From: an uncultured Clostridia bacterium
GTDB lineage: Bacteria; Bacillota; Clostridia; Christensenellales; QAND01
Reading direction: 5' to 3'
DNA: 64,000 bases
NCBI GenBank assembly: GCA_964533965.1
Contig: CAZHNN010000002.1
Span: forward strand, 107,538 to 171,537
Shown: positions 1-64,000 of the stretch, one piece after another
How the letters are laid out: each line of letters starts with the position of its first letter
Numbering within the stretch: position 1 is the first letter of the stretch
Notes under the pieces: generated by a model
Told to the model about the DNA's origin: nothing
What the model saw: only the letters and a program-made list of their open reading frames with translations
Database searches by the model: none
Translations under genes and position numbers: made by a program

Positions 1-5
1 ATTGT

Positions 6-1115
6 TTATTCTACCGCTTCATTGATAAAAGCCAGCGATAACGTAATGAAGATATATATCTGGATCAGCGGATGGAAGACGTTGAAATACAACCCGGCTA
101 CGGACGGTATTCCGATTGCATGGCTGCCCAATGCCATCTTCAGCATATCCATAACGACCATTCCGCCCAACATGTTGCCAAATAGACGGCAACTAAGCGA
201 GATCGGTATTGCCAGATCGGTCAATATTTTTATTGGCAATAGAATGGGTATGGGCTGTGTAAAGCTCTTGAGCCGTCCACCCAAGCCCTTCTTCTTGATG
301 CTGTAATAATTGATCATCCCAAACGTGATCAACGCCATCGAGAATGTGAGTAAGAGGTCAGCCGTCGGGGGGCGCAGGCCTATGAGTTCCACCATGGCGC
401 TGCCCAACATGAGCAGCACGATGGTAAACATATAGCAGGCCAGCGCTTCCGTCGCCATATGAAGGCCGCCGTGCGTATACTTACCAATGGCCTCAATGCT
501 CAATTCGACAAGATTCTGCAGCCCATGGGGTTTGTCTCTAAACCGGGGGACCACAAAGATTCGGAACAGGATGGCCAGAATAGTGATTACAGCCATGATG
601 CCCCAGATCACTACGACGCTGCTGCTGACGGAAAAGCCAAGTACCTTGACCGATTCGGGAAAAAGAACAACATCCAATTCTTCGGTGTGCGACCCGTAGA
701 TGGCTGTGAGGATTCGCCCAAAGGCAAACCACAGCGAAAACAGAAATATGGCTTTCTGAAGGAATCTCAGGCGCTTTGCGCTCTTGGTGCTCTTTTTGAT
801 CGGCACCGACTTTTCCACACCGAGTTCAACGTATTTCTGTATTCCCTTGGGCTTGTCATGAAGACGGGGCACGATAAAGACCCGGAATACGATGGCCGCC
901 ACGACGACAACGGCTGTAAAGGCCAACGCATATTGAACCCCAAAATAGACTTCAAGCGCCACATAGCAAACAAAACAAATAAAAAGCAATACGATTGGCA
1001 TCCATGCGAGACGTGTCTCATCCGGGGACGGTTCTCTTTTTTGGGTATTACGCATCCAAAAGTAAGAGATCACCGCCACGACAATTGCAATTCCCGATTG
1101 TATCCAAGCACTCAT
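6..1115 (-). CDS. atpB: F0F1 ATP synthase subunit a, with ~110-aa N-terminal extension
   Basis: The C-terminal half carries the subunit-a signature SCRLFGNMLGGMVV (essential Arg) and multiple TM helices. It lies directly after an atpI-like gene, and the operon runs off the window start. Confidence 0.85.
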   Translation of the reverse strand: MSAWIQSGIAIVVAVISYFWMRNTQKREPSPDETRLAWMPIVLLFICFVCYVALEVYFGVQYALAFTAVVVVAAIVFRVFIVPRLHDKPKGIQKYVELGVEKSVPIKKSTKSAKRLRFLQKAIFLFSLWFAFGRILTAIYGSHTEELDVVLFPESVKVLGFSVSSSVVVIWGIMAVITILAILFRIFVVPRFRDKPHGLQNLVELSIEAIGKYTHGGLHMATEALACYMFTIVLLMLGSAMVELIGLRPPTADLLLTFSMALITFGMINYYSIKKKGLGGRLKSFTQPIPILLPIKILTDLAIPISLSCRLFGNMLGGMVVMDMLKMALGSHAIGIPSVAGLYFNVFHPLIQIYIFITLSLAFINEAVE

Positions 1116-1116
1116 G

Positions 1117-1386
1117 TCAGATCTCTCCTTTCTCTTTTACCGTCTGCGTAAAAAAGGATATCGCGGACAACGCTATCAGCGCACCCACCATAAACAAACC
1201 GCAGGCCATCAGTTGATCACGCCAGAATATCGCCACGATGGCTACCGTGATGGCAAAGCATCCCGCATTCAAAAGCATCATTCCGGCCATTTTGCCTGTT
1301 TTCCCTTCAGCAAGTGCCGTCATCGCTTTTTTCAAGAACACGTATTCCGCGATACCGCCGACGAAACCCAAAATCCATCCCATCAA
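1117..1386 (-). CDS. atpI: small membrane protein in the atpI position (ATP synthase protein I-like)
   Basis: 89 aa, almost entirely hydrophobic helices. Its stop abuts the atpB start, which is the position of atpI in Firmicute atp operons. Confidence 0.5.
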   Translation of the reverse strand: MMGWILGFVGGIAEYVFLKKAMTALAEGKTGKMAGMMLLNAGCFAITVAIVAIFWRDQLMACGLFMVGALIALSAISFFTQTVKEKGEI

Positions 1387-1663
1387 CGCCTGTCTCCTTT
1401 AACCTTATCAGTGAAAGCATAAAACACCGAACGTATCATACATCAACCGCTTGCTTTTGACAAAGCAAATTTGTTGGAAGTTTACCTTCCTCAGGTCTTT
1501 GTCGCAGTATTGTATACTTTCACTTAATAAAGATTATCGTACGATAATAGCAGAATTATAAAATTCTTACAATATTTTCTATCGTCATTTTTTGTTAAGC
1601 CTTGAGGTTAAAAGCATTTTTCGACACAACCGATAAGTATGTTCGGTTGATATACACGATAAT

Positions 1664-1693
1664 TGTAAACCAATCCATCGCATCATATTTACA
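1664..1693 (+). promoter_or_regulatory. putative BirA operator upstream of bioY
   Basis: Inverted repeat TGTAAAC-N16-ATTTACA lies about 40 nt upstream of the bioY start. It resembles Firmicute BirA boxes (TGTAAAC...GTTTACA). Confidence 0.35.
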
Positions 1694-1733
1694 TTCTGGC
1701 CCTTCCCTGCTATGATTGCTGCGAGGTGATCAT

Positions 1734-2288
1734 ATGCGAAATATATCAACACGTTCGCTGGCATATTGTGCGTTATTTGCGGTTCTCATCATGGTGGGAG
1801 CCATGATCCGCATTCCTCTGCCACCAGTCCCATTCACACTTCAAACGCTGTTCGTCTTCCTAAGCGGCTTGGTATTGGGGCCGAAGCTCGGTTTCTGTTC
1901 CGCCCTTGTATACTTGTCCGCAGGATTGATCGGACTGCCCGTCTTTGCCAACGGCGGCGGGTTCATGTACGTGCTGCAGCCATCCTTTGGCTATATCCTA
2001 TCCTTTTGTCCCGCTGCCTATCTGATCGGTAAGCTTTCCCAAAAACGGCCGGACGGCTCCATGCTCTACCATACACTCTGCTGCTTTGCGGGGCTGATGC
2101 TCATCTATTTGATAGGAATGCCCTACATGGCTGCCATTCTGAGGCTTTATTTGGGTAAGAGCATATCGCTCTGGCGGATCGTCTATTCGGGCGCGCTGGT
2201 GTTTTTGCCCGGAGATGTACTTTGGTGTATTCTTGCCGCTCTGTTTTATAAGAAGCTGCCAAAAGCGCTTCTACCAAAACGTCTCTAG
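1734..2288 (+). CDS. bioY: biotin transporter BioY (ECF S component)
   Basis: BioY-like sequence (PVPFTLQTLFVFLSGLVLGPKLG, PGDVLW). ATG at 1734 follows GAGGTGA. The track start at 1716 is a TTG without an SD. Confidence 0.85.
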   Translation: MRNISTRSLAYCALFAVLIMVGAMIRIPLPPVPFTLQTLFVFLSGLVLGPKLGFCSALVYLSAGLIGLPVFANGGGFMYVLQPSFGYILSFCPAAYLIGKLSQKRPDGSMLYHTLCCFAGLMLIYLIGMPYMAAILRLYLGKSISLWRIVYSGALVFLPGDVLWCILAALFYKKLPKALLPKRL

Positions 2289-2335
2289 ATCCATCCTCAA
2301 ATTAAAGATCGATATTTTCCTTGATAAAAACAGAG

Positions 2336-2361
2336 CGCCGCATGTCGTTGCGGCGTTTTTA
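2336..2361 (+). terminator. rho-independent terminator after bioY
   Basis: Stem CGCCGCA / TGCGGCG with a 6-nt loop followed by TTTTT. Confidence 0.6.
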
Positions 2362-2501
2362 TACTATGCGGCTTTATTCCAATTGAGCACTGGTCCACGA
2401 TTGATCTTCGGAATAGCTGGCAGTATTTCCAGTTATTTATCATTTCTTACATGTTACAAATATGTTACGATGAGGTCACGAAAAATTGAAGGAGGGATAA
2501 C

Positions 2502-3479
2502 ATGAAAAAACTCATGACGTCCATCTTGGCGCTTATGTGCCTGATCATTGTGATCTCCCCCCTTGGAACGGCACATGCATCAAGTGTAACACCCACAGCG
2601 GGGAAGGTTACGACAGCGTCCAGTTCGCTGACTGTGCGCAGTGAGCCATCCACCTCTTCGAGCATCGTAGCGACGGTGGCGCGCGGAAGCTATGTCACGC
2701 TCTATGAGAAGAGCGGCAGCTGGTGGCGCGTAGGTCTTTCGGGCGGAAAATACGGTTACTGCTACGCTTCCTATATCACGCAGGTTTCGGGCAGCACTGC
2801 GGTGCAGATAACCGCAGCATACCTGAACATTCGAAGCGGCCCGTCCACCTCGTACAGCGTGCAGACGGCATTGAAAGAGGGAACGGTCGTCGTGAAGATG
2901 TCGACCTCAGGCAACTTTGCCCAGATCCTGTATGACGGCACCAAAACGGGCTATGCGAGCCTCTCCTACCTTGGCACAACAAGCGGCGGGAGCACACAGG
3001 CACAAACGTACCCGGCAATCCAGCTTAATGTACCCAGCTACAAGCAGACGGACAGCCGTTGGGCAAACGTCAAAGTGGGATCTTCCGGCAGGACGATCGC
3101 AGACATCGGATGCGTAACAACCGCGCTTGCGATGATGGAGTCGTATCGGACCGGTACCAGCATCACACCCGATGTGATGGAGAGCAAGCTTCAATACACA
3201 TCCGGCGGAGCCGTATACTGGCCGAGCAACTACGCGCTCGACGGAGCGCTGAGCTATGACAACATCTACGCAATGCTCAAATCCGGCAAGCCCGTCATCG
3301 TGGGTGCGAAGACCTCATCCGGCAGCACGCACTTCGTAGTGGTAAAAGGGTATACAGGCGGCAATACGCTGACAGCCTCGGGCTTTGTCATCAATGACCC
3401 GGGCTCCAACTCCCGCACGACGATGGCACAGTTCCTCTCGGTCTATCCGACCATCTTCCGCACGGTGTACTATCAGTAA
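2502..3479 (+). CDS. secreted protein with two SH3b-like domains and a C39/papain-like cysteine peptidase domain (probable cell-wall hydrolase)
   Basis: Signal peptide is present. There are two repeats of the SH3_3-type pattern (LTVRSEPSTSS.. / LNIRSGPSTSY..). The C-terminal domain has LNVPSYKQTDSRW..IGCVTTALAMM, GSTHFVVVKGY and a later INDPG. SD is GAAGGAGGG. Confidence 0.7.
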   Translation: MKKLMTSILALMCLIIVISPLGTAHASSVTPTAGKVTTASSSLTVRSEPSTSSSIVATVARGSYVTLYEKSGSWWRVGLSGGKYGYCYASYITQVSGSTAVQITAAYLNIRSGPSTSYSVQTALKEGTVVVKMSTSGNFAQILYDGTKTGYASLSYLGTTSGGSTQAQTYPAIQLNVPSYKQTDSRWANVKVGSSGRTIADIGCVTTALAMMESYRTGTSITPDVMESKLQYTSGGAVYWPSNYALDGALSYDNIYAMLKSGKPVIVGAKTSSGSTHFVVVKGYTGGNTLTASGFVINDPGSNSRTTMAQFLSVYPTIFRTVYYQ

Positions 3480-3486
3480 GTCAACA

Positions 3487-3512
3487 AAAAGCCCGCATTG
3501 GCGGGCTTTTTT
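3487..3512 (+). terminator. rho-independent terminator
   Basis: GCCCGC-ATTG-GCGGGC hairpin followed by TTTTTT. Confidence 0.8.
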
Positions 3513-3765
3513 ATTCCGCAGAAACCATGTTTTTGGCGGGTATAGACAGCTTCGCATTCTTTTATGGCAAATCCGCCGCATAAGCCAAAACTTCGTTTTG
3601 GCGGTAATCGTCGGATTTGCCCAGCCTTTGATAAGATGAAAAAAGATGCTGTAAATGCAAATGTAAACATTATTGAGAACTTACAGTCTTTGTATAAGAG
3701 TGGAAATAACGACTCGACTTCACCCTACCTGTTTACAGTGAATAGTATGCTCCGGGGTGATTTAC

Positions 3766-4152
3766 ATGGAAGCGAACACTTCGCTGTGCCAACAGCTTGC
3801 AGCCATTTTAAAGGGCAAATCCCAACTGAATGACAGCGTCTGCACCGTAGCGGTCGATCGCAAGCTGCAAGCGCAGATATTGGGAAAACCATATCATTCC
3901 TTGAGCCACATGTTCAACTTTGAATTGGGCATTGACAATGCGCCAAGCCTCATAACCGGCAAATTCGTTTTGACTGAGAACGAAGTTGCGTATGTGACCA
4001 GCTATCTGAACAGCCAGAACATCACCGTAAGCGCCATTGTTAACCATTGGTTCTATGATCAGCCGCGGTTGATCTACGTTCATTGCCAGGTCGTGATGAG
4101 CCCGCTGACATTTGCCCAGAGGATGGTGTATCTGCTGCAGCGCATCGGTTAG
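3766..4152 (+). CDS. single-domain DUF1259-like protein
   Basis: The C-terminal motif VNHWFYDQPRLIYVHCQV resembles the HNHM..EPR..F.H signature of DUF1259 (LpqO-like), as recalled from memory. No signal peptide is seen. The start could be GTG 3757 or ATG 3766. Confidence 0.4.
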   Translation: MEANTSLCQQLAAILKGKSQLNDSVCTVAVDRKLQAQILGKPYHSLSHMFNFELGIDNAPSLITGKFVLTENEVAYVTSYLNSQNITVSAIVNHWFYDQPRLIYVHCQVVMSPLTFAQRMVYLLQRIG

Positions 4153-4265
4153 CATTCCTTGCCGGGACTCAAACTGAAGTTGTCTTAGCTTGTACCCCAT
4201 CACATCCTATTCACGGATACAACGTCAACCGCCAAAAATAAGGTTTTAGCATGTGAAGTACATTA

Positions 4266-4351
4266 AAGAAGTCCCGATTGCTCGGGACTTTTTGTGTTTA
4301 CCTTACTTCGCGTCGACCTTGCTCATGTGGATCACGAGATCACACAGCTTG
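4266..4351 (-). repeat. copy C: terminator hairpin plus last ~49 nt of gap (orphan gap 3' fragment)
   Basis: 4303-4351 reads (minus strand) ..[15 protein letters not shown]-stop. It matches the 3' end of gap at 6363-6411 with about 5 mismatches. 4266-4292 repeats the AAGTCCCGATTGCTCGGGACTTTT terminator. Confidence 0.85.
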
Positions 4352-4375
4352 ATAATATAAGAACCTGGCTGTTGT

Positions 4376-4999
4376 CTAATTAGATTTATAATACTCAACC
4401 GTTATATTGGTGACTGTATATAAATCAATCTTAAAACTATTAAGAATCCAAGTATCCTGTAAACGGACATGGCCAATGGCGATTGCGTTATTTAGTTTAG
4501 ATGGCTTATTTTTATATGTAGAGTCTCTCCATAATACGCCACTTTTTGTAGGTTTTTCGTATTTCGTTATCAGCGCATTTTTGATGTAGTTATACTCGTC
4601 CAGCATTGGTAAGGATATTCTATAATCATCAGTTACATTAAAATGCAAGTCAGGGTCAAATTGAAACATAACACTAAATAATTTAGAATTTCTAAATAAA
4701 TAGTCTATCCGAAAACCAGAAAGTGAAAAGTCGTAATTCTTATACGGATATGTATATAAAAGTGATACTATGAATCCATTTTCGACGATGGCGGGTTTAT
4801 CAGTATAGTGACTCTGAACTTCGCTTGGGCTCATCCCGAACATTACCCAATCTGGTAGATAGAACATCTCGTAAGGTTCCATAGCCAGAGTTTGAATTGG
4901 GGTTGGCGTTTGAGTGACGTTAGGAGTTACAACAGATTGACTACAGGCACTTAGGAGAAAGCACAGTACAAGGTAGGTAATCAAAGTTGCCTTCTTCAT
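4376..4999 (-). CDS. hypothetical lipoprotein (AT-rich cargo gene)
   Basis: MKKATLITYLVLCFLLSAC lipobox and SD GGAGGA. Visibly lower GC than the flanks. No family recognised. Confidence 0.6.
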   Translation of the reverse strand: MKKATLITYLVLCFLLSACSQSVVTPNVTQTPTPIQTLAMEPYEMFYLPDWVMFGMSPSEVQSHYTDKPAIVENGFIVSLLYTYPYKNYDFSLSGFRIDYLFRNSKLFSVMFQFDPDLHFNVTDDYRISLPMLDEYNYIKNALITKYEKPTKSGVLWRDSTYKNKPSKLNNAIAIGHVRLQDTWILNSFKIDLYTVTNITVEYYKSN

Positions 5000-5112
5000 A
5001 AAAGTCCTCCAAAAAATAGATAGACATATTAACTAATATATCAGGAATGCAAAAACCCAACAAGTAAGCATATTGGTCGGATGTATTCCCTTATGCAAAT
5101 CTGTACGGCGCG

Positions 5113-5352
<240 letters not shown>

Positions 5353-5469
5353 CTATGATTTATACGCATATTGTTGATGATGAATTTGCTGTTAAGAAGT
5401 AATGAAGCTTTTCGTTTTCAGGATATTGAGATACAACGATTTGTCTTATCCGTGGCTATACAATTAGTT

Positions 5470-5991
5470 TCAAATTTTAAATGTAAGCAATCCACCGTTT
5501 TCGATTGGTGTGCTACCAAAATTATAGTCATTCGGCTTTCCTTTGAAAAAATAATCTATTATCTGTATGTTAGCCGCATGGGTAACAATTAAGACATTTT
5601 TACCTTTATAATTTTGGACAATCATCTCACAAAAATTGCAGTTTCGATTCATAAAACTATTAAATGTCTCCGTACCTTTATCACCGGTTTGAATTGCCTG
5701 AAAATACAATCTCCGAAATTCCGGAGTTTCATCTTTGCCTTCAAATTCCCCGCAGATTATTTCCTTAAGCCTATCATCGAAAACAATCTTCCCGTTGTAG
5801 ATAATCTCGCAAGTTTGACGTGCTCGCATTTGGGGACTGCAAAAACAAGCATCAAAACCAACGTTTCTCAAGTTTTCAGCTTGACGCTTTGCTTGTTCGA
5901 TTCCTGTTAGATTCAACAAAGTATCTGTTACACCATTACACTTCTTGAATAGGTTCCAATCAGTTTCACCCTGGCGGACGAGGTATACCAT
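5470..5991 (-). CDS. histidine phosphatase (phosphoglycerate mutase-like) family protein with RQG in place of RHG
   Basis: Shows the family pattern MVYLVRQGETDWN...SPQMRARQT...LIVTHAANI. AT-rich, with SD GGGGGAG. Confidence 0.8.
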   Translation of the reverse strand: MVYLVRQGETDWNLFKKCNGVTDTLLNLTGIEQAKRQAENLRNVGFDACFCSPQMRARQTCEIIYNGKIVFDDRLKEIICGEFEGKDETPEFRRLYFQAIQTGDKGTETFNSFMNRNCNFCEMIVQNYKGKNVLIVTHAANIQIIDYFFKGKPNDYNFGSTPIENGGLLTFKI

Positions 5992-6318
5992 AATAATCTG
6001 CTCCCCCTATTTGATTGTTCTACTATAGTCTGGTCTATAAGACCCTTTTTAATTTATATTATCCATAACTGTACTCTCTTAATTTTTATTATATTATTAG
6101 CCTTTTTGGATTGTCAACAGTAAGCCGGACAGAACTTATTAGGTACAGGATCTCTTAAACTCAACTGGTGACAAGTATCCAAGCGTTCAATCCAAACGGA
6201 TATTGTTGAACAATGAACAGAATCGAATGACTCCAGCTGGAGTTGCAAGATCGGCTTATGATAAAGTTTGATACCATGTATCCAACTAAAACGGGATCGT
6301 TTATACCTTATGTTTGCA

Positions 6319-6346
6319 TAAAAAAAGTCCCGATTGCTCGGGACTT
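6319..6346 (-). terminator. rho-independent terminator of gap
   Basis: On the minus strand: AAGTCCCGAGCAATCGGGACTT followed by TTTTTTA. Confidence 0.8.
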
Positions 6347-6362
6347 TCTTTTTGGTTTAAAC

Positions 6363-7481
<1,119 letters not shown>

Positions 7482-7559
7482 TTACGCGGTTCAGTTTGCC
7501 CTCAGATACCCGTATCATGCGCATATGCATGCGCCTATTACTTCCATCTTCGCCAAAAC

Positions 7560-8654
7560 TCAGCCGTTTAGGCCCATGAGTTCTTTTAGTACAAACTGCC
7601 CGTTTTTGCGTATCAGCACATCGTCAAAATAGATCTCGCCGCCACCGTTCTGCAGGCAAACCATGTCCCAGTGCATCGCGCTTTCGTTTCCGTTGGGTGC
7701 CTCGTCATAGCAGGCGCCCAGCGCCATATGGAATGAACCGCCTATCTTCTCATCAAAAAGCGTATCGCACATGGGTTGATGGATATGGGAATTCACGCCG
7801 AGCGCAAACTCGCCGACGAACCTCGCGCCCTCGTCCGTATCCAACAGCTCGTTAAGCCGCTTCGTGTTGTTGGCGGACGCCTCCACACATTTTCCGTTTT
7901 CAAACCGAAGACGGATATCCTCAAACCTGTAACCGCCTTCAACGCTGGGGGCGTTGAACAGTACAGTGCCGTTGATGCTCTCTTTGATCGGCGATGTGAA
8001 TATCTCACCGTCGGGGATATTGTATTGCCCTGCGCAAGGAATGGCGATCTGCCCCTTGATGGACAGCGTCAGATCCGTACCGGGCCCTTTGATATGCACC
8101 TTGTCCGTCTTTTCCATCAGGGCTTTTAACGGTTCCAGGTCTCTTTGCATCTTGTCGTAGTCTACGCAGCACACGTCGAAAAAGAAATCCTCAAAGGCTT
8201 CGGTGCTCAACTGCGCCTTCTGCGCCGCTTCGGGCGTCGGCCACTGCACCACCACCCACCGGGTCTTCTTTTTGCGCATTACGACATCCAGCGGATGGCT
8301 GTAAAGTCTGCTTAGCATCGTCTGCGTCGATGTCGGCACGTCGCTCATTTCCATATCGTTGTGCGCACCGTAGAAGTGCATGGAGCAATCCATCTCTTCG
8401 AACTGCCGGCAGACGAACTCCGCTCTGAGCTTTGTCATCGTCTCGTCGGTGTGCATCATCGCAAGGCGCTGCACGCGCGCCTGCGTGATGTCCACAAACG
8501 GTTTGCCGCCCGCTTGCTGTACCTTTTTCACCATCAGTTCCAGAAATTCAATATTCGGTTCGCGGGCCAACAGCGCCACGTTGTTTCCCTCTTGCACGCG
8601 CATGGAGTGGCGAACAAGCACATCCGCGAGCTTCTCCATTCTTTGATCTCGCAT
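7560..8654 (-). CDS. M29 family aminopeptidase (AmpS/PepS-like), paralogue 1
   Basis: Full-length similarity pattern to aminopeptidase T/S (..NIPDGEIFTSP..GEFALG.N..FDEKIGGSFHMALG). Confidence 0.85.
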   Translation of the reverse strand: MRDQRMEKLADVLVRHSMRVQEGNNVALLAREPNIEFLELMVKKVQQAGGKPFVDITQARVQRLAMMHTDETMTKLRAEFVCRQFEEMDCSMHFYGAHNDMEMSDVPTSTQTMLSRLYSHPLDVVMRKKKTRWVVVQWPTPEAAQKAQLSTEAFEDFFFDVCCVDYDKMQRDLEPLKALMEKTDKVHIKGPGTDLTLSIKGQIAIPCAGQYNIPDGEIFTSPIKESINGTVLFNAPSVEGGYRFEDIRLRFENGKCVEASANNTKRLNELLDTDEGARFVGEFALGVNSHIHQPMCDTLFDEKIGGSFHMALGACYDEAPNGNESAMHWDMVCLQNGGGEIYFDDVLIRKNGQFVLKELMGLNG

Positions 8655-8664
8655 GGTTCCCTCC

Positions 8665-9777
8665 TTAGCGCAGGTTTTCAGGGTTTAGGCAAAAGAGTTC
8701 CGGTATCACGAACATGCCATCCCTGCGGATGAGAACGTCGTCGAAATAGATCTCACCGCCGCCGAATTCCGGCGTCTGGATCAATATAAGATCCCAGTGG
8801 ACAGACGATTTGTTGCCGTTGTCCGCCTCGTCATAGGCGTTTCCGGGCGTCAGATGGATGGAACCCGCGATCTTCTCATCAAAGAGCGTATCCAGCATTG
8901 GCCTATTGATGTTCGGGTTGACGCCGATGGCAAACTCGCCCAAATACCTTGCACCATCATCGGTGTCCAGGTGCTTGTTGATGCGCAGGTTGTCGTTGCT
9001 GCTCGCCTCCACGATCTTGCCGTCCTTGAACGAAAAGCGAATATTTTCAAACTTGAAGCCGGATACCATGCTGGGGGTGTTGTATGTGATCACGCCGTTC
9101 ACGCTGTCCTTCACGGGTGCCGTATAGACCTCGCCGTCGGGAATGTTGCGCTCTCCGTCGCATTTAATCGAAGGTATGCCCTTGATGGAGAATGTCAGAT
9201 CGGTGCCGGGGCTTACGATGCGCACGCGGTCGGTGCGATCCAATAGTTCGATCAACGGATCCATGGCCCGGCTCATCTTGGCGTAGTCAAGGTTGCATAC
9301 CGAGAAATAGAACTCCTCAAAAGCATCGGTAGACATCTGTGCCAATTGTGCCATCGACGGATTCGGGTAACGAAGGACGACCCACTTTTTCTTCAGGCGC
9401 GTCTGCATATGCACCGGCTTGTAATACACAAGGCTGTACATACGCTGTATTTCCTCATCCACATCCACCGACTCAAACACGTTGTGGGAGCCTCTAACAC
9501 CGATGAACGCATCCATCTCCTGCATTTTGGGAAGATCGAACTTCATTCGAAGCTCCGCCTGCTCCTGCGTCATGCCCCGCATGATCTGGCGCTCGATGCG
9601 GCCGTTCTGCATCACGACAAACGGATACCCGCCTGCCTTATACGTCTCTTCGACCAGCGCGCATGCCATGCCGTCGTCGATATCCGCCAGATTCAGCCAA
9701 ACCTTTTCGCCTTTTTGCAGCTTCAGCGAATAGTTGATCAGGTTCTGCGCCAGAATGCGTTGCCTTGGGTCAATCAT
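8665..9777 (-). CDS. M29 family aminopeptidase, paralogue 2
   Basis: Same family motifs (NIPDGEVYTAP, GEFAIGVN, FDEKIAGSIHLTPG). ATG at 9777 (MIDPRQR) follows GGAGGAA. The track ORF overshoots by 53 codons. Confidence 0.85.
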   Translation of the reverse strand: MIDPRQRILAQNLINYSLKLQKGEKVWLNLADIDDGMACALVEETYKAGGYPFVVMQNGRIERQIMRGMTQEQAELRMKFDLPKMQEMDAFIGVRGSHNVFESVDVDEEIQRMYSLVYYKPVHMQTRLKKKWVVLRYPNPSMAQLAQMSTDAFEEFYFSVCNLDYAKMSRAMDPLIELLDRTDRVRIVSPGTDLTFSIKGIPSIKCDGERNIPDGEVYTAPVKDSVNGVITYNTPSMVSGFKFENIRFSFKDGKIVEASSNDNLRINKHLDTDDGARYLGEFAIGVNPNINRPMLDTLFDEKIAGSIHLTPGNAYDEADNGNKSSVHWDLILIQTPEFGGGEIYFDDVLIRRDGMFVIPELFCLNPENLR

Positions 9778-9844
9778 GATCAAATTCCTCCATCTATATA
9801 TTCTCTTACCCCAAATCATTGGAAAAGAGCTATACGCCCCTATG

Positions 9845-10813
9845 TTAGTTTGATTCCTCGGAAATTTTGGATGTCTTGCCGCCCTTGCGGTGGAACTCGT
9901 CCACGATGTACAGCGGCCTGTTCTTCGTCTCATCATAGACGCGCCCCAGGTAGTTCCCCATCAGTCCCATGAAAAGGAACAATATGCCGATGAGCAAATA
10001 CAGACCCGTCAGCGCAAACGATGTTGCCAGTATCTCCTGTCCCGTCAGCAACAGCACAAGCTGTACGATCAGCGCCACAAAGCTGCCGAATACGGTGAGC
10101 GTACCCAGGCGGGAGGCAAGCGTCAGCGGCTTGAACGAAAACGCATAGATGCCATCCATCGCAAGGCGCATCATCTGCTTGAAGCCATACTTCGTCTCGC
10201 CAGCGGCGCGCTGCTTGCGCTCAAACTCCACCGGCACCTGCGTAAAGCCGACCCAGCTGACCATGCCGCGCAAATACCGGTTATGCTCGCCCATCGAGAC
10301 GAGTTGATCGACCACCTTGCGGTCCATCAGCCGGAAATCGCCGGTATCCAGCGGCGCCTTGGTACCCGATAAAAAGCGGAACACGCGGTAGTACATGGCG
10401 CTTGTCATCTTCTTGAAAGCGGTTTCGCCTTCGCGGCTCTTGCGCTTGCCATAGACGATGTCGGCATCCCCTTGCTTCCATACCGCAGCCATCTCCGGAA
10501 TGACCTCGGGCGGATCCTGCAAGTCGGCATCGATCAATATTACTGCTTTGCCGCGTGAGGCGTCCAGCCCTGCGGATGACGCGGCTTGTTGCCCGAAGTT
10601 GCGCGAAAACGAGATCACCACCACGTGTTCATCTTTCTCATGGAGTTCCTTCAATACGGACAGCGTATCGTCCCGGCTTCCGTCGTTGACATAGATGATC
10701 TCATACGGTTCGTTCATGCCCTGCAGAACGCCAGTCAAGCGCTCGTGCGTCTGCGGCAGCACTTCCTGCTCATTAAAACAGGGAACAACGACCGAATAGA
10801 CAATAGTTGCCAA
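9845..10813 (-). CDS. GT2 family polyprenyl-phosphate glycosyltransferase (GtrB/ArnC-like)
   Basis: N-terminal VVVPCFNEQ..YVNDGSRD..DADLQDPPE GT-A motifs and two C-terminal TM helices. TTG start after GGAGGGAA. Confidence 0.85.
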   Translation of the reverse strand: MATIVYSVVVPCFNEQEVLPQTHERLTGVLQGMNEPYEIIYVNDGSRDDTLSVLKELHEKDEHVVVISFSRNFGQQAASSAGLDASRGKAVILIDADLQDPPEVIPEMAAVWKQGDADIVYGKRKSREGETAFKKMTSAMYYRVFRFLSGTKAPLDTGDFRLMDRKVVDQLVSMGEHNRYLRGMVSWVGFTQVPVEFERKQRAAGETKYGFKQMMRLAMDGIYAFSFKPLTLASRLGTLTVFGSFVALIVQLVLLLTGQEILATSFALTGLYLLIGILFLFMGLMGNYLGRVYDETKNRPLYIVDEFHRKGGKTSKISEESN

Positions 10814-10902
10814 TTCGTTCCCTCCTTACCGGATCATTATACCCTTTTCCTTGATAAATGAAAAGTCAAGTCAATGCAATCAAAGGATTGCACCTACGTG
10901 TA

Positions 10903-12336
10903 TCATGCTTCGGTAAACCGAGTCAAAAGCCCTGTCACGATCCGATACAGCCTATCCACCGATGGCAGATACAGCCATTCGTCCGGCGTATGCACATCGT
11001 GCTCCTCGGCGCCGGTTGCAATGATGTCCAGCTGCGGAGCCTTGCTGTACAGAAGGCCGCATTCAAGGCCTGCGTGGATGGCTTCGATGTTGATCTCGCT
11101 GCCAAAAAGCCCACGGTATACTTCCTGCAGGATTGTCCGCGCTTTGGAATCGGGGTTGTATTTCCATCCCGGATAACGGTTGTAGGCGCGCACGTCACAT
11201 AAAAACGCCTCTCCCAACAACCTCAGGCGGGTCTCGGTTTCATCCTGCTTGCTCTCCACGCTCGAGCGCGGTGAAAACGTGAACAGAACAACATTTCCTT
11301 GTGTCTTGATGATGCCCAGGTTGACCGAAGTCTCCACCAGATCTTCCATGCTGGGACTCATGGAGAGCACGCCGCTTGGCGCGATCATCAACAGCGATAC
11401 GATATCCTTCGTATCCTTGCTGCTCATCTGCTCTTTTACATCATCCGTTTTGTCGACTGTAACCTGGAACCCCTTGTCGGGTTCCCCAAGCTCCAATCGT
11501 ATCGTCTGTGCCATAGCCTTGGCTGCATCGATGAGTTCCACAGGATGCTGCGTTGTCAGAAGCACAAAGCATTCGCGCGGGATCGCATTCTCCTTGCTGC
11601 CGCCTTCGATGCTAACAAGATGGAACGGCGGAAGTGCCTGCAGGATGCGCCCCATCAGCTTGATGGAGTTGGCGCGGTGCCGGTTGATGCAGGAGCCGCT
11701 GTGCCCGCCCATCAGCCCCGTCAAAGAGATCTTAAGTGCCTCCCCGGACGCCTTTTCGGGCGCAATCCGCTTTGTCCAATCTACGCGCATGCCGCCGGCA
11801 CAGCTTACGATGGCGGTGTTCTCGGGCCCGGAATCAAGGTTGACCATGGTGGACGCCGTGATCCAACTCCCATCTACCGCATGGGCGCCTACGAGTCCTA
11901 CCTCTTCCTGCGATGTAAACAGGCATTCCAACGGCGGATGTACAAGCGTATCGTCCGCCAATATCGAAAGCATCATGGCGACCGCAACGCCGTTGTCAGC
12001 GCCTAGCGTCGTCCCGTTGGCCCGCAATTTGTCACCGTCAAGCACCAACTCGATCGGGTCTTTTTCAAAATCGTGCACGGTCGCCGCGTTCTTCTCACAC
12101 ACCATATCGGTGTGCCCCTGCAATAGCACGGCGGGAAGAGCTTGTTTATCCTTTGACCCCGGCTTTTTGATCATCACGTTATGGATCTGGTCGCGCAAGC
12201 AGGTCAATCCATGCTCTTTAGCAAACGCTTCCAGATAATCCGCGATGCCGGCTTCGTTGCCCGATCCGCGCGGGATGGCGCTGATCTTTGCAAAATAGAC
12301 AAAGAATTCCTTGGGTTCCCAATCTGACAATGTCAT
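10903..12336 (-). CDS. pepD: aminoacyl-histidine dipeptidase (M20C, PepD-like)
   Basis: PepD pattern (FAKISAIPRGSGNE.., LQGHTDMV, FTSQEEVGL). ATG at 12336 follows GGGAGGA, and the upstream part of the track ORF overlaps the neighbouring gene. Confidence 0.85.
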   Translation of the reverse strand: MTLSDWEPKEFFVYFAKISAIPRGSGNEAGIADYLEAFAKEHGLTCLRDQIHNVMIKKPGSKDKQALPAVLLQGHTDMVCEKNAATVHDFEKDPIELVLDGDKLRANGTTLGADNGVAVAMMLSILADDTLVHPPLECLFTSQEEVGLVGAHAVDGSWITASTMVNLDSGPENTAIVSCAGGMRVDWTKRIAPEKASGEALKISLTGLMGGHSGSCINRHRANSIKLMGRILQALPPFHLVSIEGGSKENAIPRECFVLLTTQHPVELIDAAKAMAQTIRLELGEPDKGFQVTVDKTDDVKEQMSSKDTKDIVSLLMIAPSGVLSMSPSMEDLVETSVNLGIIKTQGNVVLFTFSPRSSVESKQDETETRLRLLGEAFLCDVRAYNRYPGWKYNPDSKARTILQEVYRGLFGSEINIEAIHAGLECGLLYSKAPQLDIIATGAEEHDVHTPDEWLYLPSVDRLYRIVTGLLTRFTEA

Positions 12337-12350
12337 GTCCTGTCCTCCCG

Positions 12351-13334
12351 TTATTTCTTCCATTGTATGGTTTGCCCCAATGGCACGATAACACTTTGAT
12401 AATAGGCGGCATCCAGCGCCGGGCGAAGCGTGCTGCTCACCCACAGATACCGGATTTTTCCGCCCGTTTTCTGCACCTGAATGCTGGCGCGGTTGATTTT
12501 GCCTTCCTGCAGGCAGGTCATGGTATAGACGCCGCTTATTTGCTTGAACGAATAATCGAATACATCCTCGTATTTTGCAAGGTCTTTGAGGCTTTGAATG
12601 ACGCCGTTAAATTCGGACTGTGTCACTGTTGCCAGTTCCACGCGGTATGTGTTGTCACCACTTGCCACGTCAAAGGACAGCGTGACATACCCGTGCTCGG
12701 CATCGCCTTGCGGATTGAGCATCCAATCCGGCGGCGCCTTTACCAGAAGCTCAAAATCGCTCTTGAAATCGTAGGTTTGAAGGGCCATATCGACGGCTTG
12801 CGGATTGGCGTCGGTACTCACTGTCACGCTTTGCAGCATCGCCAGCAGATTGCTCCGCTCCTTTGCATAGGAGTCGTTGTCCGCAGTCTGAAGCACGGTG
12901 CGCATGTAGAGCTTGGCGGATGTTCCGTACCAATCTCGGCTCCCTTCAAAGGCGATGGTATGCGCCCCGCTCTCCACGCCTGTGATGATCTTTCCGGCAT
13001 ACGGGCCTGCGGAATATACCTGCTCCTGCACGTCGTCCATCTCGATCTGCTGCAAAAAGACGTTGCCCTTGACCTGCTCTTCGTTCATCCATAAAAATTG
13101 AATGACCATCGTGCCGCCGGTAAACGTAAACGCAGCCCCCAAGCCGTCTGACGTATCGTCATCCTGGTATTGCCATGACTTTGGAAATGAAAATGCCGTT
13201 TGGGAAACATAGCTTTCAAAATGAGACAACGAAGCCGCGGCTGTAGGACTCGGCTGTACGTTTTGTGGTTTTTGGCAGCCCGCAAATAGAAGGCTCATCG
13301 CCAGAATCAGCGCCGCTGTTTGTAACCGTTTCAT
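12351..13334 (-). CDS. hypothetical lipoprotein
   Basis: MKRLQTAALILAMSLLFAGC lipobox. No family recognised. Confidence 0.6.
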   Translation of the reverse strand: MKRLQTAALILAMSLLFAGCQKPQNVQPSPTAAASLSHFESYVSQTAFSFPKSWQYQDDDTSDGLGAAFTFTGGTMVIQFLWMNEEQVKGNVFLQQIEMDDVQEQVYSAGPYAGKIITGVESGAHTIAFEGSRDWYGTSAKLYMRTVLQTADNDSYAKERSNLLAMLQSVTVSTDANPQAVDMALQTYDFKSDFELLVKAPPDWMLNPQGDAEHGYVTLSFDVASGDNTYRVELATVTQSEFNGVIQSLKDLAKYEDVFDYSFKQISGVYTMTCLQEGKINRASIQVQKTGGKIRYLWVSSTLRPALDAAYYQSVIVPLGQTIQWKK

Positions 13335-13562
13335 CCTTTGCTCCTCATCTGTGCTTTGTCTTTATCATACCCGCAAGTTCAAGTCAATGCAAGGCAATAC
13401 GGATGTCGCAATCTTGACAAAACCACTTGACTGCTAAGGTTGTGTATGTTTTAATTAATATCGCTTTATGTTAAGCAACGCTAAACAAAATGTTTAGAAT
13501 ATGTTTATGGCCCTCCGGCAAACCGCAAGGAGTCAACCCGGAAAGCTATCGGAAAGGATAGG

Positions 13563-14108
13563 GTGCCTGTGCTCATCGGAAAGAAGATACAGCAGCTTCG
13601 CTTGAAGTACGGCCTGACCCAGGAGGAGCTCGCCAACCGGGCGGAACTCTCCAAGGGCTTCATCTCCCAGCTGGAACGCGATCTGACCTCGCCTTCCATC
13701 GCCACGCTAATGGATATCCTGCAGTGCCTTGGAGTTAGCCTTAAGGAATTCTTCACCGAGGAGCGTATGGACAAGGTAGTCTTTACACCCGGCGAGCTGT
13801 TCACAAAGTCGGACGAAGCCTATGGTACAGCCGTTACCTGGCTTGTGCCGCATGCACAAAAAAACCGCATGGAACCCATTTTGTTTACGCTTGAACCTGG
13901 AAAACAAAGCGTGATGGATGATCCGCATGAAGGCGAGGAATTCGGATACGTGCTCGCAGGCAACGCCATACTCATGCTGGGCAACCAAAAATACAGGATC
14001 AAAAAGGGCGATTCCTTTTGCTATATGCCTTCCCAGGCGCATGGCCTGTACAACCATGGCAAAACGCAGCTGCGCATTCTATGGGTATCCGCCCCGCCTA
14101 GTTTTTAA
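13563..14108 (+). CDS. XRE-family HTH regulator with C-terminal cupin domain (PuuR-like)
   Basis: N-terminal HTH ([20 protein letters not shown]) and a cupin ([12 protein letters not shown]). Directly upstream of potABCD. GTG start. Confidence 0.8.
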
Positions 14109-14125
14109 TACAGGAGGTCGTCTTT

Positions 14126-15226
14126 TTGGCAGATCGTATCATCGAATTAAAAGGGATTTTCAAGAGCTTTGAGGGTGAAGCCGCGTTGGACGGCATCGAC
14201 CTGTATATAAGAAGGCGTGAATTTCTCACTTTATTGGGCCCGTCCGGATGCGGCAAGACCACGATGCTTCGCATCATTGCAGGATTTGAAAGCCCCGATG
14301 CAGGGGACCTTTTGTTCGAAGGCGCCCGCATCAACGACGTACCGCCCTACAAACGCCGCGTCAATACCGTGTTTCAACGATATTCCCTGTTTCCTCATCT
14401 GAACGTTTTCGACAATATTGCCTTCGGCCTTTCGATCAAGAAGCTTCCCAAGGCGGAGATACAAAAGCGTGTTCTGGACATGCTGGAGCTTGTTGGCCTG
14501 CACGGCTTTGAAAAACGCAAGCCCGATTCCCTTTCCGGTGGACAACAGCAGCGCGTAGCAATAGCGCGGGCGCTGGTCAACGAGCCCGAAGTGCTGCTAT
14601 TGGACGAGCCTTTGGCGGCGCTGGACCTGAAGATGCGCAAGGAGATGCAGCTTGAACTCAAGAAGATGCAGCAGCGCCTTGGCATCACCTTCGTCTATGT
14701 TACGCACGACCAGGAAGAAGCGCTGACCATGAGCGATACCATCGTCGTCATGTCCCGCGGGCAGATACAACAGATCGGAACTCCTGTGGATATCTACAAC
14801 GAACCCGTCAACTCGTTCGTAGCGGATTTCATCGGTGAGAGCAACCTGCTGGAAGGCAGGATGGTGAGCGATTACCTCTGCCATTTCGCGGGCTGCGATT
14901 TCCGCTGCCTGGACAAAGGGTTTGCAAAGAACGAAGAGGTGGAGATCGTCGTCCGTCCGGAGGACATCGATATCGTACCCGTCGACAAGGGCATGATTAC
15001 CTGTGCTGTGCAGTCCATCGTCTTCATGGGCGTGCATTATGAGATCAAACTGCTGGGGCAGGACGGAATGGAGTGGACGGTGCATTCGACCGATCCCGTT
15101 GAAGTCGATCAGGAGGTCGGCCTCTCGCTTGATCCCGATGCCATCCATGTCATGAAGGTGTCGGATGAGCCGTTGGCCAACGAGCAGGAGGAGATGGCCC
15201 AGGAAGAGGAAGGGGGAGACGCATGA
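14126..15226 (+). CDS. potA: spermidine/putrescine ABC transporter ATP-binding protein
   Basis: Walker [25 protein letters not shown] and a TOBE-like C-terminus. TTG start after AGGAGG. Confidence 0.9.
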
Positions 15227-16044
15227 AGCGATCCGCCTATGCCGGACCCTATCTCATATGGATGTCTATCTTCATTGTCATACCGCTCGCCATCGTGCTG
15301 TATTATGGCTTTACTTCCTCTTTAGGCGGTATACACTTTACTTTTGCCAACATCGCTCGCGCGTTCGACCCCGTGTACATCGGCGTTTTCCTCAAAAGCG
15401 TTCTGATGGCGGCGGAGGCGACGATTCTGTGCCTGTTGATCGGCTATCCGCTGGCGCTTTCCCTAGCATCCCGAAACTTTAAAAGGGGAGCCACCATTCT
15501 GATCCTCATCGTCATCCCGATGTGGATGAACTTTCTACTCCGAACATATGCCTGGATGAACCTGTTGAACGATACTGGCCTTGTGGCGCAGGCGCTTCGG
15601 TTACTTGGTGTGCAGAACGTGTCTCTGTTGTACAACAACACCGCCGTCATCGTGGGCCTCGTGTATAACTTTTTGCCGTTCATGGTCCTGCCCATCTATT
15701 CGGTCTTAATCAAGATCGAACCACACCTGTATGAGGCGGCGGAGGATCTGGGCGCAAACTCGCTTCGCGTGTTTGCGCGTGTGACGCTGCCGCTTTCGAT
15801 GCCGGGGGTGGTTTCGGGCATTACGATGTGCTTCATGCCCGCGATCACCACCTTTGCAGTCTCCCGTCTTTTGGGCGGCGGCCTCGTTCCGATGTACGGC
15901 GAGTTGATCGAGAACCAGTTCTATTTCATGCGTGACTGGCACTTTGGCGCGACCTTATCCATCGTGATGATGGCGCTCGTGCTCTTGAGCAGCGTCTTGA
16001 TGCACAAATACGACAAGGACGCGCAGGGGGGCATGTTATGGTAA
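15223..16044 (+). CDS. potB: spermidine/putrescine ABC transporter permease
   Basis: Six-TM permease with the EAA-type loop ([10 protein letters not shown]). ATGA overlap with potA. Confidence 0.9.
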
Positions 16045-16820
16045 AGAAAACGCTCAGATGGGTCTTGATCATAGTCGTGTTGCTCTTCCTTTATGCGCCG
16101 ATCGTCATGCTGATCGTCTATTCGTTTAACGCCGGTCGCAGCATGGGGCACTGGGGCGGTTTTTCGCTTACCTGGTACAGCCAGTTGTTCTCGGACAGCA
16201 CCATCATGCAATCGCTGTGGGTCACGCTTTCGGTGGCTCTGATCGCCTCTGTAAGCGCAACGATCCTCGGTACGTTCGCAGCAGTGGGCATTCATGCGAT
16301 GAAGCGCAAACGCGCAACGGCTGTGGAGAACATCACCTATATTCCCATGCTGGCACCGGACATCGTCACCGGCATTTCTTTGATGCTGCTGTTCATCTTT
16401 GCAGGTTTCAAGCTGGGGTACGGCACGATGGTACTGGCGCACATCACCTTCAACCTGCCCTATGTCATCTTCTCGGTGCTGCCCAAGCTGCGCCAGGTGC
16501 CGCAAAATCAATATGAAGCCGCCATTGATCTTGGCGCAAAGCCGCACACAGCGCTCTGGCGTGTCATCTTCCCGCAGATCCTGCCGGGCATACTGACCGG
16601 ATTGATCTTTGCGTTTACGCTGTCCATCGACGATTTCGTCATAAGTTATTTCACCTCGCAGGACGTTTCCAACCTGTCCATGACCATCTATTCGATGGCG
16701 CGCCGCGGGCTCAACCCCAAGATCAACGCGCTGTCGACACTGATGTTTGTAGCCATATTGGCGCTGCTGATCATCATCAACATCCGCAATAGCAGACAAT
16801 TGAAAAAGGAGAGAGCATAG
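16038..16820 (+). CDS. potC: spermidine/putrescine ABC transporter permease
   Basis: Permease with YEAAIDLGAK loop. Overlaps the potB stop. Confidence 0.9.
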   Translation: MVKKTLRWVLIIVVLLFLYAPIVMLIVYSFNAGRSMGHWGGFSLTWYSQLFSDSTIMQSLWVTLSVALIASVSATILGTFAAVGIHAMKRKRATAVENITYIPMLAPDIVTGISLMLLFIFAGFKLGYGTMVLAHITFNLPYVIFSVLPKLRQVPQNQYEAAIDLGAKPHTALWRVIFPQILPGILTGLIFAFTLSIDDFVISYFTSQDVSNLSMTIYSMARRGLNPKINALSTLMFVAILALLIIINIRNSRQLKKERA

Positions 16821-17879
16821 ATGAAAACGTTTGGCAAATTTCTGGCCCTTTGTCTTTCGGTCCTGTTCGTCGTAACCCTCGCCGGATGCGGTAGCGGTAC
16901 CGCAAAGAAAACAACGCTTCGGATCTACAATTGGGGAGATTACATCGATCCCGATGTCCTCTCGGCGTTCAAAAAGGACAATCCCGATATCGATGTCATC
17001 TACGATACCTACGATTCAAACGAAGCGATGCTGGCAAAGCTGGATGGCGGCGCCCAGTATGACATCCTGTTCCCCTCCGATTACATGGTGGAAAAGCTGA
17101 TCGCCGACAACAGGCTCGCAAAGCTCGATCTGTCCAAGATCGCCAACTTCAAGAACATCGACGATCAGTTCAAGAATCTCTCGTTCGACAAAGGCAATGC
17201 CTATTCCGTACCGTATACTTGGGGCACACTCGGCATCCTGTATAACACGAAAAAGGTCAAGGAAGCTGTGAATTCTTGGGGAATCTTGTTTGATAAGAAA
17301 TACAAGAGTCAGGTTATCATGTACGACAGCGTACGCGACAGCATGGCAGTGGCGTTGAAGTTCCTCGGCTATTCGCTCAACGACCGCGATCAGTCTCATC
17401 TGGACGCCGCAAAGGCACTGTTGAAGAAGCAGAAGAGCGATGGCATCGTCAAGGCGTACATGACAGACACCATCAAGGAGACCATGATGAGCGGCTCAGC
17501 GGCCTTGGGCGTCGTGTATTCAGGGGATGCGATTCTCTGCATCGAAGAGAACCCGGACCTCGCCTATGTCGTGCCGAACGAGGGCAGCAACATCTTCTTT
17601 GATACTATGGTGATTTCTAAGGACTGCAAGAACATGGATGCGGCGTACCGCTTCATCAACTATATCTGTGACGCGAACGTCGCAGCGAAGAACTACGAAT
17701 ATGTGGGGTATCCCACGGTAAACAAAGCCGCTGTTGCGATCATGAGGGATGATTACACCTCCGACCCGATCAACAATCCCGGCCAGGACGTGCTCAAAAA
17801 GTGCGAGATCTACAACGATCTCGGAAGTGATTATACCGCGATCTACAATCAGATCTGGGAAGGCATTAAGCTACAGTAG
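16821..17879 (+). CDS. potD: spermidine/putrescine-binding lipoprotein
   Basis: Lipobox LAGCGS and PotD/PotF-type binding-protein pattern. Last gene of the pot operon. Confidence 0.9.
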   Translation: MKTFGKFLALCLSVLFVVTLAGCGSGTAKKTTLRIYNWGDYIDPDVLSAFKKDNPDIDVIYDTYDSNEAMLAKLDGGAQYDILFPSDYMVEKLIADNRLAKLDLSKIANFKNIDDQFKNLSFDKGNAYSVPYTWGTLGILYNTKKVKEAVNSWGILFDKKYKSQVIMYDSVRDSMAVALKFLGYSLNDRDQSHLDAAKALLKKQKSDGIVKAYMTDTIKETMMSGSAALGVVYSGDAILCIEENPDLAYVVPNEGSNIFFDTMVISKDCKNMDAAYRFINYICDANVAAKNYEYVGYPTVNKAAVAIMRDDYTSDPINNPGQDVLKKCEIYNDLGSDYTAIYNQIWEGIKLQ

Positions 17880-17882
17880 CAC

Positions 17883-17909
17883 AAAAAAGCGCCGAAAGGC
17901 GCTTTTTTT
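17883..17909 (+). terminator. rho-independent terminator of pot operon
   Basis: AGCGCC-GAAA-GGCGCT followed by TTTTTT. Confidence 0.85.
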
Positions 17910-18384
17910 GTTTATGCATGTATTACACCCCACTTGTTACCGCAAGATTACATATGATATACTATATTTGCCAATAAAGTATCCCGTGGTCCGGTGAAAG
18001 GTCAATTCAACCTTGTGCTTGTATCCGACAAAACCGGAAACACCGTCATCTCCATTTCCTCTTATCCCCCAAGGTCCACATCGTCACACAGAACAAAGAA
18101 TGAAGCGCTTCGTTTGACAGCAACGAACTCGATGATTTTGCCATGTATAAGTGGAACGACTATGCGGATCGCATGGCGTCCGGCTTCCATTCCCTCTCTT
18201 ACAAACAAATATTCTTTCCGTTTGAATATGTCGGCCGATGCGGCGAATTATCATTTCGCTCAAATGGATCTTATCGCCATACTTGCTTGCTTCGAGCATT
18301 ATCTGCCTCAAAGTGAGCATGCCGCCTATCTGAAGAATAGCGGCTATTGATATAGATATCCAAACCTATTCCTAGGAGGCTAAA

Positions 18385-19137
18385 ATGAAACGTATCTCCG
18401 TTTTTCTTGTAATTCTGATCATTCTTGCTCTGTCGGGCTGCCAGCAGACAGTAGCCACATCGGTAGCAGCAACTCCCACACCGCAAGCCACTGGTGAGTT
18501 GCCCCCCATTGGATCTGATAAAAATTTAATTCCGCAAAAGTTGACTTCCACGCCGGCAAATATTGTAGCTTGGACGAAGGAATTCATAAAAAAACAGGGC
18601 ATGCCTGATGACGCCAAAGATCCGATGTTGATGATGTCAGATCCTGACAACATGATGTTGTTTATCTCCAGGGCAATCTGGTTACGCTCTAAGGATAAAA
18701 CCACAAAACAAGTGTATTATTACCTGGCCACCGACAAGGAACAAATCACTTCGTTTTCCATCTCCTCCTACAAAGGCACCGCCTCTTGGATCACGAAAGA
18801 TAGTAAGGCCGTAACCATCGATGAAGCCAAACTGACGGAAGCGGCAATACCCATATGGCATAGATATATTGAAAACGTTCATAACGGATTGACAAGGGAG
18901 ACAGGGGCAGGCATACAGGGAATCGGCAACGTTGAGATCATCAAAATAGGCGAATACAAAGGTGTGATGATCCCCTTCCGTGGCAAAGCGGGACCTTATG
19001 GTGAATATGGTGCCTTCATCTATTGGGGTACGGAACAGTGTACCTACGAGTGTACGCTAATTTCCACAGGTGAGAACTGGGCTTACTCCTATTATGAATT
19101 GCTGGAGTATTTAAGCCTCTTTAAGCCATTGAAATAA
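18385..19137 (+). CDS. hypothetical lipoprotein
   Basis: MKRISVFLVILIILALSGC lipobox and SD TAGGAGG. No family recognised. Confidence 0.6.
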   Translation: MKRISVFLVILIILALSGCQQTVATSVAATPTPQATGELPPIGSDKNLIPQKLTSTPANIVAWTKEFIKKQGMPDDAKDPMLMMSDPDNMMLFISRAIWLRSKDKTTKQVYYYLATDKEQITSFSISSYKGTASWITKDSKAVTIDEAKLTEAAIPIWHRYIENVHNGLTRETGAGIQGIGNVEIIKIGEYKGVMIPFRGKAGPYGEYGAFIYWGTEQCTYECTLISTGENWAYSYYELLEYLSLFKPLK

Positions 19138-19196
19138 TGCATATAAAAAAAAGCAGTAAGAATACTTGCCGCTCTTCTTTGTTTGGTTGTTCCTTG

Positions 19197-19420
19197 CTAT
19201 TCCAGCATCAGCCTTTTTACTGTCTGTTCCTGTTCACCATCGTACGACCCGTCAGGGTTGGATTCGTCGATGGGGAAAAAGGGTGCTGCTGCTCCTCCTT
19301 TTCATACAGGCGTACGACCATCTTTTCATACAAACTCAATTCGTTTACGCGGTACACCTGATCGAGCTTCAAGTGCAGGTAACCGTCGTACTCCCCTCAG
19401 GGGAGATCAGTGCATACCAC
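19197..19420 (-). pseudogene. decayed, internally deleted copy of the 176-aa gene at 21066-21596
   Basis: Minus-strand translation gives ..EYDGYLHLKLDQVYRVNELSLYEKMVVRLYEKEEQQHPF, then (after a frameshift) FPIDESNPDGSYDGEQEQTVKRLMLE-stop. This parallels KYDGYALIKLNQIYRVNELGEYEQKIERLYESEESKHAFFPVDESN...TVKRLLMLE-stop. The N-terminus and middle are missing. Confidence 0.75.
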
Positions 19421-19430
19421 AATCTGCCAT

Positions 19431-19841
19431 TCAGGCGGTAGCAGGAACTGCTTTTTGTTCAAAGCCCTTTGCCCCGGCCTCTAGCGGTTCCGCGCTGATG
19501 TACGTATTGCCCTTGAAGCTTGCGCCCTTCTCGATGGTGATCGCATTGGCTTTGACGTCACCAACCAGTTTTGCGCTTGAAAACAGGAGCATCTCGCCGT
19601 CTGCGGTGATATCCCCGTTAACACTCCCCGCTATCTGCACATTCTTTGCACAAATACTGCCAGCCACAGTCGAAGAGTTCCCAATCTGAACATTTCCAAA
19701 TGCAACGATATTCCCATTCACCTGTCCGTCGATGATAATGTTGCTCTTGGTTTGCAGGTCCCCCGTGATGACGGACTCCGGCGAGATATAGACATCGACT
19801 TTATTAACCGGAGCTTTTTGATTTTGCTTTGAATTCAACAT
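19431..19841 (-). CDS. bactofilin family protein
   Basis: Beta-helical repeat pattern typical of DUF583/bactofilin (ITGDLQTKSNIIIDGQVNGNIVAFGNVQIG..VAGSICAKNVQIAGSVNGDI). ATG at 19841 follows GGGGAGAG. Confidence 0.8.
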   Translation of the reverse strand: MLNSKQNQKAPVNKVDVYISPESVITGDLQTKSNIIIDGQVNGNIVAFGNVQIGNSSTVAGSICAKNVQIAGSVNGDITADGEMLLFSSAKLVGDVKANAITIEKGASFKGNTYISAEPLEAGAKGFEQKAVPATA

Positions 19842-19945
19842 GATTGCTCTCCCCACTCTGTTTAATTTTAACAGGACTGACAAATGTTCTTAATTGGAAT
19901 TGATAGGCAAGATTATCCATCATACTGCATACGCTTGTATTCCAA

Positions 19946-20749
19946 TCAATTGAGCACGCTGTTGCCGTTCTCAAAGGCATACATAACCATGGACTGGTGA
20001 ACCGGGCACTCTTTTCCCGATGCGTGGCCTCGGGAGTGCAGAAAATGTATGCAGAAATGTCCCGGAAACCCGTTGGATTGACTGGGATCATTCACATGCG
20101 GCATTCCATTCATCGAAGCAGCAATGTATCTATCACCGATGATCAACACGATCGCCCGTCTGTTCCATGTCCAATGGCCGCCGTAAATCTCATGCATGGT
20201 CTCGGTGTCTTCTTTTGTCAATGGTTCCGAGTCTGCATGGAAGTGACCGCCGGTTCGCCTCACATTGAAGCGAAGCCCCGTCTCGACATCGACAACCGTC
20301 ACGCTGGTATAGCGGGCATACAGCTCCGACCCGCCTTGAAACCAATCGAGAAGCTCAATTTTGCCGTTTCGCATGCCATTTGTACCTACTGAGTTGGTGA
20401 TTGCAGCGGTTTGAATGAACCCCTCAGGGTTGTCCTCATCATCCTCCACATTGGTAACCTGAACGGCCTGCTCCAACGATGCGATCGCATCGGACTTGAT
20501 TAGTATCTGTTCGGACTGTTCATCGATTGTCTTTTTCAATTGCGCGATTTGATTGGAATAGCTAACGGAACGCGCGGCAAATGCATGCATGAAGAAGGCT
20601 ACAATTGTGACCGCCCAAAAAATGCCCGCAAAAATAACGACAGCCGTATTTTTTTGCAAGCTAAGGCTGATCGGCTTTTTGCGCGCATCCGAAGCCGAAA
20701 AGATCATGATATTGTACTGACTTGTCTTCGTGGATTTACTACCGCTCAT
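19946..20749 (-). CDS. membrane-anchored coiled-coil protein with His/Cys-rich C-terminal domain (function unknown)
   Basis: One TM helix (AVVIFAGIFWAVTIVAFFMHAF), a coiled-coil stretch, and a C-terminal domain with GGHFHADSE..WTWNRRAIVL..MPH..GHFCIHFLHSRGH. Preferred start is ATG 20749 after GGTGGGAA; the track start at 20812 is a TTG. Confidence 0.55.
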   Translation of the reverse strand: MSGSKSTKTSQYNIMIFSASDARKKPISLSLQKNTAVVIFAGIFWAVTIVAFFMHAFAARSVSYSNQIAQLKKTIDEQSEQILIKSDAIASLEQAVQVTNVEDDEDNPEGFIQTAAITNSVGTNGMRNGKIELLDWFQGGSELYARYTSVTVVDVETGLRFNVRRTGGHFHADSEPLTKEDTETMHEIYGGHWTWNRRAIVLIIGDRYIAASMNGMPHVNDPSQSNGFPGHFCIHFLHSRGHASGKECPVHQSMVMYAFENGNSVLN

Positions 20750-21065
20750 TGCTGTTCCCACCGATCGATGTCGATTCATGTCAAATATGGGAAATTTTAT
20801 AAAATAAGTCAAGAGCGTTTACAGAAGTTTTACATATATATTTTATAGCAAATCATATGTAACACGAGTTTATATATTTTATAGAATATCAAATCGTATT
20901 TCATAATGATTTATGCGCTATATTTAATTTTGATCAATAATTAAATATACAACTGTTATATCAACAGACCCGATAGTAGAGACAATCTTTAGCGGTAAAA
21001 ATCAAGAAAGCGCCGCATGCTCTGGCACAGGGCATTAGGCGCTTTTTCCAGGCCCATGAACCGCT

Positions 21066-21596
21066 TTATTCCAGCATCAAAAGCCGCTTTACTGTCTGCT
21101 CATCGGCGGTATCGCAGAAAATCCTGGTTATTTCGTTCGCGTTGAAAAAGGACTTGCCGTCTCTCTCGCCGTAATCGGTAACGCTGAAAACCGAGATCAC
21201 GTTGCCCGACTTATCGTCGTAGAACCCCTGCACCGAGTCCTCACCGTCCAGCAGCTCGATGAGGCTGATGTAGCCTTTGAGCTTGGAAAATGCCAACAAC
21301 GACCCCGTAAGGTTGGATTCGTCGACCGGGAAAAAGGCGTGCTTACTTTCTTCGCTTTCATACAGACGCTCAATTTTCTGCTCATACTCGCCCAATTCGT
21401 TGACGCGGTATATCTGATTGAGCTTTATCAATGCATAGCCGTCATATTTCCCGGCTGGGGAGATCAGCGCCAGCAAAAGTTCCTCGTCCGACACGCCAAG
21501 CACGTATCCTACCATGAACCTATCCATATCATCTCTGTTCGAATAGACAGAGACAGCGGTATGTTCTTCTCTCGCCTGCTGCAAAATCTCTTTCAT
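21066..21596 (-). CDS. hypothetical cytoplasmic protein (176 aa), last gene of the membrane-module operon
   Basis: SD GAGGAG, and a 9-nt gap to the upstream gene. No family recognised. A decayed paralogue lies at 19197-19420. Confidence 0.6.
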   Translation of the reverse strand: MKEILQQAREEHTAVSVYSNRDDMDRFMVGYVLGVSDEELLLALISPAGKYDGYALIKLNQIYRVNELGEYEQKIERLYESEESKHAFFPVDESNLTGSLLAFSKLKGYISLIELLDGEDSVQGFYDDKSGNVISVFSVTDYGERDGKSFFNANEITRIFCDTADEQTVKRLLMLE

Positions 21597-21605
21597 GATT
21601 GCTCC

Positions 21606-22100
21606 TCATTGCTTGTTTGTTCCACTATTTTCTCTTTTCATATGAGATCTTGTCAAGCCTAATCTTTCCTGTTGAATTTCTAATCTCTTTTGTTTGCGCG
21701 ATGTTTTTCGCCTTACTACAGCTTGTTCTATACTGTTCACCTCAAGAAATTCATCCAGGCCATCAGCGCTCAAATCAAGAGTCAATTTCTTTCTATTGGT
21801 ATACAAATACAACTGACTTTTAGTTCGCTTGAAATTTTTGATATCCTCATAAGAAAAAGAATACACTTTCCCAAACATCGTCCTATAACGAAATCCCTTT
21901 TTGTCGTAATCGATTCGCCAATTCTTATTATACAGCATATAGGCGAGGCAAGTCATCGCAAATACACCGAAAAAAAGGGCAGCTACTATGTTTGTTCCTG
22001 TACCTATTTGGGGAAATGAATACATGGCTACGATGATACCTATACAAAATACTGAACCGATCAAGCCGATCCAAAACCCGAGTTTGGGAAGGGCTCGCAA
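21606..22100 (-). CDS. membrane protein, paralogous module copy (N-terminally truncated, start uncertain)
   Basis: Two TM helices followed by NWRIDYDKKGFRYRTMFGKVYSFSYEDIK. Only a TTG start without an SD is available at 22100, and the first helix seen in the paralogues is missing. Confidence 0.5.
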   Translation of the reverse strand: MRALPKLGFWIGLIGSVFCIGIIVAMYSFPQIGTGTNIVAALFFGVFAMTCLAYMLYNKNWRIDYDKKGFRYRTMFGKVYSFSYEDIKNFKRTKSQLYLYTNRKKLTLDLSADGLDEFLEVNSIEQAVVRRKTSRKQKRLEIQQERLGLTRSHMKRENSGTNKQ

Positions 22101-22147
22101 TTTTCTTTTATATAGAATTCTTGCTCACAGTGGATATGGTCAAGAAA

Positions 22148-22597
22148 TTAATCGATTCCGATCGCTTTATATTCCATCCAAAATATCTTTTTCTCCGTAA
22201 ACAGATAGATGGTATCTCTCGCAAATTTAATCCGTTTCACTTCGTCATACCCAAAGGAATGCCATCGTCTAAAAAAAGTCCGAATTCGAAAACCGGAATC
22301 ATCAAAATCGATGCGCCAATTGAGATAAGCCGTTATTAGCATCAATCCCATGACAATAAATAATCCAATAAAAAATGTGAATAGAATATTGAATTCACCT
22401 GTGATCACAGTAGACCAAATTATGATCGCTAGGAAAAAGAGGACAGCTACAATCCCCATCCATGCATAGTACTTTGGAAGACGCACCTGGTTTAGAGGTG
22501 CGTTCAACACTTCTTTCTCATTAAACTTTTCGAATGCCTTGAAAACTGCTCGAATCAGCAATAAACCGACTATAGATGCGATTAGTTTGACAGCCAA
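22148..22597 (-). CDS. membrane protein, paralogous module copy
   Basis: TM helices then NWRIDFDDSGFRIRTFFRRWHSFGYDEVK. Ends early relative to its paralogues. Confidence 0.6.
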   Translation of the reverse strand: MAVKLIASIVGLLLIRAVFKAFEKFNEKEVLNAPLNQVRLPKYYAWMGIVAVLFFLAIIIWSTVITGEFNILFTFFIGLFIVMGLMLITAYLNWRIDFDDSGFRIRTFFRRWHSFGYDEVKRIKFARDTIYLFTEKKIFWMEYKAIGID

Positions 22598-22717
22598 GAT
22601 TAGGCTCCTCTTTACATTGCGATTATTATCAGTTACTTGTTACCATACTGCCTATGGGCAGTCATGTAGCCCTTATAGAATCCTCTAAACACTAATTAGT
22701 CACTTATTTTCGCATCA

Positions 22718-23203
22718 TTATGGGTGTTCCCTTGTCTGCGCATATTCATCAACTATATAGCGGCTATAATTCGTCGCCTGACGCTCCATGCCCCTGTTCG
22801 TTAACTCAAGACCATTGATCCATTGAAAATAATGCGTCAACTCATGCGCTATGCTACGCAATATGGCTGCCAATGCGTTGTCTTTTCCCCGTCTGGCAAG
22901 AAGATCCTCATAATCTCCAGCACTTACGCGGATATAGGGCTCCTCCGTCCTGTTCTCAGGCGCAAAAAACGTGGCGCTTACAAGTTCTCCATCCATTGCT
23001 GCGATCTTCTTTTTTGCTTTCACATAGACCGGGATGCGTATCGGAAAATGATATTCCCTTCGAAGCCACATGCAGAATTCTTTGACGGCGCGTTTTACCT
23101 CTTCGTCCACGCCCTTGTCAAAGCGAATCCGAAGACCGGAACGAAATTTGCCCGGTGTATAAAGCTTTTCCCATCTTATCAATGTCCAGATGTGGTAGCC
23201 CAT
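22718..23203 (-). CDS. HExxH-motif protein (putative zinc metallopeptidase-like fold)
   Basis: 161 aa with IAHELTHYFQW and no TM helix. Its start lies 5 nt after the stop of the upstream module gene. Confidence 0.55.
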   Translation of the reverse strand: MGYHIWTLIRWEKLYTPGKFRSGLRIRFDKGVDEEVKRAVKEFCMWLRREYHFPIRIPVYVKAKKKIAAMDGELVSATFFAPENRTEEPYIRVSAGDYEDLLARRGKDNALAAILRSIAHELTHYFQWINGLELTNRGMERQATNYSRYIVDEYAQTREHP

Positions 23204-23208
23204 ACGAC

Positions 23209-24177
23209 CTACTCCATGCCGTCCACATTTGTGCCAAAAGCCTTGTCGACATGCTTGCGGAATTCGTACATGCCCTTCGCGTTCAACGGTATTTGAAGCT
23301 TTTTGCCGCTCATATTCAACACAAGATTCCTTGTTACTGAGTTCTGGCTCTGTATGTCGCCGTAGCTGTACCGTTTTTTCGATCCGAAGGAGTTCCTGTA
23401 TTCGAAGCCTTGGCTGTCGAAATCAACCCGCCAGTTGAAATATTGAAGTATCAGATACAGTCCCATCAGCACGAATGCCACAAGCGCCAGAACACTTTCT
23501 GTACTCAAACTCGAAAGCGCATAGGGATCCAGGATCATCCAGACAAGAGGCGCTGTAAAAAATGCTGTACAGATGATGCCGACCCACAGGTTCGCATTTG
23601 GCATTCGCACGCTGCCCGCCTCGGCTTCGGGGCTTGCCAGAACGATTTCGGATGTTCTTTGCGTGCTCTGTTCTCCTGTTTGCATGCGCTCAAGGTGCCG
23701 CAGGAATTCATCCTGCCCAATGCACAACGGGTCGAGCTTGATCTTTTTACCCTGCGCATGGATTGTGACTTTATACCCCTGCATCATGGGGTTGAACATG
23801 CGCTCTACGCGCTTTATGTCGCCGTATTGGAATCGGATTGCCTTTCCCATAGAAGTATGGAACGTGAACCCGGAATCGTCATAATCAATGCCCCAATTGA
23901 CGGCGGATACGATCTCAAAGATCCCCATTGCGGTGAAACCCCCGAACACGACGCCCAATATCAGCATCAGCAAAGCATCCTTGTTCAGGAAAATCAGTGA
24001 GGCGATCAAGAAACCGGCAAAGAGTACCGTCCCGACGATCCCCACCCAAAAAGCAAAGCGCGGCATTCGCACCTGGTTCGCAGTCGGCGTCTGCTTTTTT
24101 TTGATGTTTTTAACGAGAATCGGAAGTATGATAAGGAGCAGTATCATTGTGATTGCGGATGAGATGGCACTGGACAT
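23209..24177 (-). CDS. membrane protein with two tandem copies of the paralogous module
   Basis: Two repeats of [VRMP..W.G, 2-3 TM, NWGIDYDDSGFTFH.. / NWRVDFDSQGFEYR..]. Preferred start is ATG 24177 (MSSAISS) after GGGGG. The track ORF extends to 24237, which would leave no room for a promoter after the terminator at 24253-24280. Confidence 0.6.
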   Translation of the reverse strand: MSSAISSAITMILLLIILPILVKNIKKKQTPTANQVRMPRFAFWVGIVGTVLFAGFLIASLIFLNKDALLMLILGVVFGGFTAMGIFEIVSAVNWGIDYDDSGFTFHTSMGKAIRFQYGDIKRVERMFNPMMQGYKVTIHAQGKKIKLDPLCIGQDEFLRHLERMQTGEQSTQRTSEIVLASPEAEAGSVRMPNANLWVGIICTAFFTAPLVWMILDPYALSSLSTESVLALVAFVLMGLYLILQYFNWRVDFDSQGFEYRNSFGSKKRYSYGDIQSQNSVTRNLVLNMSGKKLQIPLNAKGMYEFRKHVDKAFGTNVDGME

Positions 24178-24252
24178 GTCAATTAACCCCCGCTGAATAT
24201 TTACCCTCATTGTAAAGGATTTCAAGGTATCCTTCAACGCATACCAAACAAA

Positions 24253-24280
24253 AAGAGGCTCTTTGAGCCTCCTTGTTTCG
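24253..24280 (-). terminator. rho-independent terminator after the MR-family gene
   Basis: Minus strand GGAGGCTC-AAA-GAGCCTC followed by TTTTTG. Confidence 0.7.
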
Positions 24281-24291
24281 TTGTATTGATC

Positions 24292-25467
24292 TTATTCTAC
24301 CGTCACCTTTTCGCAGGTGGCAAGTGCATACTCCGACCATTCGTTGCCGATGCCGGGCAACTCGGGCGGCGAGAACATGCCGCCTTCAGGCTGGTAGTCA
24401 TACTTGCACAGCTCCCGGTGGATCGGCGCCAAATTGTTCATATGGTTTTCATGGATTACGAAATTCGGGATGGAGCATTCCAGATGCAATGCCACCGCGG
24501 TAGAAAGCGGACTTGCACAAACGTGCGCCTGCACGCCGATGTCGTATGTGTGCGCCATGTCGCAGATCTTCTTGCCTTCGGTAAGCCCGCCGGTATTGCC
24601 CAGATCGGGCTGAATGACCTGCACAGAGAGGTTTTCAAAATACGGCATATACTGCCAACGGGTATACACACGCTCGCCCAGCGCAATCGGGATGTTCAAC
24701 TGGTCATGGATCTGCTTTGTCAGCTTTGGCGTAGGCGTATTGGGCTCTTCAAAGTAGAAGATATTGTACTTTTCCACGCGCTTTCCAATTTGCACGGAGG
24801 ATAGCGCGTCGGTATGCGAATGCATCTCCATGATTAAATCGCGCTTGGGACCTATGGCCTCGCGCACGGCCGCCACCCGTTCCTCGATCATATCCAAATA
24901 CCCTGCACCCAACAACCGCGTCCACTGTTCAACCCCCAGCTGTTTGCCGTTGCTGTCATAGGTGAAGAAGTCGAATTTCACTGCGTCGTACCCGTCCGCC
25001 ACGGCTTTTTTCGCCACGTTTGCGTAATCTTCCGTCTTGAAAGCAAGCGTGCGCTCCGGTCCCCAGCCAAACTGCAGCTGGCTTGCGTACGCACGCAGCT
25101 TATCGCGCCGCTTACCACCCAGAAGCTTATAAATAGGTACGCCAAAGAACTTTCCCTTGATGTCCCACAATGCGATGTCGATTGCGCTGATGCCCGCAAA
25201 TACCACGGGACCGCCGTTTTGGCCCCAAAATGTGCTCTTGTAAAGCTTGTCCCAGATAATCTCATGGTCCAGCGGATCCATGCCGATGATCAAGCGCGCC
25301 ATATCCTTTATCATGCCAAACGCTGCGGGAGCGCCGGTATGGATCGCCATCGCCGCTTCCCCGTCGCCATATAATCCCTCGTCGGTATAAACGCGGCATA
25401 CGACCGGCCGCAGCGCCGACGGAACCCTTGTTTTCAGCTGCATGACATCCACTTTGGTGATCTTCAT
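24292..25467 (-). CDS. enolase-superfamily enzyme, mandelate racemase/acid-sugar dehydratase type
   Basis: N-terminal capping domain (MKITKVDVMQLK..), then a barrel with the pattern typical of MR/galactonate-dehydratase-like proteins (..FDFF.., EEP, PIALGER). Specific substrate not assignable. Confidence 0.75.
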   Translation of the reverse strand: MKITKVDVMQLKTRVPSALRPVVCRVYTDEGLYGDGEAAMAIHTGAPAAFGMIKDMARLIIGMDPLDHEIIWDKLYKSTFWGQNGGPVVFAGISAIDIALWDIKGKFFGVPIYKLLGGKRRDKLRAYASQLQFGWGPERTLAFKTEDYANVAKKAVADGYDAVKFDFFTYDSNGKQLGVEQWTRLLGAGYLDMIEERVAAVREAIGPKRDLIMEMHSHTDALSSVQIGKRVEKYNIFYFEEPNTPTPKLTKQIHDQLNIPIALGERVYTRWQYMPYFENLSVQVIQPDLGNTGGLTEGKKICDMAHTYDIGVQAHVCASPLSTAVALHLECSIPNFVIHENHMNNLAPIHRELCKYDYQPEGGMFSPPELPGIGNEWSEYALATCEKVTVE

Positions 25468-25555
25468 GAACTTTCCCTCTTTCTTGCCAAAGGACTTTAG
25501 TATTCGGTAGTACCATAGCGACTGTATGCAAATACTTCATCCTGCCTGCCGCGGG

Positions 25556-25870
25556 CTATTTGTTCGTATTCTCCAGCGTCCGCAATTGCAGAAATTGTTC
25601 CTTGCCTTCCGCCCAGTTCTTCAAATTAATCAGCCGTTCCCCGTGGTCGCCGTGCTCCTGGTTGTCAAACGCACTCTGCAGGTTTTCGCACGGCAATGAA
25701 GGACAAAACCCACAATGGGCGTATCCTTTGTCCATCGCACATGCGGCAATCTTGCATTGCCCCCAGAAGGGTCTGCTTTGGCAGGCGATGCACCCCGGAC
25801 AGTTCGTTTTTTCCTTCCATTCGCATACGCCGCAATAACTGCCACACACGGCCATCATCTGTTTGTCCAT
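25556..25870 (-). CDS. DUF3795-like Cys-rich protein
   Basis: CGSYCGVCEW..CPGC..C..C..HCGFCPSLPC pattern. ATG 25870 follows GGAGGAG. Confidence 0.6.
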   Translation of the reverse strand: MDKQMMAVCGSYCGVCEWKEKTNCPGCIACQSRPFWGQCKIAACAMDKGYAHCGFCPSLPCENLQSAFDNQEHGDHGERLINLKNWAEGKEQFLQLRTLENTNK

Positions 25871-26124
25871 TGGTTGCTCCTCCATTCAGTCCATATATTC
25901 TTTCTTTGGAATATCATTCACAAAAGTCGATAGTAAATCTTCTTTCCCTCTAATTCGTTTAAAAAATCAATAAGCTTTTCCATGCTTTACACCTCAATTT
26001 AATTTATCATAGAAAAGCTATCGATAAAAGCATGATTGCATCTGCGAGATATTTTAGAATTTGCATATACAAAGGGATGTACAATCGTACATCCCTTTCA
26101 TTTCAGGCATTTATCAATGGGATC

Positions 26125-26766
26125 TTAACGGATAAAATCGAATTTCACGGCAATGCCCGACAGAAGTTCCTTTGCCGTGGTAGCGCGGCTTATATCTTCA
26201 TGCACCGCATGATCCTTTCCCATTACCTCCCCGGATCCCACCAGCACAGGCGTTACTTCCCCACGCACGGCTTTGGGATCAAGCACAGCTTTCCACAGCA
26301 TGGAAGGTTGCCCATTGACATCGTTATACCCTGCGTCTGTACTTTTAAGCCCCTGCTTATAGTAATCGTTGTAATCGTAAGATGCGTTGGCTTCGACATA
26401 GAGCGTCAATTTCTTCCCCGCAAATGCGTCGGGAATGTTGCACAGTATATTTGCTTGGTTAGAGGTTGTGGCGCCTGATATCGTATCCACCTTGGCTTCG
26501 CGTATGCCTGACCAGATCGGCAATACCATAGCGCGTTCGGTTCCCCAATTGCTTTTGGCGATTTTGTTGGTAACAAACAATGTAGCGCGGTTTCCTGCTT
26601 CATCCTCTACCCATACGGCATAGGTGGGTGCATACTTCAATCCCTTGCTATAGGTAAAGGAGATGGCTACATTGGGCTTCGTGGTATCTATGGTCTTTTT
26701 TGAGCATCCCGCAACAAGCGCTGCGGCACATAGAAACAAGACAATCGATATGAAACGCTTTTTCAC
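26125..26766 (-). CDS. DUF2271-like lipoprotein with a candidate flavinylation motif
   Basis: GTG start at 26766 after AGGAGGA gives MKKRFISIVLFLCAAALVAGC (lipobox). The YAVWVEDEAGN..L..W..VDTISGATTS..GKKLTLYVEAN pattern resembles DUF2271, as recalled from memory. Confidence 0.5.
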   Translation of the reverse strand: MKKRFISIVLFLCAAALVAGCSKKTIDTTKPNVAISFTYSKGLKYAPTYAVWVEDEAGNRATLFVTNKIAKSNWGTERAMVLPIWSGIREAKVDTISGATTSNQANILCNIPDAFAGKKLTLYVEANASYDYNDYYKQGLKSTDAGYNDVNGQPSMLWKAVLDPKAVRGEVTPVLVGSGEVMGKDHAVHEDISRATTAKELLSGIAVKFDFIR

Positions 26767-26873
26767 CGCATATCCTCCTGCCAATGCTTTGCATTATAAT
26801 TGGATCGAGCAAACACAAGCATACGTCCTGTATTGTGTGTGGCAATGATTCGGTTCATCCTGTGATGAACAAA

Positions 26874-26925
26874 GGCGGCAAGCTGATGCTTAACTGTTTT
26901 ACAGGTTAAGCATGAACTTACCGCC
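26874..26925 (-). terminator. long hairpin terminator after rplL
   Basis: Minus strand GGCGGTAAGTTCATGCTTAAC..GTTAAGCATCAGCTTGCCGCC followed by TTTG. Confidence 0.6.
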
Positions 26926-26943
26926 TCTTCATCCCATGTTAAC

Positions 26944-27321
26944 TTACTTAATCTCGACGGTGGCGCCGGCTTCAACGAACTTCGCCTTGATGCTCTCGGC
27001 TTCTTCCTTGGAGACCGCTTCCTTGATGGTATGGGGTGCGGTGTCGACAAGGTCCTTAGCTTCCTTCAAACCGAGGTTGGTCAGCTCGCGGACGACACGG
27101 ATGACCTTGATCTTCTCAGCGCCGGCTTCCTTGAGGACGACGTCAAATTCAGTCTTCTCTTCGACCACTTCCGCTGCGGCGGCAGCTCCGGGAGCTGCGG
27201 CGACGGCGGCGGCGGGTGCGGCCGCGGATACGCCAAAGCGCTCTTCAAGGGCTTTTACGAGCTCGGAGAGCTCCAGCACTGTCATGGATTCGATAGCTTG
27301 CATAATCTGCTCTTTGTTCAT
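26944..27321 (-). CDS. rplL: 50S ribosomal protein L7/L12
   Basis: Canonical L7/L12 sequence with an Ala-rich hinge and ..[21 protein letters not shown]. Confidence 0.97.
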
Positions 27322-27439
27322 TGTAATGTATCCTCCCTAAAATTTGTGTTGCGCCCTGGGCGCTGTTTTGTGAATTTCTTTTGTTGGGTTCTTGGTACCC
27401 ATGGTTCCGGGATTCTTAATCCCTTTCAAGCTGTATGCC

Positions 27440-27967
27440 TCATGCACCTTTCTTTTCGGCAATCGCATTGAGGGTATACAGAAGGCCGCGCATGGTGTTG
27501 CTTAGAACGCCCACAAAGTTCGCGATCGGTGCGTTCATGCTGCCCAGCATTTTGGCGACGAGAACTTCCTTCGGCGGCAGATCCGCCAAGGCCTGTACGC
27601 CCGCTGCGTTCACCACTTTGCCGCTGACGATACCGCCCTTGATCTCGGTCTTCTTAGAGCTCTTGATGAACTCCGTGATGAGTTTGGCGGGAACGACCGC
27701 GTCGTTGATGCCAAATGCGACGGCGGTGGGACCGGAAAGATAGGGATCCAGCCCTTCGATGCCCACTTCCTTGGCCGCCAAATTGATCATGGTGTTCTTG
27801 AGCACCTGATACTCGACGTTCTGCGCGCGGAAGATGTTGCGAAGTTTGGTCACTTCCTCCACCGTCAATCCGCGGTAATCGATGAGCACCGCACTCTGGC
27901 AACGTTTGAGCTTATCCACGATTTCGGCGACGACGGCTTGTTTGGCTTGCATTGTTGCTTCTTTCAC
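27440..27967 (-). CDS. rplJ: 50S ribosomal protein L10
   Basis: L10 pattern in the expected position. GTG start after GGAGGTG. Confidence 0.95.
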   Translation of the reverse strand: MKEATMQAKQAVVAEIVDKLKRCQSAVLIDYRGLTVEEVTKLRNIFRAQNVEYQVLKNTMINLAAKEVGIEGLDPYLSGPTAVAFGINDAVVPAKLITEFIKSSKKTEIKGGIVSGKVVNAAGVQALADLPPKEVLVAKMLGSMNAPIANFVGVLSNTMRGLLYTLNAIAEKKGA

Positions 27968-28165
27968 TGTTTCACCTCCGATTGGTTAAAACAAAACCCT
28001 CGGAACAGCGTTCCGAGGGCAAACAAACAGGTTACATGCGTATCCCTTTGATGCAAGTCCTCGGCTGGCTGGAATTTTAAGCGCTTTTGGCGCGCCGGCT
28101 GTCTACGGGTTGCGTATTTGGTTGTAAAGCGCATTCAGTATAGCGCGATGTGCGCTATCTGTCAA
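27968..28165 (-). promoter_or_regulatory. probable L10 leader (autoregulatory 5' UTR of rplJL)
   Basis: A 198-nt structured gap between rplA and rplJ. It contains a GC hairpin (CCCTCGGAACGCTGTTCCGAGGG) followed by TTTT just before the rplJ SD, as in Firmicute L10 leaders. Not verified against a covariance model. Confidence 0.45.
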
Positions 28166-28855
28166 CTACATGAAGCGCAGGGTGTTGAGCTTGATGCCGG
28201 GGCCCATCGTGCTTGAGAGCACAACGGAACGAAGGTAGGTACCCTTCGCAGCCGATGGTTTGGCCCGAACGATCGCGTCCATTAGCGTGCGGATGTTCTC
28301 CTCAAGCTGTTCAGCCGTAAACGATGCCTTGCCAACGGGAACGTTCACGATGGACGTCCTGTCCACACGGTATTCGACTTTACCGGCTTTGATCTCGCCG
28401 ATGGTCTTTGTCAGGTCGGTTGTGACCGTTCCGCTGCGCGGGTTCGGCATGAGACCGCGCGGTCCAAGGATACGGGCGATGCGGCCCACCAGACCCATCA
28501 TGTCCGGTGTGGCTATCGCTGCGTCAAAGCCCAGCCAGCCGCCCTGGATCTGTGCGATCAACTCTTCGCCGCCAATGAACTCGGCGCCTGCTTCTCTGGC
28601 TTCCGCAGCCTTATCCTCTTTGCAGAAGACCAATATGCGGATCTTCTTACCGGTGCCGTGCGGCAATACCACGGCGCCGCGAACCTGCTGGTCCGCATGG
28701 CGCGGGTCGACGCCCAGGCGTACGGAAATGCCAACGGTCTCATCGAACTTCGCCTTGGCGGTCTGCTTGACCAAAGCCACAGCTTCGTTCGTATCATACC
28801 CTTTGCTCTTATCGAACAGCTTCAGGCTGTCTTGGTAATTCTTTCCCCGTTTCAT
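28166..28855 (-). CDS. rplA: 50S ribosomal protein L1
   Basis: Canonical L1 sequence. Confidence 0.97.
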
Positions 28856-28905
28856 TCTAATCCTCCTTGTGGTTATAGCGCAGTGTACCTGCTCCCACGT
28901 ACTGC

Positions 28906-29331
28906 CTATTCGGCAACGACAACGCCCATGCTGCGGGCTGTGCCTTTTACCATACTCACCGCGGCTTCCAACGAAGCGGCGTTAAGATCGGGCATCTTTG
29001 TCTTGGCAATCTCCTCAACCTGCGCGCGGGTGATGGTGGCCACCTTGTCCCTGTTGGGACGTCCGCTTGCGGTCTGGATGCCGACTGCCTTCTTGATCAA
29101 CACAGCGGCGGGCGGCGTCTTGGTGATGAAGGAGAAAGAGCGGTCGGAATATACCGTGATGACGACGGGAATGACCAGCCCGACATCCTTGGCTGTACGC
29201 TCGTTAAACTCCTTGCAGAATGCCATGATGTTCACGCCGTGCTGGCCCAGCGCGGGGCCGATCGGCGGCGCAGGCGTGGCCTTGCCTGCGTTGACCTGTA
29301 ATTTGACGAATCCGGTAACCTTTTTGGCCAT
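28906..29331 (-). CDS. rplK: 50S ribosomal protein L11
   Basis: Canonical L11 sequence ([29 protein letters not shown]). Confidence 0.97.
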
Positions 29332-29412
29332 GTTGCACCTCTTTTTAAAATGTGGTCAAAGCGGGGAGACTCCCCTCCCACAAACAAACGCCAGAAGCGT
29401 GTGTTTTCTTCC

Positions 29413-29961
29413 TTATACTTTGTGCACCTGCACAAAGTCGAGCTCCACCTGCGTATCGCGACCGAACATGGAGACCATAACCTTGAGTTTCTGGCGATCC
29501 TTGTTGATTTCGGTGATGACGCCTGCAAAGCCTTCCAACGGGCCGGAAGTGATGGTAACGTTCTGTCCCACCTCGACATCCAGCACGATCGAGACGTTCT
29601 CCACGCCCGTCATCCGCACTTCCGTATCGGTAAGCGGAATCGGGCGGCTGCCCGGGCCCACAAAGCCTGTGACGCCGCGGGTATTGCGCACGATGTACCA
29701 GCTCTCGTCGGTCAGGATCATCTTGACCATGACGTAGCCGGGATACACCTTTCTGGCAACGGTTTTGCGCTTTCCGTTTTTAATCTCGATGGTATCCTCC
29801 ATCGGCACCTTGACCTCATGGATCAAATCCTGCATGCCGCGGTTCTCCACCGATTTTTCCAAATTGGCCTTAACCTTGTTCTCATATCCGCTGTACGTAT
29901 GCACAACATACCAGAGCGGTTGTGTATCCGGCGAAGCATTCTGTGAATTTGAAGGGGTCAC
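29413..29961 (-). CDS. nusG: transcription termination/antitermination factor NusG
   Basis: NGN plus KOW pattern (WYVVHTYSGYENKV.., ..GPLEGFAGVI). Located between secE and rplK. Confidence 0.95.
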   Translation of the reverse strand: MTPSNSQNASPDTQPLWYVVHTYSGYENKVKANLEKSVENRGMQDLIHEVKVPMEDTIEIKNGKRKTVARKVYPGYVMVKMILTDESWYIVRNTRGVTGFVGPGSRPIPLTDTEVRMTGVENVSIVLDVEVGQNVTITSGPLEGFAGVITEINKDRQKLKVMVSMFGRDTQVELDFVQVHKV

Positions 29962-29974
29962 GATTACACCTCCC

Positions 29975-30346
29975 CTAGCCGGTGATGAGTCTTAGCAACT
30001 CCGTGAAGCCAAGATCCAACAGGCCTACAACCACGGCTAAGATGGTCACAAACGCCAGCACGATGCCGGTGTATTTGGCAAGGTCCTTCTTGCTCGGCCA
30101 TGTCGCCTTTTTCAATTCCGCAATCATTTCCCGGAAATATTTGACAATCCGGTCAATGCGGTATCCAAGCTTGCCGCGCCTGGCGGGCTTGGCGGTCGCC
30201 TTCTGCTGCTTGTCCTTGGCATCCTTGGAAATCTGCTTCGTGTCCTTGGCGTCTTTCCCCTTGGACGGAAGCTTGCCCGTATCCTTGGACAGCTGTTTCG
30301 CCTTGGCGTCCGGCTTGTTGACTTTGTCTTTTGCCATGGTGTTCAC
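29975..30346 (-). CDS. secE: preprotein translocase subunit SecE with Lys-rich N-terminal extension
   Basis: The C-terminal ~60 aa match SecE (..ELKKATWPSKKDL..TILAVVVGLLD). The N-terminal ~60 aa are K/D/A-rich. Located between rpmG and nusG. Confidence 0.9.
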   Translation of the reverse strand: MNTMAKDKVNKPDAKAKQLSKDTGKLPSKGKDAKDTKQISKDAKDKQQKATAKPARRGKLGYRIDRIVKYFREMIAELKKATWPSKKDLAKYTGIVLAFVTILAVVVGLLDLGFTELLRLITG

Positions 30347-30367
30347 TTCCTTAGCGGATGCTCTGCA

Positions 30368-30516
30368 TTAACGGGTTTCCCTGTGTGCGGTTTGCTTCTT
30401 GCAAAAGCGGCAGTACTTGTTCGCTTCCAAGCGTTCCGGGTTGTTCTTCTTGTTCTTCATGGTATCGTAGTTGCGCTGTTTGCATTCCGAACACGCCAAC
30501 GTGATTTTCACGCGCA
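30368..30516 (-). pseudogene. rpmG: 50S ribosomal protein L33 gene with apparent 1-nt deletion (frameshift)
   Basis: ATG at 30516 after GGAGGTG reads [12 protein letters not shown], then goes out of frame and stops after 19 codons. The next frame reads [36 protein letters not shown]-stop. ATG to stop is 149 nt, not a multiple of 3. Too short for the ORF track. Confidence 0.8.
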
Positions 30517-30738
30517 TGCTGAACACCTCCTGATGGATTAAAAAGTCTGCACGATAAATAAAGCCCCCCTAAGGGGATTCCTGATAGAAGATACCATATA
30601 GACGGGTTGCTGTCAACGATTTTTTATAAGAGAAAGCGGCGTGCTCATCAAAAAATCCCGCATTTCAAGCGGCTTTTTCACTCGTTGCATTCTTATGATA
30701 TAATAAACGTAATAACTGTACAAGTTGGGGGAACGGTC

Positions 30739-31680
30739 ATGAAGCGACAGGCGTTTATCGATTATCTCACTGGCAAGCCCGCAAAGCGTATTCCCGGCTC
30801 TTTCTGGTTCCACAATACCGAGGAAAAATGGGAAGGTGAATCCGCGAAAAAGGCCCACCTCGATATGATCGAAGCCACAGACATCGATTTTTTGAAGATC
30901 ATGGACGAGATCCGCTTTACCTTCCCCGATATCAAAACGGCATCGGACTGGGATCATTACCTGCCGCCAAAGCGCAACGCCTGGCATTATGAAAAGCAGT
31001 TCGATGTGATCAAGAGGATCACCGACGCGATTGCCGGCGGCATGTTCACGTATACCACTATCTTCTCCCCGCTTCGCTGCGTCGGCATGCCCTGTGGGTA
31101 CGAGATGATTGAGACCCATATGGCGCAAAACCCGAAGGGCGTTGATAAGGCGTTTGCCGCAATGGCAGAGTCGCTTTCCCAGTATGCGGTCGATTGCATG
31201 GCCGCAGGTGCCGATTCGATCTATTTTTCAACAAAGGGCGCCGAGCACGGCCGATTCCCAAAAGAGGTGTTTGAAGCGATCGTGCTGCAGCATGACTTGG
31301 AATTGTTCAACGCAGTCTGCGAGGCGACGCCATACGCGATGCTGCACATCTGCGGCTTTGACATGGAGCTGCCATATTATTACAACTGGCCGGGAATGGC
31401 CGTGAACTGGGACGTACACAACAACACGCTCAAGCTGCATGAAGGGGCGAAGCTGTTCCGCCATCCCGTGCTGTGCGGCGGCATGGACGACAGGTCCGGT
31501 GAGCTTGTGGACGGATCCGACGAACAGGTCGAGCAGAAAGTGCAATCCGTCGTGGAATCGTTTTTGGCAGACAACTCCGGCAAGCGCATGATCTTGGGTG
31601 CCGACTGCACGCTGCCTACCGAAGTGGATTTTCACCGGATCCGCGTCGCATTGGCAAAGCTTCGGACCTATTCGCTATAA
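30739..31680 (+). CDS. uroporphyrinogen decarboxylase (URO-D) family protein, possibly a methyltransferase of the MtaA/CmuA type
   Basis: URO-D-like pattern over the full length. ATG 30739 (MKRQAF) follows GGGGGAA, and an extended -10 (TGATATAAT) lies at 30696-30704. Confidence 0.6.
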   Translation: MKRQAFIDYLTGKPAKRIPGSFWFHNTEEKWEGESAKKAHLDMIEATDIDFLKIMDEIRFTFPDIKTASDWDHYLPPKRNAWHYEKQFDVIKRITDAIAGGMFTYTTIFSPLRCVGMPCGYEMIETHMAQNPKGVDKAFAAMAESLSQYAVDCMAAGADSIYFSTKGAEHGRFPKEVFEAIVLQHDLELFNAVCEATPYAMLHICGFDMELPYYYNWPGMAVNWDVHNNTLKLHEGAKLFRHPVLCGGMDDRSGELVDGSDEQVEQKVQSVVESFLADNSGKRMILGADCTLPTEVDFHRIRVALAKLRTYSL

Positions 31681-31749
31681 CGCGGGTACTTTGGAATAAA
31701 TCCCTCTCTTTCACCCATACTAACCGAAGTTCATACAAGGAGAGTACGG

Positions 31750-31887
31750 ATGAAGAACAACAAGAGCAGGCTGAAGGATCGGCCAAGGACAAACGCAAAG
31801 CGCAGCAATATGGAAATCGACGACCAGGCCAAGAGCAAGCCCACGCCCGAGAAGTACGACCGCGAATCCGATGGAGGCAACGCATGA
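31750..31887 (+). CDS. small basic hypothetical protein (45 aa)
   Basis: ATG preceded by AAGGAGAG, and the stop overlaps the next gene's start as ATGA. No homology recognised. Below the ORF-track length cutoff. Confidence 0.3.
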   Translation: MKNNKSRLKDRPRTNAKRSNMEIDDQAKSKPTPEKYDRESDGGNA

Positions 31888-32090
31888 ATACAGTGCAATT
31901 TCAGGTCTCGGGAATGGTCAACCAACAGGGCAGGACGCAGATGAAAAACGCACTGGAGAAGCTTTCGGGTGTGAACTCGGTTGCAATCGATCTGAAAGAT
32001 GGTACCGTTTCGGTGGGCTTCAACGATCCGGCGACACAATGGGATATCGCCGATTGCATTTTGGACACGGGATTTACCATTGAGCAATAG
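31884..32090 (+). CDS. HMA (CopZ-like) fold protein lacking the CxxC metal site
   Basis: Beta-alpha-beta-beta-alpha-beta pattern VQFQVSGM....KNALEKLSGVNSVAIDL..GTVSV, but GMVNQQG replaces GMTCxxC. Confidence 0.6.
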   Translation: MNTVQFQVSGMVNQQGRTQMKNALEKLSGVNSVAIDLKDGTVSVGFNDPATQWDIADCILDTGFTIEQ

Positions 32091-32108
32091 ACGGGGCAGG
32101 ATTGTTTT

Positions 32109-32726
32109 ATGAAAGACGGTCTAATGGAATTGTTTACAGCCATCGAAGGGCATTTGCTTAAGGACGAGCGCCCCTCCGTTTACCTCGAGCACGCGGCGGA
32201 ACTGCCGGAATTTGGCAGCCATCCGTTCTTGATGCTGTTAAGGTTGAAGGGTTCGCCGCAGCCTCCCAAATACCACCCCGAAGGGGACGTGTGGAAACAT
32301 ACCATGCTGGTCATCGATGAGGCTGCCGAGCGCAGGGATCAAAGCAATGATGCGCGCACCTTCATGTGGGCGGCGCTGCTGCACGACCTTGGCAAGCCGG
32401 GCACGACGAAGATCAGGAACGGAAAGATCATCTCCTACGGGCATGACACGTTGGGCGCAAAATTGGCACGCGAGTTTTTGCAGTTCTTCAGCTGTGACGA
32501 GAGTTTCATTGAGGAAGTCGTGAAGCTTGTTCAATGGCACATGCAATTGCTCTACTTTGAAAAGTCGCTTCCATTTTTTAAAGAAGCGGAGCTACGGGAA
32601 AATGCAAACATCGATGACGTCGGACTGCTGAATCTGTGCGATAGGATCGGCAGGAAGAATTCGGATAAACAGCAGGAACAACAAAGAGTAGATCGGTTTG
32701 TTCGCAAACTAAAAGGCGATTCGTAA
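32109..32726 (+). CDS. HD domain-containing phosphohydrolase
   Basis: HPEGDVWKHT...ALLHDLGKP motifs. Confidence 0.75.
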   Translation: MKDGLMELFTAIEGHLLKDERPSVYLEHAAELPEFGSHPFLMLLRLKGSPQPPKYHPEGDVWKHTMLVIDEAAERRDQSNDARTFMWAALLHDLGKPGTTKIRNGKIISYGHDTLGAKLAREFLQFFSCDESFIEEVVKLVQWHMQLLYFEKSLPFFKEAELRENANIDDVGLLNLCDRIGRKNSDKQQEQQRVDRFVRKLKGDS

Positions 32727-32754
32727 AATCGCCTTTTTCTTTTTATAATTCTGT

Positions 32755-33006
32755 TTATAACGCAGCAAAGAAAGCCTTTAAATCCGCCTTGACATCCTGC
32801 GGCAGCAATGTGTCCCTAACACCGCGTACCGCTCCTTCCAGCCCGTAGAGCATGTGCAGGCAGGCAGTAGGGTCTAATAGACGGATGCGCATAAATGCCT
32901 GTTTGCTGCCAATCGCCCTCAAATCATCCGCCGTTTCAATACCGGCTTCCATCAACAGCTTTTCGGCTACCTTCCCGATGTTCGGCAATTGCTGCAACGA
33001 TCCCAT
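32755..33006 (-). CDS. TfoX C-terminal domain protein
   Basis: LQQLPNIGKVAEKLLMEAGIETADDLRAIG helix-hairpin-helix pattern of TfoX_C. ATG 33006 follows AAGGAGAA. Confidence 0.65.
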   Translation of the reverse strand: MGSLQQLPNIGKVAEKLLMEAGIETADDLRAIGSKQAFMRIRLLDPTACLHMLYGLEGAVRGVRDTLLPQDVKADLKAFFAAL

Positions 33007-33197
33007 ATTTTTTCTCCTTATATCATTCATTGAATACTTTTTTCTTTCCATTGTAATCTTAGTGTACAAGATAAATCCTGTAAATGCTAACTGATCACAG
33101 TGACTATATTGTACATATTATTCTTTCTTCTGCTTAATCCATCTGAAGGCTTAATTTTTCAATTGATGAAAGAATTGAACATTTTTCTATACATAAC

Positions 33198-33226
33198 TTG
33201 AATTTACAGTTGCAAATAACAATAAT
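33198..33226 (+). promoter_or_regulatory. candidate promoter of the enolase-like/kinase-like operon
   Basis: TTGAAT-N17-AATAAT in an AT-rich region about 80 nt upstream of 33307. Weak match. Confidence 0.3.
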
Positions 33227-33306
33227 ATAAATTGGAGATCGGACTAAGTCAAAAGCCCGAATGAAAAGCGAGTATCGTGCAAATTACTTCAAGGAGGAAG
33301 ACTGCC

Positions 33307-34596
33307 ATGTCAGGAACAGAGATCAAAAGCGTAACGGCGCGACAGGTGATGACCCGCAGGCACCATCCAGGTGTCGAAGCAACGGTAGTGACGGAGAATG
33401 GAGCAGAAGGCGTTGCCGTATGTACGGCGGGTGTCTCCGTCGGGACACACGAGATAAAATTCTCTTATGACGGCGGAGTCCGATGGGAAGGCAAAGGCGT
33501 ACAAGGCGCCGTAGACAACGCGAACAATGTGATCGCTCCCAAATTGATCGGGTTGAACTGCGCAAACCAATGGGCAATTGACCAGGCTATGCTGGATATA
33601 TGTCCTGACGCCAAAGTAACGCTGGGCGGCAATGCTGTTGCGGCGGTATCTGCAGCTGCACTGAAAGCGGGCGCCAAAGCCTTGGACATTCCGCTGTACC
33701 AGCATATCGGAGGGGCAAATGCAATGTATCTGCCCGTTCCCGGGATCATCGCGGCCATCGGCAGCGAGCGTTACGGCGGCGACGTCAGACGTTCAGGCGG
33801 CAAGCCCTCCTATGCCCTGATGTGCTACGGGTTCGATACATTTTCCGACGCTTCGTATGCCGGCTGGGAGCTGGATACAAAATGGCGCAAGGTATTAAGC
33901 GATAAGTTCGACCTTTCCGTCGGCGGCGGCGGAGCCGGCATGCCAAACTTCCCGAGGGGGCTCTTCAAGAGCGACCGCGAGATTTGGGATCTGATGGTGG
34001 ATACCATTGACAAGGCCGGATATAACGGCAAGGTAGGCATTCAAGTGGACATCGCCGCCGATACGTTCTACAACCAGGAAGACGGGATATATTACGGCCT
34101 GTTGAGCGCAGAACCCAAGACGCGCGACGATCTCTTGAGACTGTATGAAGAAATGGTTGCCAATTGGCCGTTTGTGGACATTGAAGATCCGTTCAACGAA
34201 AACGATTATGAAAGCCATGCGGAGCTGGTCAGGCGCGTTGACATCCAGATCGTTGGCGACGACCTGTTCACCACCAACCCCGAGCGCGTGGCATACGGCA
34301 TTTCAAAGGGCGCCGCAAACACCGTATTGCTCAAGGTTAACCAGGTTGGCACCATCACAGAGGCGCTGGAGATGATACAGCTGGCCTATAAGCACAACTA
34401 CGGCGTCATGCCTTGCGAGAGCCGAGGCGAAGGAGATGCGATCGCTGATTATTGCGTGGGCATCAACGCGGGATCGGTGAGAGAGAGCGCTATTGGCGAC
34501 GCAGGCAACCGCTTTTTGAAGATCGAGGCCGAGTTAGGCAGCCGCGCCAAGTTCATCGGTGCGAAAGGATTTAAGGGCAAACGGTTCCAAAGCTGA
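33307..34596 (+). CDS. divergent enolase-family protein A (not a canonical enolase)
   Basis: Collinear with enolase: AGVSVGTHE loop, VDIAADTFY, DIEDPF, IVGDDLFTTN, LLKVNQVGT. Signature SHRSGETED is replaced by PCESRGEGD and GDEGG by GGGGA. ATG after AAGGAGGAAG. Confidence 0.85.
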   Translation: MSGTEIKSVTARQVMTRRHHPGVEATVVTENGAEGVAVCTAGVSVGTHEIKFSYDGGVRWEGKGVQGAVDNANNVIAPKLIGLNCANQWAIDQAMLDICPDAKVTLGGNAVAAVSAAALKAGAKALDIPLYQHIGGANAMYLPVPGIIAAIGSERYGGDVRRSGGKPSYALMCYGFDTFSDASYAGWELDTKWRKVLSDKFDLSVGGGGAGMPNFPRGLFKSDREIWDLMVDTIDKAGYNGKVGIQVDIAADTFYNQEDGIYYGLLSAEPKTRDDLLRLYEEMVANWPFVDIEDPFNENDYESHAELVRRVDIQIVGDDLFTTNPERVAYGISKGAANTVLLKVNQVGTITEALEMIQLAYKHNYGVMPCESRGEGDAIADYCVGINAGSVRESAIGDAGNRFLKIEAELGSRAKFIGAKGFKGKRFQS

Positions 34597-34619
34597 AATA
34601 CTGCCAGGAGGGAACGACC

Positions 34620-36074
34620 GTGCGAATTAAAAATGCCACCGATCTGACCTCTCACGGGGACATAACAGGCCGTAGTGACATGGTAGCAATCCTTGAAGCA
34701 GGGCTACAGGCGGCCGACCCCTACAACAACACCAAACGGCTGATCAAACGCGAAGGCGACAAGCTTTATATCGGCAATACCGATTTCGAGGCGAATGACG
34801 ATCCGAGGAGCGGCATCGACGTCATTGACCTCCATCAAATCGACCGGATTTTCGTTGTGGGCGCAGGAAAGGGATCGCAGCGCGTAGGCCTTGCATTGGA
34901 AGAAGTGCTGGGCGAACACCTCACCGGCGGACATCTGATCGGCAAACACGGCGACGAGATCATCGTGAAGAAGATTGGCGTCACGCTGGCGGGACACCCG
35001 ACACCGGACGAATACTGCTGCATCGGCTGCCGCAGGATACTGGAATTTGCCAAAGATATAACCAATCGCGATCTTGTATTTACGGTGGGCGCCAACGGCT
35101 TCTCCTCGCTGCTAACGCTGCCGCCTGACGGCATCACGGTAGATGAAGTTAAAGAACTGACCTATATGATGCAGATTGAAAAGGGCGTAGCCACCGAAGA
35201 GCTGAACACCATCCGAAACCACATCGATCTGATGAAGGGCGGACGTTTCTCAAGGTATTTCGCTCCTGCAAAGATGGTGCATATCGAAGCCATCGATATC
35301 GGGAATGCGCGGGCTGGGGTCCACGCCAACTTCCACGATATGCTGAAAAACAACATCTGGCTTCACAATTTGTGCGAAGGTTCCACGTTTGAGGATGCGA
35401 TTAGAACCCTCAAATTCTGGGATGCTTGGGAGTTGACACCGCTGTCCATCCGGCGGCACCTCGAAGGGGCACGCCCCGAAGATGAAACAGTTAAATACGA
35501 CGAATTTATGAAAATGGATTTTCGAGTCTTTGGCATCATGCCGAAAGACAAAACGATTTTCCCCGCTGTCAAACAAAAGGCCGCGGAGTTGGGTTATACG
35601 CCTTATCTTTTCGCGGAATTTCTGCGATTGGAGGCAAGCCAAGCCGGGCTTGCCATATCCAACATAGCCTGCACCATCCAGGATGTCCATGAACCTGTGA
35701 GCCCTCCTTGCTGCCTGATTTCCGGCGGAGAATTACTGGTGACGGTCGGAGACGAACTGGGTGTAGGCGGCAGAAACCAGGAATACGTGCTGTCCGCAGC
35801 GCTGAATATCGGCGGGAGGAACATCGTGTTCGGTGCCGTCGACACGGACGGGACGGACGGTCCTGGCGGATACATCGCTAACGATGTTCCGGATTGCCTC
35901 GCCGGCGGCATCACAGACGGCTGCACACTCCAAGAGGCAAAGGAAAGGCGCGTGGATATACGCGAGGCGCTTAAAACCCATGCCACATCGAAAGCTCTTT
36001 GGGAACTCAAAAGCAGCATCCATGCTGAGCACAACATCAGCGTGGGCGATCTCGGCATCGTGCTCATTCGATAA
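34620..36074 (+). CDS. MOFRL/DUF4147 family glycerate 2-kinase-like protein A
   Basis: VVGAGKGSQRV N-terminal motif and C-terminal GGELLVTV..GVGGRNQEYVLSAAL..AVDTDGTDGPG, typical of class-II glycerate 2-kinases (TtuD/MOFRL). GTG start after AGGAGGGAA. Confidence 0.8.
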   Translation: MRIKNATDLTSHGDITGRSDMVAILEAGLQAADPYNNTKRLIKREGDKLYIGNTDFEANDDPRSGIDVIDLHQIDRIFVVGAGKGSQRVGLALEEVLGEHLTGGHLIGKHGDEIIVKKIGVTLAGHPTPDEYCCIGCRRILEFAKDITNRDLVFTVGANGFSSLLTLPPDGITVDEVKELTYMMQIEKGVATEELNTIRNHIDLMKGGRFSRYFAPAKMVHIEAIDIGNARAGVHANFHDMLKNNIWLHNLCEGSTFEDAIRTLKFWDAWELTPLSIRRHLEGARPEDETVKYDEFMKMDFRVFGIMPKDKTIFPAVKQKAAELGYTPYLFAEFLRLEASQAGLAISNIACTIQDVHEPVSPPCCLISGGELLVTVGDELGVGGRNQEYVLSAALNIGGRNIVFGAVDTDGTDGPGGYIANDVPDCLAGGITDGCTLQEAKERRVDIREALKTHATSKALWELKSSIHAEHNISVGDLGIVLIR

Positions 36075-36098
36075 TTAAGTCAAAGGGGGAACCCGCCG

Positions 36099-37562
36099 AT
36101 GGGCATTCTCAACATGCAGCAGCTCACTTCCCATGGCAACGTACGCGGCAGACAGGACGCTTTGTCGATTCTACAAGCGGCACTTGCAGCAGCCGATCCT
36201 TACCACAATGCGATGAACCTTCTGCGCCGTGAGGGCAACATGCTCTATATCGGCAATCCGGAATTTGAGGCAGAAAATGATCCGAATTCCGGTATCGAGA
36301 TAGTGGACCTTGACAAGATCGGCAGAATCTACGTCGTAGGTGCAGGCAAGGGCGTACAGCGTATTGCAAAAGCGATTGAAGATGTTCTGGGGGATCGTTT
36401 GACCGGTGGCCATGTGATCGGAAAGCACGGCGACGAGATCATCCTGACAAGGATCGGAGTGACGCTTGGCGGCCATCCGACCCCGGACGAATACTGCGCG
36501 CAGGGCTGCAGAAAGATATTAGAACTCGCAAAAGACATCAAGGAAAACGATTTGGTGTTCACTATCGCCGCAAATGGGGTAAGTTCCCTTCTTACACTGC
36601 CTGCGGACGGCATCACCATCGATGAGGTCAAGCAATTGACCCATATGATGCAGATCGAAAAGGGCGTTCCGACATACGATCTGAATACCATCCGCAATCA
36701 CATCGATCAGATGAAGGGCGGAAAGATCTCGCGTGCTTTTTATCCCGCCAGAATGATGCACATCGTGGCGATCGATGTCAACCGGTACAGCCTTATCAAT
36801 CCACGGCACGATTACTATCACCTGATGGAAACCAACCGCTGGCTTCACAACCTGCCGGAAGGCACCACATTTTCCGAGGCAGTGGATGTGTTGCATTACT
36901 ATGACGCTTGGAATTTGTGCCCAAAGTCCATCCGCGACTGTTTGACAAAGGCCGATCCCCGGAACGAGACGGTGAAGTTCGAGGAATTTTCCAAAATGAA
37001 TTTCCGGGTTTTCGGCATCATGCCCGAACATCTGCATTTCTTGCCCGTGGCGAAGCGCAAAGCGGAAGAACTGGGATATAAGGCGATCCATCTATGCGGC
37101 ATGCTGCAGGCCGAGGCTAAGGACGCTGCGCTTACCATCGGCGCCATCGCCCGAAGCGTTGAAGAGCGGGGCGAACCGTTCAAACCGCCCGTAGCGCTGT
37201 TTACAACAGGGGAACTTTTGGTAACGGTGAACCAGTATAAGGGCGTCGGCGGAAGAAACCAGGAGTATGTCTTGACGGCCGCCACCAAAATTGAGGGCAG
37301 CGAAAAGATCGTTTTTTGCGCTGTGGATACAGATGGCACGGACGGCCCCGGCGGGCTTAATTTACCGGGTGCGCCGAATTGCCTTGCGGGCGGCATAGCA
37401 GACGGTTTTCTTCTGCGGGACGCCAGGGAGATAGGGGTGGACGTCCGCGAGGCACTCAAGACCCACGCCACATCGGAAGCACTTTGGAGACTCGACAGCG
37501 GCATCCATACGAGCCAAAACATCAGCCTTTGCGATCTGGGCATTGTGCTGGTGATGGCATAA
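36099..37562 (+). CDS. MOFRL/DUF4147 family glycerate 2-kinase-like protein B
   Basis: Paralogue of 34620-36074 with the same motifs (VVGAGKGVQRI, GVGGRNQEYVLTAAT, AVDTDGTDGPG). SD AAAGGGGGAA. Confidence 0.8.
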   Translation: MGILNMQQLTSHGNVRGRQDALSILQAALAAADPYHNAMNLLRREGNMLYIGNPEFEAENDPNSGIEIVDLDKIGRIYVVGAGKGVQRIAKAIEDVLGDRLTGGHVIGKHGDEIILTRIGVTLGGHPTPDEYCAQGCRKILELAKDIKENDLVFTIAANGVSSLLTLPADGITIDEVKQLTHMMQIEKGVPTYDLNTIRNHIDQMKGGKISRAFYPARMMHIVAIDVNRYSLINPRHDYYHLMETNRWLHNLPEGTTFSEAVDVLHYYDAWNLCPKSIRDCLTKADPRNETVKFEEFSKMNFRVFGIMPEHLHFLPVAKRKAEELGYKAIHLCGMLQAEAKDAALTIGAIARSVEERGEPFKPPVALFTTGELLVTVNQYKGVGGRNQEYVLTAATKIEGSEKIVFCAVDTDGTDGPGGLNLPGAPNCLAGGIADGFLLRDAREIGVDVREALKTHATSEALWRLDSGIHTSQNISLCDLGIVLVMA

Positions 37563-37593
37563 ATCATTCCAAACATTCAAAGGAGACGGTAAA

Positions 37594-38880
37594 ATGTCAG
37601 CGAAGACGATCAAGTCGGTCTGGGCAAGAGAAGTGTACACCCGCCGCGGTCATCCCGGAGTGGAGGCCATTGTCGTGACGCAGAGCGGTGCACAGGGCCG
37701 TGCAGTTTGCACATCGGGTATCTCCATCGGCACGCACGAGGTCAAGTTCAATCTGGACGGCGGCAAGAAGTGGAACGGTAAGGGCGTCATGGGCGCCGTA
37801 AATAATGTGAAGAACATCATAGCACCGGTACTCATCGGCATGGATGCCACCAAACAGTTCGAAATAGACAACGCGATGCTCGGCATTTGCGAAAACCCCA
37901 AGGGCAATATAGGCGGCAACGCGATCGCTGCGGTTTCCGCTGCTGCCCTCAAAGCGGGCGCAAAGGCGCTGGATATTCCGCTGTACCAGCACATCGGCGG
38001 CGCCAATGCGATGTATCTGCCGGTGCCTGGCGCGCCCGCTATGGCGGGCAACGAGCGCTTCGGCGGCGGCGTGACAACGCCCGGTGCCAAGCCGACGTAT
38101 TCATTCATGTGCTACGGATTTGACCGGTATTCCGACGCTTCCTACGCCTGCTGGGAAATCTACCAGGTGTGGAGCAAGCTGATGATGAAGAACAACTATT
38201 TCCTCTATCCGGGTTCAACTAATTTCTTTGGTATGCCGCCGGGCGCCATCGAGACCGACGAGCAGTTATGGGAGATGATGGCGGATACCATCCGAAAAGC
38301 GGGCTATGAGGGCAAGGCAGGTATCCAGTGTGACTGTGCTTCGGATACCTACTATGACCGTGACGAGAAACTCTACAAGGGACTCTTCACAAAAAAGGAC
38401 AAGAACCGCGACGAGATGCTCGAACTGTACGTCAACGCCGTCAAGAACTATCCGTTTGTCATCCTCGAGGATCCGTTTTATGAGGACGACTACGAAAGCC
38501 ACGCACTGCTCAGGCAGTCTGTTGACATTCAGATCGTCGGTGACGACCTTTTTACCACCAACCCCGAACGTGTCGCATACGGCGTCTCAAAAGGTGCCGC
38601 AAACACTGTTCTGTTGAAGGTCAACCAAGTCGGCACCATCACCGAGTCGCTTGAGATGATCCAGCTGGCTTACAAACACGGCTATGGCGTCATGCCGTGT
38701 GAGAGCCGCGGTGAGGGCGATTCCATCGCGGATTACAGCGTCGGAATCAACGCCGGATCCATCCGCGAGTGCGGCATCGGCGACATCGCCAACCGTTTCC
38801 TCGAAATCGAGATGGAACTTGGTTCCAGTGCCAAGTTCATCGGCGCAAAGGGTCTTAAGGGCAAACGCTTCGAAAAGTAA
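37594..38880 (+). CDS. divergent enolase-family protein B
   Basis: Paralogue of 33307-34596 with the same retained and lost motifs. SD AAAGGAGA. Confidence 0.85.
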   Translation: MSAKTIKSVWAREVYTRRGHPGVEAIVVTQSGAQGRAVCTSGISIGTHEVKFNLDGGKKWNGKGVMGAVNNVKNIIAPVLIGMDATKQFEIDNAMLGICENPKGNIGGNAIAAVSAAALKAGAKALDIPLYQHIGGANAMYLPVPGAPAMAGNERFGGGVTTPGAKPTYSFMCYGFDRYSDASYACWEIYQVWSKLMMKNNYFLYPGSTNFFGMPPGAIETDEQLWEMMADTIRKAGYEGKAGIQCDCASDTYYDRDEKLYKGLFTKKDKNRDEMLELYVNAVKNYPFVILEDPFYEDDYESHALLRQSVDIQIVGDDLFTTNPERVAYGVSKGAANTVLLKVNQVGTITESLEMIQLAYKHGYGVMPCESRGEGDSIADYSVGINAGSIRECGIGDIANRFLEIEMELGSSAKFIGAKGLKGKRFEK

Positions 38881-38930
38881 GAACAAGAAAAAGGCCGCCA
38901 ATTGGCAGCCTACATCGCGTCTATCATCGG

Positions 38931-38969
38931 AAAAGCTCCGCCTATGCTCTTGCACAGGCGGAGCTTTTT
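38931..38969. terminator. bidirectional hairpin terminator between the eno-like operon and the AEC permease gene
   Basis: AAAGCTCCGCC..14-nt loop..GGCGGAGCTTT, flanked by A and T runs. Confidence 0.6.
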
Positions 38970-38993
38970 GAATACGTTTTGCCTTCGGATATG

Positions 38994-39944
38994 TCAGTTT
39001 AGAGTGGATAGAACAAGCGTCCACAAAGGCAGCGTTAGGATCGAAAAAACCGTTGAAACGAGCACGGATTTCGCGCAACTGCTCACATCCGATTTGAAAT
39101 TCAACGCAAAGACGACGGCGCTTGACGCTGTGGGCATCGCGCAATACAGGATGGAAATATTCCGTACAAGCGGATCGATGTTTACCATACGCAACAACAG
39201 CAGCGCAAGAAACGGAGCCACCGCAAGTCTGACAAAAGTTTGAAACAGAATCTTCTTGTCCAAAAAGGCATCCTTGAAACCCTTCTGCGGAAGTGCCAAT
39301 CCCGATATGATCATTCCAAGCGGTGAGGCTGTAGCGGCCAATATCGAAATTGTTTTTGAAACGAAAAATGGTAGCGGGATCCTTAAAAAATAGATGCATA
39401 GGCCGATCGGTACGGACAGGACCGCGGGATTGATCAAGGCCTTTTTAATATTGCTCAGTATATATTGCCTTTTTTGTGCTTTGTCCTTCATTGTACCGAT
39501 GCCTTTGATGAGAAAGCCGCTGAGAATATAGTACGATATTCGAATGGGCACCGTAAAAATGGATATATAGAAAAGGCCTTTTTGTCCGTATAAAGCCTCC
39601 ATCACGGGAAACGCCATATACGTAAAATTCGGATAAATGATGCCAAAGCGCAATACCTGGGCTTTATCGCCTGCACACTTGGTCAGTCGATTCATGAGGG
39701 TTCCGACGAAGAACATGACGACCAATGAAACTGAGGCAATGATGACCAAATCGACGATGTTTATTATATCGTTCGTTGCACTTTCCAATCGCATCGAGTT
39801 TATGATCATCGCCGGAAAGATGAATTTGAAAACCAGTGAAGATAGCGAACTTAAGAAATTAGCATCCACCACTTTAAATCTGTTGGCAAAAAAGCCAATG
39901 CACATGCAAATCAATAAAATCAACGCAAAATTCAGCGCGTTCAT
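38994..39944 (-). CDS. AEC (auxin efflux carrier) family permease
   Basis: About 10 TM helices with the Mem_trans-like pattern. ATG 39944 (MNALNF) follows AAAGGGGA, and the track ORF overshoots by 82 codons. AT-rich. Confidence 0.8.
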   Translation of the reverse strand: MNALNFALILLICMCIGFFANRFKVVDANFLSSLSSLVFKFIFPAMIINSMRLESATNDIINIVDLVIIASVSLVVMFFVGTLMNRLTKCAGDKAQVLRFGIIYPNFTYMAFPVMEALYGQKGLFYISIFTVPIRISYYILSGFLIKGIGTMKDKAQKRQYILSNIKKALINPAVLSVPIGLCIYFLRIPLPFFVSKTISILAATASPLGMIISGLALPQKGFKDAFLDKKILFQTFVRLAVAPFLALLLLRMVNIDPLVRNISILYCAMPTASSAVVFALNFKSDVSSCAKSVLVSTVFSILTLPLWTLVLSTLN

Positions 39945-40031
39945 GTTTTTATCCCCTTTTTCCTGCCATACTTTGAGCATACACATTAGCACTAAATATC
40001 TATCAATTCTTTTCATTAATTGGTTATTTGT

Positions 40032-40059
40032 TTGCAAATATTGAGATATCCCGTACAAT
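40032..40059 (+). promoter_or_regulatory. candidate promoter of the AraC-family gene
   Basis: TTGCAA-N16-TACAAT about 30 nt upstream of the ATG at 40090. Confidence 0.4.
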
Positions 40060-40089
40060 ATTAGAGGAGATCTCTGAAAGGAGAAGACA

Positions 40090-40938
40090 ATGGATAGCTT
40101 ACAATCTGCCAAACCACGCAATAGGAATATATTTTTTAGGTATAGCTCGGATATGAACTGGAAGATGGATAAATACCATTTCCACGACATGTACGAAGTT
40201 TATTATTCATTAACCAACAATGTTGATATTTTTGTGAACGATGTCATCTATCAGGTGTCAAAAGGTACGATTTTGGTTTTCAATACTGCGGATATCCATA
40301 GGACCATACCTTTGGATAAAACTCCATACAATCGATTTATCATTCATTTTAACCCCGAATATATGAAAGATCTTTGCACTGCCCAGACCGATCTTTTGGA
40401 TTGCTTTATCAATCGCGGACCGCAATTTAACCACAGCCTCCATCTTGATTCTGAACAGATGGAGCAATTCGCAGCCTTGGTCGATAAAGCCAAGCGCTAT
40501 CAAAGCAATGCGTTGTATGGCCAAGATATTTATCTTAAGCTCACGCTTGCCGAAATACTCCTTTTTATCAATCCGCTATATCAGGATAGCATCCGGTGTT
40601 TTTCGCAAAAAAGCAAAAGGGAATTCGAAAGAATATATCCGATTCTTCAGCATATTCAGACAAACATTTCAGACAACCTCTCTCTGGACAGTTTGTCCGA
40701 AAGATATTTCATCAATAAATTTTACCTGATAAACCTTTTTAAAAAAGCCACCGGATTCACTATTACCGAATATATCATTCAGACAAGGATCATGAAGGCA
40801 TGCGAACTATTGAAAAGAGGGCTGTCTGTACAGCAGGTTGGCGAGCTGGTTGGGTTTAACGACAACTCGCATTTTATCCGCACTTTTAAAAAGCATGTCG
40901 GCTTGCCGCCCAAACGGTACGCACAGCAATTCATATAG
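40090..40938 (+). CDS. AraC family transcriptional regulator (cupin sensor plus HTH)
   Basis: N-terminal AraC-binding cupin pattern (YHFHDMYEVYY) and C-terminal double HTH (..FNDNSHFIRTFKKHVGLPP). SD AAAGGAGAAG. Confidence 0.85.
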   Translation: MDSLQSAKPRNRNIFFRYSSDMNWKMDKYHFHDMYEVYYSLTNNVDIFVNDVIYQVSKGTILVFNTADIHRTIPLDKTPYNRFIIHFNPEYMKDLCTAQTDLLDCFINRGPQFNHSLHLDSEQMEQFAALVDKAKRYQSNALYGQDIYLKLTLAEILLFINPLYQDSIRCFSQKSKREFERIYPILQHIQTNISDNLSLDSLSERYFINKFYLINLFKKATGFTITEYIIQTRIMKACELLKRGLSVQQVGELVGFNDNSHFIRTFKKHVGLPPKRYAQQFI

Positions 40939-41113
40939 ATAGTCTCAAACACGAAAGTGATGGGCAAGTCAGGTCAAAGCGCTGCTTTGTGGCGTCTTGG
41001 GTAAACGGGAGCTGAGAAAAACTTTTATTAAACCGTTTAATATGATATAATAGAATACAATTGAGGAGTATTCCGTTATCACATGCAGGATTTTGCAGTT
41101 GGGAGGTATTGAG

Positions 41114-41299
41114 ATGAAAATTCCGACAGAGATAAAAGGCCGTAAGTGTTACGATCATCTGGGCGGTAAACTGGGGTCAGCCCTATTTGATTTTTACCTC
41201 CAAAACGGATGGATTACCTTGGAAGAAGGCAAGTCGACGGTCTATGCACTCACCGAGAAAGGCAAAGCAGAATTCGAGAAGATGGGTGTAAAGTTCTAA
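41114..41299 (+). CDS. small winged-helix protein (ArsR-family C-terminal-like)
   Basis: CYDHLGGKLGSALFD..GWI.....Y.LTEKGK pattern. ATG 41114 follows GGGAGG. Confidence 0.5.
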   Translation: MKIPTEIKGRKCYDHLGGKLGSALFDFYLQNGWITLEEGKSTVYALTEKGKAEFEKMGVKF

Positions 41300-41383
41300 C
41301 AATTGAGAAAGCAAAGGAAAAACGTCACCAAATGGGTACTTTCGTCTTTTTTACTGTATAAACAGAGCTCATGGGCATTATTC

Positions 41384-41410
41384 AAAAGGGACCGCAAGTG
41401 CGGTCCCTTT
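41384..41410. terminator. bidirectional rho-independent terminator
   Basis: AAAA-GGGACCGC-AAGT-GCGGTCCC-TTT between convergent genes. Confidence 0.8.
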
Positions 41411-41417
41411 CTACAAC

Positions 41418-42932
41418 CTATTTCCTATAGCTCCCAATCGATCCGCTATCCTTCAAAACGACGTCATGTGCGCCGCCCTCGACGATGCTGGTGGCGGAGA
41501 CGAGCGTCAACCTTGCCTTTTGCTGCAGCTCGGGAACGGTTACAGCCCCGCAGTTGCACATCGTAGAGCGCACTTTGCCCAGCGTAAGCCCAACGTTGTC
41601 CTTGAGGCTTCCGGCATAGGGCACATAGGAATCCACGCCTTCTTCAAACGAAAGACCCTGTGACCCGCCCAGGTCATATCGCTGCCAGTTGCGTGCGCGG
41701 TTACTGCCTTCGCCCCAGTATTCCTTCATATAGCTGCCGTTGATGACCACCCTATTTGTCGGGCTCTCGTCAAAACGGGCAAAATAGCGGCCCAGCATCA
41801 GGAAATCCGCACCCATCGCCAGCGCCAGCGTCACATGGTGGTCGTGCACGATGCCGCCGTCGGAGCAAACCGGGATATAGACACCCGTCTGTTCGTAGTA
41901 GAGATTTCTTGCCTGGCATACGTCGATCAACGCCGTGGCTTGTCCACGCCCGATGCCCTTCTGCTCGCGCGTGATGCAGATGGACCCTCCACCGATGCCG
42001 ACTTTCACAAAATCCGCGCCGGCGTTTGCCAAAAATCGGAATCCCTCGCCGTCCACCACGTTTCCAGCGCCGCATTTTACGCTATCGCCGTACTTCTCGC
42101 GGATGAATGCAAGCGTTTGTTGCTGCCATTCGGAAAACCCTTCGGAGGAATCTATGCAGAGCACATCCGCTCCCGCTTCGACCAGCGCGGGCACACGGTC
42201 TTTGTAATCGCGCGTGTTGATGCCTGCGCCAACGACATACCGTTTCTGCTCGTCCAGAAGTTCAAGCGGGTTGCTCTTATGCGATTCATAGTCCTTGCGA
42301 AACACGAGATATAAGAGGTTGCCATCGTCGTCCACGATGGGCAGCGTGTTTAGCTTGTGATCCCAGATGATGTCGTTTGCCCGGCTCAGCGTGGTGTTCT
42401 TGGGCGCATAGATTAAATCCTTGAGCGGCGTCATGAATTCCGAGACCTTCGTGTCCAATGACATGCGGCTAACACGGTAATCGCGGCTTGTAACGATGCC
42501 CAGCAGCTTGCCGTTTGTACTGGCGTCGGATGTCACTGGCACCGTGCTGTGCCCGGTCTTATCCTTGAGCTTGAGGACGTCCTGCAACGTCATATCCGGG
42601 CTCACGTTGGAATCCGACACCACGAACCCCGCCTTGTACGCCTTGGCACGGGCCACCATCGCAGCCTGGCTCTGAATGCTCTGCGAACAATAGATGAACG
42701 CGATGCCGCCCTCCTTAGCAAGCGACACCGCCATCTTTTCGTCCGAAACGGACTGCATGATGGCGGAGGTGAGAGGTATATTCATATGAAGCGCCGCTTC
42801 TTCGCCTTTTTTATATTTCACGACAGACGTGCGCAAACTTACGTTGGACGGTATGCATTTCGCCGAGGAGTACCCCGGGATCAACAGGTATTCGTTGAAG
42901 GTTCTCGAAGGTTCATCAAAATAGTACGCCAT
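41418..42932 (-). CDS. guaB: IMP dehydrogenase family protein with CBS pair
   Basis: IMPDH barrel with catalytic loop [20 protein letters not shown] and an inserted CBS domain pair. Confidence 0.75.
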
Positions 42933-43031
42933 CGTCTTCTCTCCTTTGTCCCTCGGTTATCTAAACAGGCCTTTTGAACGATCCCTTTGTATTCTGACCA
43001 TTGTAGCGGCGTAAAACCAAAAGCACAAGGG

Positions 43032-43068
43032 AACAAATGTTCCTTTGTGCTTTTTATTTTATATATCT
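43032..43068. terminator. 13-bp hairpin terminator after glmM
   Basis: AGCACAAGGGAAC-AAAT-GTTCCTTTGTGCT, flanked by AAAA and TTTTT. Confidence 0.75.
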
Positions 43069-43099
43069 CTTTTGCTATTGCAACTGGCTTTTCTCTTCG

Positions 43100-44428
43100 C
43101 TACGCTCCGATAAACTGCTCCATCAGCCGGCGCAGTTCATCCGCTTCCTGTTCCATCTTTTCAAGATCGGGGCCTTCGATCATGATGCGGATCAGGTGTT
43201 CCGTGCCGCTGGGTCTAATCAACACCCTTCCGCAATCGGCGTACGCTTCCTGCAACGCATTTACCGCATCTGCAATTTCGACGTATTTCTGCTTGCAATC
43301 CGCTTTTACCTTTGCGCCGGTGAGCACCTGCGGCAGTATGCGGATGTTTTTACGAAGTTCCGAGAGCGGCATGCGCGCCTTCTGCAGTACACCAAGAAAT
43401 GCGATGGCGGTCTGCATACCGTCACCCGTGGTGGATCTGTCCGGCAGAAGCACATGGCCACTCTGCTCGCCACCCAAATTGTAGTCGCCTTCTTGCATTG
43501 CCTCGTGGACATACCTGTCGCCTACGGCTGTCTTGACCAGATGAATGCTGTGCGGGCGCAAGGACAGTTCCAAGCCCATGTTGCTCATCTGCGTGACGAC
43601 GACGCAGTCCTTTTTAAGTTTTCCTTCCTCTTTCATCGACAAGGCCAAAAGCCCTATGATGACGTCACCGTCGACCAGCTCTCCCTTTTCATCGCAGGCG
43701 ATGAGCCTGTCGGCGTCGCCGTCAAAGGCAAGGCCTATGTCCGCGCCCAATTCCACAACGGCCTTCTGCAGGCTCTTGGGATGGGTGGATCCGCAATGCT
43801 CGTTGATATTCAGCCCGTTTGGTTCACAATGCATTTCATGGACGGTTACGCCCAGTCTGTTGAACAATGCGGGAGCGATGTGAGAGCTTGCGCCATTGGC
43901 GCAGTCCAACACGACGGTCATGCCGATGAGCGGACGTTCCACCTGGCTGAACAGAAAATCCATGTACATGCTCTCCGCACCGTCGATGCGAAGATGCCTG
44001 CCGACGTTGGGGTTTCTCTTCTGCCCCTCGTTGACCAACAGTGCCTCAATCTCATCTTCCAGTGCGTCCGGAAGCTTTTCTCCGTTTGAATCGAAGAACT
44101 TGATGCCATTGTACACAACGGGATTGTGCGAAGCGGAGATGACCACACCCGCGTCATATTGAAGCTGCCGCACAAGATAGGCAATGCCCGGTGTCGGCAA
44201 CACGCCCACGGATACGGCATTGGCTCCGGCGGAAAGGATGCCCGCGATCAAAGCGCTCTCCAGCATATCGCCTGAAATGCGCGTATCCATTCCGATCAAA
44301 ATCCGTGGCTGAGCGCTGTTGCGGCAGATCACAAGGGCAGAGGCCCTGCCCAAGGCAAATGCCAATTCTCCAGTCAATTCCACGTTCGCGATACCGCGTA
44401 CGCCATCGGTTCCAAACAATGAACCCAT
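43100..44428 (-). CDS. glmM: phosphoglucosamine mutase
   Basis: MGSLFGTDGVRG.., active-site SASHNP, full length. SD GGAGGGG. Confidence 0.95.
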   Translation of the reverse strand: MGSLFGTDGVRGIANVELTGELAFALGRASALVICRNSAQPRILIGMDTRISGDMLESALIAGILSAGANAVSVGVLPTPGIAYLVRQLQYDAGVVISASHNPVVYNGIKFFDSNGEKLPDALEDEIEALLVNEGQKRNPNVGRHLRIDGAESMYMDFLFSQVERPLIGMTVVLDCANGASSHIAPALFNRLGVTVHEMHCEPNGLNINEHCGSTHPKSLQKAVVELGADIGLAFDGDADRLIACDEKGELVDGDVIIGLLALSMKEEGKLKKDCVVVTQMSNMGLELSLRPHSIHLVKTAVGDRYVHEAMQEGDYNLGGEQSGHVLLPDRSTTGDGMQTAIAFLGVLQKARMPLSELRKNIRILPQVLTGAKVKADCKQKYVEIADAVNALQEAYADCGRVLIRPSGTEHLIRIMIEGPDLEKMEQEADELRRLMEQFIGA

Positions 44429-44442
44429 CGGTTACCCCTCCA

Positions 44443-45360
44443 TTATTTAGGCTGTGCAATGCTTTCCTTTAATTCGGATGCGGCAATCGCACCGTCCGCA
44501 CAGGCGGTTATGATTTGCCGGAGCCGCTTGCTGCGGATGTCTCCCGCCGCATAGACCCCGTTTAGGTTCGTCTGCATCGTTTCCGGATCGGTGAGGATAT
44601 ATCCGTTATCATCCAGGTTGACTTGGCCATAGACGATCTCGCTCTGCGGCATAAAGCCGATGGCGAGAAACACTGCGTCACACGGTATCGTCATCTGCGC
44701 CTTATCCGCAGTGCTCTGCAACAAAACGCCTTCCACACGTTCCTGCCCCAGAATGCGGACCACGACGTTCTCCATTGCAAGCTCTATGTTCGGGATGCCA
44801 TACAGCCTATCGACCACCGTTTGCGCGGCGCGGAACTGATTTCTCCTGTGAATGATCGTCACCTTTTTGCAGATCTGGCTTAAATACAACGCTTCGGTCA
44901 CGGCGGCGTCGCCGCCACCTACAACGACAACCTCCCGGTTCCGGAAGAAAAATCCGTCGCATGTCGCGCAGTAGCTAACACCCATACCCTTGAGTTCCTC
45001 TTCGCCGGGTACATTGAGCTTTTGCGGCTGCCCACCCATGCATAATATGACGCCTTTGCATTCGATGGTTCGTGAATCTGTTCGAACCGTCTTTACATCG
45101 GCTTTAAGGTTCAGTTCCAAAACCTGCTCAGTTATGATTTCAACGCCATGGCTTTTCGTCTGCTTGAGCATGCGCTCCATCAGCTCAAATCCGCCGATCC
45201 CGTCGTCAAACCCAGGATAGTTCTCCACAAGGTGCGCTGTCGCCGCATTGCCGCCCGGCACCTTGTCCTCCACTACGATGACAGAAAGGCCCGACCGCGC
45301 GGCATAGACTGCCGCCGTCAATCCGGCAGGTCCCGCCCCCAAAACAACAACGTCTACCAT
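44443..45360 (-). CDS. trxB: thioredoxin-disulfide reductase
   Basis: GAGPAG FAD motif and CATCDG redox centre. ATG 45360 follows GGGGGGAAA. Confidence 0.93.
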   Translation of the reverse strand: MVDVVVLGAGPAGLTAAVYAARSGLSVIVVEDKVPGGNAATAHLVENYPGFDDGIGGFELMERMLKQTKSHGVEIITEQVLELNLKADVKTVRTDSRTIECKGVILCMGGQPQKLNVPGEEELKGMGVSYCATCDGFFFRNREVVVVGGGDAAVTEALYLSQICKKVTIIHRRNQFRAAQTVVDRLYGIPNIELAMENVVVRILGQERVEGVLLQSTADKAQMTIPCDAVFLAIGFMPQSEIVYGQVNLDDNGYILTDPETMQTNLNGVYAAGDIRSKRLRQIITACADGAIAASELKESIAQPK

Positions 45361-45654
45361 TTCGTTTCCCCCCTGCACAAACCAACTTACAACAATGGTA
45401 TTATAAGCCTTATCGTTAACGAATTTATACCAAGTTTAATCCTTTTCGGCATTTTTCACGACACAAACAGCAAAATGTGGCAATAGAATGCAATTGGTTT
45501 TACTCGCTGTGATAATGGCCTGTGATAGATTCACATGCCATATTATCGTATAATCATGGCATCAGCACGTCAACCCTGTTTCATTCTTTGAAGCAGTATG
45601 TTTTTCCTCTTGACAAACCGCACACGGTTTTCAAGCTATTTATTTCTGTTTCCG

Positions 45655-45687
45655 GTAAAAAAGGACCGCTGAATTCCAGCGGTCCTT
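45655..45687 (-). terminator. rho-independent terminator after rpsI
   Basis: Minus strand AAGGACCGCTG-GAATT-CAGCGGTCCTT followed by TTTTTT. Confidence 0.85.
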
Positions 45688-45704
45688 CAATTTCCCTGCA
45701 ACGG

Positions 45705-46100
45705 TTAGCGTTTGCTGAACTGCGGTGCTCTACGGGCTGCTTTCAAGCCGTACTTCTTGCGTTCCTTCATGCGCGGATCGCGGGTCAAGTAGCCCGCTTT
45801 CTTCAGCATAGTGCGGAACGTTTCGTCTGCCTGCAACAGCGCGCGGGCTATGCCATGGCGGATGGCGCCGGCCTGGCCGGTCGTACCGCCGCCCTGAACG
45901 TTGACGAACACGTCATATTTGCCGTCCAGTTCCAACAGCGCCAACGGCGCCTTGGCTTCCATGATTAGCGTTTCAAGGCCGAAATACTCATCCAACGGGC
46001 GCTTGTTGATGATAAACGCACCGTTGCCTGCAATCAAACGTACGCGGGCCACGCTCTTCTTGCGCCGGCCAACTCCGAGATATTGCGCTTTTGCTGCCAT
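45705..46100 (-). CDS. rpsI: 30S ribosomal protein S9
   Basis: Canonical S9 sequence ending ..[12 protein letters not shown]. Confidence 0.97.
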
Positions 46101-46115
46101 CGTTGTGCGTCCTCC

Positions 46116-46541
46116 TTACATTTCAAGCGGTTCGGGCATCTGTGCGCTGTGCTGATGCTCCGGTCCCGTGTAGACCTTGAGTTTTCTGAACATTTCGCGG
46201 CCGATCGCGTTCTTGGGCAGCATGCCCTTGACGGCGAGTTCAAACGCGAATGCGGGCTTTTTCTGCATGAGCTCACGGTAGGAAGTTTCCTTTAAACCGC
46301 CCGGATAGCCGGTGTGGTGACGGTAGGTCTTATTGTCCAGTTTATGGCCGGTAAAGACCACTTTGTCTATGTTAACCACGATCACATGATCGCCCAAACA
46401 AACATGTGGCGTAAAATCAGGCCTATGCTTTCCACGAAGGATATAGGCAACACGGCTTGCCAGACGCCCGAAGGTCTGCCCTTGTGCGTCCAAGACATAC
46501 CATTTGCCGGAAGCATTGCCGCTTGGCATATAGGTTTTCAT
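46116..46541 (-). CDS. rplM: 50S ribosomal protein L13
   Basis: Canonical L13 sequence ([16 protein letters not shown]..). Confidence 0.97.
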
Positions 46542-46646
46542 CGGATGTGTCCTCCCAAAATTGCAAAAAGCAGGTGAGCAGTCCGTTTTTGCATCGAAAA
46601 TCGCTTTTGGTTCCCGTTTTGCTCCGGGGCAGGGACAAAATGGGAC
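46542..46646 (-). promoter_or_regulatory. about 105-nt 5' UTR of rplM-rpsI (possible L13 leader)
   Basis: Lies between the predicted promoter and the rplM start. The length fits Firmicute L13 leaders. No covariance model was run. Confidence 0.3.
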
Positions 46647-46652
46647 TTATAT

Positions 46653-46681
46653 ATTTTATCTAATAGCCCCAAACCTGTCAA
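46653..46681 (-). promoter_or_regulatory. sigma-A-type promoter of rplM-rpsI
   Basis: Minus strand TTGACA-N17-TAAAAT, a near-consensus match. Confidence 0.6.
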
Positions 46682-46832
46682 TAAGTATTTACTATCTAAA
46701 GAACTTTTACCATCTGGCAGGTTTTTACCTATCAAGATGCTTTTACTGTCTGACAGGTTTTAACCTGTCAACAGGTTTTTACCTATCAGGCAGATTTATA
46801 CCATCTGACAGGTTTTGACCTGTCAAGCGGGA
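46669..46832. repeat. array of about nine contiguous degenerate 17-19-bp repeats (plus-strand consensus roughly TTTTACCTGTCARNCAGG)
   Basis: Units lie at 46705-21, 46722-40, 46741-57, 46758-75, 46776-94, 46795-812 and 46813-32, plus two degenerate units at 46669-46704. Two perfect hairpins TGACAGGT-N4-ACCTGTCA lie at 46751-70 and 46806-25. Confidence 0.85.
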
Positions 46833-46849
46833 TTTTCTTTTCTTTCTCT

Positions 46850-47635
46850 TTAGAGTTCTCCGCTTAGCAGCGTTTCAAACAGACGCATATCGCTCTCGTG
46901 CTCCCCATAGAACACATGCATGAGCATCAAACCCTGCGGCGGCGCAGTAAGTCCTCCGCAAAGCCTGTCCTTTTGCTCGATCATGCCGGAAAATGCGTTT
47001 GTTTCGAGCTTTCCGCGCCCGATATCGATGAGCGTTCCCGCGATGATGCGCACCATGTTATACAAAAATCCGTCACCGAGCACATCGAGTATGATCCTAT
47101 CGCCCAACTTTGTCAGCTTAGCTTCAAAGATGGTGCGAACGGTGCTCTTCACCTTGCTGCCAGACGCCGCGAACGCCGCGAAATCGTGTTTTCCCAACAG
47201 CGGTGAAAGCGCGTGCTGCATTCTGCTAAAATCAAGCCTGTAGGGGATATGGCAGGTCGTGCGGCGGTAAATCGCACTTCCCTGCGGGTGGTGAAGAATC
47301 GTGTAGCGGTACCATTTCTTCTTCGCATCAAAACGGGCGTGAAAGCCGTCGCTGGCCTGTTCACTTTTCTTGATGCGAATGTCTCTGGGAAGCAAAAAAT
47401 TCAGCGCGTAACTGATGCGTTCGGGTGGAATACGCGTGTTAACATCGAAGTGGCAGGTCATGCAAAGCGCATGGACGCCCGCATCCGTCCTGCCCGAACC
47501 GTGCACCGTAACTTCCTGGCCCGTAAGCTCGTGGATGGCCTCTTCGACCTTCTGCTGCACGGAAGGCTCTTGTTTCTGGCGCTGCCAGCCTGCATAATCC
47601 GTCCCATCGAACTCAACGTCCATGCGGATGCGCAT
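46850..47635 (-). CDS. truA: tRNA pseudouridine(38-40) synthase
   Basis: MRIRMDVEFDGTDYAGWQRQ..GRTDAGVHA motif. ATGA overlap with the ecfT stop at 47635, and the track ORF overshoots. Confidence 0.93.
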   Translation of the reverse strand: MRIRMDVEFDGTDYAGWQRQKQEPSVQQKVEEAIHELTGQEVTVHGSGRTDAGVHALCMTCHFDVNTRIPPERISYALNFLLPRDIRIKKSEQASDGFHARFDAKKKWYRYTILHHPQGSAIYRRTTCHIPYRLDFSRMQHALSPLLGKHDFAAFAASGSKVKSTVRTIFEAKLTKLGDRIILDVLGDGFLYNMVRIIAGTLIDIGRGKLETNAFSGMIEQKDRLCGGLTAPPQGLMLMHVFYGEHESDMRLFETLLSGEL

Positions 47636-48432
47636 CACAGCCCCCCCACGGTGGCCAATGCATAGCAAGCCGCCATCAGCAGCATTGCCCAATAGTCCCT
47701 GCCTGCGGATTTGAGCACCTTGAGTTTCGTGCGCCCCTCGCCGCCGTGATAGCATCTGGCTTCCATTGCTACCGCCAATTCCTCCGCACGCCTGAATGCG
47801 CTGATAAAAAGCGGCACCAAAAGCGGCACAAGGCTCATCGCGCGTTTGATGGGCCCGCCGGTATCAAAGTCGGCGCCCCTGGCTGCCTGTGCCAGGCGTA
47901 TGCGGTTGGCCTCTTCGGAGAGCGTCGGAATGAATCGCAACGCTATCGTCATCATCATCGCAAGTTCATGCGCCGGAAATCCCAGCTTGCTAAACGGCCG
48001 AAGCAGCGCCTCAAGACCATCGGTAAGCTGCAAAGGGGAGGTTGTCAATGTTAATAGTGACGTTCCCGCCACCAACATAGAAAGCCTGATGGCAAGCATG
48101 ATTGCGGTTCGAAGCCCCATCGATGTGATCGAGAAGATCCAGAAAGATACCAGGACGGGTCCGCCGCGCGTTAAGAACAGGTTGAGTATAAATGTGAATA
48201 TCAGTATAAACAGCAACGGTCTTAGCCCGCGCAGCAACACGCGCACCGGGACATGGGACAGCGATGTTGCCAATACGATCAGCGCAAACATCATGCCATA
48301 ACCTAAAGCGGTGTCCACCAAAAACGCGAGCACGATGAAGAGCATCGACAGCATGATCTTAAAGCGCGGATCCAGTCTGTGGATCACGCTTTCGGCAGGG
48401 TAATACTGGCCCAGCGCCAAGTCTTTAAACAT
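47635..48432 (-). CDS. ecfT: ECF transporter transmembrane component
   Basis: CbiQ/EcfT pattern (..RLAQAARGADF..), located after two EcfA genes. Confidence 0.9.
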   Translation of the reverse strand: MFKDLALGQYYPAESVIHRLDPRFKIMLSMLFIVLAFLVDTALGYGMMFALIVLATSLSHVPVRVLLRGLRPLLFILIFTFILNLFLTRGGPVLVSFWIFSITSMGLRTAIMLAIRLSMLVAGTSLLTLTTSPLQLTDGLEALLRPFSKLGFPAHELAMMMTIALRFIPTLSEEANRIRLAQAARGADFDTGGPIKRAMSLVPLLVPLFISAFRRAEELAVAMEARCYHGGEGRTKLKVLKSAGRDYWAMLLMAACYALATVGGL

Positions 48433-49285
48433 TGCCCCGCCTCCTTTTCAAAGCCTGGGCGATGCTCAATGCCATCCCCTGCGGCGTTGCGTCAAACTCC
48501 AAGTCAAAGCCTTGTTCACTGAGTTCCGAATGCAACTGCGACATCACGGGCATGCCAAGGCCGATGCCAAACAGGTATTCCGCATTGGAGAAAACCTCCT
48601 GCGGCGTTCCGGCTTTGACGATTTCACCTTCATGGAGGATCAGCACCCGCTGTGCGCACACCGCGATATCGTCCATCGCATGGGATACCATCACGACGGC
48701 TATTCCCGTCTCCTTATGCAATCTTTGGATACGGTTCAACAATAGACGTCTGCCCTCGGGATCAAGTCCAGCTGCCGGTTCGTCCAAGACCAGATACTTC
48801 GGCTGCATCGCCAAAACACCGGCGATCGCGACTCTACGCTTCTGCCCGCCCGATAGCTCAAACGGGCTGCGCTTGGCATACTCGTCGTATTCGAGGTCCA
48901 TCTGCTCCATCGCGTGCAGCACGCGTTCATGCTGCTCCTTTTCGTCAAATCCCATGTTCTTGGGTCCAAAGGCGATATCCTTTTCCACCGTCTCCTCAAA
49001 GAGCTGGTATTCGGGATATTGGAACACCATGCCGACGGTGGTGCGCACTTTCTTTTTGGGGTAATCGCCAGATAGCCGGATGCCGTCCACCGTGATTTCC
49101 CCACGTTGGGCCGGGATCAGGCCGTTGAGATGCTGCACCAGCGTGCTTTTTCCGCTTCCTGTCTGGCCGATGATGCCGATAAATTCGCCTTCTTTGACCT
49201 CAAAGCTGATGTCAGAAAGCGCCTCCGTCTCCATCGGCGTATTGGGAGCATAAGTATGAAAGAGATGCTCTACCGTAATTGACAT
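48425..49285 (-). CDS. ecfA2: ECF transporter ATPase A2
   Basis: Walker A GQTGSGKST and LSGGQKRRVAIAG. ATG 49285 (MSITVEH). Confidence 0.9.
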   Translation of the reverse strand: MSITVEHLFHTYAPNTPMETEALSDISFEVKEGEFIGIIGQTGSGKSTLVQHLNGLIPAQRGEITVDGIRLSGDYPKKKVRTTVGMVFQYPEYQLFEETVEKDIAFGPKNMGFDEKEQHERVLHAMEQMDLEYDEYAKRSPFELSGGQKRRVAIAGVLAMQPKYLVLDEPAAGLDPEGRRLLLNRIQRLHKETGIAVVMVSHAMDDIAVCAQRVLILHEGEIVKAGTPQEVFSNAEYLFGIGLGMPVMSQLHSELSEQGFDLEFDATPQGMALSIAQALKRRRGNV

Positions 49286-50088
49286 AGCCTGTTCACCGTC
49301 TCTTCCATGCAAAGCCCTGCGCCTATGTCGATGCCTTGCAGCTTAAGCTCATGCGCAAGCGCCATCAACGGCGGCAATTCCATGCCAAGATCGATCAGCC
49401 GTTCCATGTGGTTAGAAAACACGTCCTGCGGCGTTCCGTCCAGCTCGATGCGGCCGTCGTTTAGCACCACCAGGCGGTCCGCCCGCAGCGCTTCTTCCAT
49501 GTTGTGCGTGATGTGCAATATCGTGATGCCCGCCCGATGCAACGCCTCCATGGCGGAAAGGACCGCTTCGCGCCCGACAGGGTCAAGCATCGATGTGGAC
49601 TCGTCAAAGACGATCAGTTTCGGCTGCATGGCCAAAACGCCCGCAATCGCAATGCGCTGCTTCTGTCCGCCCGAAAGCTGGTACGGCGCTCTAAGCCGGT
49701 ATGCTTCCATGTCCACCGCCAAAAGAGAAAGATCTACGCGTTCGTTGATTTCCTTCGTGGGAACTCCCAGGTTTTCAGGGCCAAACGCGACATCCTCCTC
49801 CACAACGGAGGCAACGATCTGGTTGTCGGGGTTTTGAAATACCATGCCGGCGCTTGCGCGGATCTTCAATGTCAAGTCATTGTCCTTCGTATCCATCGTA
49901 AAGGTATACACATTCCCTTCGTCCGGCCGAAGGAGCGCGTTGATATGTCGCGCCAGCGTGCTCTTGCCGCTGCCGTTGCGCCCTATGAGAGCTATGTATT
50001 CCCCTGCGTTGACAAACAAATCAAGCGCAGAGAGCGCCTGCCATTGCCCGAAGGCATAGCTGACGCTCGAGAAGCGAACCGCCTCCAT
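49270..50088 (-). CDS. ecfA1: ECF transporter ATPase A1
   Basis: Walker A GRNGSGKST and LSGGQKQRIAIAG. First gene after rplQ, as in Firmicutes. Confidence 0.9.
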   Translation of the reverse strand: MEAVRFSSVSYAFGQWQALSALDLFVNAGEYIALIGRNGSGKSTLARHINALLRPDEGNVYTFTMDTKDNDLTLKIRASAGMVFQNPDNQIVASVVEEDVAFGPENLGVPTKEINERVDLSLLAVDMEAYRLRAPYQLSGGQKQRIAIAGVLAMQPKLIVFDESTSMLDPVGREAVLSAMEALHRAGITILHITHNMEEALRADRLVVLNDGRIELDGTPQDVFSNHMERLIDLGMELPPLMALAHELKLQGIDIGAGLCMEETVNRLCQLR

Positions 50089-50103
50089 TTTGCCCTCCTG
50101 CTT

Positions 50104-50130
50104 AGAGAAAAGGGAGCCGTTAGGCTCCCT
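50104..50130 (-). terminator. hairpin after rplQ (terminator or attenuator before the ecf genes)
   Basis: Minus strand AGGGAGCC-TAAC-GGCTCCCT followed by TTTTCTCT. Confidence 0.55.
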
Positions 50131-50144
50131 GTGCGTTGAAATTC

Positions 50145-50627
50145 TCAGACGAGTTCCAAAATCGCCATCGGTGCCGCGTCTCCGCGTCGCGGACCCATCT
50201 TGATGATGCGCGTATAGCCTCCGCCTTGCCCAAGATCGCGGGCTCGAGCGGCATACTTCGGTCCAATCTCGCGGAACAGCTTCTCCACGACGGGATTGTT
50301 GATGTCACCGGTCCGCTCTTCGTATTTAGCCTTGGATTCCTTCTCTTCCTTCTCCATCGGCACGTTGTACAGGTAGGCCATCAGTTGACGGCGGACTGCC
50401 AATTTGCTCGGAGCATCGTTGATGAAAGTCTTCCCATCCTTCTTTACGGTGACGGTTTTGTCGTATTCGCCAATGGCCAGCGTGATCAGTTTCTCCGCTA
50501 TGCTGCGTACTTCTTTCGCCCGCGTCTCGGTTGTCTCGATCTTGCCGTTCAAGATCAGCGCGGTGGTAAGATTGCGCAACATGGCCAGCCTTTGGTCAGT
50601 TGGCCTGCCCAGTTTGCGGTATCCCAT
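50145..50627 (-). CDS. rplQ: 50S ribosomal protein L17 (with internal insertions, 160 aa)
   Basis: [20 protein letters not shown].. and ..[25 protein letters not shown]. Confidence 0.95.
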
Positions 50628-50641
50628 GGGGTATTTCCTCC

Positions 50642-51583
50642 TTATTCGTCGCTCGGGCGCAGGCTCAGGCCAAGCTCTTCGAGCTTTTGCTGGACTTCTT
50701 CCAGCGATTTACGGCCCAGGTTGCGCACTTTCATCATTTCTTCTTCGGTCATCTTGACCAGCTCATCCACCGTGCTGATGCCGGCGCGCTTGAGGCAGTT
50801 GTAGCTTCTTACGGAAAGATCCAGATCATCGATGCTCTTTTCAAGCACGCTGTTATGATGCTCATCTTCCTTGCTGACCATGATCTCCACACCGCTGACA
50901 TGATCCGTCAGGTTCACGAACAGGGAAAGGTGCTCGGTCATGATCTTGGCCGCCAGCGAAGCTGCTTCCTGCGGGGCGATGACGCCGTTGGTCCAGATAT
51001 CAAGCGTCAGCTTATCGTAGTCTGTCACTTGGCCTACGCGGGTGTTCTCCACCGTGAAGTTCACCTTTTTGACAGGGGTGAAGATCGAATCCATCGGGAT
51101 GATGCCAATCGGCATGCCGGGTTTTTTGTTCTTGTCCGCATAGACGTAGCCGCGGCCCTTCTCCATCACGACTTCCAGGTTCAGCGTCGCCTTCTCGTTC
51201 AAGGTGGCGATGTGCATTTCCGGATTCAAAATGTCGATCTCGGGATCAGGATAGAAATCGGCAGCGGTGACGACGCTCGGCCCTTTGGCATTGATGCGAA
51301 TGGTCTTGGGCGAATCGATGTGCATAACGGCGGACAAGCCCTTGAGGCTTAGAAGGATATCTGTGACATCCTCCTGCACGCCGTCGATGGTGGAAAATTC
51401 ATGCAGGACCCCTTCGATTCGCATGCTCGTCGCTGCCACGCCGGGCAGAGAGGACAACAGGATGCGGCGCATAGCGTTCCCAAGCGTTGTGCCAAATCCG
51501 CGCTCCAAGGGCTCTATGACAAACCGGCCATACGTACGTTCCTGTATCTCGCATTCTATATTCGGCTTTTCTATTTCTATCAT
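50642..51583 (-). CDS. rpoA: DNA-directed RNA polymerase subunit alpha
   Basis: Canonical RpoA N-terminal and C-terminal domain sequence. Confidence 0.97.
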
Positions 51584-51624
51584 TACGCAGTGCTCCTCCT
51601 ATTCGGATTGTCTTTTGTGAAGCA

Positions 51625-52248
51625 TCACCTGGAGTATAGCTCGACGATCTGATGTTCTTCGATGGTCAAATCGATATCATCCCTCTGCGGCATTGCCACG
51701 ACCGTTCCCTTGAGGTTCTCGGCATCCAGCGAAAGCCATTTCGGCAGGTTGCGGTTGCCCTCTTCACGCAGCGCCTTGACATGCTCGATATCCTGCGAGC
51801 GCTCCTTGACGGTAATGACATCTCCCGGCTTCACGAGGAACGAAGGAATGTCTACTTTCTTGCCGTTGACCAGCACATGCCCATGGCTTACCATCTGGCG
51901 GGCTTGCGCACGGCTATCGCCCAAGCCCAGGCGGTACACAACGTTGTCCAGCCTGCGCTCCAACAGGATCAGCAGGTTTTCACCCGTGATGCCGTGCATG
52001 CGGCTGGCATGTTCGAAGGTCTTGCGGAACTGCCCTTCCATGACGCCATAGGTGCGGCGGGCCTTCTGCTTTTCGCGAAGCTGAATGCCATACTGGCTCT
52101 GCTTCTTGCGGCTGACGCCATGCTGTCCCGGCGGTGTCGGGCGTTTTGTTACGGCGCACTTCGCGCCAAAGCAACGGTCGCCTTTGAGGAACAACTTCAT
52201 GCCCTCGCGGCGGCATTGCCTGCATACGGAATCTATATATCTTGCCAT
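51625..52248 (-). CDS. rpsD: 30S ribosomal protein S4
   Basis: Canonical S4 sequence. Confidence 0.97.
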
Positions 52249-52264
52249 AGCGGATATCCTCCTT

Positions 52265-52669
52265 TTACACGCGACGACGCTTGGGCGGGCGGCATCCGTT
52301 ATGCGGAATAGGGGTGACGTCTTTGATCATCGTCACTTCGAGCCCTGCGGCCTGCAGTGAGCGGATCGCGGCTTCGCGGCTTGCGCCCGGGCCTTTGACG
52401 AACACCTCTACCGTGCGAAGTCCATGTTCCTTGGCTGCCTTGGCTGCGGTTTCTGCAGCCACCTGGGCAGCAAAAGGCGTGGATTTGCGCGAACCGCGAA
52501 ATCCACTGCCGCCGGAGCTGGCCCATGAAATGGCATTGCCGTTTACGTCGGTGATGGTCACGATGGTATTGTTAAAGGAGGTGTGGATATGTACCTGCCC
52601 CCGCTCGATGTTTTTGCGCACAACGCGTTTGCGCGTCGTGGTACGCTTTTTTTGCTTGGGTGCTGCCAT
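52265..52669 (-). CDS. rpsK: 30S ribosomal protein S11
   Basis: Canonical S11 sequence. Confidence 0.97.
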
Positions 52670-52684
52670 CTACATTACTCCTCC

Positions 52685-53053
52685 TTATTTCTTCTTGCCT
52701 GCAACGGTCCGTTTGGGGCCCTTGCGGGTGCGGGCATTCTGCTTGGTGCTCTGTCCACGGACGGGCAGACCCTTGCGGTGACGAATGCCGCGGTAGCAGC
52801 CGATTTCCATCAATCGCTTGATGTTCAGCTGAACGTCCCTTCTGAGGTCGCCTTCTACCGTCAGGTTTTTATCAATATAGTCGCGGAGCAAACTCTCCTG
52901 CACTTCCGTCAAATCGCGGACGCGGGTATCAGGGCTTACGCCGGTTTCGCGGAGTATTTTGTCAGCAGTGGGACGGCCGATGCCATAAATATAGGTCAGC
53001 CCGATCTCGATGCGCTTCTCTCTGGGCAAATCGATGCCAGATATGCGTGCCAT
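52685..53053 (-). CDS. rpsM: 30S ribosomal protein S13
   Basis: Canonical S13 sequence ([14 protein letters not shown]). Confidence 0.97.
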
Positions 53054-53142
53054 TAGGGTACACCTCCCGGTTTACTTGAGAAAAATCTATATATGACGCA
53101 CGGTTGAGGTTTTGCCTCAATCAGCCGCCCGCGCGCGGATTT

Positions 53143-53256
53143 TCAGCCTTGCTTCTGTTTGTGTTTGGGGTTTTCACAGATGACCATTACTTTTCCATGC
53201 CTTCTGATGATCTTGCATTTTTCACACATCGGTTTGATTGAGGGACGTACTTTCAT
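53143..53256 (-). CDS. rpmJ: 50S ribosomal protein L36
   Basis: Manual translation gives [37 protein letters not shown]-stop. Below the ORF-track length cutoff. Confidence 0.93.
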
Positions 53257-53309
53257 CTATTATATCCTCCTAAGCATTTTACAAACGTAATCTTGGGTTA
53301 GCTTTGCCA

Positions 53310-53531
53310 TCAACCCTTGCCGCGCCATGTGATGCGGCCGCGGGTCAAATCATAGGGAGAGAGCTCGATGGTCACCTTGTCCCCGGGCAATATGCGGATA
53401 TAGTGCATGCGCAATTTCCCGGAAATATGTGCAAGAACCTTATGCCCGTTGGGAAGTTCCACTTCAAACACCGCGTTCGGAAACGCGTCTGTGACCTTTC
53501 CCTCTACCTCGATAACATCGACTTTGGCCAA
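53310..53531 (-). CDS. infA: translation initiation factor IF-1
   Basis: Canonical IF-1 sequence. Confidence 0.97.
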
Positions 53532-53532
53532 G

Positions 53533-53835
53533 TTAGCCCTCCTTCTTTGATGCGCTCACGGTTCCATACCCCGTGTCCTCCAGCGCCTTTCGAATCTCTG
53601 CATCGAACACATGCTGACCGCCAGAAAGTTTCTGTGCGATGACCGGAAGGCTAACACCTACCGTTTTTACGTGTTTGCGTCGTTTCTTTTTTGGCGCCGT
53701 TTGTTTTCGCTTTTTTCCATCTACAGTAAGTATAAATTCTTCATCGACAATAGAGTATACCATAAAGTATTTTCCCTTGTCGCGTCCGGCTTTGCTTTGT
53801 ATTATATCGCCTATGCGTATGTCTTCGGGGTTCAT
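53533..53835 (-). CDS. KOW domain-containing RNA-binding protein
   Basis: [22 protein letters not shown]-like motif and a Lys-rich centre. Sits between map and infA. ATG 53835 follows GGAGGAA and overlaps the map stop. Confidence 0.7.
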
Positions 53836-54584
53836 CGTTTTTCCTCCGTGAGAATCCACGGGCCGTTATCCGTAATCGCTACGGTATGCTCGTAGTGGGC
53901 AGACAGCTTGCCGTCTGCGGTCACCACGGTCCAATCGTCATCCAGCATGAACACGCGATGCGTTCCGGCGTTGATCATAGGCTCGATTGCAATGACCATT
54001 CCCGCCTTGAGCACTTCCCCCGTCCCGGATCTGCCATAGTTGTACACGACGGGTTCCTCGTGCAATTCCCTTCCGATGCCATGCCCTGTCAGCGCCCGTA
54101 CCGGCGCGAATCCTTCTTTGGCGGCGCACTGCGCGATCGCATTTCCCATATCGCCGAGCCTACAGCCCGGATTGGCAAATTGCAGCGCCACCTCAAAGCA
54201 TTCCCTGGTGTTCTCCACGAGCCTTTTTGCTTCCTCGCTGCAATTGCCCATGAGGAATGTGTCCGCCATGTCCGAATGAAATCCCTTGTAGTAGGCGCCC
54301 AGATCCACCGAGACGATGTCCCCGTCCTTGATCATGCGATCTTTTGGGATCCCGTGCACGACCTCTTCGTTGATGCTGATGCAGATGTGCCCCGGATAGC
54401 CGTTATAGTGATAGAACGATGGTTTTGCGCCCATCTGAAGGATGGCCTGGTGGATGATCTCATCCAACTCGTGCGTTGTCATGCCGATTCGTACCGATTC
54501 CCTTGCCAATTTCATCGCCTTTGCGGCGATCTGGCAGGCCTCAAACATGCATTGGAGTTCATCGGCTGTTTTGATCGGTATCAT
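53832..54584 (-). CDS. map: type I methionine aminopeptidase
   Basis: Canonical MetAP-I metal-ligand pattern (D..D..H..E..E context). Confidence 0.95.
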   Translation of the reverse strand: MIPIKTADELQCMFEACQIAAKAMKLARESVRIGMTTHELDEIIHQAILQMGAKPSFYHYNGYPGHICISINEEVVHGIPKDRMIKDGDIVSVDLGAYYKGFHSDMADTFLMGNCSEEAKRLVENTRECFEVALQFANPGCRLGDMGNAIAQCAAKEGFAPVRALTGHGIGRELHEEPVVYNYGRSGTGEVLKAGMVIAIEPMINAGTHRVFMLDDDWTVVTADGKLSAHYEHTVAITDNGPWILTEEKR

Positions 54585-55210
54585 TTAAACGCCTTTTGCA
54601 GCAGGGAGCATATCTCCTCGAACACAGTATCGATTTCCTTTGTCCCGTCTACGGTCTTTAGGATCCCCTGTGCAGCGTAGAAATCAATCAGCGGCTGCGT
54701 TTGTTGATGATAGACGACAAGGCGGTTTTGTATTGTTTCGGGCGAATCATCTGCGCGCTGGATCAAAGGTCCTCCGCAAGCCGAACAGGTTTCGCCCTTC
54801 ATGTTGCTTACATGGTACGTTGCACCGCAGTTCTTGCAGACGCGCCGTCCCGAGAGCCGCTCAATGATCATTTCGTCCGGTACATCGATGTTGATGGCCA
54901 TCTCGATGTTGGTCTTCTGCGAGAGCGCCTGGGCCTGCACCACCGTACGCGGGAATCCGTCGAACAGAAATCCGTTTTTACAGTCCGGCTGCTGCAACCT
55001 CTGCGCCACAATGCCGATGACGACATCGTCCGGTACCAGCTTGCCCGCATCCATATAGCTTTTCGCTTCAAGGCCCAGCTTCGTGCCCTGCTTTATCTCG
55101 GACCGGAGGATATCCCCGGTGGAGATGTGGGCGATGCCATACTTTTCGCAGACACCAATTGCCTGCGTACCCTTGCCGGCGCCGGGAGGGCCGAGAAAAA
55201 CCAGCTTCAT
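54581..55210 (-). CDS. adk: adenylate kinase
   Basis: GPPGAGKGTQ P-loop and Zn-lid CKNCGATYH..CSACGG. Confidence 0.97.
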   Translation of the reverse strand: MKLVFLGPPGAGKGTQAIGVCEKYGIAHISTGDILRSEIKQGTKLGLEAKSYMDAGKLVPDDVVIGIVAQRLQQPDCKNGFLFDGFPRTVVQAQALSQKTNIEMAINIDVPDEMIIERLSGRRVCKNCGATYHVSNMKGETCSACGGPLIQRADDSPETIQNRLVVYHQQTQPLIDFYAAQGILKTVDGTKEIDTVFEEICSLLQKAFK

Positions 55211-55221
55211 CGAGTTACCTC

Positions 55222-56484
55222 CTATTTCAAGAACCCCTTGTAATTGCGCATGACCATCTGGGATTCCAAAGCCTTGCTGGTCTCCAGCGATACGGAAACC
55301 GAGATCAAAAGCCCTGTCGCAGTCAGTGCGAAATTGCTCACAAACAGTCCTATCACAAGCGACGGAACGGTGGCCAGCACGGCCAGGAAGATTCCGCTGA
55401 ACATCGTCAGCCTGGAGGATATCCTGCCAAGATAATCGCTGGTCGGTCTTCCGGGACGAATGCCGGGAATAAATCCGCCGTATTCCTGGATGTTCTTAGA
55501 TACTTCGATCGGGTTAAAGGTAACCATGTTGTAGAAGAACCCAAGGCCTATGATCAGAACCGCAAACAGGAGCGAGTAGATAACCGTGCCCGTGCCAAGC
55601 CAGCGCTGGTACCAAATGGCAAAACCGCTGGCGGGCCAGAATTGCGCGATCATGCTGGGTACCTGCAGCAGCGTGATTGCAAAGATGATGGGCAGCACGC
55701 CCGCGCTGTTTAGCTTCATAGGTATATGCGTGTTCTGTCCGCCGTAGATCTTGCGTCCGACCACGCGTTTGGCGTATTGGATCGGTATCCTGCGCTCGGT
55801 GCTGTCAACAAGGACAACGCCCGTGAACAATGCAATGATAAGTGCAATGAGCGGGAGCAATACCCAGAATGTCACGTCGCCCTTCCAGATATTCTGCGCA
55901 AGGCCGATGAAGGAGACCGGAAGTCTGGATACAACGCCGACCATGATGATCAGCGAGATGCCGTTTCCGATGCCTCTTTCCGTGATCTTCTCCGCCATCC
56001 ACATCACGATCATAGAGCCCGCAACCAGCGAGAGCACCACCGCGACGTAGGTGAGGATACGGGTATTCAGAAGAAAGCTCTTCAGCGCGAACACCATGAC
56101 AATGGACATCATGACAGCCAATCCCAACGTGAGATAGCGGGTGAAGCGCTGGATCTTGTCGCGTCCTTCTTCGCCGCCTTCTTTGCTAAGCCGTTCGAGA
56201 TAAGGGATCGCAAAGGTCAGCAGCTGCATCACGATGGAAGATGTGATATAGGGTGAAATGCCGATGGCAAAGATGGTGAAGTGTGCAAAGCTGCCGCCTG
56301 TTATCATATTCAGGAAGCCCAGAATACTGTATTGATCCACCATCGAAGAGATGGCTGCATTGTTCACACCGGCAACGGGGATGAACGAAGCGCCGACGCG
56401 ATAGAAAAAGAGAACCATCAGTGAGAATAAAATCTTCTTACGAAGCTCTTCAATACGCCAAGCGTTCCTGAATGTTTCAAGCAT
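55222..56484 (-). CDS. secY: preprotein translocase subunit SecY
   Basis: Ten-TM SecY sequence in the expected position. Confidence 0.97.
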   Translation of the reverse strand: MLETFRNAWRIEELRKKILFSLMVLFFYRVGASFIPVAGVNNAAISSMVDQYSILGFLNMITGGSFAHFTIFAIGISPYITSSIVMQLLTFAIPYLERLSKEGGEEGRDKIQRFTRYLTLGLAVMMSIVMVFALKSFLLNTRILTYVAVVLSLVAGSMIVMWMAEKITERGIGNGISLIIMVGVVSRLPVSFIGLAQNIWKGDVTFWVLLPLIALIIALFTGVVLVDSTERRIPIQYAKRVVGRKIYGGQNTHIPMKLNSAGVLPIIFAITLLQVPSMIAQFWPASGFAIWYQRWLGTGTVIYSLLFAVLIIGLGFFYNMVTFNPIEVSKNIQEYGGFIPGIRPGRPTSDYLGRISSRLTMFSGIFLAVLATVPSLVIGLFVSNFALTATGLLISVSVSLETSKALESQMVMRNYKGFLK

Positions 56485-56927
56485 TAGCCAATCACCTCTA
56501 CACTGCCTCCGGCAGCATTGATTTTCTCTTCTGCTGTTTTGGTTACTTTGGCTGCTTTTACGACAAGCTTCTTGGTCAGCTGACCGTCGCCCAAAATCTT
56601 GAGCCCGTCATTAACCTTGCTGATCTTGCCGATCTGTTTCATCGATTCGGCGGTGACCACAAACCCGTCAGAAAGCGATTCTAAATCACATACATTGAGT
56701 ATCGCATACTCTTTGGCGAAGATATTGGTGAAACCGCGCTTGGGCAACCGCCGCGTCAAAGGCATCTGACCGCCTTCGAAACCCGGGCGTACGCCGCCGC
56801 CGGACCTTGCCCACTGGCCTTTGTGACCTCGTGTGGAAGTCTTGCCCATGCCGCTGCCTATACCGCGGCCGACTCGCCTGGGCTCTTTGGTGGAACCCTC
56901 GGCGGGGCTTAAATCATGCAACTTCAT
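56484..56927 (-). CDS. rplO: 50S ribosomal protein L15
   Basis: Canonical L15 sequence. Confidence 0.97.
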
Positions 56928-56939
56928 CGAAGTTCCTCC

Positions 56940-57134
56940 TTACGCTTGTGCTTCGACTTCTTCCACCTTGATCAGATGGCGAACCTTAAACGCCATTCCG
57001 CGTATGGAAGGGGTATCCGCATGGGTTGCTACGGAATTGATCTTCCGCAACCCTAAGGATCTTACCGTGTCCTTCATATCCTGTGTGGCACCGATGGTGC
57101 TCTTCACAAGAGTCACTTTGATCTGTTTCATCAC
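56940..57134 (-). CDS. rpmD: 50S ribosomal protein L30
   Basis: Canonical L30 sequence (KVTLVKSTIG). Confidence 0.95.
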   Translation of the reverse strand: MMKQIKVTLVKSTIGATQDMKDTVRSLGLRKINSVATHADTPSIRGMAFKVRHLIKVEEVEAQA

Positions 57135-57142
57135 AAAGCCTC

Positions 57143-57640
57143 CTAGCCCAAAATCTGAGCGACAGTTTTGCCGCGCAGTTTGGCTACCTGCTCCACCGTC
57201 TTCAGTTGCCCCAGGCCGTTGAGCGTGGCCTTGATGCAGTTGGCTGCGTTATTGGATCCGTAGCTTTTGGTATAGATGTCCTTTACGCCCGCCATCTCCA
57301 AGACTGCACGAACCGGGCCGCCTGCGATGACACCGGTGCCTTCGGGCGCAGGTAAAAGCTGCACAAGCCCTTTTCCGAAACGGCCTTTTGCCGAGTGCGG
57401 AATGGTGCTGCCCTTCAAAGCCACCGTGATCATGTTGCGTTTGGCATCCTCCGTCGCCTTTCGTATGGCTTCGGGGATTTCCGCAGCTTTGCCGGTTCCC
57501 ATGCCGACGTGACCGTTCTCATCGCCGACCACCACAACCGCCGCAAAGCGGAAATTGCGTCCGCCCTTGACGACCTTGGTAACCCGGTTGATGGTAACGA
57601 GCTTTTCTTTTAAATCCAAGCCGGTTGTATCGATACGCAC
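57143..57640 (-). CDS. rpsE: 30S ribosomal protein S5
   Basis: Canonical S5 sequence. Confidence 0.97.
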
Positions 57641-57657
57641 TATGGTTTCCTCCGTCT

Positions 57658-58026
57658 CTAAAAGTCCAGCCCGGCTTCGCGAGCGCCCTGTGCCACCGCT
57701 GCCACACGGCCGGTGTACAGGTATCCACCGCGGTCGAAGACGACCTTTTGAATTCCCTTTTCAAGTGCCTTCTGCGCGGCTTTTTGCCCAACGAGCTTTG
57801 CCGCTTCCGCCTTCGTGACGGCTTGGCACTGTTCCTTCAATCCGGGTTCCAGCGTGGACGCGCTTGCCAGCGTATGCCCTGTGACATCGTCGATGATCTG
57901 GGCATAAATGTGGTTGGAGCTTCTGTACACATTGAGCCTCGGCCTTTGTGCCGTACCCAGGATGTTCTTACGCGTACGCATGTGGCGCGCTATGCGCAAT
58001 TGGTTTTTATCTTGTTTTGAAATCAT
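57658..58026 (-). CDS. rplR: 50S ribosomal protein L18
   Basis: Canonical L18 sequence. Confidence 0.97.
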
Positions 58027-58041
58027 GCTCAGCGCTCCCCC

Positions 58042-58581
58042 TTACTTACCGGTCTTTCCGGCCTTGCGGCGGATGACTTCGTTTTCGTATTTGATGCCCT
58101 TGCCCTTATACGGCTCCGGCGGTCTTACCTGGCGCACCTTCGCGGCCATCTCGCCCACGAATTGCTTCGAGATGCCCTTGATGATGATGCGGGTCTGAGT
58201 GGGCACTTCAAATTCGATTCCCTTGGGCTGTTCCATCTCAACCGGATGGGAGTATCCCATGTTCAGCACAAGCTTGGTGCCCTGCTTCTGCGCGCGGTAT
58301 CCGACGCCGTTGATATCCAGCGTCTTGGTAAATCCCTTTGTGACACCATCGACCATGTTGGCGATCAGCGTTCGGGACAAACCGTGCAGCGCCCTGTGCT
58401 GCGGAAGATCAGAGGGACGTTCCACCGTCACCGTGCTGTTTTCCACCGTCACCTTGATCGCGCTGTTGATCTGCTCCGAAAGCTCACCCTTGGGTCCCTT
58501 GACAGAAACTTTGTTGTTCTGGTCCACCGTGACGCTGACACCTTGGGGCAGGCTGATGGGTTTTTTGCCTATACGAGACAT
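58042..58581 (-). CDS. rplF: 50S ribosomal protein L6
   Basis: Canonical L6 sequence. Confidence 0.97.
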
Positions 58582-58604
58582 TTTACACCTCCGTTTGCGA
58601 CATC

Positions 58605-59003
58605 TTACCAGATGTACGCAAGTACCTCTCCGCCAATGTTCTTCGCACGGGCTTCCTTATCCGTCATTACGCCCTGGGACGTGGAAATGATGGCGATGCC
58701 CAATCCGCCCAACACCCGCGGAACCTCTGCCTTGCCGGCATACACCCGAAGACCGGGCTTGCTGATGCGGCGCAAACCGCTGATGATGCCCTGTTGGTTT
58801 GGGCCATATTTCAGCCCTATCTTGATCGAGCCCTGCGGGCCGTTGTCCACGATTTCTACGCTCTTGACATATCCTTCGTTCAAAAGGATGTGAGCGATGG
58901 ATTTCTTCATATTGCTGGCCGGCACTTCAATGGCGTCGTGCCTGGCAACCAGCGCATTGCGGATACGTGTGAGCATATCGGCAATTGGATCTGTAACGAC
59001 CAT
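58605..59003 (-). CDS. rpsH: 30S ribosomal protein S8
   Basis: Canonical S8 sequence. Confidence 0.97.
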
Positions 59004-59024
59004 GTTCCGTTCTCCTTTCGTGAA

Positions 59025-59210
59025 CTACCAGCTTGCCTTGCGCACGCCGGGTATTTCGCCGCGATATGCCATCTCACGAAAACAGATGCGGCAGATGCCA
59101 TACTTGCGAAGCACGCTGTGCGGCCTTCCGCAGATGCGGCACCGTGTATAAGCGCGGGTTGAGAACTTGGGGGTCCTCAATTGCTTATTGATCATGCTCT
59201 TCTTGGCCAA
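59025..59210 (-). CDS. rpsZ: 30S ribosomal protein S14, type Z (zinc-binding)
   Basis: 61 aa with CRICGRP..CRIC zinc motif. Confidence 0.96.
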
Positions 59211-59224
59211 CGTCTGTTTCCTCC

Positions 59225-59785
59225 TTACTGATTCTGCATAAACGGCATTCCGAGCAGCACCATCAGCTCACGGGCTTCTTCGTCCGTCTTGGCTGTGGTC
59301 ACGAACACGATATCCATGCCGCGCACTTTGTCGACCTTATCGTACTGGATCTCCGGAAAGATGAGCTGCTCACGCACGCCCAAGGCGTAATTGCCCCTGC
59401 CGTCGAAGCTCTTGTCGGACACGCCGCGGAAATCGCGCACGCGCGGCAGTGCAATGTTGAGAAGCTTATCTGCAAACTCATACATGCGGCGTCCGCGCAA
59501 AGAGACCTTGGCGCCGACGTTCATGCCCTGGCGAAGGCGGAAGTTCGCGACGGATTTCTTCGCCTTGATCACAACCGGCTTCTGGCCGGCGATGACCGCA
59601 AGGTCCGCCGTGGCGGCTTCCAGGCCTTTGGCGTTGTCCTTCACGTCTCCCAGACCCATGTTCAATACGATCTTTTCAAGCTTCGGCACTTCGTTGATGT
59701 TCTTGTAAACGAACTTCTTCATCAGAGCCGGAACCACTTCATCCTGATATTTCTGCCGAAGTCTCGGCATTGCTTGTTGGGCCAT
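59225..59785 (-). CDS. rplE: 50S ribosomal protein L5
   Basis: Canonical L5 sequence. ATG 59785 follows AAGGAGG with an 8-nt spacer, and the track ORF overlaps rplX. Confidence 0.95.
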
Positions 59786-59805
59786 ATCCATATCCTCCTT
59801 ATGCC

Positions 59806-60129
59806 TCAGCCGAGCTCGGCGCCGCAGTGCTTGCACACGCGCACCTTTTTGCCGGCTTGCATCTTAACGGAGATGCGGGTTGCCTTTTTGCATTTCTCGC
59901 AGTACAGCATCACGTTGGAGGAATCGATCGCCCGCTCCGACTTGATGATACCGCCGGGCTGGCCCTGTCCCCGAGGCTTTGTATGGCGGGACACGACGTT
60001 GACTTTCTCCACCGTGACCTTGCCGTCGCTCGGCTGTGCAATGAGCACCTTCCCGATCGTTCCTTTGTCTTTGCCCGCGATCACGACGACGGTATCATCG
60101 CGGCGGACATGCAGCTTGTTTGCCATCAT
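59806..60129 (-). CDS. rplX: 50S ribosomal protein L24
   Basis: Canonical L24 KOW sequence with a C-terminal CxxC..CxxC. Confidence 0.96.
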
Positions 60130-60138
60130 GATTTCCTC

Positions 60139-60507
60139 CTACAGCACTTCGGGTGCAAGGGAGATGATGCGCATGTAATCCTTCTCGCGCAGTTCCCTTG
60201 CCACGGGCCCAAAGATACGAGTCCCGCGCGGCTGTTTCTGATCGTTGATGATGACCGCAGCGTTGTCGTCGAACTTGATATAGCTCCCGTCCGGCCGGTT
60301 GACACCTTTTGAGGTGCGAACGATCACGGCGCGGACAACATCCTTTTTCTTCACAACGCCGCCGGGCGCAGCGCTTTTGACCGATGCGATTATAACATCG
60401 CCGATGTTGCCGCTCTTGCGGAACGATCCGCCCAACACTTTAATGCACTGGATCTCTTTGGCACCGGTGTTGTCGGCAACCTTCAACCTGGTTTGCGGTT
60501 GAATCAT
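60139..60507 (-). CDS. rplN: 50S ribosomal protein L14
   Basis: [21 protein letters not shown] 60507 follows GGAGGA. Confidence 0.97.
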
Positions 60508-60527
60508 GGCGTTGTCCTCCCTTTTAA

Positions 60528-60788
60528 TTATTTGGCTTTCTCGATGATGTTGACGACGCGCCAACGCTTGTCTTTACTTAGCGGGCGGGTCTCCATAACC
60601 AGAACCGTGTCGCCTACGCCGCAGGCGTTCTCTTCGTCGTGGGCTTTGAATTTCGTGGTTCTCTTGGTGATCTTACCGTACAGCGGGTGCTTGACGAGCG
60701 TGCTGATGGCCACAACAACCGTCTTATCCATCTTGTCGGATACGACGACCCCGGTCCGTGTTTTACGATGCCCTCTGGTGTCTGCCAT
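60528..60788 (-). CDS. rpsQ: 30S ribosomal protein S17
   Basis: Canonical S17 sequence. Confidence 0.97.
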
Positions 60789-60800
60789 TGTCGTGCCTCC

Positions 60801-61001
60801 TTACGCCTTTGCCTTGAGTTCACGCTCGCGCAGAATGGTCTGGACACGGGCGATATCATGCTTGGTCTCTTTGATGGTCATGGGATTGGTCAACTGGCTG
60901 GTCGCGAGTTGAAAGCGCAGATTGAACAGCTCGGTTTTGAGCTCGCCTAACTTTGTGTTCAACTCGGGTGTAGACATCTCATGTAATTGTTTGGCTTTCA
61001 T
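60801..61001 (-). CDS. rpmC: 50S ribosomal protein L29
   Basis: [18 protein letters not shown]... The start overlaps the rplP stop. Confidence 0.96.
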
Positions 61002-61429
61002 TGCGCTGCACCACCCTCGAGTTCTACTTTGCTGGCGAACTTGCATTTACAGGGAAGTTTATGCATGGCAAGCCGCATCGCTTCGCGCGCCTGATCCTCC
61101 GGAACGCCGCCGATCTCAAAGAGCACACGGCCCGGACGAACCACGGCTACCCAGTATTCCGGGGAACCTTTGCCGCTTCCCATGCGGGTTTCTGCAGGCT
61201 TTTCGGTGACGGGCTTGTGCGGGAAGATCTTGATCCACACCTGGCCGCCCCTACGGATGTAACGTGTCATCGCGATACGGGCCGCCTCTATCTGATTGGA
61301 TGTGATCCAGCAGGGCTCCAACGCCACCAGGCCGTATTCACCGTTGCTTATCGTGACGCCGCGGGTTTCCGTACCCTTCATGCGGCCGCGGAACACTCTC
61401 CTGCGCTTTACGCGTTTAGGCATTAACAT
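60998..61429 (-). CDS. rplP: 50S ribosomal protein L16
   Basis: [19 protein letters not shown]... The start overlaps the end of rpsC. Confidence 0.97.
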
Positions 61430-62177
61430 CTGTGTTCTGCCTCCTTGCTTGTCTGTCATCGCGCCTGTCATCACGCCGTTCACGTCTGTCGGGACGCCTG
61501 TTTTCCTGGCGCTCCTCGCGGACTTCTTCGCCGGCGCGGCGCATTTGCTTGCCCAAAATCTCGCCCTTATAGACCCAGGCTTTTACGCCGATGCGTCCAT
61601 AGGTGGTGTGGGCTTCGGCAAAACCGAAATCGATGTCGGCCCGGATCGTCTGCAGCGGAATGCTGCCTTCGTGATAGCTCTCAGTCCTTGCTATCTCGGC
61701 ACCGCCAAGCCGTCCTGCGACCATGAGCTTGATGCCCTTGGCGCCGCTCTTCATGGCTCTGCCGATGGTCTGCTTCATGGCCCTACGGAAGGACACGCGG
61801 CGTTCAAGCTGCGCTGCCACCGCTTCGGCCACAAGCTGCGCGTCCATATCGGGGCGCTTGACCTCGATGATGTTCACGTTGCAGGGCTTGCCGACGAATT
61901 TGTTGATATCAGCTTTGAGCGTTTCCACGCCCGCACCACCGCGGCCAATAACGATGCCGGGCTTTGCGGTGTGGATGTTGATGGTTATCTTGTTGGCGGC
62001 ACGCTCGATCTCGATGTGGGAGACGCCTGCCGGGAACAATTTCTTCTTCAAATACCCACGGATCTTATGGTCTTCGATCAGGTAGTTGGAAAAGTCCTTG
62101 CGGGAGGCGAACCAACGGGTATTCCAATCCTTATTGACGCCAACGCGAAATCCATGCGGATGAATTTTCTGACCCAT
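61416..62177 (-). CDS. rpsC: 30S ribosomal protein S3 (with Arg/Asp-rich C-terminal tail)
   Basis: Canonical S3 KH and C-terminal domains plus a tail, [27 protein letters not shown]. Confidence 0.97.
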
Positions 62178-62187
62178 GTGTATCCTC

Positions 62188-62574
62188 CTATTTGACCTGA
62201 TCCAGGATCACGGTGATGTGGCTGGTACGCTTTAATATCTGGCTTGCGCGTCCCTGTGCCCGTGGCATAAACCGTTTCATCGTGGGCCCGCCGTCGGCGA
62301 ACACCTCGGCGACAAAGAGCTGGTCACGGTTCATTTCCATATTGTTTTCGGCGTTTGCTGCTGCTGAATTCAGCAATTTGCCGACCACTTCACTTACGCC
62401 CTTCGGGGAGAGCATCAGGATGGCTTCCGCTTCCTGCAGGCGCTTGCCGCGAATCTGGTCTATGACGTAGCGGACCTTGCGCGGGCTTACGCGCGCATAG
62501 CGCAGTACAGCTCTGGGCCGCTTGTCGTTGGTTTCATGACGATTTTGGGTTTTTTCCTTTGATCTGGTTGCCAT
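62188..62574 (-). CDS. rplV: 50S ribosomal protein L22
   Basis: ATG 62574 (MATRSKEK..) follows GGAGGT. The canonical L22 core follows. Confidence 0.96.
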
Positions 62575-62584
62575 ACTGTACCTC

Positions 62585-62866
62585 CTAACGGCTGCCCGAA
62601 GACTTTTCGCTGCCGGAATGGCCGCGGAAGGTCCGGGTGGGCGCGAATTCGCCCAGCTTATGGCCAACCATATCCTCAATGACATAGACCGGCACATGCT
62701 TCTTGCCGTCGTGCACGGCAATGGTATGGCCTACCATATCGGGGAATATCGTGGAGGAACGGGACCAGGTCTTGAAAACCTTCTTCTCGTTCTTATGGTT
62801 CATCTGCTGTATACGGGCCAACAACCTATCCGATATGTACGGCCCTTTTTTCACTGAACGGGACAT
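62585..62866 (-). CDS. rpsS: 30S ribosomal protein S19
   Basis: Canonical S19 sequence. Confidence 0.97.
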
Positions 62867-62879
62867 TGGTCAGCCTCCT

Positions 62880-63713
62880 TTACTTGGCGTTCCGACGACG
62901 AACGATGAATTTATTGGATTCCGCTTTGTGGTTTCTGGTCTTGTGACCAAGCGCAGGCTTGCCCCAAGGCGTCAAAGGTCCTGCATGGCCGATCGGCGAT
63001 TTGCCTTCGCCACCGCCATGCGGGTGGTCGACCGGGTTCATGACCGAGCCGCGAACCGTGGGTCTGAAGCCGCGGGCCCTCGTGCGTCCCGCTTTGCCCA
63101 ACGAGACGTTCTCATTGGTCTCGTTGCTGACCTGACCGATGCAGGCCCGGGAGTCCATCGGTACCATGCGCACTTCGCCGGAGGGCAGGCGGACTTGCGC
63201 GTAAGCGCCTTCCTTTGCCATCAGCTGAGCGCTGGTGCCGGCGGTGCGGCAGAGCTGGCCGCCCTTTCCGGGTATCAGTTCAATGTTATGGATCACTGTG
63301 CCAAGCGGGATATTCCGAATCGGCAGGCAATTGCCCACGATGATGTCGGCATTGGGACCTGAGATAACCGTTTGTCCGACCGTCAACCCGATGGGCGCTA
63401 TCATGTAGCGCTTTTCACCGTCGGCATAGTGCAGAAGCGCAATGAATGCCGTGCGGTTCGGATCGTATTCGAGCGTGGCAACCTTGGCGGGAACGCCGTC
63501 CTTGTTGCGCTTGAAATCGATGATGCGGTACTGGCGCTTGTTGCCGCCTCCGCGGTGGCGCACCGTGATGCGGCCGTGAAGGTTACGCCCGGCGTTCTTA
63601 CGCAGGTCTTCTAAGAGCGAACGCTCCGGCTCGGTCTTGGTCAAGCCGCTGTAATCCGTCACCGACATGAAACGGCGCGCCGGTGAAGTCGGCTTGTATT
63701 TTTTGATAGCCAT
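62880..63713 (-). CDS. rplB: 50S ribosomal protein L2
   Basis: Canonical L2 sequence. Confidence 0.97.
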
Positions 63714-63739
63714 AATCCGTTTCCTCCCGTATGCGTCCG

Positions 63740-64000
63740 TTACTGCGCCATGCCTTCGAAGAACTCGATGGCTTTGGATGCGCGTGTAAGCGTGACATAT
63801 GCTTTCTTAATGGACGGCTTGCGCCCGCTGTGGATCCCCTGGCGCTTGATCTTGCCAAGCTGGCGAAGGATGTTGACCTTCTCCACCTGCACGTCAAACA
63901 CCTCTTCCACCGCCTGCTTCACCATGGTCTTGGTGGCTCTTGGATCGACAATAAATACGTATTTCTTGTCCGCCATATCCTGGTAGGATTTTTCCGTCAG
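63740..64000 (-). CDS. rplW: 50S ribosomal protein L23 (5' end cut by window edge)
   Basis: The reading frame stays open upstream of the track's Met (..[23 protein letters not shown]..), so the N-terminus lies beyond position 64000. Confidence 0.93.

Follow-up and report, generated by a model that had tools for sequence, protein, structure and literature searches.

Two genes for enolase-like (ENO-like) proteins and two for proteins of the MOFRL kinase type (MOF) lie side by side in an uncultured Clostridia bacterium. The question raised by this locus is whether the four proteins carry out ordinary conversion of glycerate to phosphoenolpyruvate (PEP), or whether they act on another acid. In what follows, the window refers to the whole 64-kb stretch of DNA that was analysed. 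As the initial annotation of this DNA had anticipated, no characterised pathway of such composition was found in the literature, and our literature search found no paper describing a module of an ENO-like protein and a MOFRL kinase.

The cassette and its neighbours

The plus-strand order is ENO-like, MOFRL, MOFRL, ENO-like: enoA (33307–34596, 429 aa), mofA (34620–36074, 484 aa, GTG start), mofB (36099–37562, 487 aa) and enoB (37594–38880, 428 aa). The genes are separated by 23, 24 and 31 nt and each has its own Shine–Dalgarno sequence (AGGAGG, AGGAGGG, AAGGGGG and AAGGAG, respectively) 6 to 9 nt before the start, in agreement with the initial reading. The profile search that had been proposed there assigns Enolase_N and Enolase_C (Pfam, E-values 1e-31 to 1e-54) to the outer genes and DUF4147 and MOFRL to the inner ones. 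The leader of enoA is 237 nt long and AT-rich (32% G+C); a consensus scan finds a promoter-like site, TTGAAT-17-AATAAT, at 33198–33226 on the plus strand, of a kind whose count is not above shuffle expectation, and an Rfam scan of the leader found no element. Downstream of enoB, the hairpin noted earlier at 38931–38969 is real and carries a T-run, and a further one lies at 38892–38911; for the region 38885–38995, RNAfold gives −43.7 kcal/mol. The two hairpins occupy the gap between enoB and a convergent permease gene and are likely bidirectional terminators.

Over their full lengths, enoA and enoB are 66% identical and mofA and mofB 60%, slightly above the by-eye estimates of 60–65% and 55–60%. 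The duplication is old, as had been proposed: the distance between the A and B copies is as great as their distance to copies in other phyla, and a related metagenome-assembled genome (MAG) keeps both at 75–85%. The cassette consists of one conserved two-gene module in two diverged copies. The initial annotation had singled out the mirror order A-B-B′-A′; modules of the order ENO-MOF and MOF-ENO both exist elsewhere, and the order therefore needs no special event. The cassette is embedded in a ribosomal-protein/nusG/IMPDH/glmM backbone, and there is no third enolase homologue within the window.

Next to the cassette lie an AEC-family permease gene (38994–39944, minus strand; Mem_trans, Pfam) and, divergent from it, a gene for an AraC/cupin regulator (40090–40938, plus strand; profile matches). 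Their presence in an AT-richer stretch had been recorded and is borne out (41% G+C vs 54.7% in the cassette). It had also been suggested that the permease imports the substrate and that the AraC protein induces the cassette, making a six-gene inducible locus. The genes do adjoin, the permease gene and enoB converge and share terminators, and AraC-type regulators are seen in other ENO/MOF clusters. However, syntenic relatives separate the two parts: in the same backbone, L001 and L086/L087 have the cassette without AEC or AraC, and L090 has AraC and AEC without the cassette. Homologues of the permease or of the AraC gene are absent among 80 related loci, and AEC homologues at 60% identity occupy unrelated contexts. 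These data show that the AEC and AraC genes are an independent AT-rich insertion and not members of the cassette, and that the regulator travels with the permease. The inducible-import picture is thus without comparative support here, and we regard it as improbable.

Active site of the variant enolase family

The AF2 model of enoA (pLDDT 87.8) adopts the enolase fold (Foldseek TM 0.88 to enolases) and is confident overall, with a low-confidence loop at 206–210, the segment equivalent to E211 of yeast enolase. With respect to the enolase equivalog TIGR01060 (cutoff 300 bits), enoA and enoB score 292.9 and 291.3 bits, both under the cutoff. The variant family to which they belong spans 291–330 bits, such that some members pass, while canonical-like enolases encoded beside MOFRL genes reach 513–567 and the Methanocaldococcus enolase 663. 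Automatic pipelines label the ENO-like proteins phosphopyruvate hydratase or "enolase C-terminal domain-like", and their partners glycerate 2-kinase.

The catalytic signature was scored in 121 family sequences, across 80 loci and in a 20-sequence alignment (A1), using yeast numbering. The loop serine S39 and the Mg2+ ligands D246, E295 and D320 are invariant (121/121), enoA and enoB included. The general base K345 is kept family-wide and is lost only in degenerate second copies of ENO-ENO-MOF clusters. The hallmark of the enolase superfamily, a barrel that holds three carboxylate metal ligands together with a base acting on the alpha-proton of a carboxylate, is hence retained. The residues that handle the C3 hydroxyl in enolase (E168, E211, H373 and Q167) are all gone. 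E168, E211 and H373 are missing in 121/121 family sequences and in every locus copy with the variant signature: E168 is replaced by Ser or Thr, the E211 segment varies and holds no acidic residue in either of the two cassette proteins, enoA and enoB, and the H373 position holds S, D or E, with Asp/Glu in half of the family. The replacements H159R, Q167P, R374S/S375R and K396R are invariant; three arginines consequently stand at the H159, S375 and K396 positions, and R374 itself has become Ser. A four-residue insertion bears a new invariant lysine (enoA K166), which from the alignment is predicted to sit on the C3-hydroxyl side of the active site. New invariant aromatics are found as well (Y156, Y169, Y184, W187, W193 and W227). 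The loss of the acid-side residues had been overlooked in the initial annotation.

Since this loss extends across the whole family, enoA and enoB are unlikely to be spare enolases for D-2-phosphoglycerate.

Kinase-type partners and genomic distribution

The core MOFRL motifs are kept in mofA and mofB. The closest solved structures to mofB are PH0495 and TM1585 (PDB 1X3L and 2B8N; E = 1e-61 and 7.5e-49), and proteins of the mofA/mofB type are ~35–50 residues longer than class II glycerate 2-kinases, with conserved insertions. On two glycerate 2-kinase equivalogs (cutoffs 550 and 670), cassette-type proteins score 78–115 bits, mofA 91, and the MOFRL neighbours of canonical-like archaeal enolases 212–229; the test is a weak one, as these equivalogs are lineage-specific archaeal models. 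Characterised class II kinases produce 2-phosphoglycerate (2-PG) and use L-glycerate at 13–34% of the D-glycerate rate (PMC2063504).

Members of the large variant enolase family occur in Clostridia, Chloroflexota, Thermodesulfobacteriota, Spirochaetes and archaea. The initial annotation had viewed kinase and enolase-like protein as a module and had proposed a neighbourhood test of their co-occurrence; among the 62 loci in which a variant ENO gene was called, a long MOFRL gene is in the same cluster in 50 (adjacent in 40, further within the cluster in 10), and the module is real. Recurrent partner enzymes are aldehyde dehydrogenases (ALDH), KDPG, class II and DHDPS-type aldolases, MR_MLE acid-sugar dehydratases, an FAH-family hydrolase, Ldh_2, 2-Hacid_dh and LarA-type isomerases, and carboxylate transporters (TRAP, TAXI and ABC) recur nearby. 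In minimal operons (L003, L014, L021 and L034), MOF and ENO are joined only by a transporter and by a racemase or dehydrogenase.

Copy number varies. One MAG (L001, L002 and L072) has five ENO-like and four MOF genes, and another contig carries a MOFx3-ENOx3 array. Three archaeal loci (L076, L078 and L079) have canonical-like enolase and MOFRL pairs, which look like the ancestor of the module. In the archaeal locus L044, a canonical-like pair and a variant pair occur within 7 kb, and their very different active sites argue for two separate jobs.

Candidate reactions and comparison with known enzymes

Collectively, the kept metal site and catalytic lysine together with the lost acid residues suggest that an unusual hydroxy acid is probably fed into glycolysis. 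In our proposal, which we rate as an even prospect, the kinase and a dedicated enolase-family enzyme process a 2-phospho acid that the housekeeping enolase cannot use. The long MOFRL protein, judged by its family a putative ATP-dependent kinase of the class II glycerate 2-kinase type, would act on glycerate or a closely related acid, phosphorylating it at the 2-hydroxyl. This acid might either be imported or arise at the end of a non-phosphorylative breakdown of sugars or sugar acids. The ENO-like protein would bind the resulting 2-phospho-carboxylate at a two-Mg2+ site (S39, D246, E295 and D320), and the lysine corresponding to yeast K345 would abstract the C2 proton, giving PEP or D-2-phosphoglycerate. 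A first guess for the substrate of this second step would be the L-enantiomer of 2-phosphoglycerate, and otherwise a C3-substituted analogue. That the kinase product is unusable by the housekeeping enolase would explain both the pairing of ENO and MOF genes and the self-sufficient minimal operons. Differences in substrate or stereoisomer specificity are the most likely reason for the two pairs in the window and for the arrays, elsewhere, of as many as three pairs. The L-enantiomer, however, leaves unexplained the need for four or five pairs per genome, and also the co-occurring LarA-type racemases.

Ordinary D-glycerate would fit the genomic context equally well. In that scenario, D-glycerate 2-kinases and true enolases with a different general acid would boost the flux from glycerate to PEP. 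The aldolase, aldehyde dehydrogenase, glycerate kinase and enolase fit the logic of a non-phosphorylative Entner–Doudoroff route, the archaeal canonical-like pairs exist, the metal ligands and K345 are kept, and some family members pass the TIGR01060 cutoff. Moreover, an alternative general acid, either the invariant E393 (enoA numbering) or the Asp/Glu at the H373 position, could in principle restore enolase chemistry. Against this reading stands the absence of E168, E211 and H373 from all variant-type copies scored; the yeast enolase variants E211Q and E168Q reportedly lose ~10^5-fold activity, a result attributed to Poyner et al. in 1996. The two kinds of pair side by side in L044 and the up to five ENO-like and four MOF genes in one genome also speak against it, and with ordinary 2-PG as the product there would be no need for strict pairing. 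We therefore consider redundant glycerate salvage unlikely.

Two further readings invoke other substrates. If the substrates were C4–C6 aldonic acids, the kinase would yield a 2-phospho-aldonate, which the ENO-like protein would dehydrate to a phosphoenol-3-deoxy acid, to be dephosphorylated to a 2-keto-3-deoxy acid for an aldolase. The C3 pocket is cleared of bulky residues, the invariant aromatics are typical of sugar-binding sites, many paralogues would fit many diastereomers, and the gut-Clostridia type of cluster encodes Eda and a KDG-kinase-like PfkB without a recognisable sugar-acid dehydratase. Dehydration, however, would still need a general acid; neither a pyruvate-kinase-like enzyme nor a phosphatase is conserved nearby, an aldolase is absent from the minimal operons and from the window, and MR_MLE dehydratases are present in other loci, which leaves this route with little probability. 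In the remaining reading, 3-sulfolactate would be the substrate of the MOFRL kinase, and the ENO-like protein would form PEP by eliminating sulfite from 2-phospho-3-sulfolactate, running the ComA reaction backwards. No general acid is required for sulfite, a good leaving group, and the extra arginines gained as the acid residues were lost would hold the sulfonate. The gut-Clostridia type of cluster carries a distant homologue of the SQ isomerase SftI (95 bits) and a DUF4867 protein (SftX family) together with a PfkB kinase, a class II aldolase and a GabD-like ALDH, and the best NCBIfam match of a gut-Clostridia Ldh_2 is L-sulfolactate dehydrogenase (239 bits, below cutoff). The sulfur-related matches are all far under their cutoffs, however (95 vs 700 and 239 vs 500), and DUF4867 proteins occur mostly in ordinary aldose/ketose contexts (PMC11968277). 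A sulfoquinovosidase (GH31) is absent among the family-scanned neighbours, and no sulfite exporter or reductase, nor any sulfur-related family, is among the 25 commonest of the 116 families in a 79-protein census. An Asp/Glu at the H373 position, as in half of the family, would be unfavourable beside a sulfonate. We judge this route very improbable.

Returning to the proposed dedicated pair, we put at somewhat short of even the more specific idea that the variant family represents the first non-enolase function in the enolase subgroup. Such an enzyme would be of a mirror-image or two-base type, Lys166 lying opposite Lys343, and with the MOFRL kinase would form a widespread, undescribed route by which L-glycerate or another hydroxy acid whose phosphate is not D-2-PG (3-sulfolactate, a tartrate isomer) enters the lower glycolysis of anaerobic bacteria and archaea, paralogue arrays tuning stereoisomer or substrate specificity. 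To our knowledge, the enolase subgroup is treated as single-function in the Gerlt/Babbitt literature. Given a large multi-phylum family with a remodelled active site and a dedicated kinase, the number of misannotated genes probably runs into the thousands. A step in the anaerobic catabolism of sugar acids or hydroxy acids, gut and rumen Clostridia included, would be undescribed, and the family would give a natural example of relocated acid/base machinery in an enolase-fold enzyme.

ComA, the (2R)-phospho-3-sulfolactate synthase, uses Mg2+-stabilised enolate chemistry on a 2-phospho-3-substituted propanoate with PEP as its partner. ComA belongs to a different protein family, and the likeness may be a mechanistic analogy, useful as a lead and implying no membership. 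Enolase shares with the variant family the two-domain fold (TM 0.88 to the M. jannaschii and B. subtilis enolases, 33–37% identity), the Mg2+ ligands, the loop serine and the catalytic lysine. It differs in the positions changed here (H159R, Q167P, E168S/T, R374S/S375R, K396R, no E211, variable H373 and the Lys-bearing insertion); moreover, variant ENO is almost always encoded beside a MOFRL kinase, and the cassette copies score below the equivalog cutoff. The class II glycerate 2-kinases (Thermoproteus tenax GK, TM1585 and PH0495) have the same DUF4147+MOFRL architecture and conserved core motifs, whereas the cassette proteins are longer by the ~35–50 residues noted above and have far lower equivalog scores. 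As in the lower branch of the archaeal non-phosphorylative Entner–Doudoroff pathway (glyceraldehyde, glycerate, 2-PG, PEP), an aldolase, aldehyde oxidation, a MOFRL kinase and an enolase-family enzyme come together; here, however, the kinase and the enolase-family protein are both derived variants that have multiplied within genomes and spread among anaerobic bacteria.

The cassette and its chromosomal slot

The cassette comprises four genes on the + strand: enoA (33307-34596, 429 aa), mofA (34620-36074, 484 aa, GTG start), mofB (36099-37562, 487 aa) and enoB (37594-38880, 428 aa). The outer, enolase-like (ENO) genes encode the Pfam domains Enolase_N and Enolase_C, and the inner, kinase-type (MOF) genes DUF4147 and MOFRL. 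According to the ORF list, the intergenic gaps are 23, 24 and 31 nt, and a strong Shine-Dalgarno sequence lies 5′ of each start (AGGAGG, AGGAGGG, AAGGGGG and AAGGAG, in gene order). Over the full length, BLASTP gives 66% identity between enoA and enoB and 60% between mofA and mofB. Two hairpins (38892-38911 and 38931-38969) separate enoB from a convergent AEC permease gene (Mem_trans; 38994-39944, - strand), beyond which lies the gene for an AraC regulator with a cupin domain (40090-40938, + strand). With these ORFs, domains, BLASTP identities and hairpins, all elements of the locus described in the initial annotation are present. An Rfam scan of 32500-41500 (leader and region) detected no riboswitch or leader RNA.

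The initial annotation also treated the permease and the AraC regulator as part of the cassette locus, a view that the relatives do not support. A common backbone (rplL...nusG-secE-rpmG, URO-D-like, HD, TfoX, variable slot, IMPDH-glmM-trxB-rpsI) surrounds a slot that holds ENO-MOF-MOF-ENO and AEC-AraC in the window (slot region 32755-41417); a P-type ATPase, ENO-MOF-MOF-ENO and a FeoB-like gene in L001, a locus of a Christensenellaceae MAG; only MOF-MOF-ENO in the related loci L086/L087; and a P-type ATPase with AEC-AraC (AEC 86% identical), the cassette being absent, in locus L090. Another AEC homologue, of 60% identity, adjoins thiamine-salvage genes, and no AEC or matching AraC homologue was found in the 80 related loci. 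The slot contents and the homologue contexts thus identify the permease/regulator pair as a separate AT-rich insert in a hot spot (41% G+C in this segment vs 54.7% in the cassette), not a conserved cassette part. The pair may be functionally tied to the cassette in this one genome, but such a tie has no comparative support.

The TfoX_C/HD-IMPDH slot is a variable hot spot in which the ENO/MOF cassette, AEC+AraC, a heavy-metal P-type ATPase and a FeoB-like gene are variously combined. The permease ORF can be extended to 38994-40190 (- strand, 398 aa) and would then overlap the AraC gene start; one NCBI protein record has a 347-aa form. The 316-aa form, starting at 39944, is preceded by a better Shine-Dalgarno sequence, GGAAAAAGGGG, and homologues measure 312-325 aa. 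The URO-D family protein (window 30733-31680, + strand), which all relatives conserve in the backbone, is weakly similar to the methylcobamide:CoM methyltransferase MtaA.

The mirror order recurs in L001, with orthologue identities to the window of 81-82% (enoA), 75% (mofA), 80% (mofB) and 85% (enoB). The MAG of L001 carries two more loci, L002 (ENO-MOF) and L072 (ENO-ENO-MOF), a total of five ENO-like and four MOF genes. L086/L087 have orthologues of mofA, mofB and enoB in the same backbone and no enoA. EnoA and MofA have their nearest counterparts in the L002 pair (ENO-MOF; 70% and 68%), and the A and B copies of the window are no more similar to each other than to copies of other phyla. Moreover, ENO-MOF and MOF-ENO are both found as separate modules elsewhere. 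The mirror order thus amounts to an ENO-MOF module beside a MOF-ENO module; a simple inverted duplication was rejected as its explanation, given the separate occurrence of both orders together with the MOF-MOF-ENO relative. A tandem MOF-MOF-MOF-ENO-ENO-ENO array, with three MOFRL genes ahead of three variant enolase genes, occupies positions 10001-18457 of L088 (ENA ERZ27297473, 177-kb contig). Upstream of it are an AP_endonuc_2 isomerase-like gene, an AKR-ferredoxin fusion, a class II aldolase and a fucose-isomerase-like gene.

Residue pattern and predicted structure of the variant enolases

Judged by their sequences, enoA and enoB are not ordinary enolases. They score 292.9 and 291.3 bits on the enolase equivalog model TIGR01060, slightly below its cutoff of 300. 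A search with the enoA protein gave 5430 matches at E <= 1e-30, in which canonical enolases are possibly counted. The best 120 of these, excluding enoA's own 100% entry P0001, are 61-70% identical to enoA, and those named by source belong to Clostridiales, Anaerolineae and Thermodesulfobacteriota. With the 80 related loci, the range widens to Chloroflexota, Spirochaetes, Victivallales and Nitrososphaeria-labelled archaeal MAGs.

Residues were scored in an alignment of 121 family members to the enolases of yeast and E. coli (yeast numbering). The family keeps the three metal ligands (D246, E295, D320), the S39 loop serine and the K345 catalytic base. Invariant replacements across the 121 sequences are H159 to Arg, Q167 to Pro, R374/S375 to Ser/Arg and K396 to Arg; E168 is replaced by Ser or Thr, and Ser, Asp or Glu occupies the H373 position. 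The GDEGG segment with the general acid E211 has become a variable stretch, which in enoA and enoB is devoid of acidic residues. Yeast enolase E211Q and E168Q variants are reportedly reduced in activity by about five orders of magnitude. A new invariant Lys (enoA K166) lies within a four-residue insertion immediately ahead of the E168 position, and further new invariant residues are RY155-156, Y184, W187, W193, Q246, R373, R392-E393 and R402 (enoA numbering). The replacement pattern recurs in nearly all enolase-family ORFs of the 80 loci. By this pattern, the carboxylate, phosphate and metal sites are retained or conservatively altered, and the C3-hydroxyl side of the pocket is wholly rebuilt.

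The AlphaFold2 model is confident (pLDDT 87.8, pTM 0.89), except for the S39 loop and residues 206-210, the E211-equivalent segment. Foldseek matched only normal enolases (TM 0.88, <=37% identity), and neither it nor the structure search found a solved structure of a variant-family member, the nearest being ordinary enolases. Several members are called 'phosphopyruvate hydratase' by their sources, and some variant-family proteins exceed the TIGR01060 cutoff of 300 bits though they are without E168 and E211, as does the one at 9995-11269 of L044, a locus of a Nitrososphaeria-labelled archaeal MAG (330 bits). The naming of family members as enolase is probably a systematic misannotation.

In other lineages, ENO-ENO-MOF clusters carry a second ENO that scores 165-182 bits on TIGR01060 and in some cases is also missing metal ligands. 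In seven such loci (L045, L048, L050, L051, L058, L062 and L063), the catalytic Lys is replaced (K345 to V, A or S). The second copy is probably a non-catalytic partner subunit of an active variant enolase.

Pairing with MOFRL kinases and gene neighbourhoods

ORFs were called and clustered in 80 loci from species-representative genomes, 62 of which have a called variant ENO gene. A MOFRL gene lies directly beside it in 40/62 loci and elsewhere in the cluster in 10/62, such that the kinase plus enolase module proposed in the initial annotation is a conserved one; contig ends cut 5 of the 12 loci in which MOFRL is missing. In several further loci an antisense ORF was called, yet MOF adjoins the tblastn match. 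The partners, 480-500 aa long, form one coherent family, whose source names are "glycerate 2-kinase" or "DUF4147 protein". They retain the core motifs common to canonical-like archaeal kinases, plus insertions, and score 91-115 bits on the glycerate-kinase model NF041176 vs 212-229 for the canonical-like proteins.

A canonical-like ENO beside a shorter MOFRL was found in Hadarchaeota, Bathyarchaeia, one Nitrososphaeria-labelled MAG and one Anaerolineae MAG. These ENO proteins, which have E168, E211, R374, S375 and K396, reach 513-567 bits on TIGR01060. L044 (1971-11269) holds both kinds of pair, canonical-like ENO with short MOFRL and variant ENO with long MOFRL, within 7 kb; the pairs adjoin an FGGY kinase and a NiFe-hydrogenase subunit gene.

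Three cluster types recur around ENO/MOF. Type I, in gut and rumen Clostridia, has in order Ldh_2, KDPG aldolase, SDR, aldo-keto reductase, MOF, ENO, aldehyde dehydrogenase, PfkB kinase, an isomerase-like protein (without a Pfam match; sole NCBIfam match SftI, 95 bits), class II aldolase, SDR and DUF4867. A sulfoquinovose link via DUF4867 and the SftI-like matches was dropped as too weak, because DUF4867 sits mostly in general ketose contexts. Type II, in Hungatella hathewayi, Enterocloster lavalensis and others, has ENO, a Liv-type ABC transporter, a LarA-type nickel-pincer isomerase (NCBIfam group 22), MOF and a SorC regulator, in this order. Type III, in spirochaetes and Eubacteriaceae, combines a GntR regulator, MR_MLE acid-sugar dehydratases, a D-2-hydroxyacid dehydrogenase, an FAH-family hydrolase (second-best match 2,4-didehydro-3-deoxy-L-rhamnonate hydrolase), a TAXI-TRAP transporter, ENO, a second degenerate ENO and MOF. 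Elsewhere, DHDPS-type aldolases, FGGY kinases, a DctPQM transporter with a 2-hydroxyacid dehydrogenase, and aldehyde:ferredoxin oxidoreductase occur. A Pfam scan of 79 further neighbours revealed no dominant extra partner, and the 25 most frequent families in that census include no sulfur-related one. For the transporter binding proteins of related loci (DctP, Liv-type, TAXI), the PDB offers distant relatives only, which point to no ligand.

MR_MLE genes are recurrent ENO/MOF partners in other phyla. In the window, an MR_MLE acid-sugar dehydratase homologue (24292-25467, - strand) lies ~8 kb upstream of the cassette, past ribosomal protein genes. It matches gluconate/galactonate dehydratase best (232 bits, below cutoff) and is conserved in L086, where its neighbours on the two sides include two SDR genes and one for a TetR protein. 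Some lineages have the module outside sugar-acid clusters. On the peat metagenome contigs L082-L085 (Thermodesulfobacteriota-type), a DUF2148 (ferredoxin-domain) gene precedes MOF-ENO, and there are no catabolic neighbours.

The common logic appears to be a pathway ending in a small 2-hydroxy acid, sometimes stereo-inverted, which is phosphorylated and passed to the ENO-like enzyme. The minimal operons require nothing more, and therefore its product should be a central metabolite.

Candidate substrate and relation to known pathways

Established for this system are an enolase fold in which the metal site and base are retained and the acid side is lost, the genomic coupling to a MOFRL kinase, a hydroxy-acid context and the multiplicity of paralogues. 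In the proposed mechanism, the MOFRL kinase would convert glycerate or an analogue to a 2-phospho acid. The ENO-like enzyme would take the C2 proton, and either the C3 substituent would be eliminated or C2 inverted, giving PEP or D-2-PG.

Current annotation names these proteins enolase/enolase-like and glycerate 2-kinase. D-2-PG would suit the housekeeping enolase, so the strict coupling and the rebuilt C3 side point to a substrate that enolase cannot use; plain D-glycerate salvage is a less likely but serious alternative. The preferred candidate is L-2-phosphoglycerate, because L-glyceraldehyde/L-glycerate is expected from aldolase or diketo-hydrolase routes for L-sugar acids, and because class II kinases already take L-glycerate, at 13-34% of the D-glycerate rate (PMC2063504). 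Moreover, a mirror-image substrate would swap the base and acid faces, which would fit the loss of E168/E211 and the presence of Lys166 there, and L044 would then hold one D-pair and one L-pair. L-2-phosphoglycerate leaves the four or five pairs per genome unexplained, which makes other analogues possible; 3-sulfolactate, tartrate isomers and longer aldonates are ranked below it.

Full-text literature searches returned no description of an ENO + MOFRL module or of the variant family. The observation stands firm, the variant family is large and amenable to testing, and there is a substantial chance of new chemistry within the enolase subgroup. The system can be described as the glycerate-kinase/enolase step in which the enolase-family member has been re-engineered. 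The canonical-like ENO with short MOFRL looks like the ancestral form of this step, the glycerate kinase and enolase that serve the non-phosphorylative Entner-Doudoroff branch (PMC2063504).

Follow-up and report, generated by a model that had tools for sequence, protein, structure and literature searches.

Canonical enolase (EC 4.2.1.11) is a protein of two domains (PF03952 and PF00113) that contains three Mg2+ ligands, a mobile loop with Ser39, and Lys345 as the base, along with Glu168, Glu211 and His373, which make up the general acid/3-OH network (yeast numbering is used throughout unless otherwise stated). Within the enolase superfamily, the enolase subgroup is generally regarded as monofunctional. 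The class II glycerate 2-kinases, such as TM1585 (2B8N), PH0495 (1X3L) and the Thermoproteus tenax GK, combine the DUF4147 and MOFRL domains, carry the motifs DTDGTDGP and GGxNQE, and perform ATP-dependent phosphorylation of a 2-hydroxyl beside a carboxylate.

Here, we report the analysis of a locus in which homologs of both families are encoded side by side. The locus is located within a 64,000-nucleotide stretch of DNA from an uncultured Clostridia bacterium, hereafter the window. Its enolase-like proteins are members of a clade with a rebuilt active site, and we consider it probable that enzymes of this type are kinase-coupled and enolase-type, with a substrate other than D-2-phosphoglycerate.

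A cassette of enolase-like and kinase-like genes

The cassette consists of four forward-strand genes in the order enoA-gckA-gckB-enoB, with intergenic gaps of just 23-31 nt. The first gene, enoA (33307-34596), encodes a class-3 enolase-like protein of 429 amino acids identified by Pfam, TIGR01060, alignments and AlphaFold, and the last, enoB (37594-38880), encodes a second such protein of 428 amino acids identified by Pfam and alignments. Between them lie gckA (34620-36074; 484 amino acids) and gckB (36099-37562; 487 amino acids), which encode class II glycerate-kinase-like proteins. The start codon of enoA at 33307 is supported by the N-termini of homologs and by an AGGAGG ribosome-binding site, which can be read on the forward strand 9 nt 5' of it (33292-33297), at the close of an AT-rich intergenic region of roughly 240 bp. 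The promoter scan was uninformative (14 matches versus 10 +/- 2.7 expected), the promoter-like matches at 33094-33121 and 33198-33226 being weak and within the shuffled background. Downstream of enoB, a G+C-rich hairpin followed by a T-run (38892-38911) resembles a terminator and would end a four-gene operon.

This hairpin separates enoB from the convergent gene for an AEC-family (Mem_trans, by Pfam) membrane transporter (38994-39944, reverse strand), from which a gene for an AraC-family regulator (40090-40938, forward strand) diverges. The Pfam match in the transporter begins at residue 90 of a 398-residue ORF, and since this longer ORF runs into the AraC-family gene, translation probably starts at the Met near position 39944. 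The transporter is a possible, weakly linked uptake or efflux partner of the cassette, and the AraC-family protein is a possible regulator of the locus with a weak link: in L089, a relative otherwise syntenic with the window, the transporter gene is missing and the AraC-family gene is not conserved.

At the fold level, enoA and enoB, which are 66% identical, belong to the enolase subgroup of the enolase superfamily. Both domains are present in both proteins, Enolase_N with E=1.3e-31 (enoA) and 1.6e-35 (enoB), and Enolase_C with E=1.6e-54 and 7.1e-50, respectively, and the AlphaFold model (pLDDT 90) matches enolase structures with TM 0.86-0.88. The scores against TIGR01060, 292.9 bits for enoA and 291.3 bits for enoB, are under the curated cut-off of 300, placing both outside the canonical-enolase equivalog (EC 4.2.1.11). 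Relatives are named 'enolase C-terminal domain-like protein' by NCBI.

The gckA and gckB proteins, with 60% identity to each other, share the DUF4147 + MOFRL architecture (Pfam), retain DTDGTDGP and GGxNQE, and align over the full length with Pyrococcus horikoshii PH0495 (1X3L, 181 bits for gckA) and the Thermotoga maritima glycerate kinase (2B8N). Compared with the class II glycerate 2-kinases, with which they are predicted to have the phosphorylation reaction in common, they are about 35% identical, 45-55 residues longer, and have ANGFSS in place of SGGGS. The NCBIfam glycerate 2-kinase models yield 78-113 bits for the two proteins (91 and 78 bits for gckA) versus cut-offs of 550 and 670. 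We predict that gckA is a 2-hydroxy-acid kinase partner of enoA and that gckB is the kinase partner of enoB. These two MOFRL genes between the enolase-like copies had been omitted from an earlier sequence-only reading of the locus.

Remodelling of the enolase active site

The two proteins were aligned with solved enolases using HMMER and, using MAFFT, with the yeast, Escherichia coli, Methanocaldococcus jannaschii and Bacillus subtilis enolases and 122 homologs; the yeast and E. coli reference sequences were checked against the PDB, and the residue result was repeated on 170 loci. These alignments confirm the core of the sequence-only reading, namely, that both copies keep the metal ligands and the catalytic lysine and have lost the glutamate, histidine and lysine residues that serve hydroxide expulsion in canonical enolase. 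As that reading had it, the mobile-loop Ser39 (S44 in enoA) is aligned in both copies, within GVSVG in enoA and GISIG in enoB, as are the three metal ligands Asp246 (D248), Glu295 (E293) and Asp320 (D318) and the proton-abstracting Lys345 (K343); apart from the serine, these residues are also present in 122/122 homologs. The segment that had been described as an identical VGDDLFVTN actually reads VGDDLFTTN, and the replacement of Val324 by Thr is invariant in the family. Both proteins probably perform the same first half-reaction as canonical enolase, enolisation of a 2-phospho acid.

The general acid/3-OH network is absent from both copies. Glu168 is replaced by Ser in enoA and by Thr in enoB, the only position at which the enoB signature departs from that of enoA; the loss of this residue had been called correctly, with a register off by one, Q-E-F-M-I matching P-S-Y-A-L after an invariant Lys. 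The reported loss of Glu211 also holds, there being no Glu at or near this position in any alignment, although the loop is not reliably alignable, differs between family members and is modelled by AlphaFold with pLDDT<50. His373 is Glu and Lys396 is Arg in both copies, again as read from the sequence. Overlooked in that reading were four further changes common to both copies: His159 to Arg (R155 in enoA), the swap of Arg374/Ser375 to Ser/Arg, Thr397 to Glu, and Glu47 to Phe. Also overlooked was that Gln167 is Pro in enoA and enoB and is directly preceded by a gained, invariant Lys166, where canonical enolases have Leu or Ile.

Several of these changes lie in three forward-strand motifs. In enoA, GGKPSY (33796-33813; K166-P167-S168 in enoA numbering) carries a 4-residue insertion relative to canonical xxIQEF, PCESRGEG (34411-34434) replaces (V/I)SHRSGET, with C370-E371-S372-R373 equivalent to Ser-His373-Arg374-Ser375, and SVRE (34474-34485) replaces QIKT, with R392-E393 equivalent to Lys396-Thr397. 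The counterparts in enoB are GAKPTY (38083-38100), PCESRGEG (38695-38718) and SIRE (38758-38769).

The resulting signature, S R P S/T x D E D K x S R R E, was found in about 50 sequences from unrelated contigs and is therefore not a chance pattern. The corresponding residues in 116/116 canonical enolases are SHQEEDEDKHRSK, then T, S, A or F; positions 159, 167, 374, 375 and 396 are Arg, Pro, Ser, Arg and Arg in every member of the signature-bearing group versus H, Q, R, S and K in all 116 canonical sequences. The sequence-only reading had raised the question of whether such proteins form a distinct clade, and they do: the carriers of the signature are monophyletic in 40/40 neighbor-joining bootstraps. 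Clade members come from anaerobic bacteria and archaea of several phyla and show about 36% identity (33-38%) to canonical enolases, which are about 62% identical among themselves. A tblastn search of PLSDB plasmids detected no clade member, all matches being <38% identical and annotated as ordinary eno, and our literature search yielded no paper describing this enolase-like family or its kinase-coupled pathway. Within the enolase family, the clade is a sizeable and so far uncharacterised branch.

Loss of so many catalytic residues could reflect decay of enolase paralogs into non-catalytic pseudo-enzymes, and indeed, some second copies in other loci lack Lys345 (replaced by Val in L018 and L019), and one, in L102, has lost even the metal ligands. 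For the window, such decay is highly improbable given that both copies retain all metal ligands, Ser39 and Lys345, that the signature is invariant across phyla, and that dN/dS is 0.06-0.12. All four genes of the cassette are under purifying selection (dN/dS 0.06-0.13), with values for the enolase-like genes of 0.06-0.07 against the orthologs in L089, a related contig, and 0.12 between the paralogs; these ratios are approximate because dS is saturated. The low dN/dS, the clade-wide substitutions and the kinase-like partner support the view, already put forward from the sequence, that selection for a (presumed) new chemistry, rather than decay, shaped these proteins.

The simplest reading of both homologies is ordinary use of glycerate, whereby the MOFRL proteins would be D-glycerate 2-kinases and the enolase-like proteins would still dehydrate D-2-phosphoglycerate through relocated groups, with Glu397 standing in for Glu168, Lys166 or Asp/Glu373 for Glu211, and Arg375 for Arg374. 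The TIGR01060 scores only just under the cut-off are compatible with this, several changes resemble one-position relocations (Arg374/Ser375 to Ser/Arg; Glu168 with Thr397 to Ser with Glu), and the invariant Glu397 and Lys166 could in principle be relocated catalytic groups. The sugar-acid contexts, too, resemble glucarate/galactarate and non-phosphorylative Entner-Doudoroff routes that end in a glycerate 2-kinase. We nevertheless find this explanation improbable. D-2-phosphoglycerate is served by the housekeeping enolase, so that a dedicated, strictly co-inherited and highly diverged second enolase would be left unexplained, and one locus, L016, additionally holds a near-canonical pair. Within the clade, position 373 is Ser, Asp, Glu or Asn (Asp or Glu in about half of the members) and the Glu211 loop is likewise unconserved, so neither can be the relocated acid; this excludes, in particular, the Glu that replaces His373. 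Moreover, in work attributed to Poyner et al. (1996), the yeast enolase mutants Glu168Gln, Glu211Gln and Lys345Ala reportedly lost roughly 10^4-10^5-fold activity.

The kinase pairing and candidate substrates

The enolase-like proteins of this clade are nearly always encoded next to a kinase-like partner: a MOFRL gene is present within 3.2 kb of 34 of the 36 clade members versus none of 81 canonical enolases (Fisher p=2e-27). Copy numbers of the two genes are mostly equal: the ratio is 1:1 at most loci, 2:2 for the window as well as for L089 and L104, and 3:3 for L091. Since the same 10 kb of L016 holds a class-3 pair along with a near-canonical enolase+MOFRL pair, the two types of pairs are unlikely to be redundant.

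Several neighbors of the pair point to a chiral 2-hydroxy acid as the substrate, namely, a LarA-family nickel-pincer isomerase (NF052515, 497 bits) that adjoins it in L090, Ldh_2 or D-2-hydroxyacid dehydrogenase genes that adjoin it in about 10 loci, and the frequently encountered organic-acid transporters (TRAP, TAXI, TTT, AEC, MFS, ABC). The net charge at the known and adjacent active-site positions is up by about +2 to +3 compared with enolase, which fits one extra negative charge on the substrate. With a probability of roughly 0.35, we propose that the cassette represents a previously unrecognised mode of organosulfonate breakdown in strict anaerobes, in which 3-sulfolactate, the 3-sulfo analog of glycerate, would be converted to phosphoenolpyruvate (PEP) and sulfite by a glycerate-kinase-derived kinase and an enolase-derived lyase.

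The cassette would then comprise two copies of a two-enzyme module. As a homolog of the class II glycerate 2-kinases, the MOFRL protein would be expected to phosphorylate a 3-substituted lactate on its 2-hydroxyl at the expense of ATP. Based on the retained residues, the enolase-like protein would hold the resulting 2-phospho acid via two Mg2+ ions (Asp246/Glu295/Asp320, with Ser39), and Lys345 would take the C2 proton to give an enolate. The lost and gained residues suggest that the C3 substituent would depart without a general acid, leaving PEP to enter central metabolism. In the 3-OH pocket, two carboxylates and a His are gone, Lys166 and Ser/Thr168 are gained, and Arg159, Arg375 and Arg396 would lie nearby; a pocket remodelled in this manner would suit an anionic, self-sufficient leaving group. 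For sulfolactate, our best candidate, the route would run through 2-phospho-3-sulfolactate to PEP and sulfite, and the two pairs in the window might serve two enantiomers or two related substrates. The corresponding assignments, 3-sulfolactate 2-kinase and phosphosulfolactate sulfite-lyase yielding PEP, are tentative, somewhat short of an even chance.

The choice of sulfolactate is suggested by the commonest wider context of the pair, an AKR-MOFRL-ENO-ALDH-PfkB-isomerase-class II aldolase-DUF4867 operon found in at least 12 Clostridial loci, which would lead to sulfolactaldehyde and then, via the aldehyde dehydrogenase, to sulfolactate. The best solved match of the PfkB kinase is the E. coli sulfofructose kinase YihV (105.7 bits versus 82 for ribokinases), and the top two solved matches of the aldolase are the characterised sulfofructose-1-phosphate aldolases 8Q58 and 8Q57; for both proteins, the lead over the next families is only about 20 bits. 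The sole NCBIfam match of the isomerase is sulfoquinovose isomerase SftI (108 bits versus a cut-off of 700), and the Ldh_2 protein best matches L-sulfolactate dehydrogenase (252 bits), with ureidoglycolate dehydrogenase at 244. The similarities to the nearest characterised relatives, YihV, SqiA and SftI, all fall well short of ortholog level. In addition, a gene for a sulfite-oxidase-family molybdoenzyme is located directly upstream of the pair in L006, and such a gene is also present in L017. A 686-residue upstream ORF has no Pfam or NCBIfam match.

Several observations weaken the sulfolactate assignment. None of the sulfoglycolysis enzymes is matched other than distantly. DUF4867, the SftX/SqvB family, encompasses an accessory protein, not an isomerase (PMC9594981), and we rejected it as a sulfoquinovose-specific marker because one medium-sized cluster alone is linked to sulfoquinovose (PMC11968277). 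Known sulfolactaldehyde dehydrogenases have an Arg/Arg or His/Asn pair that is proposed to bind the sulfonate (PMC10599462); the operon aldehyde dehydrogenase, aligned to E. coli GabD, has Ile and Gly at these positions, which does not support its reading as a typical member of that family. Among the subset of neighboring ORFs that was scanned near roughly 40 clade loci, no GH31 sulfoquinovosidase and no sulfite exporter or reductase was detected; GH31 enzymes are absent from some known sulfoquinovose clusters as well (PMC9594981). In many cases the pair is surrounded by an ordinary sugar-acid cluster (aldolases, a lactonase, and enzymes of the MR_MLE, GD_AH and FAH types) that could equally supply glycerate. 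Within the active site, Asp or Glu at position 373 in about half of the family is awkward for an anion pocket, and the phosphate binders are rearranged too (the Arg374/Ser375 swap and His159 to Arg), which a change at C3 would not need. Finally, sulfite addition to PEP is probably favourable, so elimination would require draining of PEP and sulfite.

Some of the same observations fit L-glycerate, which would arise where the breakdown of L-series sugars or sugar acids ends and which the kinase would convert to 2-phospho-L-glycerate. The enolase-like protein would then either dehydrate the L-form specifically, Lys345 serving as the acid and a new base (Lys166, for example) acting from the opposite face, or racemize 2-phosphoglycerate, having dispensed with the residues for elimination. 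The frequent isomerase-kinase-aldolase-aldehyde dehydrogenase context can yield glyceraldehyde or glycerate, as can the contexts with sugar-acid dehydratases, aldolases and FAH hydrolases, and the two anion-binding residues known from sulfolactaldehyde and succinate-semialdehyde dehydrogenases are missing from the operon aldehyde dehydrogenase. Were the substrate a mirror image, this would account for the rearrangement of phosphate-binding residues besides those for the 3-OH, a product unusable by the housekeeping enolase would explain the obligatory pairing, and Lys166 together with Lys345 is reminiscent of the two-base sites that racemases of the enolase superfamily use. However, the charge of this substrate would be that of 2-phosphoglycerate, so the roughly two to three additional positive charges would be unexplained; apart from Lys345 or Glu397, no conserved residue stands out as a general acid for hydroxide; the LarA-type racemase adjoining the pair in L090 would duplicate a racemase function; and no L-glycerate kinase or L-2-phosphoglycerate pathway was found in the literature searched. 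On balance, this route seems doubtful.

The residue and charge arguments made for sulfolactate apply equally to other 2-phospho acids whose C3 bears an anionic group or another one that leaves readily, for instance, 2,3-bisphosphoglycerate or the 3-O-sulfoglycerate derived from 6-O-sulfated sugars, or to a longer or dicarboxylic substrate, such as a tartrate or an aldonate. The neighbors of the pair include aldarate-type dehydratases and dicarboxylate-type transporters (DctPQM, TAXI, TctABC, AEC), the Glu211 loop, which is variable and in many cases shortened, could accommodate a larger C3 substituent, and the up to three tandem paralogous pairs suggest several related substrates. We consider such substrates unlikely given that a product other than PEP would need extra dedicated enzymes, none of which is conserved with the pair, that elimination of phosphate from 2,3-bisphosphoglycerate would waste ATP, and that no precedent is known for a 3-O-sulfoglycerate pathway.

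Relation to known enolases and sulfonate pathways

A conserved, large clade with a rebuilt active site and a kinase partner would clearly exemplify the emergence of a new function within the enolase subgroup and, if that subgroup is otherwise monofunctional, would be the first non-enolase function in it; many metagenomic "enolase" and "glycerate kinase" annotations would then be wrong. Should the substrate be sulfolactate, the module would add a new sulfite-releasing step to the sulfoquinovose part of the sulfur cycle, with a bearing on the production of sulfite and H2S in gut, rumen and sediment communities, and sulfoglycolysis would be completed inside fermenters thought to excrete C3 sulfonates. 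Should it be L-glycerate, the module would close a gap in the pathways by which L-series sugars and sugar acids are broken down.

Among enolases, the closest parallel to the pairing is found in the near-canonical 'class 2' proteins from Bathyarchaeia, Nitrososphaeria and metagenomes, which are also encoded beside a MOFRL gene (5/5 loci with enough flank) and often beside a LarA-family racemase or a D-2-hydroxyacid dehydrogenase. Unlike the window's clade, these proteins, which are 51% identical to canonical enolases, keep Glu168, Glu211, Arg374, Ser375 and Lys396, the sole changes being Leu for His159 and Glu for His373. The neighbor-joining tree did not support class 2 as the sister group and ancestor of the window's clade (0/40 bootstraps). 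Canonical enolases, for their part, have neither Lys166 nor Glu397.

For the proposed lyase, the available parallels are functional analogies, ComA and SuyAB belonging to other folds and families, with no homology to the enolase-like proteins. The Mg2+-dependent addition of sulfite to PEP by ComA, the phosphosulfolactate synthase of coenzyme M biosynthesis, is the reverse of the proposed step. SuyAB, the sulfolactate sulfo-lyase, catalyzes the same overall conversion as proposed here, from sulfolactate to sulfite and a product at the C3 keto-acid level; the module would differ by an added ATP-dependent kinase step and by yielding PEP instead of pyruvate. A January 2026 review lists SuyAB as the sole entry for sulfolactate C-S cleavage (PMC12890257). 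When SuyAB and the other direct sulfur markers were looked for near the module, the only finds besides the sulfite-oxidase-family genes of L006 and L017 were a split GD_AH enzyme in L018 and L019, with galactarate dehydratase as the best match.

The nearest characterised relatives of the PfkB kinase, class II aldolase, FucI-like isomerase, DUF4867 protein and aldehyde dehydrogenase of the Clostridial operon, all of them distant, come from clusters of the sulfo-EMP or sulfo-EMP2 type (YihV, SqiA, SqvD/SftI, SqvB/SftX, SlaB). Whereas the known sulfo-EMP clusters excrete sulfolactate or DHPS, the Clostridial operon, with no sulfoquinovosidase or sulfonate exporter among the neighbors scanned, contains, in addition, the kinase and enolase-like pair.

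The enolase-like cassette and its chromosomal setting

A run of four co-directional genes occupies 33307-38880 of the window (+ strand), with gaps of 23-31 nt between them: enoA (33307-34596), encoding an enolase-like protein; gckA (34620-36074) and gckB (36099-37562), both assigned to DUF4147+MOFRL by Pfam; and enoB (37594-38880), encoding a second enolase-like protein. The sequence-only reading had recognized the two enolase paralogues and described these alone; the two kinase-like genes between them, which it passed over, are the key to interpretation. AGGAGG is located 9 nt 5' of the enoA ATG, and a G+C-rich hairpin with a T-run follows enoB.

Downstream of enoB come a convergent gene for an AEC-family transporter and then one for an AraC-family regulator; in the syntenic relative L089, neither adjoins the cassette, and FeoAB genes are found there instead. 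The longest transporter ORF (38994-40190, -) extends ~100 nt into the 5' end of the divergent AraC gene (40090-40938, +), and because its Pfam match starts only at residue 90, the true start is probably the Met near 39944. Upstream genes encode a URO-D-family protein with faint similarity to methylcobalamin:CoM methyltransferase (30736-31680, +) and an HD/HDIG-domain protein (32109-32726, +), neither with an evident link to the cassette; L089 also has an HD-domain protein upstream. Farther upstream (~8 kb), past ribosomal-protein genes, a 391-aa ORF (24292-25467, -) clusters by BLAST with MR_MLE (mandelate racemase/sugar-acid dehydratase) genes that adjoin such enolase-MOFRL pairs elsewhere. 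Housekeeping genes flank the cassette on both sides (28166-30346, -, and 41418-44428, -), namely L1, L11, NusG and SecE upstream, as judged by eye from translations, and IMPDH with a phosphoglucosamine-mutase-like gene downstream. The GC content, 0.50-0.54, is not anomalous, and because the IMPDH-mutase side is syntenic with L089, the cassette is placed in a conserved chromosomal region, with no obvious island.

Altered active sites define a distinct enolase clade

Both enolase-like proteins strongly match Pfam Enolase_N and Enolase_C, and score 292.9 and 291.3 bits against the NCBIfam enolase equivalog cut-off of 300. Residues (yeast numbering) were aligned using HMMER with solved enolases and MAFFT with yeast and E. 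coli enolase, the latter two sequences having been checked against PDB chains; the two alignments agree. The mobile-loop Ser39, the metal ligands Asp246, Glu295 and Asp320, and the base Lys345 are kept in both copies. Within the 3-OH network of enolase, Glu168 is replaced by Ser in copy A and Thr in copy B, and His373 by Glu; the general acid Glu211 is lost from both, in a loop that permits no reliable alignment. The carboxylate-binding Gln167 and Lys396 are changed to Pro and Arg, respectively. The retained residues and the loss of Glu168, Glu211, His373 and Lys396 had been read by eye, and that reading survives two slips that leave its conclusions unaffected: the QEFMI motif had been aligned one residue out of register, and a segment reported as identical to VGDDLFVTN actually reads VGDDLFTTN. 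It did not include the changes His159 to Arg, Thr397 to Glu and Glu47 to Phe, the swap of Arg374/Ser375 to Ser/Arg, or a loop insertion whose last residue, directly before Pro167, is an invariant Lys. An AlphaFold model of enoA (pLDDT 90) superposes on enolase structures with TM 0.86-0.88, with very low confidence solely in the former Glu211 loop.

Classification by 14 key positions of enolase homologues across 170 loci, nearly all from MAGs or metagenomes and with genes called by a simple longest-ORF heuristic, yielded three sharp classes: canonical (SHQEEDEDKHRSK then T/S/A/F; 116 sequences), class 2 (SLQEEDEDKERSK then T/N; 10 sequences) and class 3, which includes the window copies (S R P S/T x D E D K x S R R E; about 50 sequences). 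Class 3 proteins are ~36% identical to canonical enolases, which are ~62% identical among themselves, and they form a distinct clade, monophyletic in 40/40 bootstraps of a tree built by neighbour-joining only. The class spans Clostridia, Anaerolineae, Dehalococcoidales, Spirochaetales, Thermodesulfobacteriota, Bathyarchaeota and one Nitrososphaeria MAG. Close relatives are numerous in the protein database, the scans of which set a lower bound on family size, and the best 120 matches listed are 61-70% identical; the few named sources among them are Anaerolineae, Clostridiales and Thermodesulfobacteriota MAGs, and several relatives are named by NCBI merely 'enolase C-terminal domain-like protein'. 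No class 3 member was found among PDB structures, by HMMER alignment to solved enolases, or among PLSDB plasmids.

Strong purifying selection acts on all four genes of the cassette, with dN/dS of 0.06-0.07 against the L089 orthologues and 0.12-0.13 between paralogues, dS being saturated. These values bear out the earlier argument for selection rather than decay; the decay reading is essentially excluded.

Partnership with MOFRL genes

When only genes flanked by 1.5 kb or more on each side are counted, a MOFRL gene is present within 3.2 kb of 34 of the 36 class 3 genes and of 0/81 canonical enolases (p = 2e-27), making it the obligatory partner of the class 3 gene. This linkage is shown, as are the selection and the conserved sequence pattern. 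Copy numbers of the two partners are mostly equal: 1:1 at most loci, 2:2 in the window, L089 and L104, and 3:3 in L091, where three MOFRL genes precede three class 3 genes in a single tandem array (L091:4117-12594), an expansion that suggests several related substrates. L018, L019 and L107 have two enolase-like genes per kinase gene, the extra copy lacking Lys345 or being otherwise highly diverged: Lys345 is Val in L018:11320-12600 and L019:11311-12591, and L107:11305-12444 retains 27% identity; in the second copy of L102 (3635-4915), another locus of this kind, the metal ligands are lost as well. Such sequences suggest non-catalytic subunits, perhaps of a heterodimer.

Alignments of the partner proteins with two class II glycerate kinases, PH0495 and TM1585, are full-length. 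The DTDGTDGP and GGxNQE motifs are conserved, and scores fall far below the glycerate 2-kinase equivalogs. Near residue 157, gckA has ANGFSS in place of the SGGGS of PH0495, a possible sign of an altered substrate- or phosphate-binding loop.

Class 2 enolases, near-canonical variants with His159 to Leu and His373 to Glu as the sole changes, are MOFRL-linked too (5/5), often with an adjoining LarA-family racemase. The MOFRL gene is consistently adjacent in L016:1971-4635 (-), L031, L112-L117, L119, L125 and L132, and in L112, L115 and L117 the class 2 gene also adjoins the nickel-pincer racemase; this setting may represent a dedicated racemase, glycerate-kinase and enolase module of archaea and uncultured bacteria. 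Both a class 2 pair and a class 3 pair occur within 10 kb on L016, an archaeal contig, so the two are unlikely to do the same job. The dullest reading, that class 3 proteins are ordinary enolases acting on D-2-phosphoglycerate through relocated catalytic residues, is quite improbable given this coexistence, the strict co-inheritance with the MOFRL gene, the long branch of the class and the variability of positions 211 and 373.

Neighbourhoods and the candidate substrate

Neighbours of the class 3-MOFRL module are heterogeneous, yet all related to sugars, sugar acids or organic acids. The commonest arrangement, at no fewer than 12 Clostridial loci, is [Ldh_2 - KDPG-type aldolase - SDR] - aldo-keto reductase - MOFRL - ENO - aldehyde dehydrogenase - PfkB kinase - FucI-like isomerase - class II aldolase - DUF4867, a gene content that suggests conversion of an aldose into a ketose, then a ketose-1-phosphate, then DHAP and an aldehyde, with a 2-hydroxy acid passing into the module. 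Directly upstream of its Ldh_2 gene, a conserved 686-aa ORF without a Pfam or NCBIfam match (L014:1616-3676, +; L092:3436-5496, +) could encode an unrecognised glycosidase or other entry enzyme. Elsewhere the pair is accompanied by transporters (TRAP, TAXI, TTT, MFS or ABC), D-2-hydroxyacid dehydrogenases, dehydratases of the MR_MLE and GD_AH types, a FAH-family hydrolase, aldolases of the DHDPS or HpcH type, a lactonase with an SDR or, in L090, a LarA-type nickel-pincer isomerase. In Thermodesulfobacteriota, Dehalococcoidales and the lineage of the window, the module stands essentially alone. The common denominator would be a chiral 2-hydroxy acid, imported or derived from a sugar 'tail', whose product requires no additional dedicated enzyme; PEP is thereby indicated as that product.

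The enzymatic steps of the module we infer throughout. Our leading candidate substrate, at a probability of roughly 40%, is 3-sulfolactate. The nearest characterised relatives of the Clostridial operon enzymes are consistently those of sulfoglycolysis: the top solved match of the PfkB kinase is E. coli sulfofructose kinase (105.7 bits vs 82 for ribokinases), the top two of the aldolase are the sulfofructose-1-phosphate aldolases 8Q58 and 8Q57, the sole NCBIfam match of the isomerase is the sulfoquinovose isomerase SftI, the best of Ldh_2 is L-sulfolactate dehydrogenase, and DUF4867 is SftX/SqvB (PMC9594981). Against this, the similarities are all remote, DUF4867 is not sulfoquinovose-specific (PMC11968277), and the operon aldehyde dehydrogenase does not have the proposed sulfonate-binding residue pair defined in PMC10599462. 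No sulfoquinovosidase, sulfite exporter or sulfite reductase was found in ORFs scanned near the module; the sole sulfur-related neighbours seen are sulfite-oxidase-family (Oxidored_molyb) genes, a short one immediately upstream of the pair at L006:498-1133 (+) and a homologue ~8 kb from an unpaired class 3 gene at L017:1747-2478 (-).

Many contexts could equally supply glycerate. An L-glycerate route, with the enolase-like protein as an L-specific dehydratase or a 2-phosphoglycerate racemase devoid of its elimination residues, would account for the kinase pairing and for the rearranged phosphate site, which sulfolactate leaves unexplained; it does not account for the more positive site, and we regard it as possible but unlikely. 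Other anionic leaving groups or longer substrates are improbable. No description of the class 3 clade was found in our literature search, nor of a kinase acting on sulfolactate, a lyase acting on phosphosulfolactate or a route through L-glycerate kinase and enolase.

A sulfoglycolysis-type pathway ends in sulfolactaldehyde, oxidation of which gives 3-sulfolactate, the 3-sulfo analogue of glycerate. The glycerate-kinase homologue would phosphorylate 3-sulfolactate, and the enolase homologue would eliminate sulfite from 2-phospho-3-sulfolactate. Sulfite, as a leaving group, needs no general acid, in keeping with the absence of Glu211, Glu168 and His373, and the extra negative charge of the substrate matches a site that has gained Arg159 and Lys166, carries Arg for Lys396 and has lost two carboxylates. 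As worked out from CIP priorities, the (S)-sulfolactate that sulfoquinovose yields matches D-glycerate in spatial configuration, so Lys345 could act exactly as in enolase. Thermodynamics may disfavour this elimination unless its products, PEP and sulfite, are removed. A 2026 review (PMC12890257) gives SuyAB as the sole entry for sulfolactate C-S cleavage; phosphorylation followed by enolase-type sulfite elimination is a chemically economical scheme.
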